A stretch of 63,957 nt of DNA, counting the filler, from Atractiella rhizophila (taxonomy: Eukaryota), in the NCBI GenBank assembly GCA_021432655.1. It is 12 parts of 9 records of this genome, joined end to end, with 100 filler letters (N's around TTAATTAATTAA, not from the genome) between each part and the next. Parts side by side here need not be neighbours in the genome. Positions count along the whole stretch, not along the records: positions 29,105 to 31,169 come from MU272110.1; 11 more parts are not named here. The stretch is one strand, 5' to 3'. The notes under the pieces were generated by a model that saw only the letters and a list, made by a program, of their open reading frames with translations, made no database searches and was not told where the DNA came from. Below are positions 1 to 63,957 of this stretch, one piece after another. A program made the translations under genes and the position numbers. Numbering within the stretch: position 1 is the first letter of the stretch; each line of letters opens with the position of its first letter.

Positions 1-1904
1 CCGGATTCTGCTGTCCAGCCATATCTGAAGCTAAATTCATCTGAATGTGGGCAGCTTGCAGCTGTCTGTGGCTGGTTGCACCTGAGTAAGTGTCTGCATC
101 CAAATGACACCCATCTGAATCTAGACATGGTGCATCTGAATGCAGTCAGTCATTGGACAAAAGAAGATGCATTTTCTACTGCTTTGGGCTTTTCTCCCTT
201 GTCTTCACATGATTGTTTTTTGGATTATTTTAAAGCTTTGTAGTCCACAGGGATTGAATCTGAGAACTCTAGCAAAGATGGCAGTTAATACCATTTAACT
301 ATCATGGTGTTATGCTGCTGATTATTTCCTGGATTTTCATGAGGCAGAAAACAAACGGAGAATGTATGATAGAATTAAATCAAACATCTACATTGTGAAT
401 TAAATGCATTTCCCTGTATTATCCTTTACCCCACCCACTTTTCTCACCTCTTCCATCACATCCCCTGTAGGTCTTGACACCAATAGAACCTCTGAAACTT
501 ATCTTCTAACCTCTTCTACACTTTTCCATCCAAGCCCATGTTATGGTGTATCTATCACTGCCGTTCCTCTGCCATTGAGGGGACAGTGATGGGAGTTGTG
601 GTATAATGACCAAGTGATGCATTGGGGCCCTCATATTGCTTGTTCCACGTCTGAAACAGTTACTGGTAAGTGAACGGATTTCATGAGATAGCAACAAATA
701 CTCCACCTGCTTTCCAGATTGAGAAAGCTGCTTGTACTCCTCTTTCCAGTCTGAGTCTAAATGTTACTCCTATCAGCCCATTCCTTTTCCCATTGTCTGA
801 TCTAGAGTGCTACTGGACAAAGCAAAATGTTAACCCAATATGCCCTGAGACAAAGCTGGACATGACCTTGAATCCGGTTGAAGATGGTGGTACAAAGAGG
901 GCAGCTTCTCCCACGTTTGCCAACGTCACACCTGCCTGTTATCCACACAAATCAGGTCAATAACAAACCTGAGCATATAGAGTTGTGGAACCTAGCTTAA
1001 TTTAATACCTTTTTGATGTTCTTGAAAGGTGTTGACTGACAGGGGGTCTGTCAGTGTATAGAATGTTGAGTTGAATATTCTAGCTCACGGTAGGAGCTTG
1101 CACACCATTTGACTAAGTCGAACTACACTAACCCATGATGCACAGGCAATCCTGTGCTGTCTTCTGCAATGCCATTCACACAGAAAAGTGTGCTATGGGC
1201 TCAGTCATCTGGCAGTGTTGTGGCAGTCAACAACATCAGTGTAGTAGAAATACCACCTATTGGTCCTGACTGAATCTGACTTAGGGATGAAGAGTCTATA
1301 AAGTAAACGACATTAGTTGTCACCCTGTGAGCATATGGCCGAGGAGAAGTTGACAAATTGTTTTCATTAGAGATGTTAGAATTCTGTAAAATGCAGCCAA
1401 CAGCAATGGAGGTTATGGGAGATGTAGGATTACCATTCAAATTGCATGATACCTTCAACAGCTATCATGGAGGGCAGAAACTTTACTAGCCTCACATTTT
1501 TACAAGCGCATTTTGAGGTTAGACTGAGGAGCTGGCAGTGCTCTGTAAGGTAAGACTAGAATTTCCATGGAAGTAGTGGTTCTATACAATTTTTTGGAAA
1601 ATTTAAAGAGTTTTATAGAGAAGATGTACAATTGAGAAAAGACTTCGACCCTTCTTCCTTTACTATCTTTACCTTTCACCTTTACTACCTTATTCTTCTC
1701 TGCCACCTTTTCTTCCAGGCCCAGTTGTATTTGTAATAGTTAGCCCCATACATTATAAGAGATAACAGAACCTTCTAGAATATATTACAACAGTTGAGAA
1801 CATTACTCTGTAATATAATAGAACAGTCTAGAACATTCTCTGAATAACCTTAACTACTATCGCTTATACCATCTGGAATATTCTGGAACAATTCCATAAC
1901 TATA

Positions 1905-3154
1905 TCACATTCCTTTACCGACATCCCAAGCTCGTCTGTTGACCCTTCGTTGTTGTTTTAAGTGGCTTCTGGTGTCCTAAATCTGTCTACAGGTCGTCCT
2001 CTACTCGTAGAATAAATTCTTGAAGGCCTGGTGACAGGGGGAGGTGTTGAAGCTGCTGGAGGAGGTCGATCTGGTGTTGTTGAGCGGATCTGGAGTGGAT
2101 CTGGAGACTCTGAGAATGCAGGCATGTGAACTCCTGTCCAAGGATCTCTCTGCATGGTGTACTGACGAGGCGGGTGTGTTTTAGGCCGTTCAGGTAGGAG
2201 CTGTAGGGGTCTGGAGACGGCTCTCTTTCTTCATCTTCTTCTTCTTCAACCTGAAGGGGCTAAAATCTGTTTGGAGACTGTATTGCAAGCAGTCTCGGTT
2301 GTTCCTTAGGTGTAGGAGGTGCTTCTGGCCGTTGAATCCATCCATCTTCATCTTCATTGTCGTCGTCTAGCGAAATCCTGGCTGGAGGAGCGGCTGGAGC
2401 ATTGTTCTGTCCATCTCCTACCTGATCCTGACGCTCCTTCCACTCATCAAGTGGTCCCTGTGGCTCTTCCAACATAATCTTCTCCTTCCTAACCTTGCAG
2501 AGCATCTCTCTCTCATCGAATCTGGCAACATCTCGAGTGTAGACCTTCTTTCTAACAGGATCCCAGAACTCACCCTTTCGCTACAAGGGAATAGCCTATA
2601 AATGCACATTTTCGAGTATGAGATCCTAAGCTGTGTGGCCTTTCATCCTTCTGAACTTGAACGTAGGCAGTGCATCCAATGATTCTGAACCTTGAGATGG
2701 TTGGAGTAAGTCCAGTGAGTTTCGTGTGGGGAATAGCATCGTTGATCGAAGCTGAGGGAGATCTGTTGCAAATGTGGACAACCGCTGAAGCAATAGATGG
2801 CCAGAGAAAGAGAGGCAGCCCAGATTCTTCAAACATGGCGACCATAGTCTCCTGAATCGTCCTATTAGCTCATTCTGCCCTGCCATTCTGGTGAGGAGAG
2901 TTCCTGATTGTCTGTTCGCGCTGAATACCACAGGCCTTGAGGTATTGATCGAATTCCTTAGAGGAATAAGCGCCTTCCTTGTCCTCTCTAAACTTCTTGA
3001 TCTTCTTCCCAGTGATATTCTCTACCCAATTCTTGAAGGTCTTGAAGAGTTCTGGGGCCTCTGATTTCTTCTTCAGGAAGGCAATTGTGCAATGATTCGT
3101 TGCTTCATCGAGGAAGGTGACCCAATATCGATATCCTTCTCAGGATGTGACTGG
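1905..3154 (-). repeat. Inverted copy of the Copia integrase/linker segment at 6998-8247
   Basis: ORFs 2260-2505(-), 2570-2845(-) and 2626-2931(-) are identical to 7647-7892(+), 7307-7582(+) and 7221-7526(+). Paired coordinates sum to 10152. Confidence 0.95.
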
Positions 3155-5367
3155 ATGGATCTTGGGGCACACCACCTCTCTACTTGGGGATTACTTTGTA
3201 CATATTGCAAAGCCTTTCATGGATGGAAGAGAAGATCGTTAACAGCCCGCAACGAAATCCAAAGTTTGCATTGTGCTGTCTCTACGGCAAGGTGCTGCTA
3301 CCTTTCCTCCGCCTCCGCCTGAAGAGCTACGAAAGCTTTTTACACATCACAATACAACAGGTATGTATTTCTATTCAATTTATTGCGTATACATATCTGA
3401 GAGGAACAATCATTATAGAGTCAAAGGCATTTCGAGAGCATATCAGGGTATTCAATCATGCTTTTGCCTTTACAATCCTTAGGCGTCCGCCAGGTATCAA
3501 TTCCTGGACATGGTCCCTACTCCTTCAAAATTCAGGGAGAGCCTTGCCACCTTATTGGCACTCTTTACCACAACAAGATGGGTGTGAAACCTTTGCACAG
3601 GTCTACATTACAGATTCAGTTGTACAGACTGAATGAAGAGTTGGCAACACTTCAATATCACTGAATCGTAGGACACTTGAAGATCTTCAGGCTATGCTCT
3701 TCTGTGTCAACCCATATCCCAGGATCTACAATTTGCAAAAGAAAGAATGGAACAGGATCCCACTACAACACTACATCTTCGCACAGTCGCCCCATGAGAT
3801 AGGGACCCAAGACGCTACAACATTCCTGTAGCCAGTGAAGTTGCTGTAGTGATGGTAGGAGACGGTAACAGAGAAGAATATGGAGTGGCCAGAGATATTG
3901 TCATCCAGCTCAGGGCAACCAGGACCGGTAGCAACTTACAGCGTGTCAATGAACTCAACTCAAATTATCTTGAACTTCGTTTTCCTCTTCTGTTTCCATA
4001 TGGGGACCAAGGATGGCATCCGCAGATTCCGTATCGAGACCTGCCTGCAGATCTTCCTCCTCGCGAGCGAGAGCACTTCAATGATGACGGCATGCAAGTT
4101 GGTAATTCTGGGGTTCGACAACGTGTCAGCCAAATGGAGTTCATGTTGCATCAACGAAATGATATATTCTCACTCCCTCTCTACAGTGGTCGGCTGCTGC
4201 AAGAATTGGTAGTCGATGCTTATGCTCAAATTGAGGCGAATCGACTCCGCTATCTGTAGTTCAATCAGTCTATTCTTCGAGCCGAGGTGTATCAAGGTCT
4301 TACGGATGCCCTTGCAGAAGGTTATTCTTTAGAAGATATCGGGAGGCGGACTATATTACCATCAAGTTTCACTGGTAGTCCACGTTCAATGAATCAGCTG
4401 TTCCAGGATGCAATGAGTATAGTTGGTGCCAAAGGACCCCCAAATATCTTTACAACCTTCACTTGCAACCCACACCGGGCAGAGATCACGGAAGCCCTCC
4501 TACCAGGCCGAAAACCAGAGGATCAACCAGATTTGGTTTCAAGGGTTTTTCGACTGAACGCTCTGGAGTACATCAAGGATTTGGTACGACAGATCTTTGG
4601 AAGGGTTATCGGATATGTCTGGGTCATTGAATTTCAGAAGAGAGGTCTACCACATGCCCACATCCTGTTGATTCTTCATCCTGAAGATCTTATCAGGGAT
4701 GAGGCAGCCATTGATCGAGTAATTCAAGCAGAGCTGCCTGATCTAGACAAGGACCCTGCATCATTTGAAATAGTCACCAAGCATATGCTACATGGCCCAT
4801 GTGGTGAACATAATCCAGATGCACCTTGCATGGTCAATGGGAAGTGTGGCAAAGGGTATCCCAAGCCTTTTGTTGAGGAAACGAGAATCAATGATAATGG
4901 CTACCCTAGCTATCGGCGGCGTAACGATGGCCGGGTTTTTCGCAAGATGATACGGGGCCAACAGTTTATATATGATAATCGATGGGTAGTGCCTTCTAAT
5001 GCTTGGGTCCTGAGGAAGTTTCTGGCTCATATCAACACTGAGATCTGTATCTCAATTCGTTCAGCCAAGTATATATTCAAATATGTATACAAAGGGCCGG
5101 ATAGAGCACAATTAGTCATAGAATCAGATTTCAGTAGAGCAAGAGAGCCAGTGGATGAGATTAAAGAGTATTTGGATGCATGATATGTGGGTGCTTCAGA
5201 AGGTTTGTTCAGTCCATTCCTCAAAGGTTAAGGATTAAGTATGATTATAGCATGCTGGCGGATTTTCCACTTCAAGCTTCATGATCACTCTCCAATTGTG
5301 ATTTGACTGAGTATTCATCTTCCAAATCAACAGATGGTTATTTTTAATGCAGATGATGGTCAACCTG
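3155..5367 (+). mobile_element. Helitron RepHel, N-terminal zinc finger and Rep (HUH) region; decayed and intron-containing
   Basis: Motifs CTYCKAFH..EE...FALCCLYGKVLLP, GRLLQELVVDAYAQIE, ILPSSFTGSPR, FTTFTCNP, VIEFQKRGLPHAHILL and KYIFKYVYKG. Stops and frameshifts are present, and an LTR interrupts it at 5368. Confidence 0.93.
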
Positions 5368-5566
5368 TGTTAGTTGTAGTGTGTTGTTTTGGTCATCTGC
5401 CTCTTATGACTCTTATGACTCGTATGAGTCATCACTATGTAGTTTAGTTCTGCCTAGGAGTGTTGGTGCTCATTATTGACCACCAACTACTCCTAGGTAT
5501 GTCTCTCTATACTTCTCTAATGTCTCATTATTGACCACCAACTACTCCTAGCCTTAGATCCTTACA
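5368..5566 (+). repeat. 5' LTR of Copia element A
   Basis: Runs TGTTAG...CTTACA and is followed directly by a TGGTAGCGAGAGC primer-binding site. Confidence 0.85.
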
Positions 5567-5580
5567 TGGTAGCGAGAGCT
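5567..5580 (+). promoter_or_regulatory. Primer-binding site (tRNA-Met-like); second copy at 5663-5676
   Basis: TGGTAGCGAGAGCT abuts the LTR-terminal CA and resembles the Copia TGGTATCAGAGC-type PBS. Confidence 0.75.
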
Positions 5581-8315
5581 GGTGGCTAGGATTACACCCA
5601 TCACCTACTTCTCTAATGTCTCATTATTGACCACCAACTACTCCTAGCCTTAGATCCTTACATGGTAGCGAGAGCTGGTGGCTAGGATTACACCCATCAC
5701 CTTCCTCCTCCTCCAGACCACATTTTCACCCCTCCTGCACTCAAATTTCGCTCAATTTCGATGATCAAGACAGATCTGTGATCCTCAGACCTTCCTTTAC
5801 CACCTTAGAAGGTGTCAGCTTACTCAGGAATCAAGAAATATCGAAATCTATCACCTTACCACCCACTTCCTGCCTCAAAACGCACTTTGCCACCCTGGAC
5901 TCAAACTTTGACGAATTTGGACATTATAGGGCTTATTTTGATCGTGAAACACTGCGCTACAACTTTACTAGGAACCATCTTGGTTACAATAAGCGAAAAT
6001 TTTGAGATAGCCACTCCATCACCTCCTTCATACCCCTAAATGCATTTTTCGACTTTTTGAAGTCAGATCTGGTCTGATCTGGACAATTTTATCGCCATTG
6101 GATTCACAATAGGCTATTCTACTATCCTACAACAGATCACCTTGATCAGAAGACTCAAAATTTCGAAATTTGCCACCATCACATCATCATCACATCAGCC
6201 CCTATCACCCTTTCTCCATCAGGGGATCTTAGGACTCAACCACAGGGTCTAGGAGGATGTTTGGGATGGAAATGGCTCTTGATGGGTTAGAATTTGCTGG
6301 GCTGAACAGTCTTGCTGCAGCAAATGATGTCACTATGCCTCAAGCAAGCCTTGAGTGGATAGCAGACACTGGTGCAACTTCCCACATGTCTCCCCATCGC
6401 CATTGGTTCAGAACCTATCACAAGAAGGTCATCCCTATCAGGGTAGCAAGTGGAGAAGTGATTTGGAGTGCTGGGATTGGGAGCTTGATCTTCGAAGCCA
6501 AGTTGGGGGAGAAGAAGACCACTACCATTACCATCTCAGATGTCCTACATGTCCCCAAGCTCTGGAACAACCTCCTGTCAGTCTTCAGGCTCACTATTTA
6601 CAAGGGAATGAGGGTCTCCATCAAGCACAACAAGGTTCTCTTCTTCCAGGGTCAAGAACTCTGCCTTACTGCCACTGTGGACTACAAGAATGGAAGCATG
6701 GCTGGGATACTTGATGGGAACACCCTTCCTGCTCCAGACTTTGCTGGAAATGCTTCTACACTGCCAATGGATGCCTCTCTGTGGCACAGAAGACTTGGAC
6801 ACCTGAATTATGAGGATATCAAGCGTCTGAAGAGGAAAGAACTTGTGAATGGGATGATTTTGGACCTAGAGGATGATCCAGACCCTATTTGCGAGCCATG
6901 CCTAGCTGGGAAGCAGCATAGAGTCTTCAACAAGTCAGCAGAGACCAGGGAGAAGGAAGTACTGGGTAGGATCAGCTCAGACCTGCATGGACCTCTCCCA
7001 GTCACATCCTGAGAAGGATATCGATATTGGGTCACCTTCCTCGATGAAGCAACGAATCATTGCACAATTGCCTTCCTGAAGAAGAAATCAGAGGCCCCAG
7101 AACTCTTCAAGACCTTCAAGAATTGGGTAGAGAATATCACTGGGAAGAAGATCAAGAAATTTAGAGAGGACAAGGAAGGCGCTTATTCCTCTAAGGAATT
7201 CGATCAATACCTCAAGCCCTGTGGTATTCAGCGCGAACAGACAATCAGGAACTCTCCTCACCAGAATGGCAGGGCAGAATGAGCTAATAGGACGATTCAG
7301 GAGACTATGGTCGCCATGTTTGAAGAATCTGGGCTGCCTCTCTTTCTCTGGCCATCTATTGCTTCAGCGGTTGTCCACATTTGCAACAGATCTCCCTCAG
7401 CTTCGATCAACGATGCTATTCCCCACACGAAACTCACTGGACTTACTCCAACCATCTCAAGGTTCAGAATCATTGGATGCACTGCCTACGTTCAAGTTCA
7501 GAAGGATGAAAGGCCACACAGCTTAGGATCTCATACTCGAAAATGTGCATTTATAGGCTATTCCCTTGTAGCGAAAGGGTGAGTTCTGGGATCCTGTTAG
7601 AAAGAAGGTCTACACTCGAGATGTTGCCAGATTCGATGAGAGAGAGATGCTCTGCAAGGTTAGGAAGGAGAAGATTATGTTGGAAGAGCCACAGGGACCA
7701 CTTGATGAGTGGAAGGAGCGTCAGGATCAGGTAGGAGATGGACAGAACAATGCTCCAGCCGCTCCTCCAGCCAGGATTTCGCTAGACGACGACAATGAAG
7801 ATGAAGATGGATGGATTCAACGGCCAGAAGCACCTCCTACACCTAAGGAACAACCGAGACTGCTTGCAATACAGTCTCCAAACAGATTTTAGCCCCTTCA
7901 GGTTGAAGAAGAAGAAGATGAAGAAAGAGAGCCGTCTCCAGACCCCTACAGCTCCTACCTGAACGGCCTAAAACACACCAGCCTCGTCAGTACACCATGC
8001 AGAGAGATCCTTGGACAGGTGTTCACATGCCTACATTCTCAGAGTCTCCAGACCCACTCCAGATCCGCCCAACAACACCAGATCGACCTCCTCCAGCAGC
8101 TTCGACACCTCCCCCTGTCACCAGGCCCTCAAGAATTTATTCTACGAGTAGAGGACGACCTGTCGACAGATTTAGGACCCCAGAAGCACCTCAAAACAAC
8201 GACGAAGGGCCAACAGACAAGCTTGGGATGTTGGTAAAGGAATGTGACATCCTCACTGAGCCAGAGGCGATGGAATATGGCTATATGCTTATCACAGAGG
8301 AGCAGAGGTCCCTCA

Positions 8316-8535
8316 TGAGAGATATAGACGCTGGATGGAGCTAGGGGACAGGAGTTGGTGGTCAAAGATGATAGGATTGATAAGGAAACACATACCTAGG
8401 GGACAGGAGTTGGTGGTCAAAGATGATGACCACCAAGACTGCCCCCTAGGGAGAAAAACTACGAAGTGAGTAAACACAGCAAGGGTGGCTGACCACACAA
8501 AGGCAACACCATGAAATTTAATAGCTAATCCAACA
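8316..8535 (-). repeat. 3' LTR of Copia element B
   Basis: On the minus strand, purine-rich AGGTGGAG is followed by TGTTGG...TCTCA. It shares the TTGACCACCAACT..CCTAG repeat motif with LTR A. Confidence 0.75.
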
Positions 8536-9658
8536 CTCCACCTGGGCAGCCGCCTCTTGAAGCTCCCACCAAATCCAATAATCGCCGAAGAAAGCTCCCA
8601 CCGAATATAAACAGCATCGAATGGTATGACACAAAGAAAACATGTTAATTGTTTGACTAAATCCACTAGAGAGATTCTCGTACCGCTTAGAGCGGCGTCT
8701 TATAACCCCCAGAAGGAGGACAGAGTTTTATTGCGCCCCATAACTGCCTCATACACTTGGGTAGGGGCGCAGACCCATCATTTCTCGGAATTTAGAGACT
8801 CCAGCAACTGGTAAAGCCTTGGTGAGGAGGTCTGCAGGCATAGATTCGCCAGGACAGAAGACTGGGGCGATGAGTCCAGATTCTACTGTGTCCCTGAGCC
8901 AGTAGAAGCGAAGATCCAAGTGCTTCATGCGCCCGTGGTGCTCAGGATTCTTGCTGACTTGCAAGGCGCTGTTGCTGTCCGTATAAAGTGTTGTTGGTCC
9001 CTTTGGAGCGAAGCCAATCTCTTGCAGAAGATTCCTAAGCCAAACCACCTCTTGTCCTACTGATACCCCTGAGATATACTCCGCCTCCGTGGTTGAGAGT
9101 GCCACAAGAGACTGTAACTTGCTGCTCCAGCTGACTGCTCCTCCTCCAATAGTTAAGAGGTATCCTCCAGTAGACCTGCCAGTATCCTTGCATCCTGCAA
9201 AGTCTGCATCACAATATGCCTTGAATGGTTGAGAGATATCGAAGTCTGAGGCAGAATACTCGATGCACATGTCCTGAGTGCCCTTGAGATAGCGCAGGAG
9301 GTGTTTGGCAGCTTCCCAGTGCCTCTTGCCAGGATTGGAGAGGAATTTTCCGAGGACAGAGACAGTGTGGGCGATGTCAGGGCGTGTAGCAACTGCAAGG
9401 TACATGAGAGAGCCGACAACATGACTGTAGGGAATGGTTCGCATCTCTTCTTCGTCTTCCTTGGTCTGAGGACAGTCTTGTTTCGATAAACTGTGGCCTA
9501 CACTAAGAGGAGTGAGCACAGGCTTGCAGTTATCCATCTTCTGTCGAGACAGAAGGTCCTTAACGTATTGTTCCTGATCCAGCCACATCTTCTTCTGCTT
9601 CCTATCTCGCCTAATTCTCACTCCAAGCAAAAATTCCGTGGCTCCAAGGTCCCTCAGC
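8316..9658 (-). mobile_element. Ty1/Copia retrotransposon B, RT C-terminus + RNase H + 3' LTR, inserted antisense into element A
   Basis: ORF 8749-9630 has YSHVVGSLMYLAVATRPDIA, YCDADFAG..RSTGGY, WSSKLQ..VALSTTEAEY, KHLDLRFYWLRD and ADLLTKAL. Confidence 0.95.
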
Positions 9659-9758
9659 NNNNNNNNNNNNNNNNNNNNNNNNNNNNNNNNNNNNNNNNNN
9701 NNTTAATTAATTAANNNNNNNNNNNNNNNNNNNNNNNNNNNNNNNNNNNNNNNNNNNN
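9659..9758. other. Artificial contig linker (N44-TTAATTAATTAA-N44); first of 11 identical linkers
   Basis: Identical 100-bp spacer with stops in all six frames. It recurs at 19334, 29005, 31170, 36669, 46203, 48483, 54713, 58911, 60866 and 62818, and genes are cut off at these points. Confidence 0.98.
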
Positions 9759-9853
9759 AGCTACGACTACCGATACGATACGACTACGGCTTATAAGCCG
9801 CCACGAATCGACCAGGGCCTCTCCGATACGATACGATTCGATAGCCATCCCTA
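9759..9853 (-). mobile_element. Terminus of a hAT-like DNA element (TAGGGATGG end with CGATA subterminal repeats)
   Basis: The minus strand begins TAGGGATGGCTATCGAATCGTATCGTATCGG, an Ac-like TIR start with pentamer repeats. It interrupts the Helitron helicase; the other end is off the contig. Confidence 0.6.
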
Positions 9854-11075
9854 TGGGTGATGATCAACCATGTACCGTTACAGAGCCCAGCTGAAGCATT
9901 GAGGTTTCGTATTAGAATGATAGGGGTTCCAACTTCGAGATGAAGAAGATGAAGAGGGAGACCCATCATATTGAGAGTATTAAGATATTCAACTGTGAAG
10001 CTTGTGAAGCCTTATTGAATGTTCTCACTGCCGTCCATCCATCGGTCAGCACTAAGGTAGATACATTCCTGTCGGGAGACAAATTGTCCAATAAGCTGAT
10101 CGTTTATCATGTCAACACATTCCGGGCCGTAAGGATCATTCACTCTTGAAACTATTGCCTCAATTCGACTGGGTTGACATCTTGTGTTATGGTGCTCAGT
10201 CCAGGGTATATGTCAGTCAGGAGACCTTCCAGACCACGGGGTCGCTGGACTATTGTTTGGTCCTTCATAGTCAATGGACCATGGCCACAGTCTTCCGTGT
10301 TATCTGTTGCGCCATTACCAACTGACAACAACCGTTCAGCAAAGCCAGAAGCAATAGCAGAATCTCAGCTACTCATTTCGACACGATGACGGAGCAAGCA
10401 CATATTTACTATGAGTGGGAGGACTCGAACTGTGCGCCAAAGGGACTGTTGATGATACTCGCATCGACGATCTGCACATGTAAAGCTTTGGGATGGCTGA
10501 GAGGCATTGTTGCATGTCACCTAATTATTTATCAGACATGAACTCTCTGACTTGATGCACTTACCACCGAGAACCAAAATAACTCCACCAAAAGGCACAT
10601 CCACCTTATGTATATCTCTCAGCATCCGGTCAACTGCTTCAAAGCACCATCGATGACTCATTCCCACTTTGTCCCAAATTATCAATTCTGCCTCTCGACA
10701 AAGTTGATTGTGATCACTTTGAGCCATAACACCACAGACAGAATCAGCCTCAATGTCCAATGGGATCCGGAAGCGATTATGGGCTGTTCGTCCACCCCCC
10801 AGCAGAATAGCAGCAATACCGGAAGAGGCCACTGCCAGCACAATTTTCCCTGTTGAACGCACCGTGGCGACTAATAGGTTTTCAACAAAAGTCTTTCCAG
10901 TCCCTCCTGGCCCATCGATAAAAAATAATGCACTATTTCCACTTTGCCATGCTTCTACAACCGTGTCATAAGCATGACGTTGGTCCAGATTTAATAACGG
11001 TAACTCTGTCTGAATACGTGCATGAAGTAGTGGTTGATCATATTTAAGTTCTTCCCCAATAATCCTTATCCTTTG
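9854..11075 (-). mobile_element. Helitron PIF1-like helicase region, decayed
   Basis: FFIDGPGGTGKTF, VASSGIAAILLGGGRTAH.RFRIP, PFGGVILVLGG|D and LEVGTPIILIRNLN..GLCNGT. Confidence 0.93.
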
Positions 11076-11864
11076 TGGTCTGTCTGTGAGTAGCAAGTCT
11101 CGACTGGCACCACTTCAAGGTAATTTCATTCCGCTTAGTTCTTGCCCCTCATCTCAATCATCACTTCCTTGTGAATCCCATTTTCAACGAGCACAGGGAC
11201 ATGATTCCAGCCAGCAAAGCAGCTTTGATTGAACATTCAAGGTCAGTTATCTTCGAAAAAGCAAAGCAAACCATCTTCTTCCGACAACTGCTTATGTGAA
11301 ATATCATGAAACCGTGAGCACTACATGACCTGATTGATGGAGAAGGAAGGAAGCGAAGGAATATAGCTCCAAGAAGGACATCTGGCCAACTGATAAAGCA
11401 AATTAAACTCACCACAGTTTTGGGCATGAGTCATAAAACACATTTTTTAGCCTCATACCTCCGTCACCAGGCATATTGAAACAAAATAAATTACACCATC
11501 TTACTACATATGCTTATGCCTTTCTGAAACTGCAAGGAAATTTTATTTTGAGGTGGTGAGAACAATATGTTTTGTACTGGACTTGAACCCTTGAAAGCAA
11601 GAAAATAGCCAACTCTGTCCCGACAATTCCCCTGCAATGAACCAACTTCCACAGCAGCAGCATGGGCGACAATTACCCTGCATGTGATTTCTTTGGCATG
11701 GTTTGATCACTTCTCAGGACATGCGCTAAAAGTTCACTCATGAGAGAAGGAGAGCACTGGCATATAAGTGAAATATACTCTCTTACATGCTTCTGACAGC
11801 CAATTAGACTCATTATGCCGTCCTAAGCAAAAAAAGGTGCTGAGATACGAATTCGCCAGCCCAA

Positions 11865-12165
11865 TGTTAGGGCTGACACTGTTCTTGTTGTGAGCAATGG
11901 GGGAAGCTGCCAAGTAGAGCGGATATCCTAAGTATTATTACAATGATACAAGAGTGATACTAATCTGCCAAGTAGAGTGGATATCCTAAGAGAACCAATC
12001 TGGATATCTCATTCTACTGACAGGGTGTTTAGACACAGACAGCTACAAGTTCCAGAATGTTCCAGCATACTCCACCCTTTATTTGCCATATGCCAGACAG
12101 AACCTTCTAGACCATTTTCCCCATACTCCAGAACATGAGTCATGCTACAAAAGCGAACCCTGATA
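11865..12165 (-). repeat. LTR related to the LTR at 31297-31786, abutting a Helitron
   Basis: Its minus-strand end AGTGTCAGCCCTAACA matches 31771-31786, and its start TATCAGG resembles TGTCAGG. It has an internal 26-bp direct repeat. Confidence 0.7.
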
Positions 12166-13540
12166 CCTGAAATCCTTTAAGGATATCCGAACAGTAAAGG
12201 GAGCTGTTTATGAGACTTTCAAGGCTACATGTGTGGCTCTTGGGCTGTTAGAAAGTGTTGAAAAATGGGATTATTATCTTAATGAAGCCAGCTCAGTTAA
12301 GAATGGCTTTGCGATGCCATCTCTGTTTGTCTATATCCTGCTATTCGGAGTCGCCAGCAAACCCAGAAGACTATGGGACAGCAATTATGAGCAACTCAGT
12401 GATGATTGTAAATACCTTCTATGGACAAATATGATGTAGGCAATCTAACGAACAAGCAAATTACCAGCCTCTGTCTTCTTGAAATTGAAGATCTCCTCCA
12501 GCTCATGGTAAATCCCTAAGTGACTTTAGACTACCATAACCCACAGAGCGACTAGAAGGATGGGGAGGTGAGACAAGGATTATTGGAGAAGAACTTGCAC
12601 ATAACGGACCACTACTTCAGACATGTGTTTAGACAGAGGTACCATTATTGAATCTGGACCAGCATGATGCCTATGACCAGTAGTAGAAGCATGGCAAAGT
12701 GGAAATGGTAAATTATTTTTATCAATGGGCCAGGAGGGACTGGAAAGACTTTTGTTGAAAGCCTATTACTCACCAAGGTGCATTCAGCAGGGAAAATTGC
12801 ACTGGCAGCAGCCTCTTCCAGTATTGCTGCTATTCTGCTGGAACGAGGACAAACAGCTCATACTTTCTTCCAGATTCCGTTGGACATTAAAGCTGATTCC
12901 ATCTGCAGTGTTATAGCTCAAAGCGATCATGGTTGACTTTGTTGAGAGGCAGAATTGATAATTTGGGACAAAGTGGGAATGAGTCATCAATGGTGCTTCG
13001 AAGCAGTTGACCGGATGCTGAGAGATATACATAAGGTGGATGTGCCTTTTGGTGGAGTTATTTTGGTTCTTGGTGGTAAGTGCCTCAAGTTAAAGAGTTT
13101 ATGTCTAATAATAATCAGGTGACATGTGACAATGCCTCTCTGTCATCCCCAAGGCTTCATGTGCACAGATTGTCCATGTATATGTCATGAACCGTCCCTT
13201 TGGCCAGCAGTTCGTGTTCTCCCTCTTATAGTAAATATGTGCCTGCTCTGTCCTCGGGCTCAAAATGACTGGCTGAGACTTTGCTATTGCCTCTGGCTTT
13301 GCTGAGTGGTTGTCAGTTGGTAATGGCACAACTTATAACATGGAAGACTGTGGCCATGGTGCATTGAGTATAAAGGACCAAACAATAGTCTGATAATCAG
13401 GCGGACTGGATGTGACTTCTACCTTGGACTGAGCACCATAACACAAGATGTCAATCCAGTCGGGTTGAGGCAATACTTTCAAGAGCACATGATCCTTATG
13501 GCCCAAAATGTTGATGCTTACATGCCAATGAGACATATCC
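12166..13540 (+). mobile_element. Second Helitron helicase fragment, decayed
   Basis: KSFKDIRTVKGAVYETFKATCVALGLL..WDYYLNEA and GPGGTGKTF. Clearly similar at the nucleotide level to 10140-11075 in reverse orientation. Confidence 0.9.
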
Positions 13541-13544
13541 TGAT

Positions 13545-14640
13545 GGCCATCATCGGAATCGAGGTGTCATTCCAAAGAGAAACAATACAACTCTGGAATT
13601 CTGAACATAATGTCCTGGCAGAGGATATTGATTGGAATAAGTGAGCAATTACTGTTTCGGTGTTCATTGCTTTCTCTCACTAATTATTCAGGCTCTGCAT
13701 AGATTTGTCTATAACTTTGTTCATTCATATAGCTGATATATGATGAAAGAAGCGAAGTGGAAGCAAGTTCAAGTAGTATCTAAAGGGCTGAAGGCCTGTT
13801 GTTCTTTGTTTTGTTCCAGCAGTGAGTACATACTTAGTTAAATACGGTGTGAAGCCTATCAAAGAGGTAACACTTATTCTGGAGAAAGATGACACATCTC
13901 TGTCAGAAGTCCTCCCTGCTTTCGAGCGATTGCGGAAGACTCAAACCAACTTCAAGAGTGATCCAACCATAGTGGCCTGGCATATATCTGCAGAGACAAC
14001 TCTCAAAAAGCTTGATAAGTACTACAATATTGCAAAGAGTACCTGCTACTATCAGTGAGCCACAGGTCTGTCTTTTGTCTATTATGTATCCAAGCTGCCA
14101 AAGTTCCTAATAGCAGTTGATCTGTGTTATGGGCTCCCTTTCCTTGGTGACATATATGGAAGCAAGTTTCAGAAGTTTGTTGAAGGTAGGCTCAAAATGG
14201 AATATAACCGGTGAGCTGCAACAATTGGGCAGAGAGAAGCAGTCACTGAGACTGAGCCTGCAAGTAAGAAAGTTCAAGATATGGGCGATGATGATGACAC
14301 TTGTGGATTTACCAACAAATGGCGATTCTGAAGACAGTTTACATGAGGTTGACCGCTTCACTGGAATTATATATCTCATTTCCCACGATCCCCTTTGATG
14401 CTGGAAGGTATGTCCTCAATTGACTTCCCTCCCATTCTTATCTTCTTTGCAAAGCGCCATGAAGACATTTATCTGATTTTAAGACTTATCGCCTATGATC
14501 TTCTTGTTATCCCTGCTTCAACACCTGATGTTGAATAACTTTTTTGCATGGGTAAAAAACTTCAATACCCATCAGAGGGTCTCAATGTCTGCATCCACCC
14601 TTGCTGAAACCATGATGTCAAGGGCATGGCTGACCACCGA
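13545..14640 (+). mobile_element. hAT transposase C-terminal pseudogene with dimerization domain
   Basis: A TRWNS-like remnant at ~13590, LSEVLPAF...LKKLDKYY, and DPL*CWK..YLILRLIAYDLLVIPASTPDVE*LF..R.SMSASTLAETMMSRAW. Confidence 0.75.
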
Positions 14641-14869
14641 AGATGAGGAGGAGGCTTACCACAACCCAAATTCTGCCAATACTACCCGGCCTGTGGCTCT
14701 TGGAGGTATGAGAGTTATACAGGCGACGGCACTGTCGTAAGTACTCTTGTAGGTTGGGTCGACAGAAATAGTGCTGAGATATTGTCTTTCATTGCAGTAA
14801 GGGTAGTGATATCCTAATGCCTCTCTTTGATGAACCTTTTGTCCTTTCCACCAAATCATCAAGATGATA

Positions 14870-17560
14870 TCCCTACACTCAGTGGTATGCAGTAGCTTAC
14901 CTTGGACGAATTACGAACCTGGCATCGAACTAATAAGAAGGAAGCAAGCCATGAAGGCCACTGTCAAAACTGGATAGGACGTAACCACGAAATGCAAACC
15001 GTTAGCGAGGCAAAGAAGATGCTTGTGGACCTTAGCAGCCTGGCTGGGGACTTGCTGTCATTGTGTGGAGCATCATACAGCTTCTACCTGGGAAAGTATA
15101 TAAGAGTTTGGATAGGTAAGCCCATTGTTACTTAAAGAGCAAACAATTTGTTAATATAAGACTCAGATTTCCACACTCACACAAAATCAATGGAGTCAAC
15201 ATCCTTTGTGACCGGTCATACTATTTTCTTTCCTTTGAATGGTCTGCAATACCGGGAGACACAACCAAGGCGAAAAAGTAAACTGGAAAGCATTTCCTCT
15301 TCTCTAACCCTCTGCATCGATCCAGGCTCCACAGGCGCTGAGATGATGTGATATTTCAGGAGAAGACTGGAGGAGACCCTGGCAAAGACAGTATTTATTA
15401 GAGAAGCTTAGGCATGGGTACAATTACAATGACTTCCATCACAGCACTATAGTCCAAAAGCTAATGGAGGATGACATTGGTTTCATGGAAGACGAACAAG
15501 AATCGGTCTTCATCGCTTCGACAGATGGTGCAGCCATACATGCCACCAGGGACTCCAATATGTGGGTTTGTAATCCTTTCATTTCTGGGCTTCGACATGG
15601 ATGTATGAGCTAAACAAAGTTATACATTTTTTTACGTTAGGTGTTCCTGGTCCGAACAATCCCATAGGCATCCAATCATTCTTCCTCCCATTCTATAAAG
15701 CGATGGCGAAGCTGAGTGGAAGATTGCGGATGTGGGATGGTGCTTCTCAAGGATGGTTTGTTTGAAAAGAATGGTTGATCAACAAGTTGGGTAAGTGTCT
15801 CTTCATAGGGATTTTAAGAACCAAATAAACGAAATATAGGTGATATGCTTGATTCAGTAAAGGCTAACGGTTGCACTAGCTATCAGGGCAAGTGTGGCTG
15901 TCACTTTTGCAAGCTTATAGGTCAACTTCAACTTTTCTTAGGCAACATTAGTATTACCTGTGTATATCACTCCCCCAAGATGATGGCAAGCTACCGAATT
16001 ATCACCCGGTCGCCTACAATCCTCTCAGTCTCCACATGTGCACTACAGCTGAGTATACACAAACAGCAAAGGATCTCGTGCTTGCGGTAACCTAAAAAGC
16101 TAGGGCAGAAACAGCCTGCGACAGCGGCATCATTTCCATTATGGCATTTTCTGGTCTCAGGACCTTTTCTGATCCATGGTCATTCTTCACTGGGGACCTT
16201 GTAAACCTCCACTGGAAGAACAATACAGAGCTTATTTTCGACTCGACCATGGGTATGAATAAGCAGGAATCTGAACGATGGCATCCATCCAACATAGCAG
16301 GTTCAAGAGCTTTTTGGAAAACATAGTCGAACACTCCAAAATCGACATTCCCTACACCTTCTCTCAGGCAGCTTCTCGAAACACACATCAATTCCACAAC
16401 ATGCAGTACAAGATGCACGGACAGTGGGATGTTTGATTGGCTGCTGGTGCCTGGCCTCTTCCTCCTAGCATTTCCACAGGACATTCTGGATGTCATCGAT
16501 TCATTCGTTTGTGGTTGCCAGCTTGTGTGGCAGCATCAAAGCACTGAAGAGGAGCGGCTCGAAATCCAAGACCACTTTGTCGCCTTCATTATAGACTGGG
16601 AAAAGATCTATGTACGTGGCGATCACTCTTGACTCATTTCAAATGCCCATGTGCATTCACCATCTCTTGCATATCACTGACTGGATTCTCTGGTATGGGC
16701 TGGAGATCCTATACTCGCAGTCCCCAATGGAGAGAATGATTGGGTACTTAAAAAAGCACATCAACCAGGGCGACAAGTATCAAGAAAATCTTCTCAACCA
16801 AGCTGTGCTGCAGGAACAGTTGAACATTGTAGATATCCTCTACCCCAGTTGACATCCCATTCATTGGACCTTCGCCTCTCAATACCGACAGTTTTCCTCT
16901 ACATCCTCTCGCAACTCTGTCTCTTCACCTCGTTGGATGTCTGTCCCTCTCACCAAGCTTGCCAAACTGCGAGGAACTGAATAATACGAGGAATAGCTCA
17001 TATTGATTCAAGCGTACTGCGCCGCTCATGGCAAGAATCTTAACGGCATTGATATGGAGAAGACGGTTGCAAAGTGGGAGCACTGGGTCGGTATACTTTG
17101 GCTAATAGGGATGTTGTTCGCTCTCGGAGGTATCAGAGTTTGGTACTGTTTTTAAGCTGCATTTGTGCCACTGTCATTTGTGGCTCTAGTTTTCTTTCCC
17201 TTTGCCGTTTCTCTCATTTTGCCGAGTTCCTCAAGGTATAAAAAGCCCATTATAACTTCATTGTAATGCATTCTTTTAGACCCTTGGAATCAACAGGAGG
17301 CTGGAACGGTCTCGGAAGTTCGAAGTAAGGAGGGCTCTAGGTTTCAGGTCAGCTTTCCATTGATATACATAACAGAGCTCCTTCTAATACACATTTAGGG
17401 CGTCGACAACACTGGAGACTGCTTCTATGGTGAGGCCATTGGCTACATTCGAATTCCAGAGACTTTCTTTAACCCCACCGCAAATGTAGCGGATGACAAG
17501 CTCTTTGCGGTCACTCAGCTTTTCAGCAAACGAACAAACCTCTTCAATGTATCTCCCAGA
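14870..17560 (+). mobile_element. CACTA/EnSpm-like transposase pseudogene with introns
   Basis: GPNNPIGIQSFFLP, WDGASQGWF, GDMLDSVKANG..YQGKCGCHFC and IHHLLHITDWILWYG...SQSPMERMIGYLK. Boundaries are approximate. Confidence 0.72.
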
Positions 17561-18728
17561 ACTCCTTTAAATAACCCATTCACTTGTTCGCTCATATTCT
17601 TCAAGTCCGCTTTACTTATTTGCATCATTGTACTTCCGTTTGTCAATTACAACTTTGGTAATTAGGTATGCAATGCCACATTTAAGGGATTAATGGTAGA
17701 CAATATTACCATCTCCAAAGGGGTACGAATAAATTTCCATGTCCGAGTTCCATTTAAAAGCCGACAGGAGCAACGGCGATAAATCAACGGTTTTACCATG
17801 CTGGGGAGCTAGAGCTTGAAATTATTTACAGTTGTTGGAAGCCCCACAGCTGTTTGGTTTTGGTTTCCAGCGCTGCCATTCACCACTTTCCAGGCACTAG
17901 GTACAATAATCTGTCACTCCTCGAGCACCCAACCCTGTTGGTGTTCACTTGAGTAGCAATTCCTTGTTCTGGAATCTTCCTACATGTTCTCGCTTTTTTG
18001 GTTTTCTTACTTCTTACTTCTTCTTGAAAGTTCTAGAATCATTGTCTCGCAACTATATAAAGCCTCTAAAAGCGAAATGAAATGTATTGCAGTTTCCACA
18101 ATAACAACAAACCCACCCCTGCAAACTTCCAGGGATCGATGACGCGTTGCAATGGACGAAGGGAGAGGAAAGAAGTGCCTTATAAATAGGCTGCGTAAGG
18201 TGGACGGTTATACTGTACGTACACCAGATGAGCTAACTTCGAAAGTTGTGCGTGTAGCATTGTCGATTGACAAATTGGCAATGATTGGCGGGGAACAATT
18301 GATCAATCACTCCGATCCGTTGGCTGGATTGTGGATTGTGGATTTTTTACGGCTCCGACACTGGCAAGCCAGCTGGCAGTACGATAAATCTGCAGAAAAT
18401 GATGAATAAAAAGTCGACTGATCCTTTGATGGACTGCATCCATTCATTGCTTCAAGATGTCGATGAAACAAACGTTTCACAATTCTGGCTCAACCAATAT
18501 TAGGCAGGGAAATGCAGCTGTCAAGAAGGGATGAGAAACAGTAAAGTGGGCCTTATTATTCGCACGGATTGTGCTACGTGGCTAAGGGACATAAACAATC
18601 GTCATGTCTACGTTCAGACCTTCAGACCTGTCGCACTTAATACACCACTTTTTGACTCAAATATGAAGACAGCAATAGTGCAAAGATGCATCCAATTACA
18701 AGGTGACTATTACACTGCCATTTCATGT

Positions 18729-19333
18729 CTAAGCCCAGCTTACACTCAGTACAATCTCAGGAAAGAAAGGAGGGTAGCGGTGGACTGACCTATAACGATA
18801 TTCCTTGGGACTTCGTCGAAGCATCCTCCCTCTCCCCTTCTCCACTGACCTTGCACATTTTCGGGGTAACCCTACTTTCTTCTTTGCACCCGCTTTCGGG
18901 TGCAAAAACCCAGAGTTAACGGCCATGAAGACACAGAGGACGAAAAGGACGACCCATGCCTTTGTCATTGGCGCCACATCAGTGATATGAGAAAGAATAG
19001 GGACGACGAAAATGGATGCTCAAGGAAAGAACGTACAAGGTACCCTCGAAATATCTGACCCTCCACTCCTTTGGCGTACAAGCTGGCGAACGAAGCGGGG
19101 CTAGCCCTAGTAGCGCTCATCAAACTAAGCATGAGGCCGTTGAGCGTGCCCATGAGTTTAGGATCTGGGCAAACGTCGTTGATAGCGAGCTGTAAAGCGA
19201 TATAAGCCATGCTAGCGGATGTACCTACGACTGTAGTGGGGATGAGTAGGGCCCAGAAGATGTCGTCGAGTCCGTTCCGGAGCAAGGTGTTCATGAACGG
19301 GGGGAAGATCATGGAGAGGGCGTAAATCCAGGA
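18729..19333 (-). CDS. MFS transporter, C-terminal part (5' truncated)
   Basis: Hydrophobic helices with INDVCPDPKLMGTLNGL..S..RA.PA...SLYA and a GYL|AWVVL motif split by an intron. The stop position is uncertain. Confidence 0.75.
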
Positions 19334-19433
19334 NNNNNNNNNNNNNNNNNNNNNNNNNNNNNNNNNNNNNNNNNNNNTTAATTAATTAANNNNNNNNNNN
19401 NNNNNNNNNNNNNNNNNNNNNNNNNNNNNNNNN

Positions 19434-20059
19434 TTCTCGTCTTTCGGTTTCGCAGGCATGGGAGCGGGAGAGGGATCAAAGAGGAGATTTCCCAAGCCGT
19501 TAGAGATCGTGGCGGCCTCAGCGTTCATCTGCGCATGCAATTGATATCCTTCCTTTCATGCTAGACGTTTGGACAAGTGACGTACCATAAAGGGGTTCGC
19601 AATCGGCTTCTCGTCTTTCTCCTGCTCTTCTTCAGCAGAGGCAGCTGCAAAGCTCTCATTCCATCTCGTCGCTCTCCACGCGCGCACACTCTTTCTTCCA
19701 AAATCTTTCATAAGCTCATTCTCTTCCTTCGCCTCGCTTATAAAAATAAGAAAGAAAGGAAATAAACACACCTTGCCCTTCTTCTGACACTCTTTGTCCT
19801 CGCATCCCCAAACATACAGCACCCGATCAAAGCTGGACTCTGGCAACGGACAATAGATCTGCGTCAACAGCGGCATCTTCTTCTTACACGCCACACAGTC
19901 GGAGCACGAGACGGGAGGGGCAGCCGAGAGGGGGAACACGGGGAAGCCCCCGAGACGGGAGATGGTGTAGTCGCCCAAGTCGGGAGGCGAGGTGATGGGT
20001 CCATCGGCGAATCCGAGGATGGGCGCGGAGTCTTCGCTGTACTCTGATGCGGGTGCCAT
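19434..20059 (-). CDS. TSR4: PDCD2-like 20S rRNA accumulation protein, N-terminal part
   Basis: SRLGGFPVF..C..CKKKMPLLTQIYCPL..FDRVLYVWGC...C...SVRAWR; has introns and is 3' truncated. Confidence 0.82.
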
Positions 20060-20926
20060 GGGCAGCGCTTTATCGTGTCTTAGCAGCCGTCACGAAAGAT
20101 AAAGATAATAACTCGCTTTCGCTTTGCTTTTTCTTTCGATCAGGAAAAATTTGGTTCCTTTCGGCGATACATTGTGCGTATGACCGACACTTGCACTTGC
20201 ACACTCCAGTGAAGACTGAAGACTTTTCAAGTTGTGCTTTGGATAATTAGCGGATGTGCTTTGAACCTTCGCAGCCTCTTACAGTATAAGCTCCAGCTGC
20301 AACAGAGCGGATGACACCGCGAATCGTGTGGAAAGACATTGCCTCAACTTGAAGTGAGAATCTTAGCGTGACATCCTCTTCCGGGAGACGCAGAAAGACG
20401 TCGTTTCTTCATGGAACTGTTTCGTTACTGTGATGAGGAAGAGATGATTGCCAAAGCCCAAATCCAGCGGACCAGTCTTGGCCCTACCCTATAAGGGTAA
20501 TACATTTTTAATGCCTTCGTTCGCCTCCGTGTGACAAGACTTTCTCTCCCTTCCTCCAAAGCATGTAGGGACGCTGTCAAGATCGAGTGTTGATCTAATC
20601 CGCTCTAATCATGCCTCCAATCCCCAAATCACAGGAATTGCACCGTTATTCAGACCAGAGCACCGAAGTATGGAACATTCAACTTCAATTTTGAGCGATG
20701 GTCGATGGTTGGAACATATCTTTTCGTCGCCCGAGTCCCATGATTTAAAGGCCATCGTTCCAATTCATTCCTCTCCTCCCAGGATAGACTGATCCATTCG
20801 CCTCCTCTACTCCCTTTCTCTTTCGTCGTGCATTGCAGCCTTCGCAGACCAGTACTTCTTTCTGTTCCGTAGCAGTCCCTACTCTCGCTTTCATACACTA
20901 TCGTTTATCAAATCGTTGCCGTCAAC

Positions 20927-22280
20927 ATGCCTTCTTCCTTTAATGTCCATTTCTTCGCTATTTCCTTTATCGCAACCCTCTCCTCGGTTGTGAATGGCTA
21001 TATTCCCGTCGGTGGTCCGCCTTGTACAGTCCTTGGAGCCCCTTGCAACTGTCGGTTTCTCACATGCTAGCTCTTCTCCTTCAACAGCTGATGGAGGAAG
21101 TTAGTTCAATATGATTTCGATGGGAGCACTTTCACTGTCGATGCTTTTTGTGGAGGTTCGTTCGATCCTCGCCCTCTTTTTCTGATACTGAACGCATACG
21201 CGTAGGATCTGGAACCGATCTTTTTTGCGCTGGTGCGTGTTAAGATTTGCCCCGAAAAAATGGCACAAACCCCTCTGGCAGATAATGGAGCTCCTTGTGC
21301 TGAGGATGGTGATTGCTACAGTTCGTTTCCTCTCTTTCCTTGTTAAATTTCTTTCACGCTGACGCGTATCGCAGATTCGTGCGTTTCCTATTTGTTCTCC
21401 CATCTACATTATTTTGACGGTTGAGTCCTCCTCAGTTGTGGAACGACGGATGGTGTTTGTGGTGCGTCTTTCCACCTTTTCCTTGACGACTAATTGACCG
21501 GTTCTTGGAATTAGGTGGCGTCGGTAAGGTTGTTAAATCCCATCACGAATTTCTACTGATCTTCGACCTCCTAAGGTGCTGCATGCAACACTCAAGGTTT
21601 GTTGTCCATTCTCCTGTTTCATGATTTCACACCTTCGTAGATCCATTTGAACACGAGCAAGTGGGTACTCCCTCACATCTGAAGGGTGCAACTGAACGGA
21701 AAACAGTTGGAAACCGCCTGCGACACTCCCGGTGCGCCACCTCTCTCTATTTTCTGCTCGCCATTATTGACTCTCTTTCTCCATTGAAAGGTGCCATCTG
21801 TTCCACGGATAGCGGCGTTACAGGCGTCTGTCTCGACGCCGTCTCAGCCGCAGGTCGTAGGACTCGCTCCTTGCGTGAAAGGGACACTCGGTACCAATTG
21901 GCTTTGAACTACTGCAATGGCGGCGGTAAGCAGGTGTGCGAGATCAACGGCAAGTTCGAATGTGTGGATACGTTCAACTCGCTCGAATACTGCGGTGGCT
22001 GTCCCGGTTCAAAGGTGCTCTCGAGGAAAAGAGGACTTATTGGGGAGTGGACCGATTGCATGAATTTAGAAGGCGCTGACGACGTGGCTTGCGTCGCTGG
22101 TGGATGTGTCATCAGTACGCTTTTTCCCTCTTTAGAACTTGATCAAATTCATAAATTTTCCATGGATAGATACTTGTGTTGACGGTTTCATGCTCTTCGA
22201 CAATACTTGTATCCGAATCTAAACATGGTTCGTCCATCCTGCTCACATTAGTTGTACTTCCTGACTTATATGCGGTTTGC
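20927..22280 (+). CDS. Secreted Cys-rich protein with C-terminal CPL1/priA-like domain (many small exons)
   Basis: Signal peptide MPSSFNVHFFAISFIATLSSVVNG; C-terminal FECVDTFNSLEYCGGC...DCMNLEGADDVACVAGGCVI. The 3' end is approximate. Confidence 0.8.
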
Positions 22281-24185
22281 CAGGAGATACCTCATACCAT
22301 GCTAAACGCGACAGTCAGGACAGGTTTCTACATCGTTCGCTCCTTCTTTGCTTCCATTTTCTCTTCCCTTTGATGTTTGATTTATCTCCGTGCCCTTTCC
22401 CCTGCCGTTCTTCTCAAAGGCAATAATATTCAGATAGGATGTACTATCGTAATCGCGTTGGATTAGAATGAATTGTCCTTCAGTAAAAGCTTTCATCTAG
22501 CAGTTCCGACAGATGCTTAGCAAACATACGGGTTATCCACTCTTGTTTAGGCTCACGGCATGTCAAAAAGCGTCCATCGATATGTCCACAATCGCCGTGT
22601 TTTGGCATGTGCTTTGGTTTGTTTCCTTCCCTCTCTGCTCCTCCAGTAGTTCTACTATTCACGTTATCACTATGCATGTTTTGGAATACTGTTTCTAGTG
22701 ATTCAACATTTGGATTATATGATTAATTTGATGAAAACGAAACCCGATCAAAGAAAACTGACATTGGCAGATTATCAATCAGAAGAGTCAGCGTGAAGCT
22801 CTGCAACTCTGACGCAGAAACACGAATTGACCCCTATTAGGAGTTGCGCCTAGTATTGGTCTTCTCCACGCCTTGTCTTCCCAGTATTCGTCAACTCCAT
22901 CAGGGCCTTCTTGAACGGAATTTCTAGAGAACCATGGCGTTGAGACCACTAAAGACGAATCCAAATCGACTGCTTGCATCAATCATCTTTGTTCCCAACT
23001 AAGAAGGAAGACATTGAGAAAAATGTCAATCTTGAAATGGATGGAAATACATACCTGAAAATGAGTGACCTTTCGCCCGTGTCTTGATCTATGCAGAGTC
23101 TTATATTTCTTGAATCAAATCAGGACGTTGGGCCATATGAATGGGGACGATGGGATGAACTCGGTCCTGAGAGGCAGAGTTGGGTCAGGACTGGAGCTGG
23201 AACTGGAACTGTTATCCTGTGACGGGGGGGAGTTAAGAAGAGATCCTGAAGGGGTCAAGTGATTGACTGAGAGACACATTTGTGACTAAAGCCATTCTGT
23301 TTGCAAGTGGTGCCCGAGCTCACTGATATGATGAATTATGAACAGGACACTTGAAGACAGGATACTTGCGACGTTTAAGTATCTGGGTCCCAAATCCTCC
23401 TCGTCGCAGTTTTGAGAAGCTTGAAGGGTATGACTCTCTAAAAACCCTAATCTTTCCTTGGTGAACCGCATGATGCACGTTGATGTTCTTCAAGTTTTCA
23501 GTGCCGAAATGAATTGATTCTAAAATGTGTTTCATGAGAAGCTATGAGCGCTAGAGCACTGACCGCAATTTCAACGTTTATGGTACGGCTTGGTAAGGCT
23601 GCTAATGACTAATCCTTAGGCAGTGTACGCCTCACTGAGAAGTATGGAACGCACTGTCGGATAAGATAAAACTATTTTTTTATCCACTCTAGACCCAAAT
23701 GTTACGACTATGGTCCACTTTTTACCACATTAGCATCGAATAATGTGGGAGCACCCGCAAAAACCGACTGCTTTGATAGGAATATAGGAATACTAGCATC
23801 TGCTATCATTTTTGACCCTAGAAGCCGTAAACCTTCGTCGAAAGCGACTTTCCACCACGGCGCTCCATAGAGAAGGAGTATGAATATTTGTATCAAGAAT
23901 GCTGACGCCGTCCGGACATCGGGCACCATCATGATTGTATTGCGTGCGGTGGTATCCGCCCGTCTTGATAACTTGGTAGATCAATTATGAGTGGTGTTAC
24001 ACGCATCAAACCAGCTTCGTCTCAGAGTGTGATCGGTGAGATAAAGCCTCATCGACCTCATCTTTCCACTTCTACGATTTCATTATCTTTTTTGGAGCGA
24101 GAAATCACGCGATTGCTTCCCGGTCCATTTAGACCGACTGTGTCACTAGGTCAGACTTTCATCATGAGACTGTAGTGATTATCTG

Positions 24186-25598
24186 TTGAAGCTAGAGACA
24201 GTTCGACCTCCCCAAACCTGTGTAATTGCCCGACTGCCAAATGAGCTACTTTTCCAGATATTTTACCTTTCCTCACCTCATGTCTCCAGCGTCAAGGATC
24301 TAAATCAAGAATTTATTGCATATTTTTGCATTTTTCGACAGATATGCTTTGCGTTCAGCAAAATCGCACTCTATGCCCTTCGAGAATACAGCAGTCGTTT
24401 TGCTGACCTCTTTCCATCCTATGCTCTGAACGTCACTTACCTCCGGAACATGGCAGTGAAATATTGGTTTATGCAATGGAAGAAGGACGAGTGGTTGAAT
24501 TTAGGTCTTCCCCTTCCACCATCCAGGAGGTCTTGGTCCGATTTACTGCGAGCCATTGAGAGTCATCCTGGCCGTACTAAGGTGCAAATCCACAATCTTC
24601 CATGGAGCGATGTTGACCTGAAGCATATGTTGGAATCTACTCCTTCTTACAAGCTTGGATCTTTGAAACTTTTCTTTAGAAAACGGCAAGCTGAGCTATC
24701 TCTGCAGGAAATACTCCATGTCCTAATGCGTAAAGTTGAATGCAACACCATAACTGGCTTGATTCCTTCGCCAGCACAGCATTTCTCAAGGGCTCAAAAG
24801 TCTCTTGTGCCTAGCGAGAGCCTCGCCTTGCTTCGGTGTTGCCTTTGTGACGATGACCTCTATCGCTTCAGATCAGGACAACTGCTGTCAAATTTCAGAT
24901 ATGTCAAGACATTGAGGTTTAGCTCATTTCATCACCTGGTTTCGCCTGATGGCTTTCTTCACATTTTGAGAACCTTCGATCCCCTTCACCTTTGTTGTGC
25001 TTTTCAGGAGTTCTTGGATAAAGACGGCAACAACGTGTCTCACCTGCGAAGACATTTCGACCTTGAATTGCTTGACACGCTCTCCAATCGATTCAAAGGT
25101 ACGCTTTACCTTGACGGGGGAAGAGAGAATTCGAATCTTATCTCTGATCAATTCCTGAGGGCCAAAGCGCAATGGCACAACTTGTCAGAGCTTGTTTTAC
25201 TTTACTGCGACTTTCCAGCCAGCTCAATCTGCCAGTTCCTACATACATCCACACAGGGCAACTGGCTAAATAAATGCTTGATCGTGCAGCTGAAGTCATT
25301 CTTTGGAGACTGTGACTTTTCTATGTCATGGTTCTGCAAAGCCCTCGGGACGTTCGAAACGTCGCTGGAAATATCTTCCATCGAATCGTTCAACCAGAGG
25401 TATGGAAAGACTTCCAGGTATCGGCTTCAGTATGATCCTTCTAGATCAGGCGCAGTATTCAACATTACCTGCAGGCGGAGCGGGTGGAATGGTTTCTTGG
25501 TCGACCTTTGGATCATTGACCAAGACGATGCCCCGGGAAATGAGGACTCTCTCTTCTTTTGGGAGAATTTCGAAGCCAATAACATCGGGAAGCATTAA
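24186..25598 (+). CDS. F-box-like / LRR-like hypothetical protein, single long exon
   Basis: 470-codon ORF with IARLPNELLFQIF near the N-terminus and LxxLxL-like repeats. The true start codon is uncertain. Confidence 0.65.
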   Translation: MKLETVRPPQTCVIARLPNELLFQIFYLSSPHVSSVKDLNQEFIAYFCIFRQICFAFSKIALYALREYSSRFADLFPSYALNVTYLRNMAVKYWFMQWKKDEWLNLGLPLPPSRRSWSDLLRAIESHPGRTKVQIHNLPWSDVDLKHMLESTPSYKLGSLKLFFRKRQAELSLQEILHVLMRKVECNTITGLIPSPAQHFSRAQKSLVPSESLALLRCCLCDDDLYRFRSGQLLSNFRYVKTLRFSSFHHLVSPDGFLHILRTFDPLHLCCAFQEFLDKDGNNVSHLRRHFDLELLDTLSNRFKGTLYLDGGRENSNLISDQFLRAKAQWHNLSELVLLYCDFPASSICQFLHTSTQGNWLNKCLIVQLKSFFGDCDFSMSWFCKALGTFETSLEISSIESFNQRYGKTSRYRLQYDPSRSGAVFNITCRRSGWNGFLVDLWIIDQDDAPGNEDSLFFWENFEANNIGKH

Positions 25599-26792
25599 AT
25601 TTGCTTCCCATTGTCGAAATATCTCATGCCATGGAATAACGACGCGGGATGATCGACTTATAACTACCATTTTTAGTTCATTCGCTTAGTCTGGAGTAAA
25701 TAGATGAGCACTGTACTTCATGAGCACAAATGCGTTGAAAACCGCTGAAGTTCATGTTGAGAGACACTCATGCATGGTAAACAACCAATTCAATGCTCAG
25801 AACGTTCCCCAGACTGGGAAGCAGTGAGGATCTTCCAGGGAGTGAGAAACTGATTTCTTACCGCCTTGCACTAAGGGTCCCCAATCACTTATCAGTGAGT
25901 GCAAGCGATACAAATAATGTTATGTGATTGGGGAAAAGAAAGAGAAGGAAAACACATCAAGCCATACTTATAAGTCCGGGTTAGCGGTGAAGTGCACATG
26001 TTTGGTACGGCATCCGGAACGCGAGGCAAACGAACCAAACAGATGACATCCGATCTCCAACACAGGGCGATTTCGACCTTCTTTATGCGTAGATTTCTCG
26101 TAGAAACGTCTAAGTAGCTAGCGCTCTTTAACAAATGTTTACGGAGGGTCGCTACAGTGCCACTGAGGAAGCAGTAAAGAAGGGGAGTCAAGGGTAAGAT
26201 CGACGAACATCAACTTGCTTAACTGGAAAGAGACAAGCAGGAGACCAGTAGATGGAGAGGAAAGGTAATGATTGAAGTGTAAATGTCATAGGTGGATTTC
26301 ATTGCTAGCTAGCTATTGTGATCAGTAACATTGCAGCCTTTGGTATGTTGAACTGAACACAGCTATGAACGACATCATTGTTTATAACGGCCAAATCCCG
26401 ATACCTCTCCAAGTGCCGTCCAGTTAGTTAGCCAGAAATGGACCATCTCTTCCTCGTCAGTCAATGACCACGTCGAAACATTGGCTTTCAGCTTTGCAAC
26501 GGCCTGAGTCTTGTTTTCAAAATTCGTGTATCGGCTCCCAAATGAGAAGAGAACATGTTCTTTCTGCCCTTCACAATGAATACTCTTCCGCCAAACTTGA
26601 GGATTGTGGGCCAGTAAACAACTTTGGTACAGATTTCTCTGAGAGGAACTCGAAAGCACGCGCCGAATTATATCCAGAATGAGAGATTCTCGTTACTCCA
26701 TATGGCCATATCATATCCAAGCTAATACATATCAAATCACACATAATGCTCAGCTCACATCACATCTCCGCCCTGAAGTGTCCCACCATCAA

Positions 26793-28125
26793 TCACATCG
26801 CCTCACCCTCCACCTCTTCTCTCAAAGACGATCCATGCTTCTCTCCCCACACCCTCGCAGCCGGGCTCCTATATTCCCACTCGTTCAAACCCAAACCCAA
26901 GAACTCCGCCGCTCGCTGGCTTTTCGGCGTCATCATCACTCCGTTCATGCTTGGGGGTTGATACGCATGCTGTTGTTGTACAGGGTGAGGGGGAGAAGAC
27001 GTGCGGAAGTGTTGGAGGGCGGTCGTGGTTGAATAGACGATGAGGCCAGCCATGAGCAGAATAAAGACCTAATCCAGCACGTTCCTCCCTTCAAAAATGT
27101 CGTCACAGCCAATAAGAACATACAAAGCTTTTCCACGACACTGTGTCCACGAACCCATTCACTGTCTCACCCACAACCATCGCCAACAATCTCGCTGTCC
27201 CCACCGCTTCCGGATCCTGGTGCATGCACCTTTCCCAAACTCTACAAGCGTCCTCAAGCGCAGGGACTCTCGTTTCGGGGCTACAACGGTTGAGAGTGTA
27301 AGATTGGGAGCAAGCGAAGATTTCAGAACGTTGTGCGAGGGTGGAGGAGGATAATCGGGCTGAGAGGTCGGAGCGGAGGGTGCGAAGGAGGAGGAAGAGG
27401 AGGTAAAGGACAAGAGTGAAGGTGGTGAGGAGGAAGGTGGCGTGGAGGTAGGTGGAGAGATGGGCCGGTGCGAAGGAGGATGAATTGCTCGCGTGTGGGT
27501 GGGGTTGGTATGGGTGTGGATAGGGAGAATGGTGGTTGTGGATCGTAAGATAATTTTGTTGTTTGCGCGGTCCACCAAACTGCACCGGTTGCCTCCAATG
27601 ACGATGCATCAGATAAGAAAGGAACACGACGCACCACGTAAGGCTGGGTCTCACCACCTGCCTTTGCCTTCTTCTTCTGTCTCTTTCTCACGACTGCATT
27701 CGACGCGATCGCTCTCTCAGCAACTCCGTCGTTCTCCTCTTCTTTCTCCTTCCCATTTTCCTTTTCGGCGAGTGAAGTAGTAGGACCTGCAGATTGCATC
27801 GACACGTCTGCTATCTCGTCCTCTTGCGCGACAGCCTGAGATTGGGATTCGTGAGACCCAAACGAAAACGTCAGCGTCCAATCCATCGCCTCTTCCTCCA
27901 AGTGCGGTCCTACAATGTGCATCGTTACAGCCATACTGTAAAAAGAGAAAAGAGCGTACGCTTCAAGGGCCTCTCTTCTACACGACTCCCTGCCTGCTGC
28001 TGAGAATATGCCAAAAAGGGATTGTTGCCAAGACGCAAGTTGGGGAACTCGAACTTGACGTCGTCCATGGGCGCTTCGGCGGAGCGAGAAGAGCGTTTTG
28101 GAGGGGGAGAGAAGGGCAGGCTCAT
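26793..28125 (-). CDS. BRR6: Brr6/Brl1-family nuclear envelope protein
   Basis: Two TM segments flank a four-Cys luminal domain, EIFACSQSYTLNRCSPETRVPALEDACRVWERCM..DP; spliced. Confidence 0.85.
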
Positions 28126-28313
28126 GGTCTCTGCTGGCAGAAAAGTAATAACAAATAACAAACAGGGAATATTGGCTGGTAGATGTTGGTGGTAGAAGTT
28201 GAACTTGCTGAGGAGAGTTGATGATGGCCTTCGTGGCTTTAAATTTTCAACAACCACTCCATCTTTCCCTGTTAGTACTGCCATAGTCCCACTTCCCACC
28301 CAGCAGCAGCACC

Positions 28314-29004
28314 ATGTCATTCTTCCGCACAGTCAGCGACTCCGAAAGCGAGACAGAGTCCGAGGAAGAACTTCTCTACGACTCCGATGGCCAAGAGCGC
28401 GAGCTGAAGTTCGTCAAGGGGGGCGGATCAGATGAGGAGTCAGAGGAGGAGTCAGAGGAAGAGGAGGAGTCAGACGAGGAAGAGGAAGGGGAGAAGGATG
28501 CCGATAAGCCTCTGAGGTCGAGGAAGTTCTTAGCTGGCGCAAGCGACAGCGAGGACGATGAGAGCGAAGACGAGAGGAAGAGGACGGTCAAGTCTGCGAA
28601 GGATAAGAGGACGGAGGAGATGGAGGGAAGGGTGAAAGGGATACAGAATGCGATCAATATCAATGACTGGACAGTAGTTTCTGATGGTTCGTCCGCATAT
28701 TCTATCATTTGGATTGTGCTCATTTTCATGGACTGGCTCGTTGTTTGCGATGGTAGAATTCGACAAACTCACTCGTCTTGTCACCAAACAAACCACGCTC
28801 TCCATCGTTGCCATCCCTTCAATCTACCTTCAACTCCTCCTTGACTTGGACACCTCCATATCCGAAGCAGGCTCGGCAGCCAACAAGAAGAAGATGAACG
28901 CCACGAACGCCAGAGGGCTCAATACCATGAAACAAAAGGTCAAGAAGGCACAGAAAGAACACGAAGCTGTCCTCCTTGTTTACAAACAGGTTCATAGTTC
29001 CTTA
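28314..29004 (+). CDS. NIP1: Translation initiation factor eIF3 subunit c, N-terminal part
   Basis: MSFF plus an acidic tract, VKSAKDKR, AININDW...|EFDKL and KKKMNATNARGLNTMKQKVKK. Confidence 0.93.
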
Positions 29005-29104
29005 NNNNNNNNNNNNNNNNNNNNNNNNNNNNNNNNNNNNNNNNNNNNTTAATTAATTAANNNNNNNNNNNNNNNNNNNNNNNNNNNNNNNNNNNNNNNN
29101 NNNN

Positions 29105-30161
29105 AGACAGACTCTCAAAACGCACCCATCTCATCCCCACCCATTCGACGATGGATGCAGAAGGCCTTGCAAGACTTTTTCGCGATCATGTATGGAAGTT
29201 ACATGGACTTTTCGATGTCGCAATTTTCGATCGAGGCAAAGAATTCGTGTCCAAATTCACAACTGCACTTTTTCGCATATTAGGTATCAAAGGTTCACCA
29301 TCGACAGCCTATCACCCGCAGACTGATGGTCAGACTGAACGTATGAACCAAGAAGTTGAACAATATTTGCGCATTTTCTGCAACCACCTTCAGGACAATT
29401 GGGCAGAAGGACTCCCCAACGCAGAATTTGCGCTCAACAATCGCGTCAGTTCGGCGACGGGTGTAACTCCATTTTCGCTCGACTGTGGTCAACATCCCCG
29501 CATGGCTTTTGAACCCATCTCCGACGAGGACGTTCCCGCGGCGGCGCATTTCGTCGAACAGATGCAAATCGCCGACCGGGAAGCACAAGCGGCACTTGAG
29601 CAAGCAGCAGATCTCATGGCAAAACATTATGACAGAAAACGCGCACCGGCGCCCGAATATCATGTCGGCGATTTCGTCTGGTTGAGCGCGAAAAACATCA
29701 AATCGACGAGACCTGTCAAAAAGTTGGACGACAAATGGCATGGCCCTTTTCGCATTTTGCAAGTTTTGGGTCCCCTCAACCTTAAACTCGAGTTGCCATC
29801 CTCATGGAAGATACATCCAGTGTTCCACGTCGGCCTAATACGAAAAGTCAACGAAGACGACATCCCTGGCAGAGTTCAGCTGCCCAAACCACCTCCAGAA
29901 TTGGTGAATGGAATTAAAGAATGGGAAGTAGAAAAAATTGTTGATGGGAAATGGTTCGGTACCCGAAATAGAGTTTTCAAATATCGCGTTCGATACAAAG
30001 GGTATTCACCATCTGAAGACGAGTGGATCAACATCACAGATCTAGAAAATTCCCAGGATGCTATAAAAGACTATCACACTGCACACCCTCTCGCAGTTCG
30101 TCCCGATTCCATACCGAACTCCGCAACAAATCGCCCAAATGCGCGTTTTCGTAACCTTTGA
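29105..30161 (+). mobile_element. Ty3/Gypsy chromovirus pol C-terminus (integrase core, GPF motif, chromodomain)
   Basis: LHGL...DRG..F, STAYHPQTDGQTERMNQ, KLDDKWHGPF, IHPVFHV and EWEVEKIVD..Y.VRYKGYSPSEDEW; the frame is uninterrupted. Confidence 0.96.
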
Positions 30162-30183
30162 CGAAAACGGGCTGAAGGGTCTT

Positions 30184-30312
30184 CCTCACTTTAAGGGGCC
30201 CAACACCCCTATATGCCTTGCCGGGTGAAATCCTAGTCTTTGATACGTAGGTCAAGGCAAGGCGCCGACTTGTTCCTCAACGGACAAGTCGGCGACTTGG
30301 TCGTTAGTGAGT
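30184..30312 (+). ncRNA. Candidate structured RNA module, copy 1
   Basis: Multi-stem fold with compensatory changes relative to copy 2 (see findings). Confidence 0.6.
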
Positions 30313-30410
30313 CCATTCGTCGCCCGTCAAAGACGAATGCTCATTGCGTTCTCGCACCATCGCCAATGTCGCATTTATGAAAATTGTCCTCAATCGCGAG
30401 GTCCCCTCCC

Positions 30411-30543
30411 CCTCACTTTAAGAGGACCTACTCCTCTACACGCCTCGCTGGGTGAATCCCTAGTCACATTGTTGAACATAGGTCTAGGCGAGGCGCCGGT
30501 CTGTTCCTCAACGGACAGATCGGCGACCGGTTTGTCGGTGAGT
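30411..30543 (+). ncRNA. Candidate structured RNA module, copy 2
   Basis: Same fold as copy 1; G-U wobble pairs favour the + strand. Confidence 0.6.
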
Positions 30544-31296
30544 TACTCGCCCCATTTTCACAAACGGTTGCTTACTGCACCAAAAAGAATACCGGCCAAA
30601 CTTCAAAAATCCCTCAATTGCGAGGTACACAACGGCTTCCCCCTCATCCTACACTCTGTTCTGGTTTTGATGATTATTGTCTCCTATTTTTGCTTTTACC
30701 TTTGCTTCCCCATGCTTGATTGCTCGACAACACATTCTTCCACAAAGAAGGCAGACCGGCGACGAGCACACAAATCGCCGACCCGTTATACTGCGCGTTG
30801 TGTCCACGAGCGCGTGGCCCAGGCCTGTTTGGTTGCGAGCTCCAAAATAAGCTTGGGTAGCTAGTGGGAGGAACGCCTGAGAGTCCTCCCCTAGACAGGG
30901 GAGTGTGAGTCCTGCATCACCCTCTTCGCCATTGTTCTCCCCACTCACTACAATCCTTTTTGCCACTACGACAAATTTACATCTGTCGCCGCCCGGCAAT
31001 TCGCCGCTAATACGGAGACGCAAAACTTTCAGAGATCAAAATCACCACTCTGGACTGACTCCTCACTATCGCTGCTGCTTGAAGAAGAAACGGAATATGC
31101 ATCATAATTGGAATTATCATAGGCCTCCTGGGCCAACGAAGGGTTTAAGTCGCCCTGTCGAAACTCAATNNNNNNNNNNNNNNNNNNNNNNNNNNNNNNN
31201 NNNNNNNNNNNNNTTAATTAATTAANNNNNNNNNNNNNNNNNNNNNNNNNNNNNNNNNNNNNNNNNNNNTACACTAGTCAGAAATTTGGGGGGTGT

Positions 31297-31786
31297 TGTC
31301 AGGCTTGCCCCTACGCATTACCGAAATGTACCATTCGGAGTCACGTGACCTACTTCAGTACATCGTAGGATCAAGTGCCTACACGTCGCCGCTTTGCGCA
31401 CGTTCGCGCTGACCGCCGCCTTCTCCCATCTCACTCGAATCGCCGCTCAGCAAACCTTATACATTTCGCCGGTCTGCACCGTCGCCATTATTGCCATGTT
31501 ATCTTTTCTCACTTGTACTGCTCAGTATATCTTATTTCCGAGTATTCCCTTTATTGCTTTCCTGATCTAGCTATCTTACATGTTTCAAGAAACTTATGTT
31601 ACAGTTTATGGCAGTGCCTTGGCATATGTATATATACATCGAGACGTAGTGGTGGTGACCTCAGAGTATTCTCTTAGCTTTACCTCCACTACAGGTTAGT
31701 CTTCTCATGCTATACGATTCACTTAGGTTTACCTCCACTACAGACGCATCGTCTATCGGCGACCGCACATAGTGTCAGCCCTAACA
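31297..31786 (+). repeat. 3' LTR (Gypsy-type) preceded by a G-rich PPT
   Basis: GGGGGG tract at 31288-31293, imperfect inverted ends TGTCAGGCT...AGCCCTAACA, and TATATATA at ~31629. Confidence 0.8.
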
Positions 31787-32479
31787 ATCGCCTAAAGAGC
31801 TTGATATCCTCCCTCACCTTGTGGGGAGATGTAAGAGCCCATCATGAGGATTTGAACCCTCAGAGGTAGCAACCTCTGCCTTGCAAGTCAATCTGCCTGA
31901 CTGAGGAGAAAGATCCTCATGATGGGAGCTTGCTGAGCGGCTGGCAACCACCTACACGGTTACGTCCCGACAAACCAAGATAGGAAAGGGAGCCGTCCTC
32001 ATGCAGCTGGATCTCAGAGGCAAATCCATCACACAGAAGCTGATGGCTCGAAGGTAGCAACCTCTGCCTCACAAGTCAATCTACCGCTCGAGTTGTGAGC
32101 AGAGTCTGATGGAAAGCCCCCATATGCTCGTCAGCACCTCCTCTGCGTGGTTACGTCTTGACAAACCAAGATATGACAAAGGCAGACGAGTATGAAAAGA
32201 GTATCCTGACCCCAAAGAAGACTTTGAGGATCAAGACGCCCTTGTGGTGCTCAAAACTGTGAAGACATGATACGACCCACATCGATGCAAACCTCAAGCT
32301 CATAATCAATCCCTTGAACTTTGATGCAAGACTAGACATGTACACATGAAAGGCGGCCGTCAGAACACTTCTGAGACGTTATGAGGCGGCCCTCGCCCCA
32401 AAGAAAAGTCGAAGGAATCAATAGAACTCAGCCTCTCATGGTGCAATGACAATACTGAGATGAATCGAATGAATCATAT

Positions 32480-34153
32480 TTATTTCTTAGCCTCCAACTC
32501 TATGAACTGACCCCAAGGTACCTTGTGGGGCAATACTGAGTGCCTTTTGCAAAGGTCAATAGCCTCCTTCTCCAGATCATGATCTGCAGAATCATCATAC
32601 TGCCATCCCTCCTTCTCCCTCCTCCTGATGATCGCTCGGAACTGTCTAGGCGATAAACGACAGTATATCTCTCTATAAACATGGATTAGGCGAAAAATAT
32701 GAAAGGAAATAGGATAGAGAATGAACCTATTGGGACCACAGCAGTCAAGAAAAAGTTCTTGGACCGTGCCCACACCATGGGATCGCCATAAGTGGTCCTA
32801 AGACTGCCCCTGGTGCCTTGACGCTGATACCAGGCCACATGATAGGGTTCATAGCGCCTCCTACATCCAAAAATGAGTAAAAAATGGCGCTAATGTGAGA
32901 CAGGAATCGAGAGAAACTCACCTCTTCTCCCCTGGATGAAGCAGAACGGGGAACTGTCCATCCATAAAGCGCACTGCAGAATTGACGATATATGAATTCA
33001 TGAGGGTGGAGAATTCATCACTGATGGGATCATAAGAGAGAACCAAGGGGATGTTCTCATTCTCTCCCATGACCCAACGATTCACTGTGATGAAACCACA
33101 AAGATCAGAAAAAAGATAGGAAGGTACACAAGCAAAGAACATACCTGCTCTTGGAAAAACATTGTGACAGAGATCATTGCCATTGAAACCGATCTTAAAA
33201 GCTTCCAAGCCATAACAATCCATGAGATCTAAAAGGATAACCAGTACTTAACAGAAGAAAGGTGTAAAGATTTGAAAAGAACACCCACCTTTCATTGATA
33301 CCTTTCCCATGACCAGAGGATCCAAAGAAATAGAGTATTTCTCCCTAACAGCATCAAACAAGGTATGAAGGGACGTCACATTGCTTCCAGACATGATGGA
33401 AAGTCTGCAGATTGATGGAGAAAGGCCACACAGAGCCAGAGCAGTTTATATACCCTTCTCCCCCTGCCATATGGGGGCCATCGTTTATGCAGCTTAGTAA
33501 AAGCTCCTCACAGCCTTTCAGGCTGAATTTGCGGCCACAAATCAACGCAGTGGAGCAGTGTGTACGCCCCACAAAGCAGGAGCTCCACCTATTAGCCTAA
33601 TGATCAATTAAAACCATCGCACCATCCACTCAAAGACCAGGAGCCCCGCTGATGAAATGATGCAAAAAATAGGGAACCCACAGCACTGTACCATCGAAAA
33701 TGGGCGGAATAGACGGCCTCAGGACTCTCCATGACGCTTACAAATGCAGGAGCTCCACCTGTTAGCCTAATGATCAATTAAAACCATCGCACCATCCACT
33801 CAAAGACCAGGAGCCCCGCTGATAAAATGATGCAAAAAATAGTGATCTCACAGCACTTTGCCATCGAAAAGGAATGGAATAGACGCCTCAGGACTCTCCA
33901 TGACCGCCCTGAATCATCCAGAGCATCCCCATTTAGCACAAGAAGCATATGATGCATTGCCGCTTCATCTTGAGGAACAGGGAAACGCAGGAGAGACAGC
34001 CCATAGAGGGGGTGTCAGGACCCTTTGAGCGACCAAAAAGGCGCCACAAAGACCACATTCCACCCTATTTCCTTCCACATAAGGACTCAACACTGCAATG
34101 AATAAAGAAAACACAAGAAAGAACCTCAGCCTACGCTGAAGCGCAGATAACAA
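32480..34153 (-). CDS. Hypothetical multi-exon gene or pseudogene, no recognisable family
   Basis: A chain of minus-strand ORFs separated by GT..AG intron-like segments. Confidence 0.35.
33576..33904. repeat. Tandem duplication with ~170-bp period
   Basis: 33576-33735 and 33746-33904 are near-identical. Confidence 0.9.
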
Positions 34154-35028
34154 CTCTGCATGATGCGATGGGCAATCCCCATCAATTCCTTCACTTATAA
34201 ACCACCCAGAGCGCCTCCCAAAGAGCCCTCACCATCACCAGAACTGAAAAAGCCTTAGCGAAACAGGATCTAGCCAGTCTTGTCTTCTGGTGAAACCCCT
34301 CATCTCACACCCCACTATCGCTCCTCCTCCTCTTGCTCCTAGTTATTTACTATTGGAAGTGAACATATCAAGAAGGGAGAAGCTACACTGTGAGTGTTTC
34401 GTCTTTGGTTCGCTTTGGAGTCCAATTTTGTTGGACTCTGATGGTTCTGCCCTCTCCTGTTGATGTTGGTCCCACCTTCATCCCTAACCCATGCGTTGCG
34501 GGGAAGTACGTAATTTGGTTGTGTTGCAGTGATATGGGCCATTTGTCTCGCACGTGTCCGTAAGGTTGTCACGTGATAATATGTACGGATGGGACGGGGT
34601 ACGTCACATGTTAGACGTAATAAGTTGGAGTCTCAGCTCACTGAACTGTGTGAGAGCATGAGCTCTCTCATCCACTCGGTCCCCTTGGATTCTACACTTA
34701 GTGTTAGGGTCATGTTCTGGTTCCACAGCGATTTGACCACCATCCGCTGTTGGACTAGGTCCAGCGCACAAACTGTTCTGCCTATATCATGTCATACTGA
34801 TAACAAGGAATGAATCGGAGCAAACGACAGTAACCACTTTCCCATCCACTATTGATTATTGCATTCAAGTACATCAGATCACATGTTCTCGTTGCTCTTC
34901 CAGAAAAGGAAGGTCGTGCACGCGCTCGAAAACTTTTGTTGTCGATTCTCGATCTTTCAACGAATTATTACGAATCCTGAGAAATTACTGTTAGAATTAC
35001 TGCAGCCCACACTCAACGATCTACCTTT

Positions 35029-36668
35029 ATGGCGCTCCAAACCAGACTCCCACAGGTCATCAATGCCGCTCTCTCCCCTTTCACAAGTGCAGAACAGAAG
35101 CAAGAGGCGTATGCTTTCCTGGAGCAAGTGAAACTAGCAAGCGCAGCCGAATCCACTTGGAAGGAATGCCTAGCTTTGTTCACGCAGGGAGGAGAAGGGG
35201 TTGGGCCGGAGTGCAGGTTGTACGCTCTCCAGGTTGTGGATGAAGCTTTGGGCAATCGGTGCGCGTTTCTTCAAACCGTCAAGACGTGATCGGTTGGCTT
35301 GTTCTCTTTCCCTGTCTTCGAATTGCTATTCAGCACTTTCACGATTATTTTAAATTACGGATCGACCATTTTCTGGTGCATGAGACCTGTGTGTATCAAG
35401 CTCCATCTGCTGCCCGCCACCTCTTGACATAACAGTAGTTCGTTAAGGTGGCGGCGTTGTTCTTTGTACGAGATGAATGGTTGACCTCACTGTCTCCTAA
35501 GATATAACAAAAGTCTATTGCTCTGGGTCATCTACAGCTCTTTGATTTCATATTGAGGGTCAAATCTACCTGAAACTGCTCTTTGTGCACTGAAGCGATC
35601 CCCAGGCTATTCACTGCCTCTTATCTCTCTCAATAGGATCGATTTGTTGTGTGGACAAAGTACTCTGAGACTGACTTCGACCTGTGCGTTCATTTTAGGT
35701 TCGCAGAAGTAGCAAATCAGCAGAATTTGGTCGAGACGGTCCGTCAAGAGCTATTATTATACCTGTCTCGTGTTTACATCGAAGGCAACAGAGAGGAAAC
35801 CAATTGTTTGGCATTCCTTCAATTGCGGCGCCTTTCTCTTACTTGAGCGAACAGACATTAAAAACAAACTTGCACAAACTCTCTTCTACCTCTTCATGAG
35901 AACCTACACTACCACTTTCCCCGATTTTTTCACCGTTTTCATCGCGCAAATTCGCTCCTCTTCAAACTCTGCTCCCTCTACACCTCACGCCAGAGGAGGA
36001 CAGTCTCTGAATCCTCGTCTCATCGACCTGCTCTTACGCATATTGCACGAAATAGCAATGGAACTCTCGGATGCCATTCTTCGAGGAAACAAATCCCAAG
36101 AACGCCTGGCGATAGATGCCGCTTTGAGAGACAATGTGAGGGCAAAAGACGCACCACTCATCGCGAAAACCCTATGGGAAATCGTGACGGAATATTTGAC
36201 TCGAATTTCGATTGCCCGCAATGCGAAAGCTGAGGAAATGTTGGAGATGGTGGTCCGTGTAGTTGCGGATTACGTTCGTACGGCCGCAATTCCCAATAAT
36301 CCCTTTAGCTAATGCGTTTGGGGAAACAGCTTGGATTGATATCAACCTCATGGTCACGCCAACCACGGTGCCACTAATTCACAACTGCATTTACCCCTCC
36401 TTCGCCACCTCCACGCATCCTTATTATCCCATTCGAACTGCAGCAGCAGATGCCCTGATTGAAACGGTTTCAAAAGGGATGCCTTCCGGCGACAAAGTAG
36501 AACTAATCAACGCGCTCCAACTCCCCGAGCTGCTCAATTCTTTAGTCACGATAGGGAGGGAAAATGGTGCATCTGAAGGGGAAGAGTCTCTGGAAGTCTT
36601 TCGAGAGAAGCTTGCGAAACTACTCAGTAGCATAGGAAACCAGCTATTCCTCATTTTTGACGACTCAA
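35029..36668 (+). CDS. LOS1: Exportin-T (tRNA exportin), N-terminal part
   Basis: KQEAYAFLEQVK, CRLYALQVVD, IKNKLAQTL..F...Y...FPDFF, WIDINL and ALIETVSKGM...K. Confidence 0.88.
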
Positions 36669-36768
36669 NNNNNNNNNNNNNNNNNNNNNNNNNNNNNNNN
36701 NNNNNNNNNNNNTTAATTAATTAANNNNNNNNNNNNNNNNNNNNNNNNNNNNNNNNNNNNNNNNNNNN

Positions 36769-37629
36769 AGACTACAAGCGAAGAATAGGAAGCGAGATTT
36801 GGATCGACTGTCGTCCAGCCGCACCACGGCATGAGAGGATCTCAAGAGCAAATGAAATGCCGGTTTACATCAAAACCCTCACCTCTCAGACGTTTACAAT
36901 ACGTATTTGCAGTTGGGAAACCATAATGGATCTCAAACTCAAGATACGTGACGTACATGGCATCCCCCCAGATCAGCAACGACTCATCTTCGCCGGAAAG
37001 CAACTGGAAGAGGAAAGAACGCTTTCAGGTAGGTGCTGGATCAGAGTATCCTAAATTGCTAACAGTAGTAAAGACTACAACATTCAAAAGGAGTCGACCA
37101 TCAGTCTTGTCCTTCGTCTGAGAGGTGGATGGGCACCACAGCCACCAATGGGGTTTGGAGTAGGGGGCCAGATCAAGCAGAATATTTACGAAGACAGAAA
37201 CAATCCCCGTGTCTATGACCAAGTGTCGTACGACCGCGTTTGGATTCATACAGTCTCTCCTGCTCAATGGAAGGTCTCGTTTCACTCTGCTTCCCAATTG
37301 CATAGTGTTGATAAAACGTTTTTCAGAGCATCACTGGATTGGACCCTCCTCCGTGTCCTGTTACACAAACCGTATACCAAGAGAAAAACATCCCATGGTT
37401 CGATATCTACGACGACGCCCCTACTCTCGCCCCTCCGTACCCCGACGTCCAGCTTATCAAACCTGTGAGTATGGTAGAAGATTGGAACGAAGAACGACAA
37501 ACGATTGAGGAGTTTGCCATCAAGAATGGAGATGTCATCACTTATCACCTCGCTGAGGATAGAGTTGGAGGACTTGTCAGAGCGTCATCCTCGAAGGGGG
37601 CAGAAGCGGATGATATTTGGAGTTTCTAG
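36769..37629 (+). CDS. Protein with an internal ubiquitin domain followed by a conserved C-terminal domain (probably 5' truncated)
   Basis: YIKTLT...[42 protein letters not shown], then [23 protein letters not shown]....PWFDIYDD. Confidence 0.85.
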
Positions 37630-38623
37630 TAGCTTTTCCGACCAGGGGTTGACACATGCCGCTACTAACCTGTTGATCAAATTTTCAGACTCAAGTTCAT
37701 CTCAAACTGCAAATCCTTCTCCCCCCCCCGATAGTCAGACAAAGCTAGAACCTGGTTCATTTATTCAGCGCGGGTTCCGAACCAACATTTTGACAATTCC
37801 GTGATCTATTTGTTTCGATTTTTGGTAGAAGATTCCAATAAGTAGCCGAAAGTTTAGCGGGCGACCAGTCTACCGAATAGCACTCGTCGTATTATCATAG
37901 AGAGCACTTTGGGTGAATATTGAGAACGAGCCCTGGTTTCGTCCTGGAAACTTCTAAGCCCTCCTATTTGTGAACGGAAGATGCGCTAATCGATATTTAC
38001 GCTCTCGTTATGGCTCCAGTACTCAACAGGTGATTATCACACAACTGACCATGCAACAAAGCTTGTAAGTTTATGTCGCGATAATTCTGCTTTGCTCATC
38101 TCCTGCCGAATGGCTCATCCCTGAAACTGTGGCCTGATCTCAGGCTCTGAGCTGCAAAGTCTTCTTCAGGGCCGAAAATCAAAGGAAGAACTTCGGCCAG
38201 AACAGAAAGATTTCGATCAGGATGCGGGAGCAGAGAGAGGACACGCCTCAGAAAGTGTGTATTGGTCTGTATCTGGCGAAGGCGATAGATTTAGACGTCC
38301 TGAAACTACGCAGTGGCAATAGGGTCATACAACGGGAAGATTCTTGTCGGCTCATGATGAGACTGTTCGAGAAAACCATTTTGAATGGTGGCTTGACAAA
38401 GCGTCGAGATTTGTCAACAGGCAGGCTCCAGTAAAGCTTTAGCAGTATGGCAACTCGGTTTGCAACGGTCTCACTTTCCTGCATCACCGAATAGAAGCTT
38501 GAGAGGTAGTTTTGCACAGGAGCAATTCGGACTGCAACGACGGCGGCCATATAAGGCAAGATGCCATGCTACAGAAGTCCTAACATCTCAACACTCACAC
38601 CCAATATCTCTTAACACGTGGAA

Positions 38624-39828
38624 ATGACTGGTAGAATTAGCTTGGTCACAGGAACATCTGGCGGATTGGGCGTAAGTGCGCTTGAACCTCTGAGACTATT
38701 CGCTGACCTGTTGGCTCATCACAGCTTGAGTTTGTCAGTCAGCTATCGAGAAATCCGGATGATCTTGTTATTGCGCTCTCGCGAAACCCATTTTCGTCTC
38801 CGAAACTACAAGCCATTGCGTCCGAACGCAAGAATGTTGTGCTCGTGAAAGGGGATACAACGGATGATAGCAGCATGAGGGTCGCCGTCGAGGAGGTTGA
38901 GAAGAACATTGCAGGGAAGGGTCTCGATCTTCTCATTGCTAAGTACTTCTTTCCATTTCCTTCCTTCGACTTGAGTTGAAGCAATTCCTTTAGTGCAGGA
39001 GCAGCGTCTCCTAGCACTACTCAGAGAGGTGCCTATGAAATGGCCGTGGAACCTTTCTCCACTGCGCCTCTGGGAGATTTCATCAAGTTGGTACGCTTGC
39101 CAATTTTGCAGTGTGTTAGGAAGTTCAAGGGGGGGGGAACAGTTCGAAGTCAATGTGGTGGGAAGCATCAGAACCGTCAATTCTTTCCTACCTTTGGTTA
39201 AGAAGGGCAACGAGAAGAAAATAATCCTAATTTCGACTACGCTTGCCTCCTGCACATACGTAGACGTTAATAATCACATGGATAATTCGATTGGCAGTTT
39301 TGGCCCTTATTCTGGTACGTTTTGTTTGCCATCCATTGATTTACATTGGGATCAGACACTCACACTCATGATCACAGTTTCGAAAGCCGGTTCGTCCCCT
39401 TCTTTCTTTTTCGAACGAGCATGTCCTCAATACCCGAAGTAGCCCTTAACATGGCTGCCAGAAAGTACGCGGTCGAGCTGAACAAAGATGGAATCACTGT
39501 TTTAAACGTTGCCCCTGTAAATCATTTCTCAGTAATCGAATCATGTGACTGACCATTTGCGTTTGTCGTAGGGCTGGATAAAAACAAATCTGTGAGTCTC
39601 TCTTCCTAATAAACGCTTGACAGGATTCAAATTTCCCCCCTTCCGTTACAGGTCTGGAGCAGACATTGTACGCCATGGATTTATTTTACGATCTAGTTGA
39701 CGGTTTTACAGGCCCCTCTTGAACCCGGCCCTGCTATCGAAAAGGTCATTAAAAAGATTGATACAATTTCATTGAACGACTCGGGCAAGTTTATCGATGC
39801 CTCAGAAGAGAAGGTCGTTCCTTTCTAG
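38624..39828 (+). CDS. Short-chain dehydrogenase/reductase (C-factor-like)
   Basis: LVTGTSGGLG, LDLLIAN|AG, FEVNVVG, PYS|VSKA|ALNM (YxxxK) and P|GWIKT. Confidence 0.9.
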
Positions 39829-41155
39829 GAGAGATAAATGGGTTCTTGCCACTTTGTACGTAGGCACGAATACTACAATGCATTTGATAAAGAGACGACA
39901 TTTTGAGTACTTTGCTTTCATCTGCATCATCGTATATTTTCTTCACAAATCTCTCTCTTTCAAAGATTCCATCCATTTCCCACTCCACATTGTCAACCAC
40001 ATCCCTCTCGCTCTTCCCATGCCAACCCAACTTCCTCAACCTCGTAGCTCTACCCCTACTGTTCCCACCAAATTGAATAATAAGGTACCTATTCCCTCCA
40101 AACACGTCACTCCCGAAGCTCTTTGCCCTCCCTTCCTCTACTTTCCCCCTCGTTTGCAGCGCCATCCCGATTGCCTCCGCAATATCCCTCCATCTGTGTT
40201 CTCCAGTTTCGGCGAAATAGTAAAGGGAAGAGAGGTCGGGAGTGGATGAGACAAGGTTGGTGAGAATCAGCAGGTAACCGTCGACGAGGGCCTGGATCGA
40301 AATGTTGTCTGTTTCGAACCTCCTTCAGCCGCCCTTGGGACGCAATAAAGGGCTAACTTACTCCAGTAGGCTTCTCCTTTCCCCCAATAGCCGGAGTATC
40401 CTTCCTTAACCTGAGTACTACAATGAAGCCACCGTGTTCCGACAATAAATGAGGACGCACCGCCAGTTCAGTGAGAATGGGAATCTGAATGCTACGCTGA
40501 TTGAACGGTCCCTCCCCCTTTCCATAGATGAGGGGAGGAAGAACGATCTGGATCCTCGCGCCACTTCCGCCCTTCTTCTCGTCGACGAACCGTTTGATCT
40601 CCAAGTCGATCTCTCGATGTATGTTCTCCGTTGTCAACCTCTCATCCATTGCTGAAGGCACAGAATCGTCGTGGATGTAAGTAGATTCCTCTCCGTTGTC
40701 CATGTTGCAGAGCACACCAGTGCCGCTCGTGTGGATGTAGACGACTGGTTTGGATAGGTCGGAGCGGGAGGCGATGCCTGAGAGAATGGCTGGGGCGGAA
40801 GGGAGGTCGTCCGCGGTGGCTGTATGGATTATCTGCCGCAGAACAAATGTCAGCGGGTCCTTTTCGATTCATAATTCCGGAGGTTGTTCCTGTCCAAGAC
40901 CAAGAGAGAGCGAGATGGGTTCAAAGGGAAGGGACGTACGACATCGCTCTTAATTGTCTGTTCCTTGATCACATCGAAATCTGCCAACGACCCTTTAATC
41001 GGTGTTACACCCAACCCCTTCAAGACAGTGGCTTGCTCGTCCCTTCTAGTCAGGGCGAAAAAGTCAAATTTCTCTCTATGCGTTTCGAGGAGGCGGGTGA
41101 GAAGGGTGCCACCGATGAAACCTGTGCCAATTAGGAAAAGTGATTGTTTTGGCAT
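39791..41155 (-). CDS. NAD-dependent epimerase/dehydratase-like (extended SDR) protein
   Basis: LIGTGFIGGTLL, IIHTATADD, YIHTSGTG, PPLIYGKGEG and NSRGRATRLRKLGW. The 3' end is uncertain. Confidence 0.88.
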
Positions 41156-42136
41156 CTTGTTCGCACTCTTTTGATAGGTGTGTTTGTAGGCAGTTTGTGA
41201 CGGCCTCTCTCGAGAATCGAAGGAATTACTTTCGGCTCTTATATACATTCAACAGCGTAATTTTGATGATCGTCATAGTACCGTCCCCGCGTCCAATCAC
41301 TGTTATTACTTTGAATGAGGCAGCCCTCGGCAGCATACTAGGATGCACCAGATCACAAAGTGTGAGGGGCGGAAGTGGTGCAGTAGCTTTCAGGTAAAGA
41401 TGAAGCCAAAACAGTTATTGATGCTCGCCAGCGAGAATGACCGGGAGGGCAATATCGGCCAGAGGTTCTTGGGCGAATTTCGAGAGAGTTTCTTGTGGGA
41501 CTGATCATCGCTCATCGCTCAAGCTGTCACGGCGCCATCCTGCTCACATTTCCACTACTTTGAACTCGCTCTATGTCATACGAATGGGAGGTCTGCCTCC
41601 TTCCGTATTTCGTGCACCCACGACCGCTTCAAGGACGTTGAACAACTCTCTCTTCGGCAGCGCGGGTTTTGGAGCGTGGACCTGAAATTTCCTAAATGGT
41701 CACCTTTTGTTCAACAAAAACGCTAGCCATTTGCGTTCTCACTCTCAAGTTGCATCGTACTTCAAGATGCTGTCTAGACAATACGAAGCAAAGGGACAGT
41801 ATCTAGCAACATCGTTTGTTCTACTTTTGAAGTTTGGTACCGTGACTGCCCTGCATAAAATAGGGACCTTGGATATTTAGCACATCACTTAGATAATTGT
41901 AAATCTGTTGAGGTAGATGGCGCATACATGAACACCCGTGTCCTCTAAAAATATATATTGATGCAGTACGCCGGAGCCAAGAAGCGTCACAATTATGGGA
42001 TTTTGACTCTTCCCCTTCTAAGATTATCTCTCTAAGCCCATGCGACACGGACCACGACGGTAGTAACCGTGATGCATACTCTTGGTCGGCAAGGCACAGG
42101 ATGATATGAATCAGATCTCCAGCGTCAACACTCACT

Positions 42137-43026
42137 TCACTCAATCACCTCAACCTCGACCTCCTTCCCCTCCTTCCTCAACCTAATGCTGTCCAGGACC
42201 TTTCCCCCTGCCTTTCTCCCCTTAACCTCCTGCTCCAACCTACGACCATCTGTGCCGACGATAGCCCACGCCTTTCCGACGACGAGGGATTGAGGGACGG
42301 GCCCGAAAGTGCGAGAGTCAATGGAGAAGGAGGGGGAGTCGCCTTCTAGCCAGAGGTGAGATTTGGGAACGAGGATTCTTATCGTGTCTTCCTCATTCGA
42401 TCCTCCATTCCGTTGTTCCTTCCGTTTTGAGTTTGGTTGTGAGGAGGAAGAGGCAGAGTAGTCGGAGGATGGGAAGCGCCAAATGCCGTCGTAGTCGACC
42501 ATGCTAGGGTTGAGACGGCTGGGAGGGACGTACTCGATTACGTCCCCTTCGACACCGACTATTCGCTTCATTCCACACCCTTGTGGGTGCAAGGGCAGGG
42601 AGTAGGCGACCAGTTGGCCGCGATGGAAGGCGCTTAGGTTCTTTAACGAACTGATGAGCGATTTTTTCGCTGTCAGTGTAGGAGAAGTAGAAGGGGAGGA
42701 AGTGCTGCAGGTCGATGAGGTAGAGGAAGAGGAAGGGAGACAAGCGAGGAGACGAAGGAGGACAGGGCGGACGATGAGAATGGCGTGTCCAGTGGTGAGG
42801 GTCGGGTACATCGATTGGCCTACGCACTTTGGAAGGGCTTTTGAGGCTAGGTTATGGCTGAATGGGATGGTGGAGAGCGACGCACGGTTTGGACAGTGAG
42901 GAAGTGGGTTGTGAATAGATGAAGAGTGCAGGAAAGGGGGATGAGTGAGAGCAGCCCGTATGTAATTGGGCGGATAATGTTGGGTTTTAGCGGCTTGTTC
43001 GGACGAAGCGCCTTGAGGAGAGCCAT
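42137..43026 (-). CDS. Mitochondrial inner membrane peptidase subunit (IMP1/IMP2, S26 family)
   Basis: GQSMYPTL (catalytic Ser), MKRIVGVEGD (Lys) and VPKSHLWLEGD...SIDSRTFGPVP..LVVGK. Confidence 0.9.
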
Positions 43027-43269
43027 CCTGAATATTACTTCTGACTTGCGTATTACCAGATTATTACTGGGATGTGTGTTATTTGAAATTGAAGCAAGGA
43101 AAAGATTATGGGCCGTGCGGAGGAAAGAGTTTGTACAAACGCGAAGGGTTCTAGTTGAACCGTTGAAGAGGGACGGTTCATAGTGAGCACTTCCTTTTCA
43201 TTCTTTCCTTCTTTGTAGGCTGCTGAAATTCCATACTTTATTGTAACACATAATGTAGATAATTAATTG

Positions 43270-44450
43270 CAAGCTTCGTGTATCAATCGCCCTCAGGCTC
43301 GTCAACCCGATCATCTCTGCTCCCATGCTCTGTTACTACGCTCAGAGCCTTATGAAGTACCTCATCAGCTACCTCCCAAAGAATAACCTAATTTTCAAAG
43401 AATAACCTTGGTTGACCTTGTAGAACCAGTGGATGAAATGCGGTAGCTCTGAGCAATCCGTCACCAGGTAGGCAAGCTCAACCAGCTTGACCTCCGTCGT
43501 CTTAAGAGTGCCGAGGAATTCACCGTAAACTTGAACAAGGTTCGATGTTTCTGCTCCGCCGTCAAGAATGAGATAGGTTAGATGTACAAGGTGTGACCAA
43601 TCGAGTGGTTCGTGCAGGAAAGAAAACGGAAAGAGTACTAGCGCTAGTTTTCGCAGGCTAGATGGCAAAGAGCCGATAGAATCAGGGAGGAGACATACAT
43701 CGATAAGTCGAAGCTGCTGAAGAGTATCTGGGAGGTGGGAGAGCTATTCGTCGGGATGGAAATGGCAGCTGGTGACGTCTAGGGTTTCTAAGTGAGGAGT
43801 TAATCGATGGAGGCTTGATCCCAGAGGGGCAGCGGACGAAGGAGAGCCCCCCGTATCATAATTGAGACGTGTAATCTTCCCCTCGTATTCCGAAGAAAGT
43901 GCCCCATATCCTCTTTCTTCCACCTTCTTTCAGGACCGACATGTCCAAAGGTAACCCACTCAACCCTCCCCAAGCTTGCAATTGCAATTAACACCACCTT
44001 CGCCTCCGCTTCATTCCACAATGGCCTCATGCAAACCTCCCTAACATTCATTGAGCCGGCAATAACTTCTTTCACCATCTTGACATTTTTGTCATCTCCG
44101 ACTTGCTCGAAGTTAAGCCTCTTCCACAGACGTCCTGCACCAGGATACCGTTTCAATCTATCATGTTTCTCAACCGCACTCCAGGGCTCCATCCAATAAG
44201 GAACCGAAAAGAAGTTTCTAAGTATGGCTGACTTTCGAAAGCTCGGATACTTCCTCCTCGCCATCGTCGAAACTGCTGTGAAAAGTGTCCTTCTGGAGAA
44301 AGCCGAAGATAAGAGAGAGGACTTCGTAGGGAGCTGAGAGATATAGCACCTTATCGCAGAGAGAGAGTTGGATGACGACCGAATCCAACAGGTTGACAGG
44401 CTTGGAATACGAGGATAGGTCACTGACAGGGACGAGGCGCTGTGGGTGCA
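43270..44450 (-). pseudogene. F-box/RNI-like gene, apparently frameshifted
   Basis: The F-box-like motif ISQLP/YEVLSLIFGFL needs a frame change at ~44330. Downstream repeats resemble LPDTLQQL, PSSLRKL and LVHLTYLIL. Confidence 0.45.
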
Positions 44451-45860
44451 GCTGACAGAATCAGGTGGTTCAGGCCAACAGTAGGCGACGGGGGTGACAA
44501 TAGCATGTGAGCGATGTTCTGGGAGGGGAAAGGTGTGAGTGAAGCGAATCGTTTGTGGTGGAGTCCCAAGGAAACAATCGTATCCTGTCTTGTGATCGGA
44601 CAAGCGACACATCAAGTTTCTAATTTCGAGCGTTGATAAATGACGAGGTGTTGGATGAGACAAATCCAAAGCTGCAGCTCCTTCACCCTCCCCAAAAGTT
44701 ATCATGAAATTGTTCAAACTGTAGGTGATGTAGAGGTTCGCTACGCCGTCGCTTTCGACCTCATTTCCACTTTCGATACCCTCAAGTGAGAAATGGAACA
44801 ATCTCGAGGATACCATGGTAGGCGTCCAATGTATCCTCGCCAGAGGTAAGATATAGGAGACGCGAAGGTAGAGGAGACGGAAAACTGGGAAGAATGGACA
44901 GGGACAGAGGACTGTGATGCTCTGGTGCGATGATGTCAAGAAGTCCCATCGGGGACGGTTGCAGAGAACCTTCGAAGGGGATTAAACGTTGCGGCTCATC
45001 AGCGTGGACTATAACCCATAAACGATGTTTGATGCGAAGATGAAGGGCAAATAGATCATGCCTGGGCTGCATCCTCAAACAATGCGACTTCAGCCATCTT
45101 TGATCGTCTCTGCAGGATGTCTCCAAATCGAGACTGTGTGGTTGTGGAAAGGGAACAAATGCTGAGAATGGGAGGTTATGGCAGGTCGATGGATGGGATG
45201 GATTTGACTTTGTAGGAGCTCCGTGTCCGGACGTAGATCAGCAAATTCTAGCGAATGACATTCAAAAGATCTACACCTTCTTCTGCGGGATGGCCCCTGG
45301 TCCCATAGCGGTTCGCGTTGGGTTCTGACATCAAACATCCAAGCCGCACGGCTTTCACCGACGCCATTCCTCCATCCTCCTTCGTCCCTCACCTGGACAA
45401 TAATACCATTTCGAATGGGTGAACTTTAGAGTAAATCTTCAAGCGTGAGAACGTCCCTGACAAACAAAGCTTGGAAAGTTCGATTTTCGGTTGGTGCAAT
45501 TGAAACAAGTGGAGAAGCATAGTGCGACGCTGCAATGGGAGCGACTAAAATTTGAAATTGAAACAAGGAACTAGGAAAGATGCTGGTTGATGCATATTAA
45601 TACGTTCTTCGTCGAAAGCACAGACTTACACGTTATATATTATTGGAGGCAGGACCTCTCACTTGCCTCCGCGTACCCACAAGCACTATTGCTAAGCAAA
45701 CATGGTGCGTCATCTCTGCAGCTGCTGGAAAGACTGGGGAAAGACGTAGTCTTGGCTACTTATTACTTCAATACCCTACAACATATATAGTCACAACCAT
45801 TTCCATTTCTATTTCATCCCATCTACCAACAAAACTGATTAGCTGACTAACGGACTATGT

Positions 45861-46202
45861 GATGTGTTTCCAGTCCCTCTTCGGCCGTCGCAAGCGTCCC
45901 GCTCCCCCACTCACGCCGGAGCCTCCACCTCCACCACCCTCCCTGCCGGCTATTCACAGCACGCCCTCCCTCCCGGAGCTCGCAAGGACCTATGGAATCT
46001 CTCTTCCACCTCAACAGGTGCCACAAAAAGGTGGGAAAGCGCCAATAAGCGCGGAAGGGGAGCGGGGACGGAAATACCACTACCCTCCTCGCGTCTCTGG
46101 GGATATTCAACGGTCCCAATCTGACTTAGGACACGGAGGAGGTGGAGATGGAGGGAGACCGTCGAATGTGGGAAGCGTGTCGGTGAATGGACATGGAAAG
46201 AG
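45861..46202 (+). CDS. Hypothetical Pro-rich protein, N-terminal part
   Basis: Open frame from an ATG to the contig end. Confidence 0.45.
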
Positions 46203-46302
46203 NNNNNNNNNNNNNNNNNNNNNNNNNNNNNNNNNNNNNNNNNNNNTTAATTAATTAANNNNNNNNNNNNNNNNNNNNNNNNNNNNNNNNNNNNNNNNNN
46301 NN

Positions 46303-46640
46303 GGGAGTTCGGACGCGGAGGATGAGGGAGTGGGAGGGTCTGCATCCGATTCGGTCATTCCAGAACGCCGCCTTTCTAGTTCCGGCGGTTTGAGGAGGAG
46401 ATTTGCCGCAACCTTTGATAGATGTACAGGAATATAGATGACTTCTTTCGTTTGCACGGAGTCTTGAACCTGTATACATTCCTCAATCTTTTGTCTCATG
46501 TTTGAGAGTTACGACTTACCCATAAACGGTTATATTTGCGAATAATAGATGGCGCAATTCCATATTTGAGGGACAATGATGCTAAGCTGTCTGCGGGTGT
46601 AACCTGGTCATGAGCACAAATGAGTACATACTCCTCTAAA
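46303..46640 (-). CDS. LysM-domain protein fragment
   Basis: VTPADSLASLSLKYGIAPSIIRKYNRLW|..DSVQTKEVIYIP. Confidence 0.75.
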
Positions 46641-48889
46641 AGAAGTGGAAAATCGACGATGGGATACGGTTTGTTATAGTGTAGAGGGAGAAGGTGACCA
46701 AGGAAGTGCACCCCGAGCTTTAAAAATGGAGGGCAATGCTTGTGACTTCTGTGCACAACATCTCAAACCTTCTAGTTCAATGCTCTCTCAACTACTCGAA
46801 AGCCATAACTTTACTCCTAAAACTGACGCAAGTAGGTAGAGACTCGACCGGAAGAATAGGAGACAGTGTATACCACCACGACCAAGTGCCGAGATCGACT
46901 TTGACAGTAACACCCGCCACCATCGACAACGCGCGGCGCAAGTGACTCCGACTCCCATCCCAATGCACAGCTAGCATCGTTCCACCATGTACTGCAACTT
47001 TACAGGATATGAACCCCTCAATCTGATACGCGACATGGTACAGACAGTTCTTGTTATTCTGAATAGCAGCGCAAAAATACAATCCTTTAGTGCAGCTGCT
47101 AAGGGTTCCTGTCTTTCGCCATGTATTTAGAGCTTTCAATAAAGCCAAGGCGACTGAACGTGCAATCTGGGAATGCTTGAGCTCTATAAATTATCTAGAC
47201 CTGCCTCAACGGTTTGCGCTATCAAATGGTGGTACCATTATTGAAATGTACAAGTGAGCAAAAACTGGCATCATGAGGATGAGCATAATGGTAGTCCTTG
47301 CACGCTCTGCTTTTCTATAAAGAGTTATCAACGTTATCCTCTGCAATCGGTCTTTAACGATTGACCAGAGCACAAGCTCCTTGTGCCACCGGAATCCATG
47401 CTGGATGACCTCTGCGTTCTCCCAGCGTACAACCATAGCACACAACAGGATGCGTGTTCCCAACATCAAATGTTCAAAAGGCATTCTTCTTCCCCAATTG
47501 ACGCAAACCACAGGAACGCACCTTGTGGACGACCACCTTCTCTTTCCCCTTCCCATTCCCATTCAGGCTGTTCTTCCTCTCAATCAACCCCTCCATGAGT
47601 CCTCCCCCGAGAATGTCTTCTCTCTCTCTCTCTTTCCCCTTCCACTTCCCCTTCATGTCCCCATCCTGACGTTCCTCAACATCCACGATTACAGTCCGTC
47701 TTCGTTGCGTCAACGAGGGCGACGGCAAGGGGGAAGGCGTGCGAGATCCAGAGCAGTCTGAAGCGTTTAGAGGGTCCATGATTCTCTCTCTTAGGAGCGC
47801 TAAACGTAACTAGAATGGAACTGCGAGAACTGAAACAGTAAAGGTTGGGACAGGTCGTGTGAGACTAGCCAAAATCACCGGATAGTCATTATCTCCGGCA
47901 GGCCCTGCATCCATTCCTGTTTCATTTCCCAATAAATAAATGCACACATTCTAGGTGATACTATTTAGATGATAACGCGTCTGAATACGCACAGGCTGAA
48001 AATCTGTATGAGCTTCTGAATGGCGATATGGCAAGCCTTCCTCTACGATTCAAGATCCTTCCACAGGCCAGAGCTCCAACAAATCCAGTCTGCTGCCTTT
48101 CAGTTTCTCTCAACGAAGTATCTTTGATACGAATAATAGATCCAGAGCGTGTAATTCCACATTCCTCTCCTCTTATTCCGATTCGCTGACATTGTGCGCT
48201 CTAGGGAGAGCCTTTTGTTGCCGCTTCCCTCCTCTTCGCCTCGCAGGGCTTAACGCCTCTGGAAGGTCTCCACCGATTCTCACTTACGTTTCACGAAGAT
48301 TATGAACGCGAATTAGGCGGTATGGAGCCGTGGGAGGACATTTGGCTTGTCTTCCCAGCCGCAATTCGGCTCGCGAAGGCAATGAAGGTGTTTGAGAAGC
48401 TGAAGGGTTTTCTGGACTGGAAAAGTCGTGGTTGTTACTCCATATATGATGCCGAACAAGGCGGCATCGTTCATAACTGGAGNNNNNNNNNNNNNNNNNN
48501 NNNNNNNNNNNNNNNNNNNNNNNNNNTTAATTAATTAANNNNNNNNNNNNNNNNNNNNNNNNNNNNNNNNNNNNNNNNNNNNCGCACAGACGTCGGCTAA
48601 ACCTCAAACTTTCCCCACTGTCTTGTCACGGATGCTTTCTTTACCTGGATCATGTCCTTCCTTTGATGGAGCTCTCTCATCTAGCAAAGCAGTCTGAGGT
48701 AAGGAGAAAGTGTTTCTCCCTCCCTCACAATGATGTGAGTATTTATTGTCGACTTTCCCATCACTGTCGCTCAGCGGGTTCACAGTTAGCTCCTCTTTAG
48801 CCTCGCTCACCTTTATTTTCCATTTAACTAACAGACGATCAATCTTTAACGCTCTTAAATTAAAGTGAACAGCCCGAACAAAGATAAAA

Positions 48890-51484
48890 ATGGGCCTTGG
48901 GATACTTGAACCTAAATCTAATGCTCCTGTTCCCGGGTTAGTCCCCTCCTTGCTTTTATTTTTGGCATGCGTTCTCATAACGTGTTGATGCAGAACATCT
49001 TTGCTTGACGAGCTAAAGGGACGCACGGAATCCCATGTCGATACTTCAAAGTTGAAGGTGGATGACCAAGGTCGCGTGCTTGTGTAAGTCTCCTTTTTCA
49101 CTCTTCCTTTTGTCCGATCCGATCCTCATTAACCCGAAAACACATTCAGGCCACAACCAAGCAATGATCCTCGAGACGTGAGTTCGGCTCTTGGTTCAAG
49201 GTAGATTCTTATTTGCATTGACTCTTACAGCCTTTGAACTGGCCTCGATGGAAGAAAGAAGCTGCCTTTGCTAACATCTGTTTTGCCACTGGACTTATTG
49301 GGTGAGCTCTCTACGTTCTCTGTATTGAGTCGATTAATCACAGAGTTACCCTATAACAGAGCATGCGGTCCGTTAATTGCCCCGGGATTCCTGCAAATTG
49401 CGAGAGAACTTGGTGTGACCGTGGACAAGATTGCAAAGACCAATTCTGGATTGCTTCTTGCCCTAGGATGTGTCATGTTCTTCCAGTCTGCGATTGGTAT
49501 CAAATGGGGAAGGCGGCCGGTCTAGTCAGCAATATCCTCACTTACACAGAACACTTTGAACTTATAACAAATTGTATTAGCCTTGGCGCTGCTATCCTCA
49601 TGATTGCTGGTGACGCGTGGTCATATGCTGATCCTTCCGTTGACGGCCTTATGGTGAGTGTCTTTGTCGTCTCATAGCTCATCATTTTTACTTGAAGTGT
49701 AAAGGGTTCGAGGATCCTGCAAGGTCTAGCGATGGCACCTGTAGAAGCTTTGGCAACTGCTACTATCGCGGATCTATTCTTTGTTCATCAACGCGGTCAG
49801 TCCTTTTTAGTTCCGGTTCATATTCTGTATCCTGACACGACGGAAAGGCATGAGAGCAGCTCTCTGGGGTCTCTCCTTGCTCGGAGGAATCAACATTGCT
49901 CCTTTAATCAATGGATGTGCGTCCATCCTCCTTGATATCTGCTCACAGGTGGCCGACTCCCATCAATAGACGTAATCAGCGACCTCGGATGGCGGTATTG
50001 CTTCCTCATTATTCTGCCCTTCTACATTCTGTCATTCTTCGGCTTCCTCTTCTTCGGACCGGAAACTGCCTACAATCGTGCGAAAGCCCTCGAGATTGAT
50101 CAAGGCCATTCCGCTAGCGAGGCGATCAAGTACGAAGAGAAGGAGAATCTGGAGAAGGAAACGGAGCAGATTGAGGAGTTGGATTCTAAAAATCCATCTG
50201 CCTCTGCCTTGGAGGCTTCTTCTGGGACTATGCATGGACATCTGCCGCCCAAGACGTTTATCGAAGAATTAAAGCCTTGGTCGGGATACTCTAATGAGAC
50301 TTCCCTTCTCGCTTGTTTCTTGCGACCTTTCCCGCTCTTCTTTTCCCCTGTGGTTCTGTGGGGATTTTTGACTTATGGTTCGCAGTCTTTTGAAGCGGTA
50401 ATATTTTTGGCTAACGAAGTCCAGGAATTGCCTCTCTTCTGCTCGTGCTTCTGAGCGCTGTAACCTCAGTGGTGAGAGTCTCATTCTTCACTCTTCGACG
50501 AAGGAGTCTAAACATTCCATGCAGGTGTTTGGTGGTGTGCGTATACTTTGAGTTGTTACGTCTCTCGTTCACATCCTTCACAGCCACCTCACTTCTTCAC
50601 ATCCAAACAAACTGGTCTCGTTTCCCTCAGCCCTCTCATCTTCTCCATTTTTAGTTCTCTCGTCGCTGGTTACATTAGCGATTTCTTGACAACCTTTCTG
50701 GCAAGGAGGAACAAGGTATGTCTTTCTTCAGGCTTTGAGATGTATTCTCCATACTCACGTTTGTTTCTTCCATAGGGTGTACGTGTTTGATCTTTCTGTT
50801 GGTTTCGAGTAATGTAACCCTGGAAAAGGTATTCGAGCCTGAGATGCGCTTGTTCCTCATGGGTGCATACGTTGTGTGCAACGTATCTGGATATATTGGG
50901 CTCGCATATAGCTTCAAGAATGAAGCACACTGGTTCGCGCCGACGTTTAGTTACGGACTGGTCAACCTAGGTCAAAAATTCTTGAGGTTCGTCACTTCTA
51001 CTCAAGGAAAATGGACTAACAGGTTCTGCAGCACATCCGCTGTTGTCTATATCATTGATGTTCATCGTCACAACACGTCTGAAGCTCAGTAAGTCATCTT
51101 ATCACTTGGAACCTCTGGCGTTGATCATGTTTGCAGAGCCGTTATTAACTTTTCCAAGAATCTAATTGCTTACTTCCTCGGTGCAAGAATCAATGGCTGG
51201 GTCGTTGCCATTGGTCCCTTTAAGATGTTCATGGTAAGACGCATCAGTTTCAAGTCCATCGCCCGGCTGATGCCATCAACTTTGCAGATCTTCTTGGGTG
51301 TTACTGTGGGGGTCTTTTTGTAAGTTGTTCGAAGCAGTGTCTGTCATGGATGCTTAATCATGCTGTTTGCAGGACGACAATCCCCATGTACCGCTACGGT
51401 AAAGTTAGCAGACTTTGGTGGAAGGGAGTCACGGATCGTTATCCCAAGTTAGATTTTCTCCTTACTTACTCGTCCTCCCATTGA
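48890..51484 (+). CDS. MFS transporter, HOL1-like DHA family (many introns)
   Basis: MGLGILEP, PQPSNDPRD|PLNWPRWKK, KWGRRPV, SRILQG..AP.EAL...IADLFFVHQRG, PETAYNR and EPEMRL. Confidence 0.9.
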
Positions 51485-51674
51485 CGCTTTGCCAGGTTCT
51501 TTGGGACGCAGTAAATGTGCTCGCATACAGGTCTCATGGCTTCGTGCTCTCCTTCTGCAAGGGTTTCACAGCATTGTACATTATCTCGGACAACACCGCA
51601 TGGTACATCAGGTTTGATCGTTTGGACATTTATACATCAGTGTGGAGTGGAGATATTCGCAGAAAAGAGACCAC

Positions 51675-54168
51675 CTAAGCCGCTTTCGCTTTCAAGCCAT
51701 CCTCAGTTTCATCGCTCCCAGAGAATCCCGAATCGATATCTTCCTTAATACCCTTTCTGCCCTTGGTTTTCAGCTCCGTCACTCTCTTCGGCTTCCTTCG
51801 ATTTGGCTTATCTCTGCTTGACTGTCGTTGTGCTTCGTATTCTTCAATCGGATCGTTCTCTGGATCAGGAGCACCGTGAGGAGGATCAAGCCATGGCAGT
51901 CGTATGCCTTTGGGCTCTGATATTCTGATTTGTGATGGTGGCGGACAGAACGAGGGAAGAGGAGTTTGTGAATCCGATCCCCTCTCGACGTCTTGGGCAG
52001 TCCGACATTCAACATGTTTCATGCCTTCTCTGGCTTCTGAGGGTCTTCCCCCTGATGACCCATTTCCCTCTCTTTCAGCTTCGAAATGGTCGCGCTCATT
52101 GTTCACCTCGTCCATGTCGATCTCCTGCAGAGAAGATTGGTCATTCCCGAAATGCTCGAAATGCTCAGGTTCGAAAAAGTTGTAGCTTAGAGCAGCAGTT
52201 CTCAACCGTTCTTGATCGTCGACTCTTGAATCTGGACGGAATTGTTGAGCGGTAAGCATGAGTTTTGACGTGTAAAGATCCCGTCCATGAGAATCAATTA
52301 TCTGAGGAACTGTTGAGCGTGAATTTGGAGGCAGAAATTGTTGTTTGTGCTGGGGAGGTGGAGGAAGAGGTTGACATGTTGGCTAAAATTCAACTTTAAG
52401 CCAACGTGCCGCTCAATGAAAGGGATTGGACGAACTGGAAGAACAGGGTGGCGTTGAGCTGTTGAGAAAGGCGTGGTTTTATTCTGTCAAATTATTACAG
52501 TCTGTCTGTGTTATGTTCATCAAGAGATCACACACATGATCAAACGTGGCTGATTGGTGGATGTCAAATTGAAAGGTTGGCAAACTATTTGTCGCCTGTT
52601 CATGTCATCTTGTCAGTGGGAGGAAGGGTCGCTTAAGAAGGAATGCATACATAATCAGGTTGAGGGACTGGAGCGAACGGTGGTGAAAAGTGGAACGACG
52701 ACGCGTTGTGTTTTTGATAATCCTAGTAGGAGGAAATCGTAGAAAAATCATCATCAACGAAACATTGGTGAGCTCACGATCGGCTTCATCGCTTGTCTTT
52801 TTCGCTCGCTCGGAAAGATCTGACCGTTCCTATTAGTCGAAAAGGGGATATACGTTGCTTCGTTCGCCGTCCCAAATAAACTCATATCTTCCTGCGACTC
52901 GTCGTTCATGAATCCGGGTAAAGGCACTTGTGAGCTTCCAATACCATTTACTGTCCAGCTGGGTTCAAACTTCTTTCTCTGAGGGATATGGAAAGGTGGT
53001 GTAAATCTCTGTGCCTTCTCGGGCAAATGAATGGGATCGAGTTTGAATAATTCTTGCCTGGATTCCAGCTGATTACCCATGTGTCTCGATTTCGTCGATC
53101 CCCCAGGCGTCACGACGGCGGGGAATGGCAGATTATTCGGTTGGAACATGACCTTCTCCTCTTCCTCGCTGTCGGTTGGAAGGGATTGGAGAGTAGGGAT
53201 GTGTAGGTTTAAGCCGGTATCGGATAGGCCTTGGCCGGGAGAAGAGTACTCTCTTTGCGCTTGGAGGCTGTAGATGTCCAGTTGAGATGGGGCGGTTGGG
53301 ATAGGTTGTTGGAGCTGTGAGAATGCAGCCTGAGAAAATGGAACGGGAGGTATGTTTGTTGGTGGCTGAACCTGTGAAGGTGGAGGCCGAGTGAACGGTG
53401 CTGGAGTCGGAAGCTGTTGTTGTAATGGTGTTGGTGGTGAGTGGACAGGACGGCCTACGGTAAAAGTAGATGGAGGAGAAGCTAAGTTTGAGTCTGGCTG
53501 CCGGAATAGAGTATCCAGCTCACTAGCGCTCCATTGACGGAATCGCTGGAGCGGAGCGGGGTGGGAAAGTGGGATAGGAGCACGAAGGATTGGGGGCAGA
53601 GCAGGAGAAGGGGAGGAGGAAGTTTGGGCTGCAAACGTTGTCCAGCCGAGACTTCGTTCCTGCCGGTGTTCCCTGAGCAATCTTTCGCTTTCATGAAATG
53701 GTAGGACGCACATCAGGGTCCGCCTTCATGGTCTCCCTGCCCATCAATGCCGTTCTGGGTTCAGAATATCCAACGCGACTGTTAACACCCCACAGCCTCC
53801 CCTTTGTCCGCTCCCTTTCCCTTTCCCTCTTCCTTTCGCTGCTCCTAACCACTGTCCTGATTCTAACCACGCGTCCATGCTCATCGACTAGCTGCTCCCT
53901 CTCCAACTCTGGCACCTCTCCGTCTTCTCCCTCATCAATATCAGAAGAAGGGAGAGTACGTCGGCGAGCCCGTTTTTTACTTGTGGAGGCTATGAGAGAA
54001 GAAATGTGACGACCGCTTGAACCGGAGGAGGAGGAGGCAAAGGGATTGCCCATTTCCCGTTCTAGAGAGCGAATGTGGTTTTGAGTGCGGACCCGAACGC
54101 GTGTTGGTCGTGAGGAAGCGGATGAGGATGCAGTGGAGGATACCATCGCTGTTAAAAGGCAGTGTCAT
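51675..54168 (-). CDS. Hypothetical low-complexity (Pro/Ser/Gln-rich) protein, several exons
   Basis: Co-oriented long ORFs at 53691-54146, 52754-53713 and 51675-52259. Confidence 0.55.
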
Positions 54169-54449
54169 TCCTGCCTACAGGTCACTGTTTCTGTCGATCG
54201 ATTTCAAAGAGGCAGTCGGACCTGCATCAAGTCACCTTTTCATTTGCATAGAAATAAAGGAGTTCTCACGCCTTTCTGAAATGTTGAGCAGCTATTTCGT
54301 GATATCCTGCGATAAGACGCGCTCCATATCACAAAAGACGCGAAAAAGTTGGTTGGCGACAGCGCACGTGATACCATACTCTCGTTTGGCAAACTACGAG
54401 TCGGCTATACCAAGTACCTTCGCCACAAGTTCAGATCAACATCGACAGA

Positions 54450-54712
54450 ATGTCAGCCTCGCCTTCTCCTTCTTTGAGCTCATTCCAAGTTCCAGAGAAA
54501 CGGCCGCGAGGGAGGCCAAGGAAGAATCCTCTGCCAACTCCGTCCGCGGAGGCAGCGACGGGGGGTACGGCAGATGCACCATTAAATGGGGAAGAGGAAG
54601 AGAAGTCTGAGCCCGTGGAGAGGTTGCAGGGGTCTAGGATTGTTGAGGTAAGTCTACTTTCCAACCGTTTCTGGGAATTTGGGTTTGGAGTCGCAAAGAC
54701 ACGAGAGAAAGT
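54450..54712 (+). CDS. AT-hook-containing protein, first exon
   Basis: KRPRGRPRK motif and a GTAAGT donor at ~54648. Confidence 0.6.
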
Positions 54713-57700
54713 NNNNNNNNNNNNNNNNNNNNNNNNNNNNNNNNNNNNNNNNNNNNTTAATTAATTAANNNNNNNNNNNNNNNNNNNNNNNNNNNNNNNN
54801 NNNNNNNNNNNNGATCGGAGAGAGGGGCTGAGGAGGGTCAGTTTGCTGTTCCTGCTGGTGAAAATGGAGATTCGTAGTGATAGAGGAAGCGAGTGACATC
54901 CTATTTGGGTTCCTAGGAGGAGGAGCGGGCCTGTCCATCGTTTCGACGCCGAGCTTTGAGGGAGGGAGAGGTCGAGTGGACTTGGTCGTTACAAGCTATA
55001 AGGAGTTCGAACTGCCTCCGTGAGACTTAATGATGAAATCGAGCATCGTTTTCTCACACGCCTTCCCGTCTTTCCCACCTTCCCGTCCCCCGACCCCGCC
55101 AGCTCCCCGCCGCGACTAAGGATGCACGCACTCTCCATAGCTTCTATACTCCGCCGAGCCTTCTGCAGCTATATACTTTAGGTGCTCAGCCAACACAAGA
55201 ATAAAGGGTGAGCCGAAGGATCGCTTGTTGATCAATCACCGGGAGGAAACCTTGTCCACGTGCAGCAGAAAAGACGCGTCAAACTTTGCAAGAACGCGTT
55301 TCAGCCCTCGCAAAGCAAAAATGGCAGATGTTGCGAATTAGAAATGCTCGGAGAAAGTGTGCGTATGCCAAAAGTCCAAAAGAGTTGAGGAAGAAGTCGT
55401 GGCAACGTGGCACTCGCGGCCTGAGAATATGCCATGGATGACTGATAGCTTGAACTTGATGCCGGCGCCCCTTCCGCTCTGTCCTCCCCAAAAAGAGCTA
55501 AAAGTCTCAGAAAAATGATACAGAAGAAAAGGAGGAGCAGACTGTGGCCACTCCATCAATCGATGCAATAACGGATCGAATGCGGTTGGCCATTCCAAGA
55601 TGGGACAGTGGAAAGTCAACTGAAGTTTGCAGGTCAGGCACCGAACAGCAGTGATTGCGAATCCAGATCATCTGTAAAGTCTTGCAAGGGTCTCCGACAA
55701 CATGAAGGTCTTGACGTTGATGCAGGCTAGATGTATCGTGATTTTATGAAGCACCAATGCAACCTCTCGTCAACAACGCTAGAACTTCTACGTTTATAAC
55801 CTATAGTTTTCATAGCCTCATGGCCACTGAATATATTTTCAAGGGAAAATGAAACTTAGGTTTCCGGTTGCTCTATCAATACCTTCGAGGTATACTACCT
55901 TCTCATGTATTGCTCTTAACATGAACCAAAACTTCCACCGCATCCTTCTGCAACTCCTCCACCAGCTTCTACAAAAAGCTCTGCATCCTCCAAGGAACTT
56001 CTAACGGTGTGGTAGCGACAAGGTGTCAGGAATTAAGCTCGTCTTCAGCATTGATCTCTTCTCCGGTCCACGACTCCCTAAGGTGTCTCCACAAACCTGA
56101 CACCTCAGCCGAAGTGAAGTGCGAAGAAACAGTCGTGGGGATGACCGTCTTGATCAGAGAAGGCTAAGTCGCATGGTTCGCAGATGGAATCGTGCTTCAA
56201 CTGAACTCAACGCTGAAGGACAGAGATTGAGCTGGGATGTTTTTGGAGAACTTGAGTCAGGATTGCAACTGAGGACCCTCGTTAAATGCTTGCTCTTGCT
56301 GAAGGTGAAAGAATAAGCTTCTTAAGATGCGGAAATTTTCCCCGAAAAGCTACAGGCTCTGAAAACTCGTTACGCAGGTCAAGGCGTGGGCAAGTTATGA
56401 TGTTTAAGCTCGAGAGACGAACAGGCAGTTTGAAGAAGTCGAACGATGTTCTCATTACCCCATTCTTGTACATACGCCAATTGTCCATTCTGCAGAATCA
56501 GCCTTAGTTGGAGGTGTTAAAACTTCTTAAAACTTCGGAGACAGCGGCAACCGAGAAGAAAAGTAATCTTGAGGAGGAGAAATCGAAGTGATTCACGGTT
56601 CCCCATACTGTACTAGCGAGAAGGAGGACGGTGTCTTGCGACCATGAAGTCTCCATTAGAAGATGAGTGACTGTCAAATAAAACTTAAACCGCCAATGGG
56701 CAATCTCTAGCGATAGCCTGCATGTCTGGGTTCGCCTTTTCCGAAACAGGATCACTCGATCAGCCTGTTAGGTTAGGTAATTCGCCAAGATTCCGAGAAA
56801 GTTCAATGGAGATCAGCACTGCTCAGTCCTTTTCGGAGCTATGGAAGGTTGTACCATGTTGACGGAATGAATGTCGCATCGTGAAAGGACAGACAGGACA
56901 TCCTTGAAAGGTACTATTGAGCTTCACGCTGATCTCAGAGCGGACAAAATGGCGATGCATACTCTTTGTGAGTAAAGGCAACGGGGTCTGTTGACGTCTG
57001 CATTACATCGAGTGATTCGAGAAGCTTGCAGATGTCTCACCCAATACAGGTCAATAATTGACAATGAAACGGGTGATCGTAGACAGGCCTCAGTTTGTGG
57101 ACCTGGAGCGTCGTATGATCGCCAGTGGGCTCAAACCAGGCAGGGTCAGACTTGTTGGCGCAGGGAGCCACGCTGGGCGTACCATAGAAGTCCGTATAAG
57201 GAGTGAGGTAATGTTGGCGTGGTTGGCGCGCGTCATTGGTCGAAGTAGGTAAGGCATGGGGTGGCAAGGACATCTTGTAAAACTCTTCATCGAGGTTAAC
57301 ACATTTCAAAGGTTACACTGAAAGCAATAAATAAATACCAAGAATCAATAAAAGGAGATGGAAAAAGGATGTCAGGAGCTGACTGTTAAATTGATTGTGG
57401 AATCGTTGTAGTCGTGATACTTTTGCTTGTTCGTTGATTTGAGACAATCAGACAAATGGGGAACTTCAAGTTGCTGATGGCCGCTTTCCTTAACTTCCTT
57501 GATCTAGTACATTCAACGTGCAGCCTCGCAATGTTGCAAGCCCGGTCTCAATATAGATTGTCAAGCAGATTGCTGCTAGTTGATGGTGGCAATTGGTAGG
57601 AGAAAAAAAGAAATCCACTTGCATTTAGCCCCTGATCACTGACTGATGACAAACTGCAGGGATTAGATTAAACCGGGCTGCGCTGCTTGGGATTGCTGTC

Positions 57701-57797
57701 TCCCCTATCGTTGTACAACGAAATCATGGATAGCATAGCATGAAATTTTTCTTATAGAAAAGAATACGAACACTCGTCAACTGCTCAAACACTGCGC

Positions 57798-58862
57798 TCA
57801 TCGCCCCTCCCTCTCCTTCAGCTTCCTCCTCGCATCTCTCTCCTCCGTAATGCTCAACTTCACACCCTTACCCTTCGGAAGGGACACTGTAGGCTTGGTG
57901 CCTTCCCCGATGACGAAAACGTTGTTCACTCGTGTGGCGAAGTCGTGGTCGAGAGAATCGCGCATGTGGATAATGTCGAATCCTTTGAAAATACATGGCA
58001 GCGTTAACACAACGGCGAACTTTGCATAGCTAGGTTTGACGCACCTCCAATATGCCTCTCCTTGCTAACAATCACACCAGCCCTCCCCATGTTCCTTCCT
58101 CCGGTACACATGACCAGATTTCCCACCTCGAACTTCAGAAGACCCTTGATCTTCCCCTCTTCGATGTTGTAGATGATAGAATCGTTGACCTTGATAGCAG
58201 GATCAGGGTACCTGATCGTGCGTCCATCGTGCGTGACGATGAAAGGAACCCCACGAGAGCCGAGTTGCACTTTTCGGACCTTAAGAAGCTTGTAGGTGGC
58301 TTCTTCTGCTGAGATGCGGTGGAGGGTGAAGCGACCCTTGGTGTCGTAGAGAATGCGGAAGTGTTCAGAGGACTTGGGGAGAGAGACAACGTCTGAAACA
58401 CATTGTCTCGATTTTAGCACAGCGGCTGTCAATAGCATGGAAGGCATGACGCACCCATGAATCCGAGAGGATAGGTGTTGTCCGTCCTGACCTTTCCATC
58501 GACTTGTACGAGCCTCTGAGCAACGATCAGAGTAACCTCTCTTCCGGTTAGGGCATATTTAAGCCTGTTCTTCAACATGACCTGTAGCATCGACGGGGTG
58601 CGAAATCAATGCACTGATTTCCCTCCACACCACATCAAAACATGAGAAAAGAGACTTACGGAGAGAGGCAGTGACTCCCTAAGCTTGTGGGGACCTGGTG
58701 AGGGCCTTAACGGGAAAGGGTTTAGTTTCTCAGCCATCCATTATCGAAAGAATCCCGAACCTGCTCGCGTAGACGGCTCCTCCTACACCTCCGCCCAGCT
58801 TTGAGAGCATCCATGACGAAGGTGCTGCTAATCTTTTGAGGTGCTTCTTTGGTCCTCGTCCC
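57798..58862 (-). CDS. RPS4: 40S ribosomal protein S4 (eS4); first codon(s) missing
   Basis: [51 protein letters not shown] and [15 protein letters not shown]. Confidence 0.97.
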
Positions 58863-59010
58863 TAGAACTCCACATCAGAACAGTTCCAGCAAAGGGATAG
58901 CTGGAGAAGCNNNNNNNNNNNNNNNNNNNNNNNNNNNNNNNNNNNNNNNNNNNNTTAATTAATTAANNNNNNNNNNNNNNNNNNNNNNNNNNNNNNNNNN
59001 NNNNNNNNNN

Positions 59011-60706
59011 CGGATACTGAGGCGTCGGGGTCGACTTCGAGAGCTCTTGATGAGCCACCTCCAGCTTACGGGAAACTAGACGAAGAGCTGCCTCCAGGGT
59101 GGAAGAAGGAATATAGTGCTGAGCATGGCAGGGCCTACTATGTCGATACACTTGCAGACCCCCCTAGATGTGAGTGGTAATCTGAAGGAGAACGGCATTG
59201 ACCTGAATGCGATCCTGTTCTGATTTCTGATGCTCGGTGAGTTTCCCTTTGTTGCCAGGCTGTGACGGGACGTCTTGCTTTGCCATCGCCATCGCCCAAC
59301 ATAATGGTGTGACACTTTTAAAATAGGCACATATGATATTGTAAAACAGATCTTGGTTTGCTTTGTGGCGTTAATTTCTTCCGATGTTGGCATGATGTCA
59401 TCATTCGAATTGAGACCCGGCATGCAAGATTGTCTCTGCATTTATGCAGCTTGAATGATATGACTTGCTCACCCGTCTTCGACACATGTCTGTACATCCC
59501 ACTCCGGAAATGCGGAGCGCTTTCTCACTTTACTAGGTTTGGTTCTGTGCTCAAAGGAAAATCGAATCTAAAAAGTCGATATACGAGAACGGGGTTTCCC
59601 ATTCTCTCTCCCTTCCCCAGTTGCAAGAAAACAGGCCTATCTTTCGAGCAGTGCTCTGTGCATTCTGCAATTTCCGCATGTGTACAAGAATCCATTGTCC
59701 ACACCAGATTCTTGAAATGTGGCGTCTGTCGCTTCGTATATCTAGACAGAGATGATCCCCTGAAGTGTATCATCCCGCTACTGCCATCTGGCAGCAAATT
59801 AACGCTCAAGTTTAGCTTTGGAAGACGTTGGTTATAGTGTGTCCTTTGTGACAGCTGAATATTAATCATCTATTGACCCTTCTTGGATAAACTGTCTGAT
59901 GATACTCCTCTCATAGTGAACAGCAATCTGGGTGCATCCATATGAAGATCCCGAGTTCTTGATGTCCATCCCTGATCCCAGCGCTCCTCCTCGTGCTTCT
60001 ACGTCCAAGTCGAAAGCGAATGCGGTCTCCTCCGCTGCTGGGAAGCAACCTCAACGAGGTCGCTCAAACTCTTGGGGGCACTCCTCCTTGAGTCCCTCTA
60101 CCCTCGCTCCAGAGTCGGCAGACACTGATAAGGGACACAAGCGGTCCCATTCCGCATTTGGAAAGTTCAAGGACTCTATCATTGGGACGAAGGAGGAACG
60201 GGAAGAGAAGAAGAGGAGGAGGGAGGCAGAGGAGAGGGAGTATTATAAGCGGATGGCCGAACGACAAAAGGAGTACCAGCGGCAAAGACAGGAACAACTG
60301 GAGGCCAGACGGAAGGCCTATGCTCAGCAGCCTCAGGTGGTCGTTGTCCAGAGACCTGGTTATGGTTATGGCAGTGGCTACACATACGGGCCTTATGGTG
60401 CACCGCCAATTAGCTCCTATGGTTATGGAAGACCAGCGTTCGTCTTTCCCATTGGTGCTTTATGGTCATGCTCAAACGAAAGCAGGTATGGCTACGGATA
60501 TGGCGGATATGGAAGAAGATATGGCGGAGGTGGCTTCGGTGGTGGTGGCAGCGCTCTTCCTCTTCTTGGTGGGCTCGCTGGCGGACTGCTCCTCGGTTGG
60601 TGTCTTCGTTCCTTTGTTACTGTTCAACGTTTTGATATGAGAAACAATAGGGGAGGCACTAGGTGATGCAGGTGATTTTGGAGGTGATTTTGGAGGTGAT
60701 TTTTGA
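59011..60706 (+). CDS. WW-domain protein with Gly/Tyr-rich C-terminus (Wwm1-like), 5' truncated
   Basis: LPPGWKKEY..HGRAYYVDT..PPRS|IWVHP, a coiled-coil segment, GGLAGGLLLG and a GGDFGGDF end. Confidence 0.85.
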
Positions 60707-60965
60707 GCGAAGGTTTCTGATTGAATGTGCTGATAAAGCGTCCTGTGTTGCCCGACCTGTCTCTGATTATACATGTCTTATCATGAAGAAATACAAATAT
60801 ATGTCTGTATCTGAAAGTAGAGAGTTGACAGGACAGCTCCTCTGCAGCCAAGAAGGCAACTTGACNNNNNNNNNNNNNNNNNNNNNNNNNNNNNNNNNNN
60901 NNNNNNNNNTTAATTAATTAANNNNNNNNNNNNNNNNNNNNNNNNNNNNNNNNNNNNNNNNNNNN

Positions 60966-62080
60966 GAGACTTATCTAGCGAGCTGGATGCGAACGACGTG
61001 GTTGTGGTCACTATAATAGGTACCCGAGAGGTCCTGACCTTCAACGGCACTGACGCCGTCTGGCATAACGTCGCTGCACACGTATCCGTTCGCTTCATTG
61101 GCCCATTTCATGGCGGCAGATTCGGGGTCAGCAATCGAGATCCCGTTGATCCAACTCGAGGCGGACCATGTGCCTGCTTTGATGGCTTTCGTCAAAGATG
61201 TCGCATACGTTCGCGCAACCGTCTCAGTTGATCCCCCTGCGAGGGTTTGGAGCAGAGAGGTGTCCCAAACGGAGTGGAGATTAGTGTCAGCCCCATTGTA
61301 GAGGACGTCAATGCCGTTTCCTCCCTTGTCAAGGTTCTCGTCGTGCTTTTCCAATTTCAGGAACATTTCACGATGATGAACGTTTTCGTACCAGTCTATC
61401 CCATTCTTGAGCTTGATCATCTCTGAGGATGATGAAATAATCACTCACGGTTGGTGGATGTCTCCGATAAAATGAATCAAAAATCTTACCGCATCCTTCT
61501 TGAGCAACACAGAGGACCCGCTAGCGAGCATGATGTTTGTCTGTATCATTTCAGTTTTATCGGATGGACAAGTTGGAAGGTCAAGAAAGCTTGCATAATT
61601 TACGATGGCAGAAACGAAGCATCCGCTGCCAGTACAATCTCGATCGAAGTCGACGTTGCAGTCTTTTCTTTCGCTGAGCTTCGTGCGTAGCAGAGGGATG
61701 ATGAGGCTCACCATCTGGGGGAGAGTCCAATGCATCGATGTAGTGCAAACTAGAAGGCAATTCAGACTGCAATCTCTGGAATGAAGAACGACGCACGGAG
61801 CAGACCATGCGCCAGCAGAGGTATATCTGTAGGAATCAGCCCAGGAAGCGACATCTGCCATGTAGCTCGAACTGCTGTTCCCCAAGGCACCTTGCACCAA
61901 AGTCGCTCCTTGGGTCGTCACGAAATCTTGTGCGACATAGGCGACAACTTGATGGCCTGCCAGTTCGAAATCCATGTTGTCAGCCATCCCAACTCTAGAA
62001 TTGATAGACTAACCAAGCGCTCCCCAAGCTCTCGTCGAGGGTATAAGGCTTCCGATGAGCAAGGGAAGAAGCATTTTCAT
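60966..62080 (-). CDS. Secreted S1/P1 nuclease, 3' truncated
   Basis: Signal peptide followed by WGALG|H, SWAD, LHYID, FLIHFIGDIHQP|L|HDE..GGN and NLHSVWD. Confidence 0.95.
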
Positions 62081-62917
62081 GACACACTTTATGGCGAGTA
62101 GCCTCACTGGATCAGAAGGGGAAAGACTCCTGTCAGCCACTTACTCTGTCTCAAGCTGCCTTTTATCTGTGATCTGTGGCTGACTTCTCTAGCAACGTGT
62201 TGTGCTAATCACGTAGAGCGCTACAGTGGATCGACGCTACTTCTATAAATTGCGACGCGTGGAGGCTTATCCCACTCTATCGCGCGCAGCTGTGAGGAAT
62301 GGCATGTCGGAACATTGATGTTATCATCGTCCAGATCAAACTCGCGAGCAGGGCCGGCAGGGGAAGGGGAATGAAAGATGATGTCGCCGGTTCAGATGCT
62401 TATAACAGCAATAACATTAATCCTACTAATACACTGCGCCTACAACTTGATCAATTTGAACCACTGATCGAATGAGCAGGTATATTGTATCTCAACTCAG
62501 CCAGCTCACTCACTCCATAAGAATAAAGATCTGAACCGTCAAAGTAAAGTAAGCACAAAACTCGAACCGAGACCAAGTCAACCGACCAAACCTGAGGGTG
62601 GGAGAAAGAACAGGAGACGATACATGCAAAGAAACCGGTCCGATCGAAACTCCTGCCCATACCTATACGAGCAACTAACAGCAAAGAGTGCCTGCGAACA
62701 AGGAAGTAAACTGCCGACCTTTCCTCTCCTAGTATGTCAGTATGGGATGGATATGTCGGAAGGAGAGGAAGTTGTAGGAAGCTTCCTGGGTGCAAGTAAT
62801 GAGACAAAAGAGAAGGGNNNNNNNNNNNNNNNNNNNNNNNNNNNNNNNNNNNNNNNNNNNNTTAATTAATTAANNNNNNNNNNNNNNNNNNNNNNNNNNN
62901 NNNNNNNNNNNNNNNNN

Positions 62918-63184
62918 ACCGACGTCTGGGCACGCCAATACGTCCTACGGCACACGACAGTGAAGGGGATCCAGCTCTTCTCGCTCGTCTACCCTCCGCT
63001 CCTACTTGCTGGCATGGCGTGGAAGCGCTCCTTCAGCGTGGGCAGGTTCATGAGGAACAGTGCGCTCGTGGGATTGGGAGGCGGAGCGGCTTTTGGTGCG
63101 CTCGCTGGATGGGGAAGGTTGAGGAGTGTGGAGGAGGAGGGTGTGAGGGATAGAGCGGAGAGGTTGAGGGCTAATTGGGGTCAG
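62918..63184 (+). CDS. Hypothetical membrane protein, internal exon
   Basis: Open frame with two hydrophobic segments, ending at a CAG|GTGTGC donor. Confidence 0.55.
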
Positions 63185-63957
63185 GTGTGCCTTCTTTTTG
63201 CTTGCGACTTGTTCTTTGGGTTGATGATAGCGAGGGAGGAATGTTTTGAGTGTTTTGGTTAACTTTGTGTTGTGACCATCATGTCACGCGACCATGGGCA
63301 GGAGTTGTCGAACTATACAAGCCCTACAACTTCGTCGCATGCATAATTTGGGGAGACACAGAGACAGGAGTTCCCAGCTGAATTCCTCAAAAGAGCAGGA
63401 AGCTTAGTATCCTTCTCTCCTATTTCTGTGTCCGCTTCACTACAAAAGGCGGGCAATGCATCTCTCGAGCTCACCTGCTCACCTTGTATACATGCAAGTG
63501 CACGTTATCAATGCCTGTTGGTTGGAGGCAGTTCTCTATTCTTTCTCTCCCATTTTGCATTTGAGAAGAAGATTGTTCAACGACCTATTGGGCATCTGTG
63601 AAAGCGAGTGTAATACACGCAACCTTCACTGAATTGCTCGCACTTTCACCAATACCTTGGTAACTTTCCACCTTTTTCGTCGCTTTATGGGATTATACCG
63701 TGATATAACTGCTATAAGAGGTTTTCATGGAGCGGCTAGAACGCCATTATGACGCGTTAGAAATGCCATTTTTACGCTACGGCTACCCATTACTTCATTA
63801 AACACGCGACAGATCTGAAAAGAGTCAAATTTAGGAAAGGTTATTCTGGAATGATGAACGACTCGATGAAACGAAGTATCACTTTCTTTTATTCGAAATT
63901 TCATCGTTTGGTAATTTAAACCAGAACTGCTACTCTCCATCCCAAGTTCGCCGCGCT

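Follow-up and report, generated by a model that had tools for sequence, protein, structure and literature searches.

We find that four LTR ends in the DNA analysed here, a window of 63,957 nucleotides from Atractiella rhizophila, share a module in which a hairpin is followed by a site resembling a splice donor, then by a variable spacer and then by an exact or near-exact second copy of one hairpin arm that ends in AG. At each of these loci (A to D) the order is L (5' arm of the hairpin), X1 (loop plus 3' arm, ending in AG), a hexamer, Y and X2 (ending in AG), and the end of X2 lies 9-43 nt from the LTR end. The loci are 3'-proximal parts of LTRs and belong to two lineages, A/B and C/D. X1 and X2 evolve in concert. 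We tentatively read the module as a short LTR intron, with copy choice by reverse transcriptase perhaps keeping its 3' end identical to the end of the upstream exon; on the sequence evidence we regard this as quite possible. The sequence itself shows how the module is built, its hairpin, the splice-like edges beyond chance, the joint evolution of X1 and X2, and the setting of LTR, putative primer binding site and polypurine tract. That the module is spliced, how it originated and that copy choice maintains it are what we infer from four loci, one metagenome copy (L005) and contig arithmetic.

Four LTR ends carry a repeated hairpin arm

An unbiased scan of the whole 63-kb window for short-range direct repeats (ungapped, at least 20 nt, up to 2 mismatches, spacing 30-120, non-tandem) yielded four, which are loci A, B, C and D, all situated in LTR ends. 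The pattern AGGTNNGT has 33 sites in the window, a background frequency of 2.6e-4 per position and strand, whereas AG/GTNNGT stands exactly where the identity stops at three of the four repeat edges (A, B and D). GT donors thus follow LTR repeats far more often than chance, an excess on which the original prediction had staked itself. Of the common layout that it had described for the four loci, the repeats hold at all of them and the donor edge at A, B and D; C lacks the GT, and B has to be read on the minus strand. Proximity to the LTR 3' end likewise stands for A (LTR 5368-5566) and B, while C and D owe their orientation to analogy. The features of the first element are as follows.

5368..5566, plus strand: LTR A, 199-nt 5' LTR of Copia type, TGTTAG...CTTACA, placed by contig joints, depth, the L005 boundary and the putative primer binding site (PBS) directly after it
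5451..5468, plus strand: L of LTR A, an inverted, imperfect match to the 3' part of X (fold and L:X duplex test)
5469..5496, plus strand: X1 of LTR A, hairpin loop and 3' arm, ends in AG, candidate exon end
5497..5523, plus strand: Y of LTR A, starts with GTATGT, pyrimidine-rich, contains CTAAT; shares with B only its first 6 nt
5524..5551, plus strand: X2 of LTR A, repeats X exactly, with TTGAC inside and a terminal AG as the candidate intron 3' end
5552..5566, plus strand: tail, last 15 nt of LTR A
5567..5579, plus strand: putative PBS of the TGGTA type, TGGTAGCG.. = TGGTAGCGAGAGC, directly 3' of LTR A
5606..5702, plus strand: second unit of a 96-nt duplication, with a third X (5620-5647) and a second PBS (5663-5675); copy-specific and absent from L005
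6233..7579, plus strand: internal part of element A with protease-type barrel, GAG-pre-integrase, integrase core and SH3-like domain (domain search)

At locus A the repeat is as originally described, with a 28-mer at 5469-5496 that runs into GTATGT and recurs without change at 5524-5551, giving a period of 55. The earlier description had missed a third exact copy of X at 5620-5647, which is present because a perfect tandem duplication (96 nt x 2.0, 5510-5702) spans, and doubles, the end of LTR A and the PBS. Several joints of aligned contigs fall at the LTR ends 5368 and 5566, and contig depth in the bin 5349-5497 is 3-4 times that of the element interior. This contig alignment covered 5200-9658, that is, the region of A and B, with contigs from runs of DNA or of unstated kind; the 15 runs listed for the sequence are all of these kinds and include no RNA run. 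The TGGTA start of the PBS is what we take to be the initiator-tRNA signature; the window contains no tRNA gene with which the PBS could be compared. Domain matches in element A comprise Pol_BBD, gag_pre-integrs, rve and SH3_retrovirus, and the domain search gave no match to gag or RT. The second element is nested in reverse into the first.

8332..8535, minus strand: LTR B, homologue of LTR A, about 204 nt; the 3' LTR of another Copia element, which is inserted in the opposite orientation within element A
8341..8372, minus strand: X2 of LTR B, 32/32 identical to X1
8373..8395, minus strand: Y of LTR B, starts with GTATGT
8396..8427, minus strand: X1 of LTR B, 32 nt
8428..8450, minus strand: L of LTR B (fold and duplex test)
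8536..8546, minus strand: polypurine tract CCCAGGTGGAG before LTR B; the same motif precedes the LTR in L005
8752..9657, minus strand: Copia pol of element B, C-terminal portion with RT/RNase H (translation)

For locus B, the predicted 32-mer (8341-8372 = 8396-8427, period 55) is present, and what had to be corrected is its direction, as the module reads ..CCTAG/GTATGT on the minus strand. LTR B starts with TGTTGG at 8535, where contig joints fall, and its end ..ATCCA at 8332 follows from the alignment with A, which reaches a z of 10.1 with 72% identity over 126 nt. A and B are members of one Copia family. The LTR termini are TG..CA, a polypurine tract precedes the 3' LTR (B), and the domain order is PR-INT-RT-RH, pieced together from two incomplete copies with the INT part in A and RT/RNase H in B. 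Neither element has both ends in the contig. The Protein Atlas clusters nearest to the pol of element B carry RVT_2 on 11-40% of their members and point to no informative taxon; a scan of viral contigs with the Copia pol C-terminus gave no match.

11865..12023, minus strand: LTR fragment C, with terminus 11865-11879, X2 11907-11932, Y 11933-11964 (ATTAGT), X1 11965-11990 and L about 11998-12023
31645..31786, plus strand: LTR end D, with L about 31645-31665, X1 31673-31694, Y 31695-31721 (GTTAGT), X2 31722-31743 and terminus 31772-31786

Locus C, which sits between inverted Helitron fragments, retains the claimed repeat (25/26, period 58) without the claimed donor: the repeat is followed by TATTAT on the plus strand and by ATTAGT when read, as homology to D requires, on the minus strand. 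Locus D bears out the prediction, with an exact 16-mer extended to 21/22, a period of 49 and the edge CAG/GTTAGT. C and D align with a z of 6.7 and have a 15-nt terminus and TGT..ACA in common. They are LTR-like ends for which the label Gypsy, assigned in the original prediction, is unsupported, no RT/INT domain being found near C or D in contigs 2 or 5. Since A is homologous to B and C to D, the loci represent two lineages rather than four. Similarity across the pairs is marginal (z 2.1 and 2.2 for A-D and B-D; 9 and 6 of 300 shuffles), so that the two lineages may not be fully independent.

X1 and X2 change together, and X pairs with L

Within an LTR, X1 and X2 agree at 28/28 positions in A, 32/32 in B, 25/26 in C and 21/22 in D, whereas X matches between related LTRs at 24/32 (A vs B) and 17/26 positions (C vs D). 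This is the pattern predicted if one X is rewritten from the other, namely X1 = X2 within an LTR and divergence of X between LTRs. The first hexamer of Y is conserved at 6/6 positions in A vs B and at 5/6 in C vs D; beyond it, Y is not alignable (p 0.44 and p 0.64, respectively).

The module might be a neutral by-product, in which hairpin-induced template switching of the reverse transcriptase re-duplicates the arm and the splice-like letters are incidental and serve no function. The surroundings, a graveyard of nested and truncated copies, would suit this, as would the lack of gag and RT in element A and the copy-specific 96-nt duplication adjoining the module. We nevertheless consider it very unlikely: X-Y-X is common to A/B, which are 72% identical, and to C/D, which argues that the module is old and retained; it is not a simple tandem, with 28 nt identical per 55-nt period in A; and the splice-like edges are far more frequent than chance.

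Folding of LTR A gives -41.8 kcal/mol (z -4.5) and that of LTR B -40.6 kcal/mol (z -5.4). In the targeted test of the L:X duplex, A reaches a z of -4.1, B of -8.0 and C of -5.8 (0/1000 shuffles each), and D of -3.3 (7/1000). For C and D this duplex test alone is significant, their whole-segment RNA folds being non-significant (z -1.2 and -1.3). X begins at the first unpaired base past L and stops at the base of the hairpin, so that the hairpin loop together with the candidate splice site explains both repeat edges. No Rfam family matches in the window at gathering score; the best sub-threshold match, mir-4766 on the hairpin of A, scores 25.5 bits vs 72 and was taken as chance.

These duplexes would also suit a structured R/U5 cis-element that involves no splicing, a possibility that we rate as unlikely yet worth weighing. 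L:X1 would be an R-region hairpin and X2 a spare arm in U5 near the PBS that alternatively pairs with L. The two pairings could work as a switch in the RNA that governs dimerisation, 5'-3' cyclisation, placement of the primer or polyadenylation; the GT hexamer would belong to a poly(A) signal, and X1 would be held equal to X2 by reverse-transcriptase slippage between direct repeats in cycles of duplication and deletion. In line with this, L:X complementarity is significant at all four loci, the lowest-energy fold of D pairs L with X2, and 9-15 nt separate X2 from the PBS in A and B. In contigs of two further organisms (records 15 and 23) the leader alignment begins exactly at the first base of X, which would fit the start of R. 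The 96-nt duplication shows the region to be duplication-prone. Moreover, TAG..TATGT..TTT in A and B resembles the classical yeast 3'-end signal, so the conserved hexamer may serve polyadenylation instead of splicing. On the other side, a cis-element leaves unexplained why identity stops exactly at AG/GTNNGT in two lineages, and at GTTAGT in D; X1 and X2 are 100% identical, more than pairing with an imperfect L would call for; and slippage should homogenise Y or repeat it in tandem, whereas the sequence past X2 contains no repeat of Y.

A candidate intron at the end of the LTR

In the LTR-intron reading, Y plus X2 would be a short spliceosomal intron of 49-58 nt, positioned immediately 5' of the PBS in the leader that derives from the LTR, and the DNA junction between X2 and the tail would have the same sequence as the spliced exon-exon junction. 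The candidates measure 55 nt in A, 55 in B, 58 in C and 49 in D, with ends GT..AG in A, B and D and an AT start in C. These lengths fit those of host introns, 55-78 nt: the introns of the host eS4 gene, read by eye, are 55, 78, 62 and 62 nt long, with donors GTTCGG, GTAAGT, GTGCGT and GTGCGT and acceptors CAG or AAG. ORF-restoring intron candidates span 46-109 nt. For a branch site, expected some 15-35 nt ahead of the AG, the branch-like motifs are CTAAT and TTGAC in A and TTGAC in B, and are weak in D, which has no clear match.

Several observations count against an intron. In LTR A the first bases of the donor are engaged in the hairpin, an arrangement expected to impede U1 binding; locus C has ATTAGT in place of a GT donor; and transcription starting near X1 would make the first exon very short.

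As to how such an intron could have arisen, reverse transcriptase copying spliced RNA may have stalled at the loop of the hairpin and resumed on an unspliced template, at a point within the intron. Ever since, X2 would have been kept equal to X1 by copy choice among spliced and unspliced RNAs, and transfer of strong-stop cDNA onto X2 would be one form of such copy choice. Three other origins were considered and discarded. Tandem duplication of an AGGT segment (Rogers) is rejected because the sequence past X2 does not repeat the start of Y, GTATGT, but reads CCTTAG.. in A and CTCCAT.. in B. Y as a mini-insertion with X as its target-site duplication is implausible at 22-32 nt. If R were X, with transcription starting at X2 and poly(A) after X1, Y would enter no RNA and hence not be inheritable.

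Related copies in a metagenome and in other contigs

One of the 10 loci from a metagenome pattern scan, L005, is a relative, the other nine being unrelated repeats. This independent copy has X-Y-X without the 96-nt duplication; its identity with LTR A begins at the same base as the LTR boundary, and its LTR is preceded by the polypurine tract CCCAGGTGGGAG. Two diverged LTR contigs (about 85% identity) have kept X-Y-X with only 6-7 gaps. Contig arithmetic for one related organism gives a spacer of about 84 nt between flanking X regions that both still align, and an X-to-leader piece of the same organism has 1 other letter in 148. By its loose-end consensus, this spacer begins with GTATCC and not GTNNGT, which again counts against an intron. 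By contig arithmetic, another organism seems to have a single-X LTR in an otherwise 96%-identical LTR-leader; the module can thus be absent from such a leader.

Does reverse transcription rebuild the module in every cycle?

The original prediction envisaged an obligatory cycle: the cap-proximal 5' copy is spliced and the 3' copy is not, strong-stop cDNA of the spliced RNA lands on X2 of the 3' copy, and the intron would be rebuilt at each retrotransposition. Such a strand-transfer cycle is one demanding special case of copy choice, and we think it improbable. It would account for the concerted evolution of X1 and X2. Because X begins right after L, transcripts initiated at the 5' edge of X would carry L in their 3' copy only, where L could mask X1 and the donor while X2 stays free. 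A conserved block, TCACT..GTAGTTT, lies about 25-50 nt 5' of X1 in A and B, and the best-supported joints and indels in 4523 + 2028 aligned contigs include no form with a 55-nt deletion, both of which speak for it. The cycle nevertheless demands a transcription start exactly at the 5' edge of X (any other start would leave the cDNA 3' end as an unpaired flap on X2), poly(A) after X2, which would limit U5 to 9-15 nt at most in A and B, and differential splicing. The apparent single-X LTR also argues against it. Furthermore, regeneration is not needed to keep the intron, because unspliced RNA can serve as template, as described for BARE1 (PMC3735527).

The cycle could be extended into a reverse-transcription-proof LTR intron that also solves the poly(A) problem of 5' and 3' LTRs, which we judge no less improbable. 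Transcription from the 5' edge of X would yield a 5' copy devoid of L, in which the donor would therefore be open and Y, carrying a 3'-end signal, would be spliced out. The 3' copy, with L in U3, would have X1 and the donor closed in the hairpin, so that the intron would be retained, the poly(A) signal used and X2 left free; strong-stop cDNA from spliced RNA would then pair with this X2 and rebuild X-Y-X every cycle.

Comparison with known systems

Retrotransposition is expected to erase introns. If our reading is true, an LTR intron that survives reverse transcription would be a way for retroelements to meet a host demand for introns, and it might show how one LTR sequence acts differently at the two ends of an RNA. 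Such a demand is documented in Cryptococcus neoformans, where intron removal greatly lowers mRNA accumulation for most of the genes tested (PMC3744415). The open-access literature searched yielded no account of an intron located inside an LTR. Introns inside LTR retrotransposons are described for BARE1 (a barley Copia element), Drosophila copia and Ogre; like the candidate here, a short GT..AG intron lies in a Copia-type element and there are spliced and unspliced RNA pools, whereas those introns are internal to gag/pol and only unspliced RNA is replicated (PMC3735527). Unlike them, the present candidate is inside the LTR and 5' of the PBS, with a 3' end that is a duplicate of the exon end.

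Retroviral splice donors are situated in or near the LTR: those of HTLV-1 and foamy virus lie in R, and U1 binding silences the 5' poly(A) site of HIV-1. There too, a 5' splice site in the LTR-derived leader could distinguish the 5' from the 3' copy, although the acceptor is far downstream and outside the LTR, unlike that of the module. We know of no duplication of an exon end described for these donors.

In the Rogers model, introns are reportedly born by tandem duplication of a segment containing AGGT. As in such introns and in introners, an exon-end direct repeat flanks the candidate intron and splicing would restore a single-copy sequence; the model, however, needs the start of the intron to be repeated after the second copy, which the module lacks. 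Introners are transposons turned introns in host genes and not introns within LTRs (PMC12130899).

The lariat/Dbr1 hypothesis for Ty1 (Cheng and Menees 2004), a disputed proposal of a 2'-5' branch between the RNA ends, likewise ties splicing-type RNA chemistry to minus-strand transfer in the Copia superfamily; unlike the module, it involves no LTR intron or repeat (PMC5399748). In split-intron retroviral vectors (Ismail et al. 2000), the duplication of the LTR during reverse transcription restores a functional intron in the progeny provirus. These are engineered, carry the donor in the 3' LTR and have the acceptor downstream of the packaging signal, and contain neither direct repeat nor hairpin (PMC3182074).

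Even if it is not spliced, the module has a clear signature, a hairpin with a concertedly evolving spare arm and a hypervariable spacer, for which fungal LTR libraries can be screened. Template switching by reverse transcriptase deletes or duplicates direct repeats; it would homogenise or delete X-Y-X and predicts no splice-site letters at the repeat edges. The signature of the module yields a testable prediction on reverse-transcriptase copy choice.

Direct repeats with splice-like edges at four loci

The window is made up of 12 short contigs with 100-nt N linkers between them, TTAATTAATTAA standing in the middle of each linker. Features are not readable across the linkers, which the repeat search scored as a 33-copy repeat family.

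9659-9758, linker; ten further linkers at 19334, 29005, 31170, 36669, 46203, 48483, 54713, 58911, 60866 and 62818
5469-5551, locus A, contig 1 (1-9658)
8341-8427, locus B, contig 1 (1-9658)
Locus C, contig 2
Locus D, contig 5

The 28-mer of locus A (5469-5496) does precede GTATGT and has an exact second copy at 5524-5551, as the original prediction had it. A third exact copy (5620-5647) stems from a perfect 96-nt tandem duplication (5510-5702), through which the end of LTR A and the primer binding site are both present twice. The same layout had been described for three other LTRs; repeats are present at all of them, but the edge at C lacks GT. Locus B has an exact 32-mer repeat with a period of 55, whose donor-like edge ..CCTAG/GTATGT reads on the minus strand, and locus D an exact 16-mer (21/22 when extended; period 49) with the edge CAG/GTTAGT. 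The 26-mer at C (one mismatch, period 58) is without GT on either strand: the plus strand goes on with TATTAT and the minus strand, whose orientation is the one alignable with D, with ATTAGT.

Scanning the whole window for ungapped, non-tandem direct repeats (at least 20 nt, at most 2 mismatches, spacing 30-120) returned four repeats, exactly loci A, B, C and D. An exact 14-mer scan of the window gave seven, the three longest non-tandem ones being A, B and D. AGGTNNGT stands at three of the four repeat edges, against a base rate of 2.6e-4 per position and strand (33 sites in 62,989 bases, both strands counted); GT donors follow such repeats far more often than chance would give. Alignment of A with B (z 10.1) and of C with D (z 6.7), A/B versus C/D being marginal (z 0.7 to 2.2), shows homologous pairs, that is two lineages, possibly distantly related, rather than four independent cases. 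Even when counted as two lineages, the coincidence of repeat and splice-like edge is far beyond chance.

The module in a 5' and a 3' Copia LTR

Contigs of four coded sequencing runs were aligned on 5200-9658 (4523 and 2028 contigs), where element A, the Copia element downstream of LTR A, proved massively repeated in coded organism A. Contig depth in the bin 5349-5497 is 3-4x that of the element interior, several joints fall at 5368 and 5566, and L005, a metagenome contig, shares the LTR A sequence from the identical first base; LTR A is therefore 5368-5566 (199 nt, TGTTAG..CTTACA).

5567-5579, primer binding site, TGGTAGCGAGAGC, directly after LTR A
6233-7579, element A domains (protease-type barrel, GAG-pre-integrase, integrase, SH3-like), downstream of LTR A
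Minus strand, polypurine tract, CCCAGGTGGAG, after the pol C-terminus and before TGTTGG.. at 8535

We take the TGGTA start of TGGTAGCGAGAGC to be the initiator-tRNA primer-site signature, as in Ty1; the window holds no tRNA gene for comparison. No gag or RT match was found among the element A domains downstream of LTR A, and the element, which lacks a gag match yet reaches very high depth in coded organism A, is perhaps an amplified non-autonomous derivative.

Several further observations concern element A and its surroundings. The leader between primer binding site and protease domain is non-coding (~650 nt, 5580-6232). Upstream in LTR A (5401-5432), a 9-nt unit, CTCTTATGA, occurs three times, with TGACTC twice and a palindromic TGAGTCA; these motifs resemble Gcn4/AP-1 sites and would suggest candidate stress-responsive promoter elements in U3. 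An inverted duplicate of 1253 nt (1902-3154 vs 6998-8250, 98% identical), covering the integrase-to-linker part, is a second copy of part of element A, reversed and truncated, on the same contig. A 52-nt segment, AGG/GTGAGT...CAG, in the Copia internal region (7579-7630, plus strand; inverted copy 2522-2573, minus strand) fuses two ORFs into one of 555 nt when excised, and is possibly an internal intron (as in BARE1), a site of frameshifting or decayed sequence. A Helitron_like_N / Rep fragment (4260-5180, plus strand) lies shortly before LTR A.

The minus strand of 8560-9657 encodes the RT/RNase H C-terminus of a Copia pol. Because this C-terminus, the polypurine tract, and TGTTGG.. with contig joints at 8535, the LTR B start, follow in that order, LTR B (8535 down to ~8332) belongs to a second Copia element as its 3' LTR; this second element is nested in element A in the opposite orientation. 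With LTR A a 5' LTR and LTR B a 3' LTR, the module of repeat copy X1, spacer Y and repeat copy X2 occurs in both. L005 likewise has a matching pol end and polypurine tract ahead of its A-type LTR, followed by primer binding site and leader (1-778, minus strand), which reflects either tandem elements with one common LTR or the path that the assembly took through the repeat.

Loci C and D have an exact 15-nt terminus in common and an identical layout, and we infer their orientation from likeness to A and B. No retroelement domain was found near them, and their earlier Gypsy-type label is unsupported. Locus C sits between inverted Helitron fragments (957-nt inverted repeat, 83%, 10117-11070 vs 12572-13511, bracketing the LTR fragment), and contig 2 also carries a PIF1 helicase fragment (10524-11114, minus strand). 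Contig 5 has a 170-nt tandem repeat (33571-33904, 2.0 copies, 92% identical) and contig 4 a direct repeat of ~130 nt (30184-30312 vs 30411-30543, 77% identity, spacing 227-231 nt).

A hairpin ending at the repeat edge

At each of the four loci, X makes up the loop and 3' arm of a hairpin, the 5' arm of which, L, directly precedes X. X runs from the first unpaired base after L to the stem base, with GT directly after; at locus A, the first bases of the GT hexamer are paired in the predicted hairpin. L:X duplex energy was better than with shuffled upstream sequence in 1000 (A), 1000 (B), 1000 (C) and 993 (D) of 1000 trials (z -4.1, -8.0, -5.8 and -3.3, respectively). The full hairpin folds at -41.8 kcal/mol (z -4.5) in A and -40.6 kcal/mol (z -5.4) in B; whole-segment folds of C and D were not significant (z -1.2 and -1.3), and the lowest-energy fold of D pairs L with X2. 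Rfam has no family for the hairpin.

Within an LTR, X1 and X2 agree at 28/28 (A), 32/32 (B), 25/26 (C) and 21/22 (D) positions; between LTRs, X agrees at 24/32 plus a 4-nt indel (A vs B) and 17/26 (C vs D). The two copies thus evolve in concert. The first hexamer of Y matches at 6/6 (A vs B) and 5/6 (C vs D) positions, and the remainder of Y has no alignable similarity (p 0.44 and 0.64).

The hairpin would be accounted for by a structured R/U5 element, with L:X1 as the R hairpin and X2 as a spare arm near the primer binding site, and the resemblance of TAG..TATGT..TTT in A and B to the classical yeast 3'-end signal speaks for it as well. However, such an element leaves unexplained both the splice-like edges in D and the stop of identity at the splice-like edge. 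Purely neutral duplication is unlikely, given a layout common to LTRs only 72% identical and a module that is not a simple tandem repeat.

Variation in other copies

Copy structures in coded organisms B and D were deduced by arithmetic on contig alignment figures rather than from sequence. One end of the contig from organism B (366 nt, depth 18.1) is 38 nt away from 5405, the opposite end 62 nt away from 5706. The contig is aligned to 5500, continues as a loose end of ~80 letters and resumes alignment precisely where X starts, at 5620, as far as 5767 (1 other letter in 148), and its bin mean is consistent (3.65 = 18.1 x 30/149). By these distances, the copy reads X, GTAT plus ~80 unalignable letters, X; spacer letters five and six are CC, not GT, in the loose-end consensus. 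The contig from organism D (313 nt, depth 2.83) is aligned on 5620-5848 (229 nt, 9 other letters), with its other 84 nt within 5349-5497, including 5405, and none on 5498-5619 (bin means 1.6 = 2.83 x 84/149 and 0.51 = 2.83 x 27/149), as expected of an LTR that has X once and lacks Y. That alignment in other organisms begins exactly at X is a point that the R/U5 element would explain.

Two LTR contigs of coded organism A (~85% identity) cover 5368-5567 with no more than 6-7 gaps, and have thus kept X-Y-X; no 55-nt skip occurs among the best 15 of 28 joints and best 12 of 25 indels in this organism. X-Y-X is found in L005 too, its Y differing by one change; the 96-nt duplication is absent there and is therefore specific to the window's copy.

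A candidate intron within the LTR

A spliceosomal intron inside the LTR is the best single explanation of the module, unproven and held tentatively, because the 3' edge of the repeat coincides exactly with AG/GTNNGT and because Y, apart from its conserved first hexamer, is variable in sequence and length between two preserved copies of X. The candidate lengths of 49-58 nt also fit the host introns. Host genes (eS4, S1/P1 nuclease, eIF3c, Brr6, signal peptidase, Xpo1 and a CPL1-like protein) indicate a fungal host whose introns are short: the four eS4 introns, read by eye from a three-frame translation guided by the conserved protein sequence, measure 55, 78, 62 and 62 nt (donors GTTCGG, GTAAGT, GTGCGT and GTGCGT; acceptors AAG or CAG), and ORF-restoring candidates elsewhere in the window 46-109 nt.

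The junction of X2 and LTR tail in the DNA reads just as X1 spliced to the tail would read, which suggests an origin by template switch from spliced RNA. Reverse transcriptase would copy spliced RNA through tail and 3' arm, pause in the hairpin loop and jump to an unspliced template at a point within the intron; thereafter, X2 would be held equal to X1 by copy choice between templates of the two kinds. We infer splicing, origin and upkeep alike.

The original prediction had the intron spliced in the 5' copy and rebuilt in every cycle by strong-stop transfer onto X2 of an unspliced 3' copy. Such obligatory regeneration is possible but demanding, and we consider it improbable. It is coherent only if the TSS is the 5' edge of X, since the cDNA 3' end is otherwise not extendable on X2, the poly(A) site follows X2 and the 3' copy is unspliced. 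The hairpin lends it an unexpected prop: a TSS at X would leave L in the 3' copy only, where it could mask X1 and the donor, leaving X2 free. Some 25-50 nt upstream of X1, A and B have a conserved block in common. Regeneration is not required, however, because unspliced RNA can serve as template, which is the case for BARE1 (PMC3735527).

Relation to known systems

Taken together, the repeat observation is real, non-random and richer than first described, and the module, seen in the sequence of a few loci, offers a distinct signature that can be screened for and a mechanism open to testing. In the open-access full texts that were searched, we found no relevant description of a complete LTR intron whose 3' end duplicates the exon end. 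Retroviral R regions can contain splice donors and introns can be born by tandem duplication; both are relatives in kind, and neither is known to involve a complete LTR intron with a duplicated exon end. Copia and Gypsy elements can have internal introns (PMC3735527), and these, like engineered split-intron vectors (PMC3182074) and introners (PMC12130899), are related in kind, but none has a complete intron inside an LTR whose 3' end duplicates the exon end. The disputed Ty1 lariat model (PMC5399748) is a further relative, from which the module differs by its candidate LTR intron, the 3' end of which duplicates the exon end.

Follow-up and report, generated by a model that had tools for sequence, protein, structure and literature searches.

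The 3′ end of a Ty3/gypsy chromovirus in the fungus Atractiella rhizophila carries a tandem pair of modules that share a multi-hairpin RNA fold and have kept the pairing of that fold by compensatory change. The duplication, the shared fold, the conservation of pairing, the absence of a match in Rfam and the high copy number of the element are all established here, and the modules constitute a structured element absent from Rfam that is probably functional. The fuller reading, in which they are paralogous multi-hairpin RNAs of the sense strand, maintained by selection in the internal 3′ untranslated region (UTR) and likely acting in cis after transcription, has in our judgement about an even chance of being right. 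The modules would be transcribed within the full-length element RNA, and their position and the analogy with other retroelements suggest a role in export, stability or packaging of genomic RNA.

The array and its carrier element

The window, a stretch of 63,957 nucleotides made of 12 joined parts of the A. rhizophila assembly GCA_021432655.1, includes the 2,065-bp contig MU272110.1 at positions 29105-31169, which bears the integrase/chromodomain end of a Ty3/gypsy chromovirus. Pfam matches place the integrase, followed by a C-terminal chromodomain, directly upstream of the modules, in agreement with the chromovirus carrier named in the first-pass annotation. The best relatives of the pol-end translation are 54% identical, and the named ones are Tf2-like proteins of Agaricomycetes at about 50%. 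From the pol end runs a head-to-tail array of about 2.1 units of 227-231 nt that share about 80% identity in a unit alignment. TRF reported no tandem repeats for the array, because it holds only about two copies at 80% identity. Searching the contig with blastn against all 12 contigs of the window returned only the self-match, and a covariance-model (CM) search of the whole window recovered the two modules only (Table 1).

Table 1. Features of the array and its surroundings (positions along the window)
Feature	Position	Strand	Basis and details
Chromovirus pol ORF, 3′ end	29106-30161	+	translation; Pfam: rve (integrase core end), SH3_Tf2-1, Chromo
Stretch from private TGA (30159-30161) to TAA (30192-30194)	30159-30194	+	frame of other copies ends at the TAA
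Module 1	30184-30312	+	fold -55.6 kcal/mol, z -5.3, 0/200 shuffles as good; CM score 156.5 bits
Module 1, P1	30185-90/30306-11	+	consensus structure
Module 1, P2	30194-98/30206-10	+	consensus structure
Module 1, P3	30215-22/30256-63; inner pairs 30227-28/30252-53, 30232-35/30248-51	+	consensus structure
Module 1, P4	30264-75/30282-93	+	consensus structure; loop CUCAAC
Module 1, P5 (weak)	30294-96/30303-05	+	consensus structure
P1′ of unit 1	30305-30346	+	30305-12 with 30339-46; encloses spacer hairpin 30314-21/30332-39; P1 vs P1′ -65.6 and -65.6 kcal/mol
Spacer hairpin CCUC-AAUCGC-GAGG	30388-30401	+	conserved in unit alignment, present in folds; unit-2 counterpart 30612-30625
Module 2	30411-30543	+	fold -56.5 kcal/mol, z -4.0, 0/200 shuffles as good; CM score 161.8 bits
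Module 2, P1	30412-17/30537-42	+	consensus structure
Module 2, P2	30421-25/30433-37	+	consensus structure
Module 2, P3	30442-49/30487-94 with 30459-62/30479-82	+	consensus structure
Module 2, P4	30495-506/30513-24	+	consensus structure
Module 2, P5	30525-27/30534-36	+	consensus structure
P1′ of unit 2	30536-30577	+	30536-43 with 30570-77; P1′ -60.1 vs P1 -61.6 kcal/mol
Third unit, truncated start (CCCCCTCA...)	30638-30660	+	unit alignment and sequence; CCTCA at 30642; repeat stops after
Putative PPT and 3′ LTR start (AGACAGGGGAG then TG)	30893-30905	+	inferred from purine scan

When 30160-31169 was scanned for 11-nt windows that hold 10 or more purines and continue with TG, a single PPT-like run emerged, at 30893-30903, and on that run we place a putative 3′ LTR start. 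The array would then end about 250 nt upstream of the polypurine tract and 3′ LTR, and the run itself lies about 350 nt downstream of module 2. We rejected a coding reading of the 206-codon open frame at 30244-30861, which has no Pfam match and no coding signature; differences fall 5/5/5 by codon position, with 1 synonymous and 9 non-synonymous codons. Matches to GGGTGTAATCCTAGCC at 5584 and 5680, elsewhere in the window, were likewise set aside as part of an unrelated 96-nt tandem repeat.

Other copies of the element

The element is present in high copy number, with 1275 contigs of sequencing run X1 aligning to it within one organism. These copies alter the relation of the modules to the coding region. 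The modules had been described as lying just downstream of the pol stop, which is correct for the TGA of this copy but not for the other copies examined, in which the frame reaches the TAA of module 1, inside its TTTAAG junction. Position 30159 is C throughout what aligned from run X1 (21 contigs, depth 14384.2 of 14384.2) as well as in the single contig of run X3, so the TGA is private to this copy. At a second site, 30306, other copies carry G, which gives G|GTGAGT in both modules.

Near-identical pieces of the element occur in rhizosphere metagenomes, and the modules themselves are covered with few differences by contigs of two such metagenomes and of run X5; the X3 contig spans 30156-30535 with 16 differences. 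The summed depth of module bins in run X1 is about that of pol bins. Unit number seems to vary between element copies, as one X1 contig skips 213 nt, module 1 included, and thus has one unit fewer.

A shared multi-hairpin fold

Both modules were recovered at the coordinates first annotated, and each of the shared motifs occurs once per module: TTTAAG (30190/30417), GGGTGAA (30223/30450), CCTAGTC (30232/30459), TAGGTC (30248/30479) and TTCCTCAACGGACA (30273/30504). Three stable hairpins, P2, P3 and P4, are packed into each module of ~130 nt. Three sequences are invariant: UUUAAG, the internal loop GGGUGAA in P3, and CUCAAC, the loop of P4, together with the pairs that close it. No other windows of the contig are as structured as the modules, whose z scores reach -5.2, in contrast to -2.3 to +1.1 for windows wholly within the pol frame.

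The sense strand of the modules is that of pol, and the preference for this strand proposed in the first-pass annotation is supported. The two sequences show 6 G-U cells and 0 A-C cells in the paired columns, and module 2 folds better on the + strand (z -4.0) than on the - strand (z -2.0), but module 1 folds well on both.

Pairing conserved between the modules

The central claim made on first inspection was that stems change in compensatory fashion, with at least four double compensations. The RNAalifold consensus of the two modules bears this out: 0 of its 40 pairs are broken, and exactly four have changed on both sides while remaining paired (G-C/A-U in P2, U-A/C-G in P3, and both C-G/U-A and U-A/C-G in P4). 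A further four pairs changed on one side, each to or from G-U. Paired columns differ at 12 of 80 positions (15%), by transitions only, as against 21 of 53 ungapped unpaired columns (40%); the only indel is of 4 nt and lies in a hairpin loop.

As the covariation comes from two paralogous sequences on one contig, we compared it with several expectations under chance. A structure derived from module 1 alone has 5 of its 42 pairs broken in module 2, against a mean of 11.5 in randomly mutated copies (P = 0.0035), and the fold energy of module 2 on that same structure is equalled in only 0.1% of 2000 mutated copies (P = 0.001). When the structure was re-derived for each simulated pair, consensus energies lay at -26 to -30 (minimum -46), compared with -56.2 observed, and the observed value was reached by 0 of 400 pairs in each of four settings, CpG hypermutability included. 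Six CpG-weighted settings, up to a 50-fold CpG bias, were simulated 4000 times each, and an outcome with no broken pairs never arose (0 of 4000 in every setting). Sliding the 3′ partners by 1-3 columns lowered pairing from 100% to 27-43% and left 0 double changes. We regard hairpins P2, P3 and P4 as well established and the closing stem P1 as less so, and pairing is conserved beyond neutral expectation on these two sequences.

The alternative that we take most seriously, while holding it unlikely, is that the modules are a neutral by-product, in which reverse transcription, as in plant Tat/Ogre elements, gave rise to a tandem duplication in the hypervariable stretch that separates pol from the 3′ LTR, and the duplication serves no RNA function. 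Inverted repeats would then have persisted by chance, or been re-symmetrised by CpG decay on both strands or by hairpin-templated template switching. Tandem repeats are indeed common in LTR-retrotransposon 3′ UTRs, where they are ascribed to replication errors (excerpted in PMC7004042), and the apparent variation in unit number, seen in the X1 contig that skips module 1, fits this origin. One of the four double changes is of the CpG-to-TpG/CpA type, explicable without selection, and two further ones lie next to each other and could stem from one event; with a strong CpG bias, up to 23% of simulations retain four or more double changes. A column-preserving shuffle, a weak test for an alignment of two rows, attains the observed value in 29 of 500 cases. 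Against this origin stand the 33 substitutions and one indel that have accumulated without one broken pair, and the consensus energy that none of the simulated pairs attained. In addition, the four one-sided changes always produce G-U and never A-C on the sense strand, which templated repair would not predict, and loops are either invariant or freely varying, like those of functional RNAs.

Searches for relatives

The modules had been judged by eye not to fit hammerhead, hairpin, twister, pistol or HDV, and this extends to every family in Rfam, since at E up to 10 they matched none. At gathering thresholds, Rfam 15 (4227 models) gave 0 matches over the whole window, and relaxing the search to E up to 10 over 30100-31169 added only snoR16 (E 9.8), outside the modules. 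Rfam contains models of exoribonuclease-resistant RNAs (xrRNAs), and dr1 is one of its families; no xrRNA, ENE, dr1 or CTE family was matched at E up to 10. ARAGORN reported 0 tRNA genes in 29105-31169.

Pattern searches of wider collections returned chance matches. The internal-loop pattern hit one locus in JGI metagenome contigs, bacterial and between two ordinary genes; in IMG/VR, a P4-loop 16-mer and a 16-position internal-loop pattern hit 21 and 57 loci; and a 22-position P4 pattern hit 8 bacterial loci in GTDB genome contigs. All of these scored below 19 bits with the covariance model or did not match it, versus 156-162 bits for the modules. The integrase had relatives at 3 chromovirus loci in IMG/VR, with 41-43% protein identity, and none of these loci has a module or a comparable repeat. 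Across these three collections we found no homologues outside this element family, and a literature search returned no description of 3′-UTR structure in fungal-type chromoviruses.

The closing stem and alternative pairings

Several tertiary or alternative pairings had been suggested, and they fared differently. The closing stem CUCACU/RGUGAG is present in both modules, but it shows no double change and is not thermodynamically favoured. Its 3′ strand has another partner in the spacer, with which GUGAGU forms a helix, P1′, of 8 bp in both units; four one-sided changes in P1′ all stay paired. P1′ competes with P1 for GUGAGU at nearly equal stability, and GUGAGU is therefore paired in both states. 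The proposed GACCUA/UAGGUC pseudoknot is not conserved and can be dropped: GACCTA occurs in module 2 only (30425), and the partner is absent from module 1. On the + strand CCUA and UAGG instead form a local helix inside P3. A T-loop-like hairpin, GGG-UGAAN-YCC, is possible but mutually exclusive with that helix, and two sequences do not discriminate between them. Finally, UCACUU of the 5′ strand can pair with GGGUGA of the internal loop in both modules, a pairing that is invariant and so carries no covariation.

These competing helices raise the possibility, quite unlikely in our view, that each unit works as a bistable RNA device, a tandem junction fold starting from the pol stop and having two states; devices of this kind have not been described for LTR retrotransposons. 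In one state the junction would be closed by CUCACU/RGUGAG; in the other it would be open, with GUGAGU paired to the spacer and UCACUU to the GGGUGA internal loop as a pseudoknot. A perfect 5′-splice-site hexamer would be concealed in either state, and the change of state could be driven by terminating ribosomes, which would have to open P1 and P2 in module 1. If true, translation of pol would be coupled to the fate of the RNA, through exonuclease resistance, splicing or back-splicing, or release for packaging.

The UCACUU/GGGUGA pairing also bears on a distinctly improbable proposal, namely that each module is an xrRNA-like fold that stalls a 5′-3′ exonuclease (Xrn1) and leaves a stable 3′ sub-genomic RNA, the tandem copies serving as back-up. 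Structured units in tandem that begin right at the end of the coding region, a multi-helix junction and a possible pseudoknot invariant in both modules would all suit such a role, but Rfam gave no match at E up to 10 and the candidate pseudoknot, as it never varies, receives no support from covariation. We know of no retrotransposon precedent for an exoribonuclease-resistant RNA, and a literature search found no retrotransposon case of Xrn1 resistance.

Ranking below that proposal is a splicing device, for which we see little prospect. GGUGAGU at the 3′ end of each module would be a 5′ splice site and CUCAC-UUUAAG a branch point with a 3′ splice site, delimiting an intron at 30307-30422; the helices would mask or regulate this intron, or juxtapose its sites for back-splicing of a module into a circle. 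GTGAGT does occur at 30307 and 30538, CTCACTTTAAG is present where each module starts, the G at 30306 in other copies completes G|GTGAGT in both modules, and the pairing of GUGAGU in both alternative states would fit masking. Yet any 6-bp partner of GUGAGU resembles a branch point or U1 by complementarity, and CUCAC, CUCAU and CUUAC do not fit the fungal branch-point consensus CTRAY. None of 7 joints fell at 30306/30423, all of them from DNA contigs, which cannot show splicing, and RNAs with a 3′-UTR intron would be prone to decay.

We regard as very improbable a role at the DNA level, with the repeats lying in U3 of the 3′ LTR and providing either enhancer or promoter modules in duplicate or palindromes to which proteins bind. 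Retroviral U3 enhancers typically contain tandem direct repeats, the 3′ LTR boundary is here only putative, and module 1 folds equally well on both strands. In other copies examined, however, the pol frame enters module 1, and the only PPT-like run followed by TG lies well downstream of module 2. The depth of module bins is similar to that of pol bins rather than twice as high (a poor measure), G-U pairs without A-C pairs point to RNA, and stems of 8-13 bp with loops are atypical of factor sites. A self-cleaving ribozyme of a new class is barely credible despite the compact multi-helix junction, invariant junction nucleotides, tandem repeat and retroelement location, as known ribozyme families are unmatched, cleavage in the 3′ UTR of genomic RNA would remove 3′ LTR sequences required for reverse transcription, and the sequence gives no hint of a cleavage site.

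A possible role and its significance

On the reading we prefer, a cis-acting sense RNA, the conserved loops would bind a host or element protein, which could promote export of the unspliced RNA from the nucleus, its stability or its packaging. With two modules there would be twice as many binding sites, and hairpin stems would be free to drift by compensatory change while loops stay invariant.

Cis-acting structures that govern what becomes of unspliced retroelement RNA have been studied thoroughly in several vertebrate retroviruses, though only a few, and more recently in a single Copia element from a plant. If functional, the fold described here would offer a compact, duplicated and delimited handle on how chromoviruses export, stabilise or package their RNA, and its covariance model could be used to follow the element family through soil and rhizosphere data. 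Mutational and probing work would also benefit from having a pair of diverged copies of the fold next to each other. Should the array be a mere by-product of replication, it would extend 3′-UTR tandem repeats beyond the plant Tat/Ogre elements.

Comparison with known systems

Flavivirus xrRNAs resemble the modules in being tandem duplicated junction folds just after a stop codon, with a possible pairing between the 5′ strand and an internal loop. They differ in that the modules match no xrRNA model and are twice as large, and in that the candidate pseudoknot here is without covariation support. An ENE depends on a U-rich internal loop between stems to clamp the poly(A) tail, whereas neither module has a U run longer than three and no ENE family is matched. 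The ENE of Evade (Copia93) is nonetheless a parallel in placement, being a structured part of an LTR-retrotransposon 3′ UTR, and it raises RNA stability and mobility (PMC12501189).

The 3′-UTR repeats of plant Tat/Ogre elements are, like the modules, short arrays downstream of gag-pol in Ty3/gypsy elements with apparent variation in unit number (PMC7004042, in part). Those arrays are hypervariable and are sources of satellites, and the excerpted account claims no conserved RNA fold for them (PMC7004042). The units described here number only about 2.1 and share a secondary structure beyond neutral expectation.

A further likeness is to the Rous sarcoma virus (RSV) stability element (RSE), which lies, as the array does, directly after a stop codon that precedes a long 3′ UTR and holds several CU-rich motifs, although it follows gag, acts via PTBP1 and, in the excerpted account, is not a tandem duplicate (PMC9143442). 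The CU-rich likeness of the array consists of CCUCA, seven times in 30184-30646, and no homology to the RSE was found. To our knowledge, a fungal counterpart of PTBP1 has not been established.

The closest systems are the direct repeats (DR) of RSV and ALV and the CTE of MPMV. The modules have no sequence or structure match to these (none in Rfam at E up to 10), their host is a fungal-type retrotransposon and not a vertebrate retrovirus, and their fold is a multi-hairpin junction and not one long hairpin; they are also adjacent, whereas the RSV repeats are separated by a gene. RSV carries a pair of hairpin-forming direct repeats with roles in export and packaging, in ALV a single repeat lies immediately upstream of the LTR, and MPMV has the CTE (excerpts of PMC9143442). 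DR and CTE are cis-acting structured RNAs of about 100-150 nt situated between the last ORF and the 3′ LTR, where the modules would also lie if the putative LTR start is right; the RSV repeats likewise come as two copies, and a hairpin architecture that displays conserved loops is a further likeness (PMC9143442, in part). DR and CTE serve the cytoplasmic accumulation and packaging of unspliced RNA (PMC9143442, in part), and by analogy the tandem modules of this chromovirus may do the same.

The modules lie at the end of a chromovirus pol gene

Both modules lie on one contig of the window, in which twelve contigs (1.0-9.7 kb) are joined by N44-TTAATTAATTAA-N44 linkers, so that features are not readable across linkers. 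The opening 1,056 bases of the module-bearing contig form an open frame with translation P0001, in which the final part of an integrase core is accompanied by a Tf2-type SH3 domain and by a chromodomain; the frame is thus the 3′ portion of pol from a Ty3/gypsy chromovirus. In a collection of 5.8 billion proteins its nearest relatives are metagenomic, at just 54% identity; among named proteins the nearest, at ~50% identity, are Tf2-like and belong to the Agaricomycetes Lyophyllum shimeji and Amanita inopinata, and we therefore term the element fungal-type. Scanning 30160-31169 for at least 10 purines in 11 with TG directly after yielded a single site, AGACAGGGGAG then TG. Judged from a single copy of the LTR region, this is a putative polypurine tract and LTR start, which would place the repeat array within an internal 3′ untranslated region of ~700 nt. 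The next contig holds two direct 143-nt copies, 170 nt apart, with 92% identity.

Positions of features in the window
Feature	Position	Strand	Remark
Linker sites	9659-9758, 19334-19433, 29005-29104, 31170-31269		seven more
Contig carrying both modules	29105-31169		2,065 bp
Module 1	30184-30312	+
Module 2	30411-30543	+
Third unit, truncated	begins ~30638
P1′, unit 1	30305-12/30339-46	+
P1′, unit 2	30536-43/30570-77	+
CCTCA pentamers	30184, 30275, 30388, 30411, 30506, 30612, 30642	+	7 in 30184-30646
206-codon open frame	30244-30861	+	spans spacer 1, module 2 and beyond
Putative polypurine tract and LTR start	30893-30905
Covered by run X3	30156-30535		16 differences
Covered by run X4	30358-30544		5 differences
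Covered by run X5	30410-30544		3 differences
~96-nt tandem repeat	5500-5700	-	with GGGTGTAATCCTAGCC
Direct 143-nt copies	33573-33715, 33743-33885

Two repeat units share one RNA fold

The first-pass annotation had proposed two ~130-nt modules with shared loop and junction motifs, and we found both copies, with each listed motif present once in every module. The repeat extends past the modules into units of 227-231 nt (module plus spacer), whose alignment spans 251 columns at 80% identity. A third unit begins and then breaks off, and because the total is just ~2.1 units, TRF reported no tandem repeat for them. On the + strand the modules adopt one common shape, folding at -55.6 kcal/mol (module 1, z -5.3) and -56.5 kcal/mol (module 2, z -4.0), energies that 0 of 200 shuffles matched in either case. 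In a sliding fold scan of the contig the modules were the most structured windows (z down to -5.2), and windows fully within the pol frame ranged from z -2.3 to +1.1 on the + strand.

The RNAalifold consensus of the two modules comprises 40 pairs in five helices: the closing stem P1 (6 bp), P2 (5 bp), P3 (8 bp, extended inwards by 2 and 4 bp), P4 (12 bp) and a weak P5 (3 bp). At least four double compensations had been claimed, and four two-sided changes indeed remain paired: P4 has two of them, P2 and P3 one each. Double changes are confined to these three helices, which were found in all folds, long-range and centroid ones included. One-sided changes affect 4 of the 40 pairs, every one to or from G-U, and none of the 40 is broken between modules. 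Loops and junctions are invariant while the stems drift.

The earlier suggestion that G-U pairs favour the sense strand agrees with six G-U cells and zero A-C. Module 1 folds well on both strands. Module 2 reaches only z -2.0 on the - strand, and G-U excess, this bias and the orientation of pol together moderately favour a sense-strand RNA.

The pentamer CCTCA recurs along the array; within each full unit it occupies a P1 strand, the P4 loop and a spacer hairpin stem, and its seventh occurrence stands at the head of the third, truncated unit. Its complement TGAGG does not occur in 30184-30646. CCTCA may serve as a recurrent protein-binding word.

Pairing is kept more faithfully than neutral divergence predicts

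The modules differ at 12 of 80 paired columns, by transitions only, and at 21 of 53 ungapped unpaired columns; their sole indel is 4 nt in the apical loop of P3. Imposing the module-1-only structure (42 pairs) on module 2 gave 4 double changes, 5 one-sided changes with pairing kept and 5 broken pairs, the last in apical P3 and P5. Under this structure random mutants broke a mean of 11.5 pairs (2000 simulations), with five or fewer broken at P = 0.0035, and 0.1% of random mutants folded as well as module 2.

Re-deriving the structure for every simulated pair, frees the test from the bias of fitting structure to data. In none of four settings, of which two included 20-fold CpG hypermutability, did any of 400 simulated pairs attain the observed consensus energy of -56.2 (means -26.1 to -30.2, minimum -46.0). 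A column-preserving shuffle attained the observed value in 29 of 500 cases, a test much weaker at two rows because it is conditioned on change at both sides. Shifting the 3′ partners by 1-3 columns reduced pairing from 100% to 27-43% and left no double changes.

The double changes themselves are less telling. The P3 change, CG to TG/CA in either arm, could reflect methylated-CpG decay without selection, and the two in neighbouring columns of P4 may be a single event. Four retained double changes arose in up to 23% of simulations under strong CpG bias, whereas none of 4000 simulations kept every pair intact in any of six settings; the sound statistic is thus pairing preservation, not the double-change count. 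We conclude that a duplicated RNA fold has kept its pairing beyond neutral divergence, and consider it likely that the fold is under selection.

P1 competes with an alternative helix

The predicted closing stem CUCACU/RGUGAG is present and invariant bar one U-A to U-G change, but has a competitor of nearly equal energy. Systematic listing of helices possible in both units returned two P1 competitors. One, P1′, is an 8-bp helix of GUGAGU with the downstream spacer, with pairing kept through four one-sided changes; the other, UCACUU with GGGUGA of the P3 internal loop, is an invariant possible 6-bp pairing that would form a pseudoknot. Constrained folding gave P1 and P1′ -65.6 kcal/mol each in unit 1, and -61.6 versus -60.1 kcal/mol in unit 2, so that two states are equally good and a four-way junction is only one of them, with GUGAGU paired in either. 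A proposed GACCUA/UAGGUC pseudoknot fails, as GACCTA occurs in module 2 only (30425); on the + strand of the consensus fold CCUA and UAGG pair locally inside P3. A GGG-UGAAN-YCC T-loop hairpin is possible and would be mutually exclusive with that helix.

Other copies of the element

Part of the stretch is present in 13 public runs from 12 studies, none recorded as RNA and each with less than half of the sampled words. We compared Logan contigs of four runs with the whole module-bearing contig at a likeness of at least 80%. Run X1, from a single organism, contained 1275 matching contigs. Summed depth, a poor measure, was 18,000-43,000 across pol, 20,000-40,000 across the modules and 4,000-19,000 beyond 30553, indicating a high-copy repeat in that organism. 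The modules travel with pol, and sequence past module 2 is more diverged among X1 copies; one X1 contig lacks 213 nt, module 1 among them. In two rhizosphere metagenomes (X3 and X4) and in X5, a run of unrecorded kind, contigs covering the modules differ little from the window copy.

Placement of the modules just downstream of the pol stop holds for the window copy, which ends in TGA, but not for other copies: position 30159 is T in the window copy and C in all X1 depth (21 contigs) and the X3 contig. This TGA is therefore private to the window copy, whose frame is 11 codons shorter; in other copies the frame continues 11 codons to a TAA within the TTTAAG junction of module 1. Module 1 there starts inside the last pol codons, with the 5′ strand of P1 coding and the stop adjoining P2. 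Module 2 carries the same CCTCACTTTAAG without a coding role. Among majority variants of other copies, 30199 C>T gains module 1 a sixth P2 pair (U-A), 30306 A>G turns its closing pair into U-G, as in module 2, and 30426 A>T costs module 2 its sixth P2 pair; these are the best-supported variants, with 103 further ones unlisted, and a partial list is unfit as a covariation test.

Coding potential and homologue searches

A coding reading of the 206-codon frame was rejected, as it has neither a Pfam match nor a coding signature. Differences between units in the shared frame fall 5/5/5 over codon positions (1 synonymous versus 9 non-synonymous codons), and 4 of 10 majority variants of other copies are synonymous. 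The frame is probably an accident favoured by the repeat.

The two modules were used to build a covariance model, on which they themselves score 156-162 bits; it gave less than 19 bits or no match on all loci recovered by pattern. These were one bacterial chance match to the internal-loop pattern in JGI metagenome contigs, 57 loci with that pattern and 21 with a 16-mer of the P4 loop in IMG/VR, and 8 bacterial loci with a 22-position P4 pattern in GTDB genome contigs. P0001 matched three IMG/VR chromoviruses (41-43% identity) without a module or comparable repeat. We thus found no module homologue beyond this element family in these collections, which are poor in fungal DNA, so that the null result is not evidence of absence. 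One chromovirus-like IMG/VR contig (L023, integrase 43% identical) has an A-rich low-complexity stretch upstream of its match and a T-rich one downstream (267-336, 2539-2614) and nothing module-like. A ~96-nt tandem repeat elsewhere in the window bears a chance likeness to the internal-loop motif and is otherwise unrelated.

Discussion

We regard the structured RNA motif in this retrotransposon 3′ UTR as real and uncatalogued, on the basis of two paralogous copies and population hints; it sits where pol ends in a high-copy chromovirus. In titles and abstracts on retrotransposon Xrn1-resistant RNA, 3′ UTR repeats, ENE and CTE/Mex67 export, we found no conserved structured RNA downstream of a fungal chromovirus pol. 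The modules would be transcribed within the full-length RNA of the element, and their invariant loops may be recognition sites for a protein governing the fate of that RNA. By analogy, we give roughly even chances to a cis-acting export, stability or packaging element.

A neutral by-product of replication is unlikely. Tandem repeats in the 3′ UTR are described as common in plant Tat/Ogre elements and thought to be replication-born (PMC7004042), an origin that would account for the duplication but leaves the preserved fold unexplained. Improbable, too, is an exonuclease-resistant element. Marginally less probable is a splice-signal device, for which GTGAGT was proposed to be hidden in the closing stem; GUGAGU is paired in both P1 and P1′, which would fit masking. 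We give little credence to DNA-level U3 repeats, the array lying upstream of the putative LTR start. Least credible is a new self-cleaving ribozyme; Rfam returned no family at threshold anywhere in the window and, at E up to 10 in 30100-31169, only snoR16 (E 9.8) outside the modules. ARAGORN found no tRNA-like gene in 29105-31169.

For a cis-acting element, the closest precedents are retroviral and retrotransposon RNAs. RSV has two direct repeats with hairpin structure and roles in export and packaging, ALV a single DR directly upstream of the LTR, and MPMV a CTE; the CU-rich RSE, directly after a stop codon, guards a long 3′ UTR against nonsense-mediated decay (PMC9143442). In the Evade LTR retrotransposon, a 3′ UTR ENE increases RNA stability and mobility (PMC12501189).
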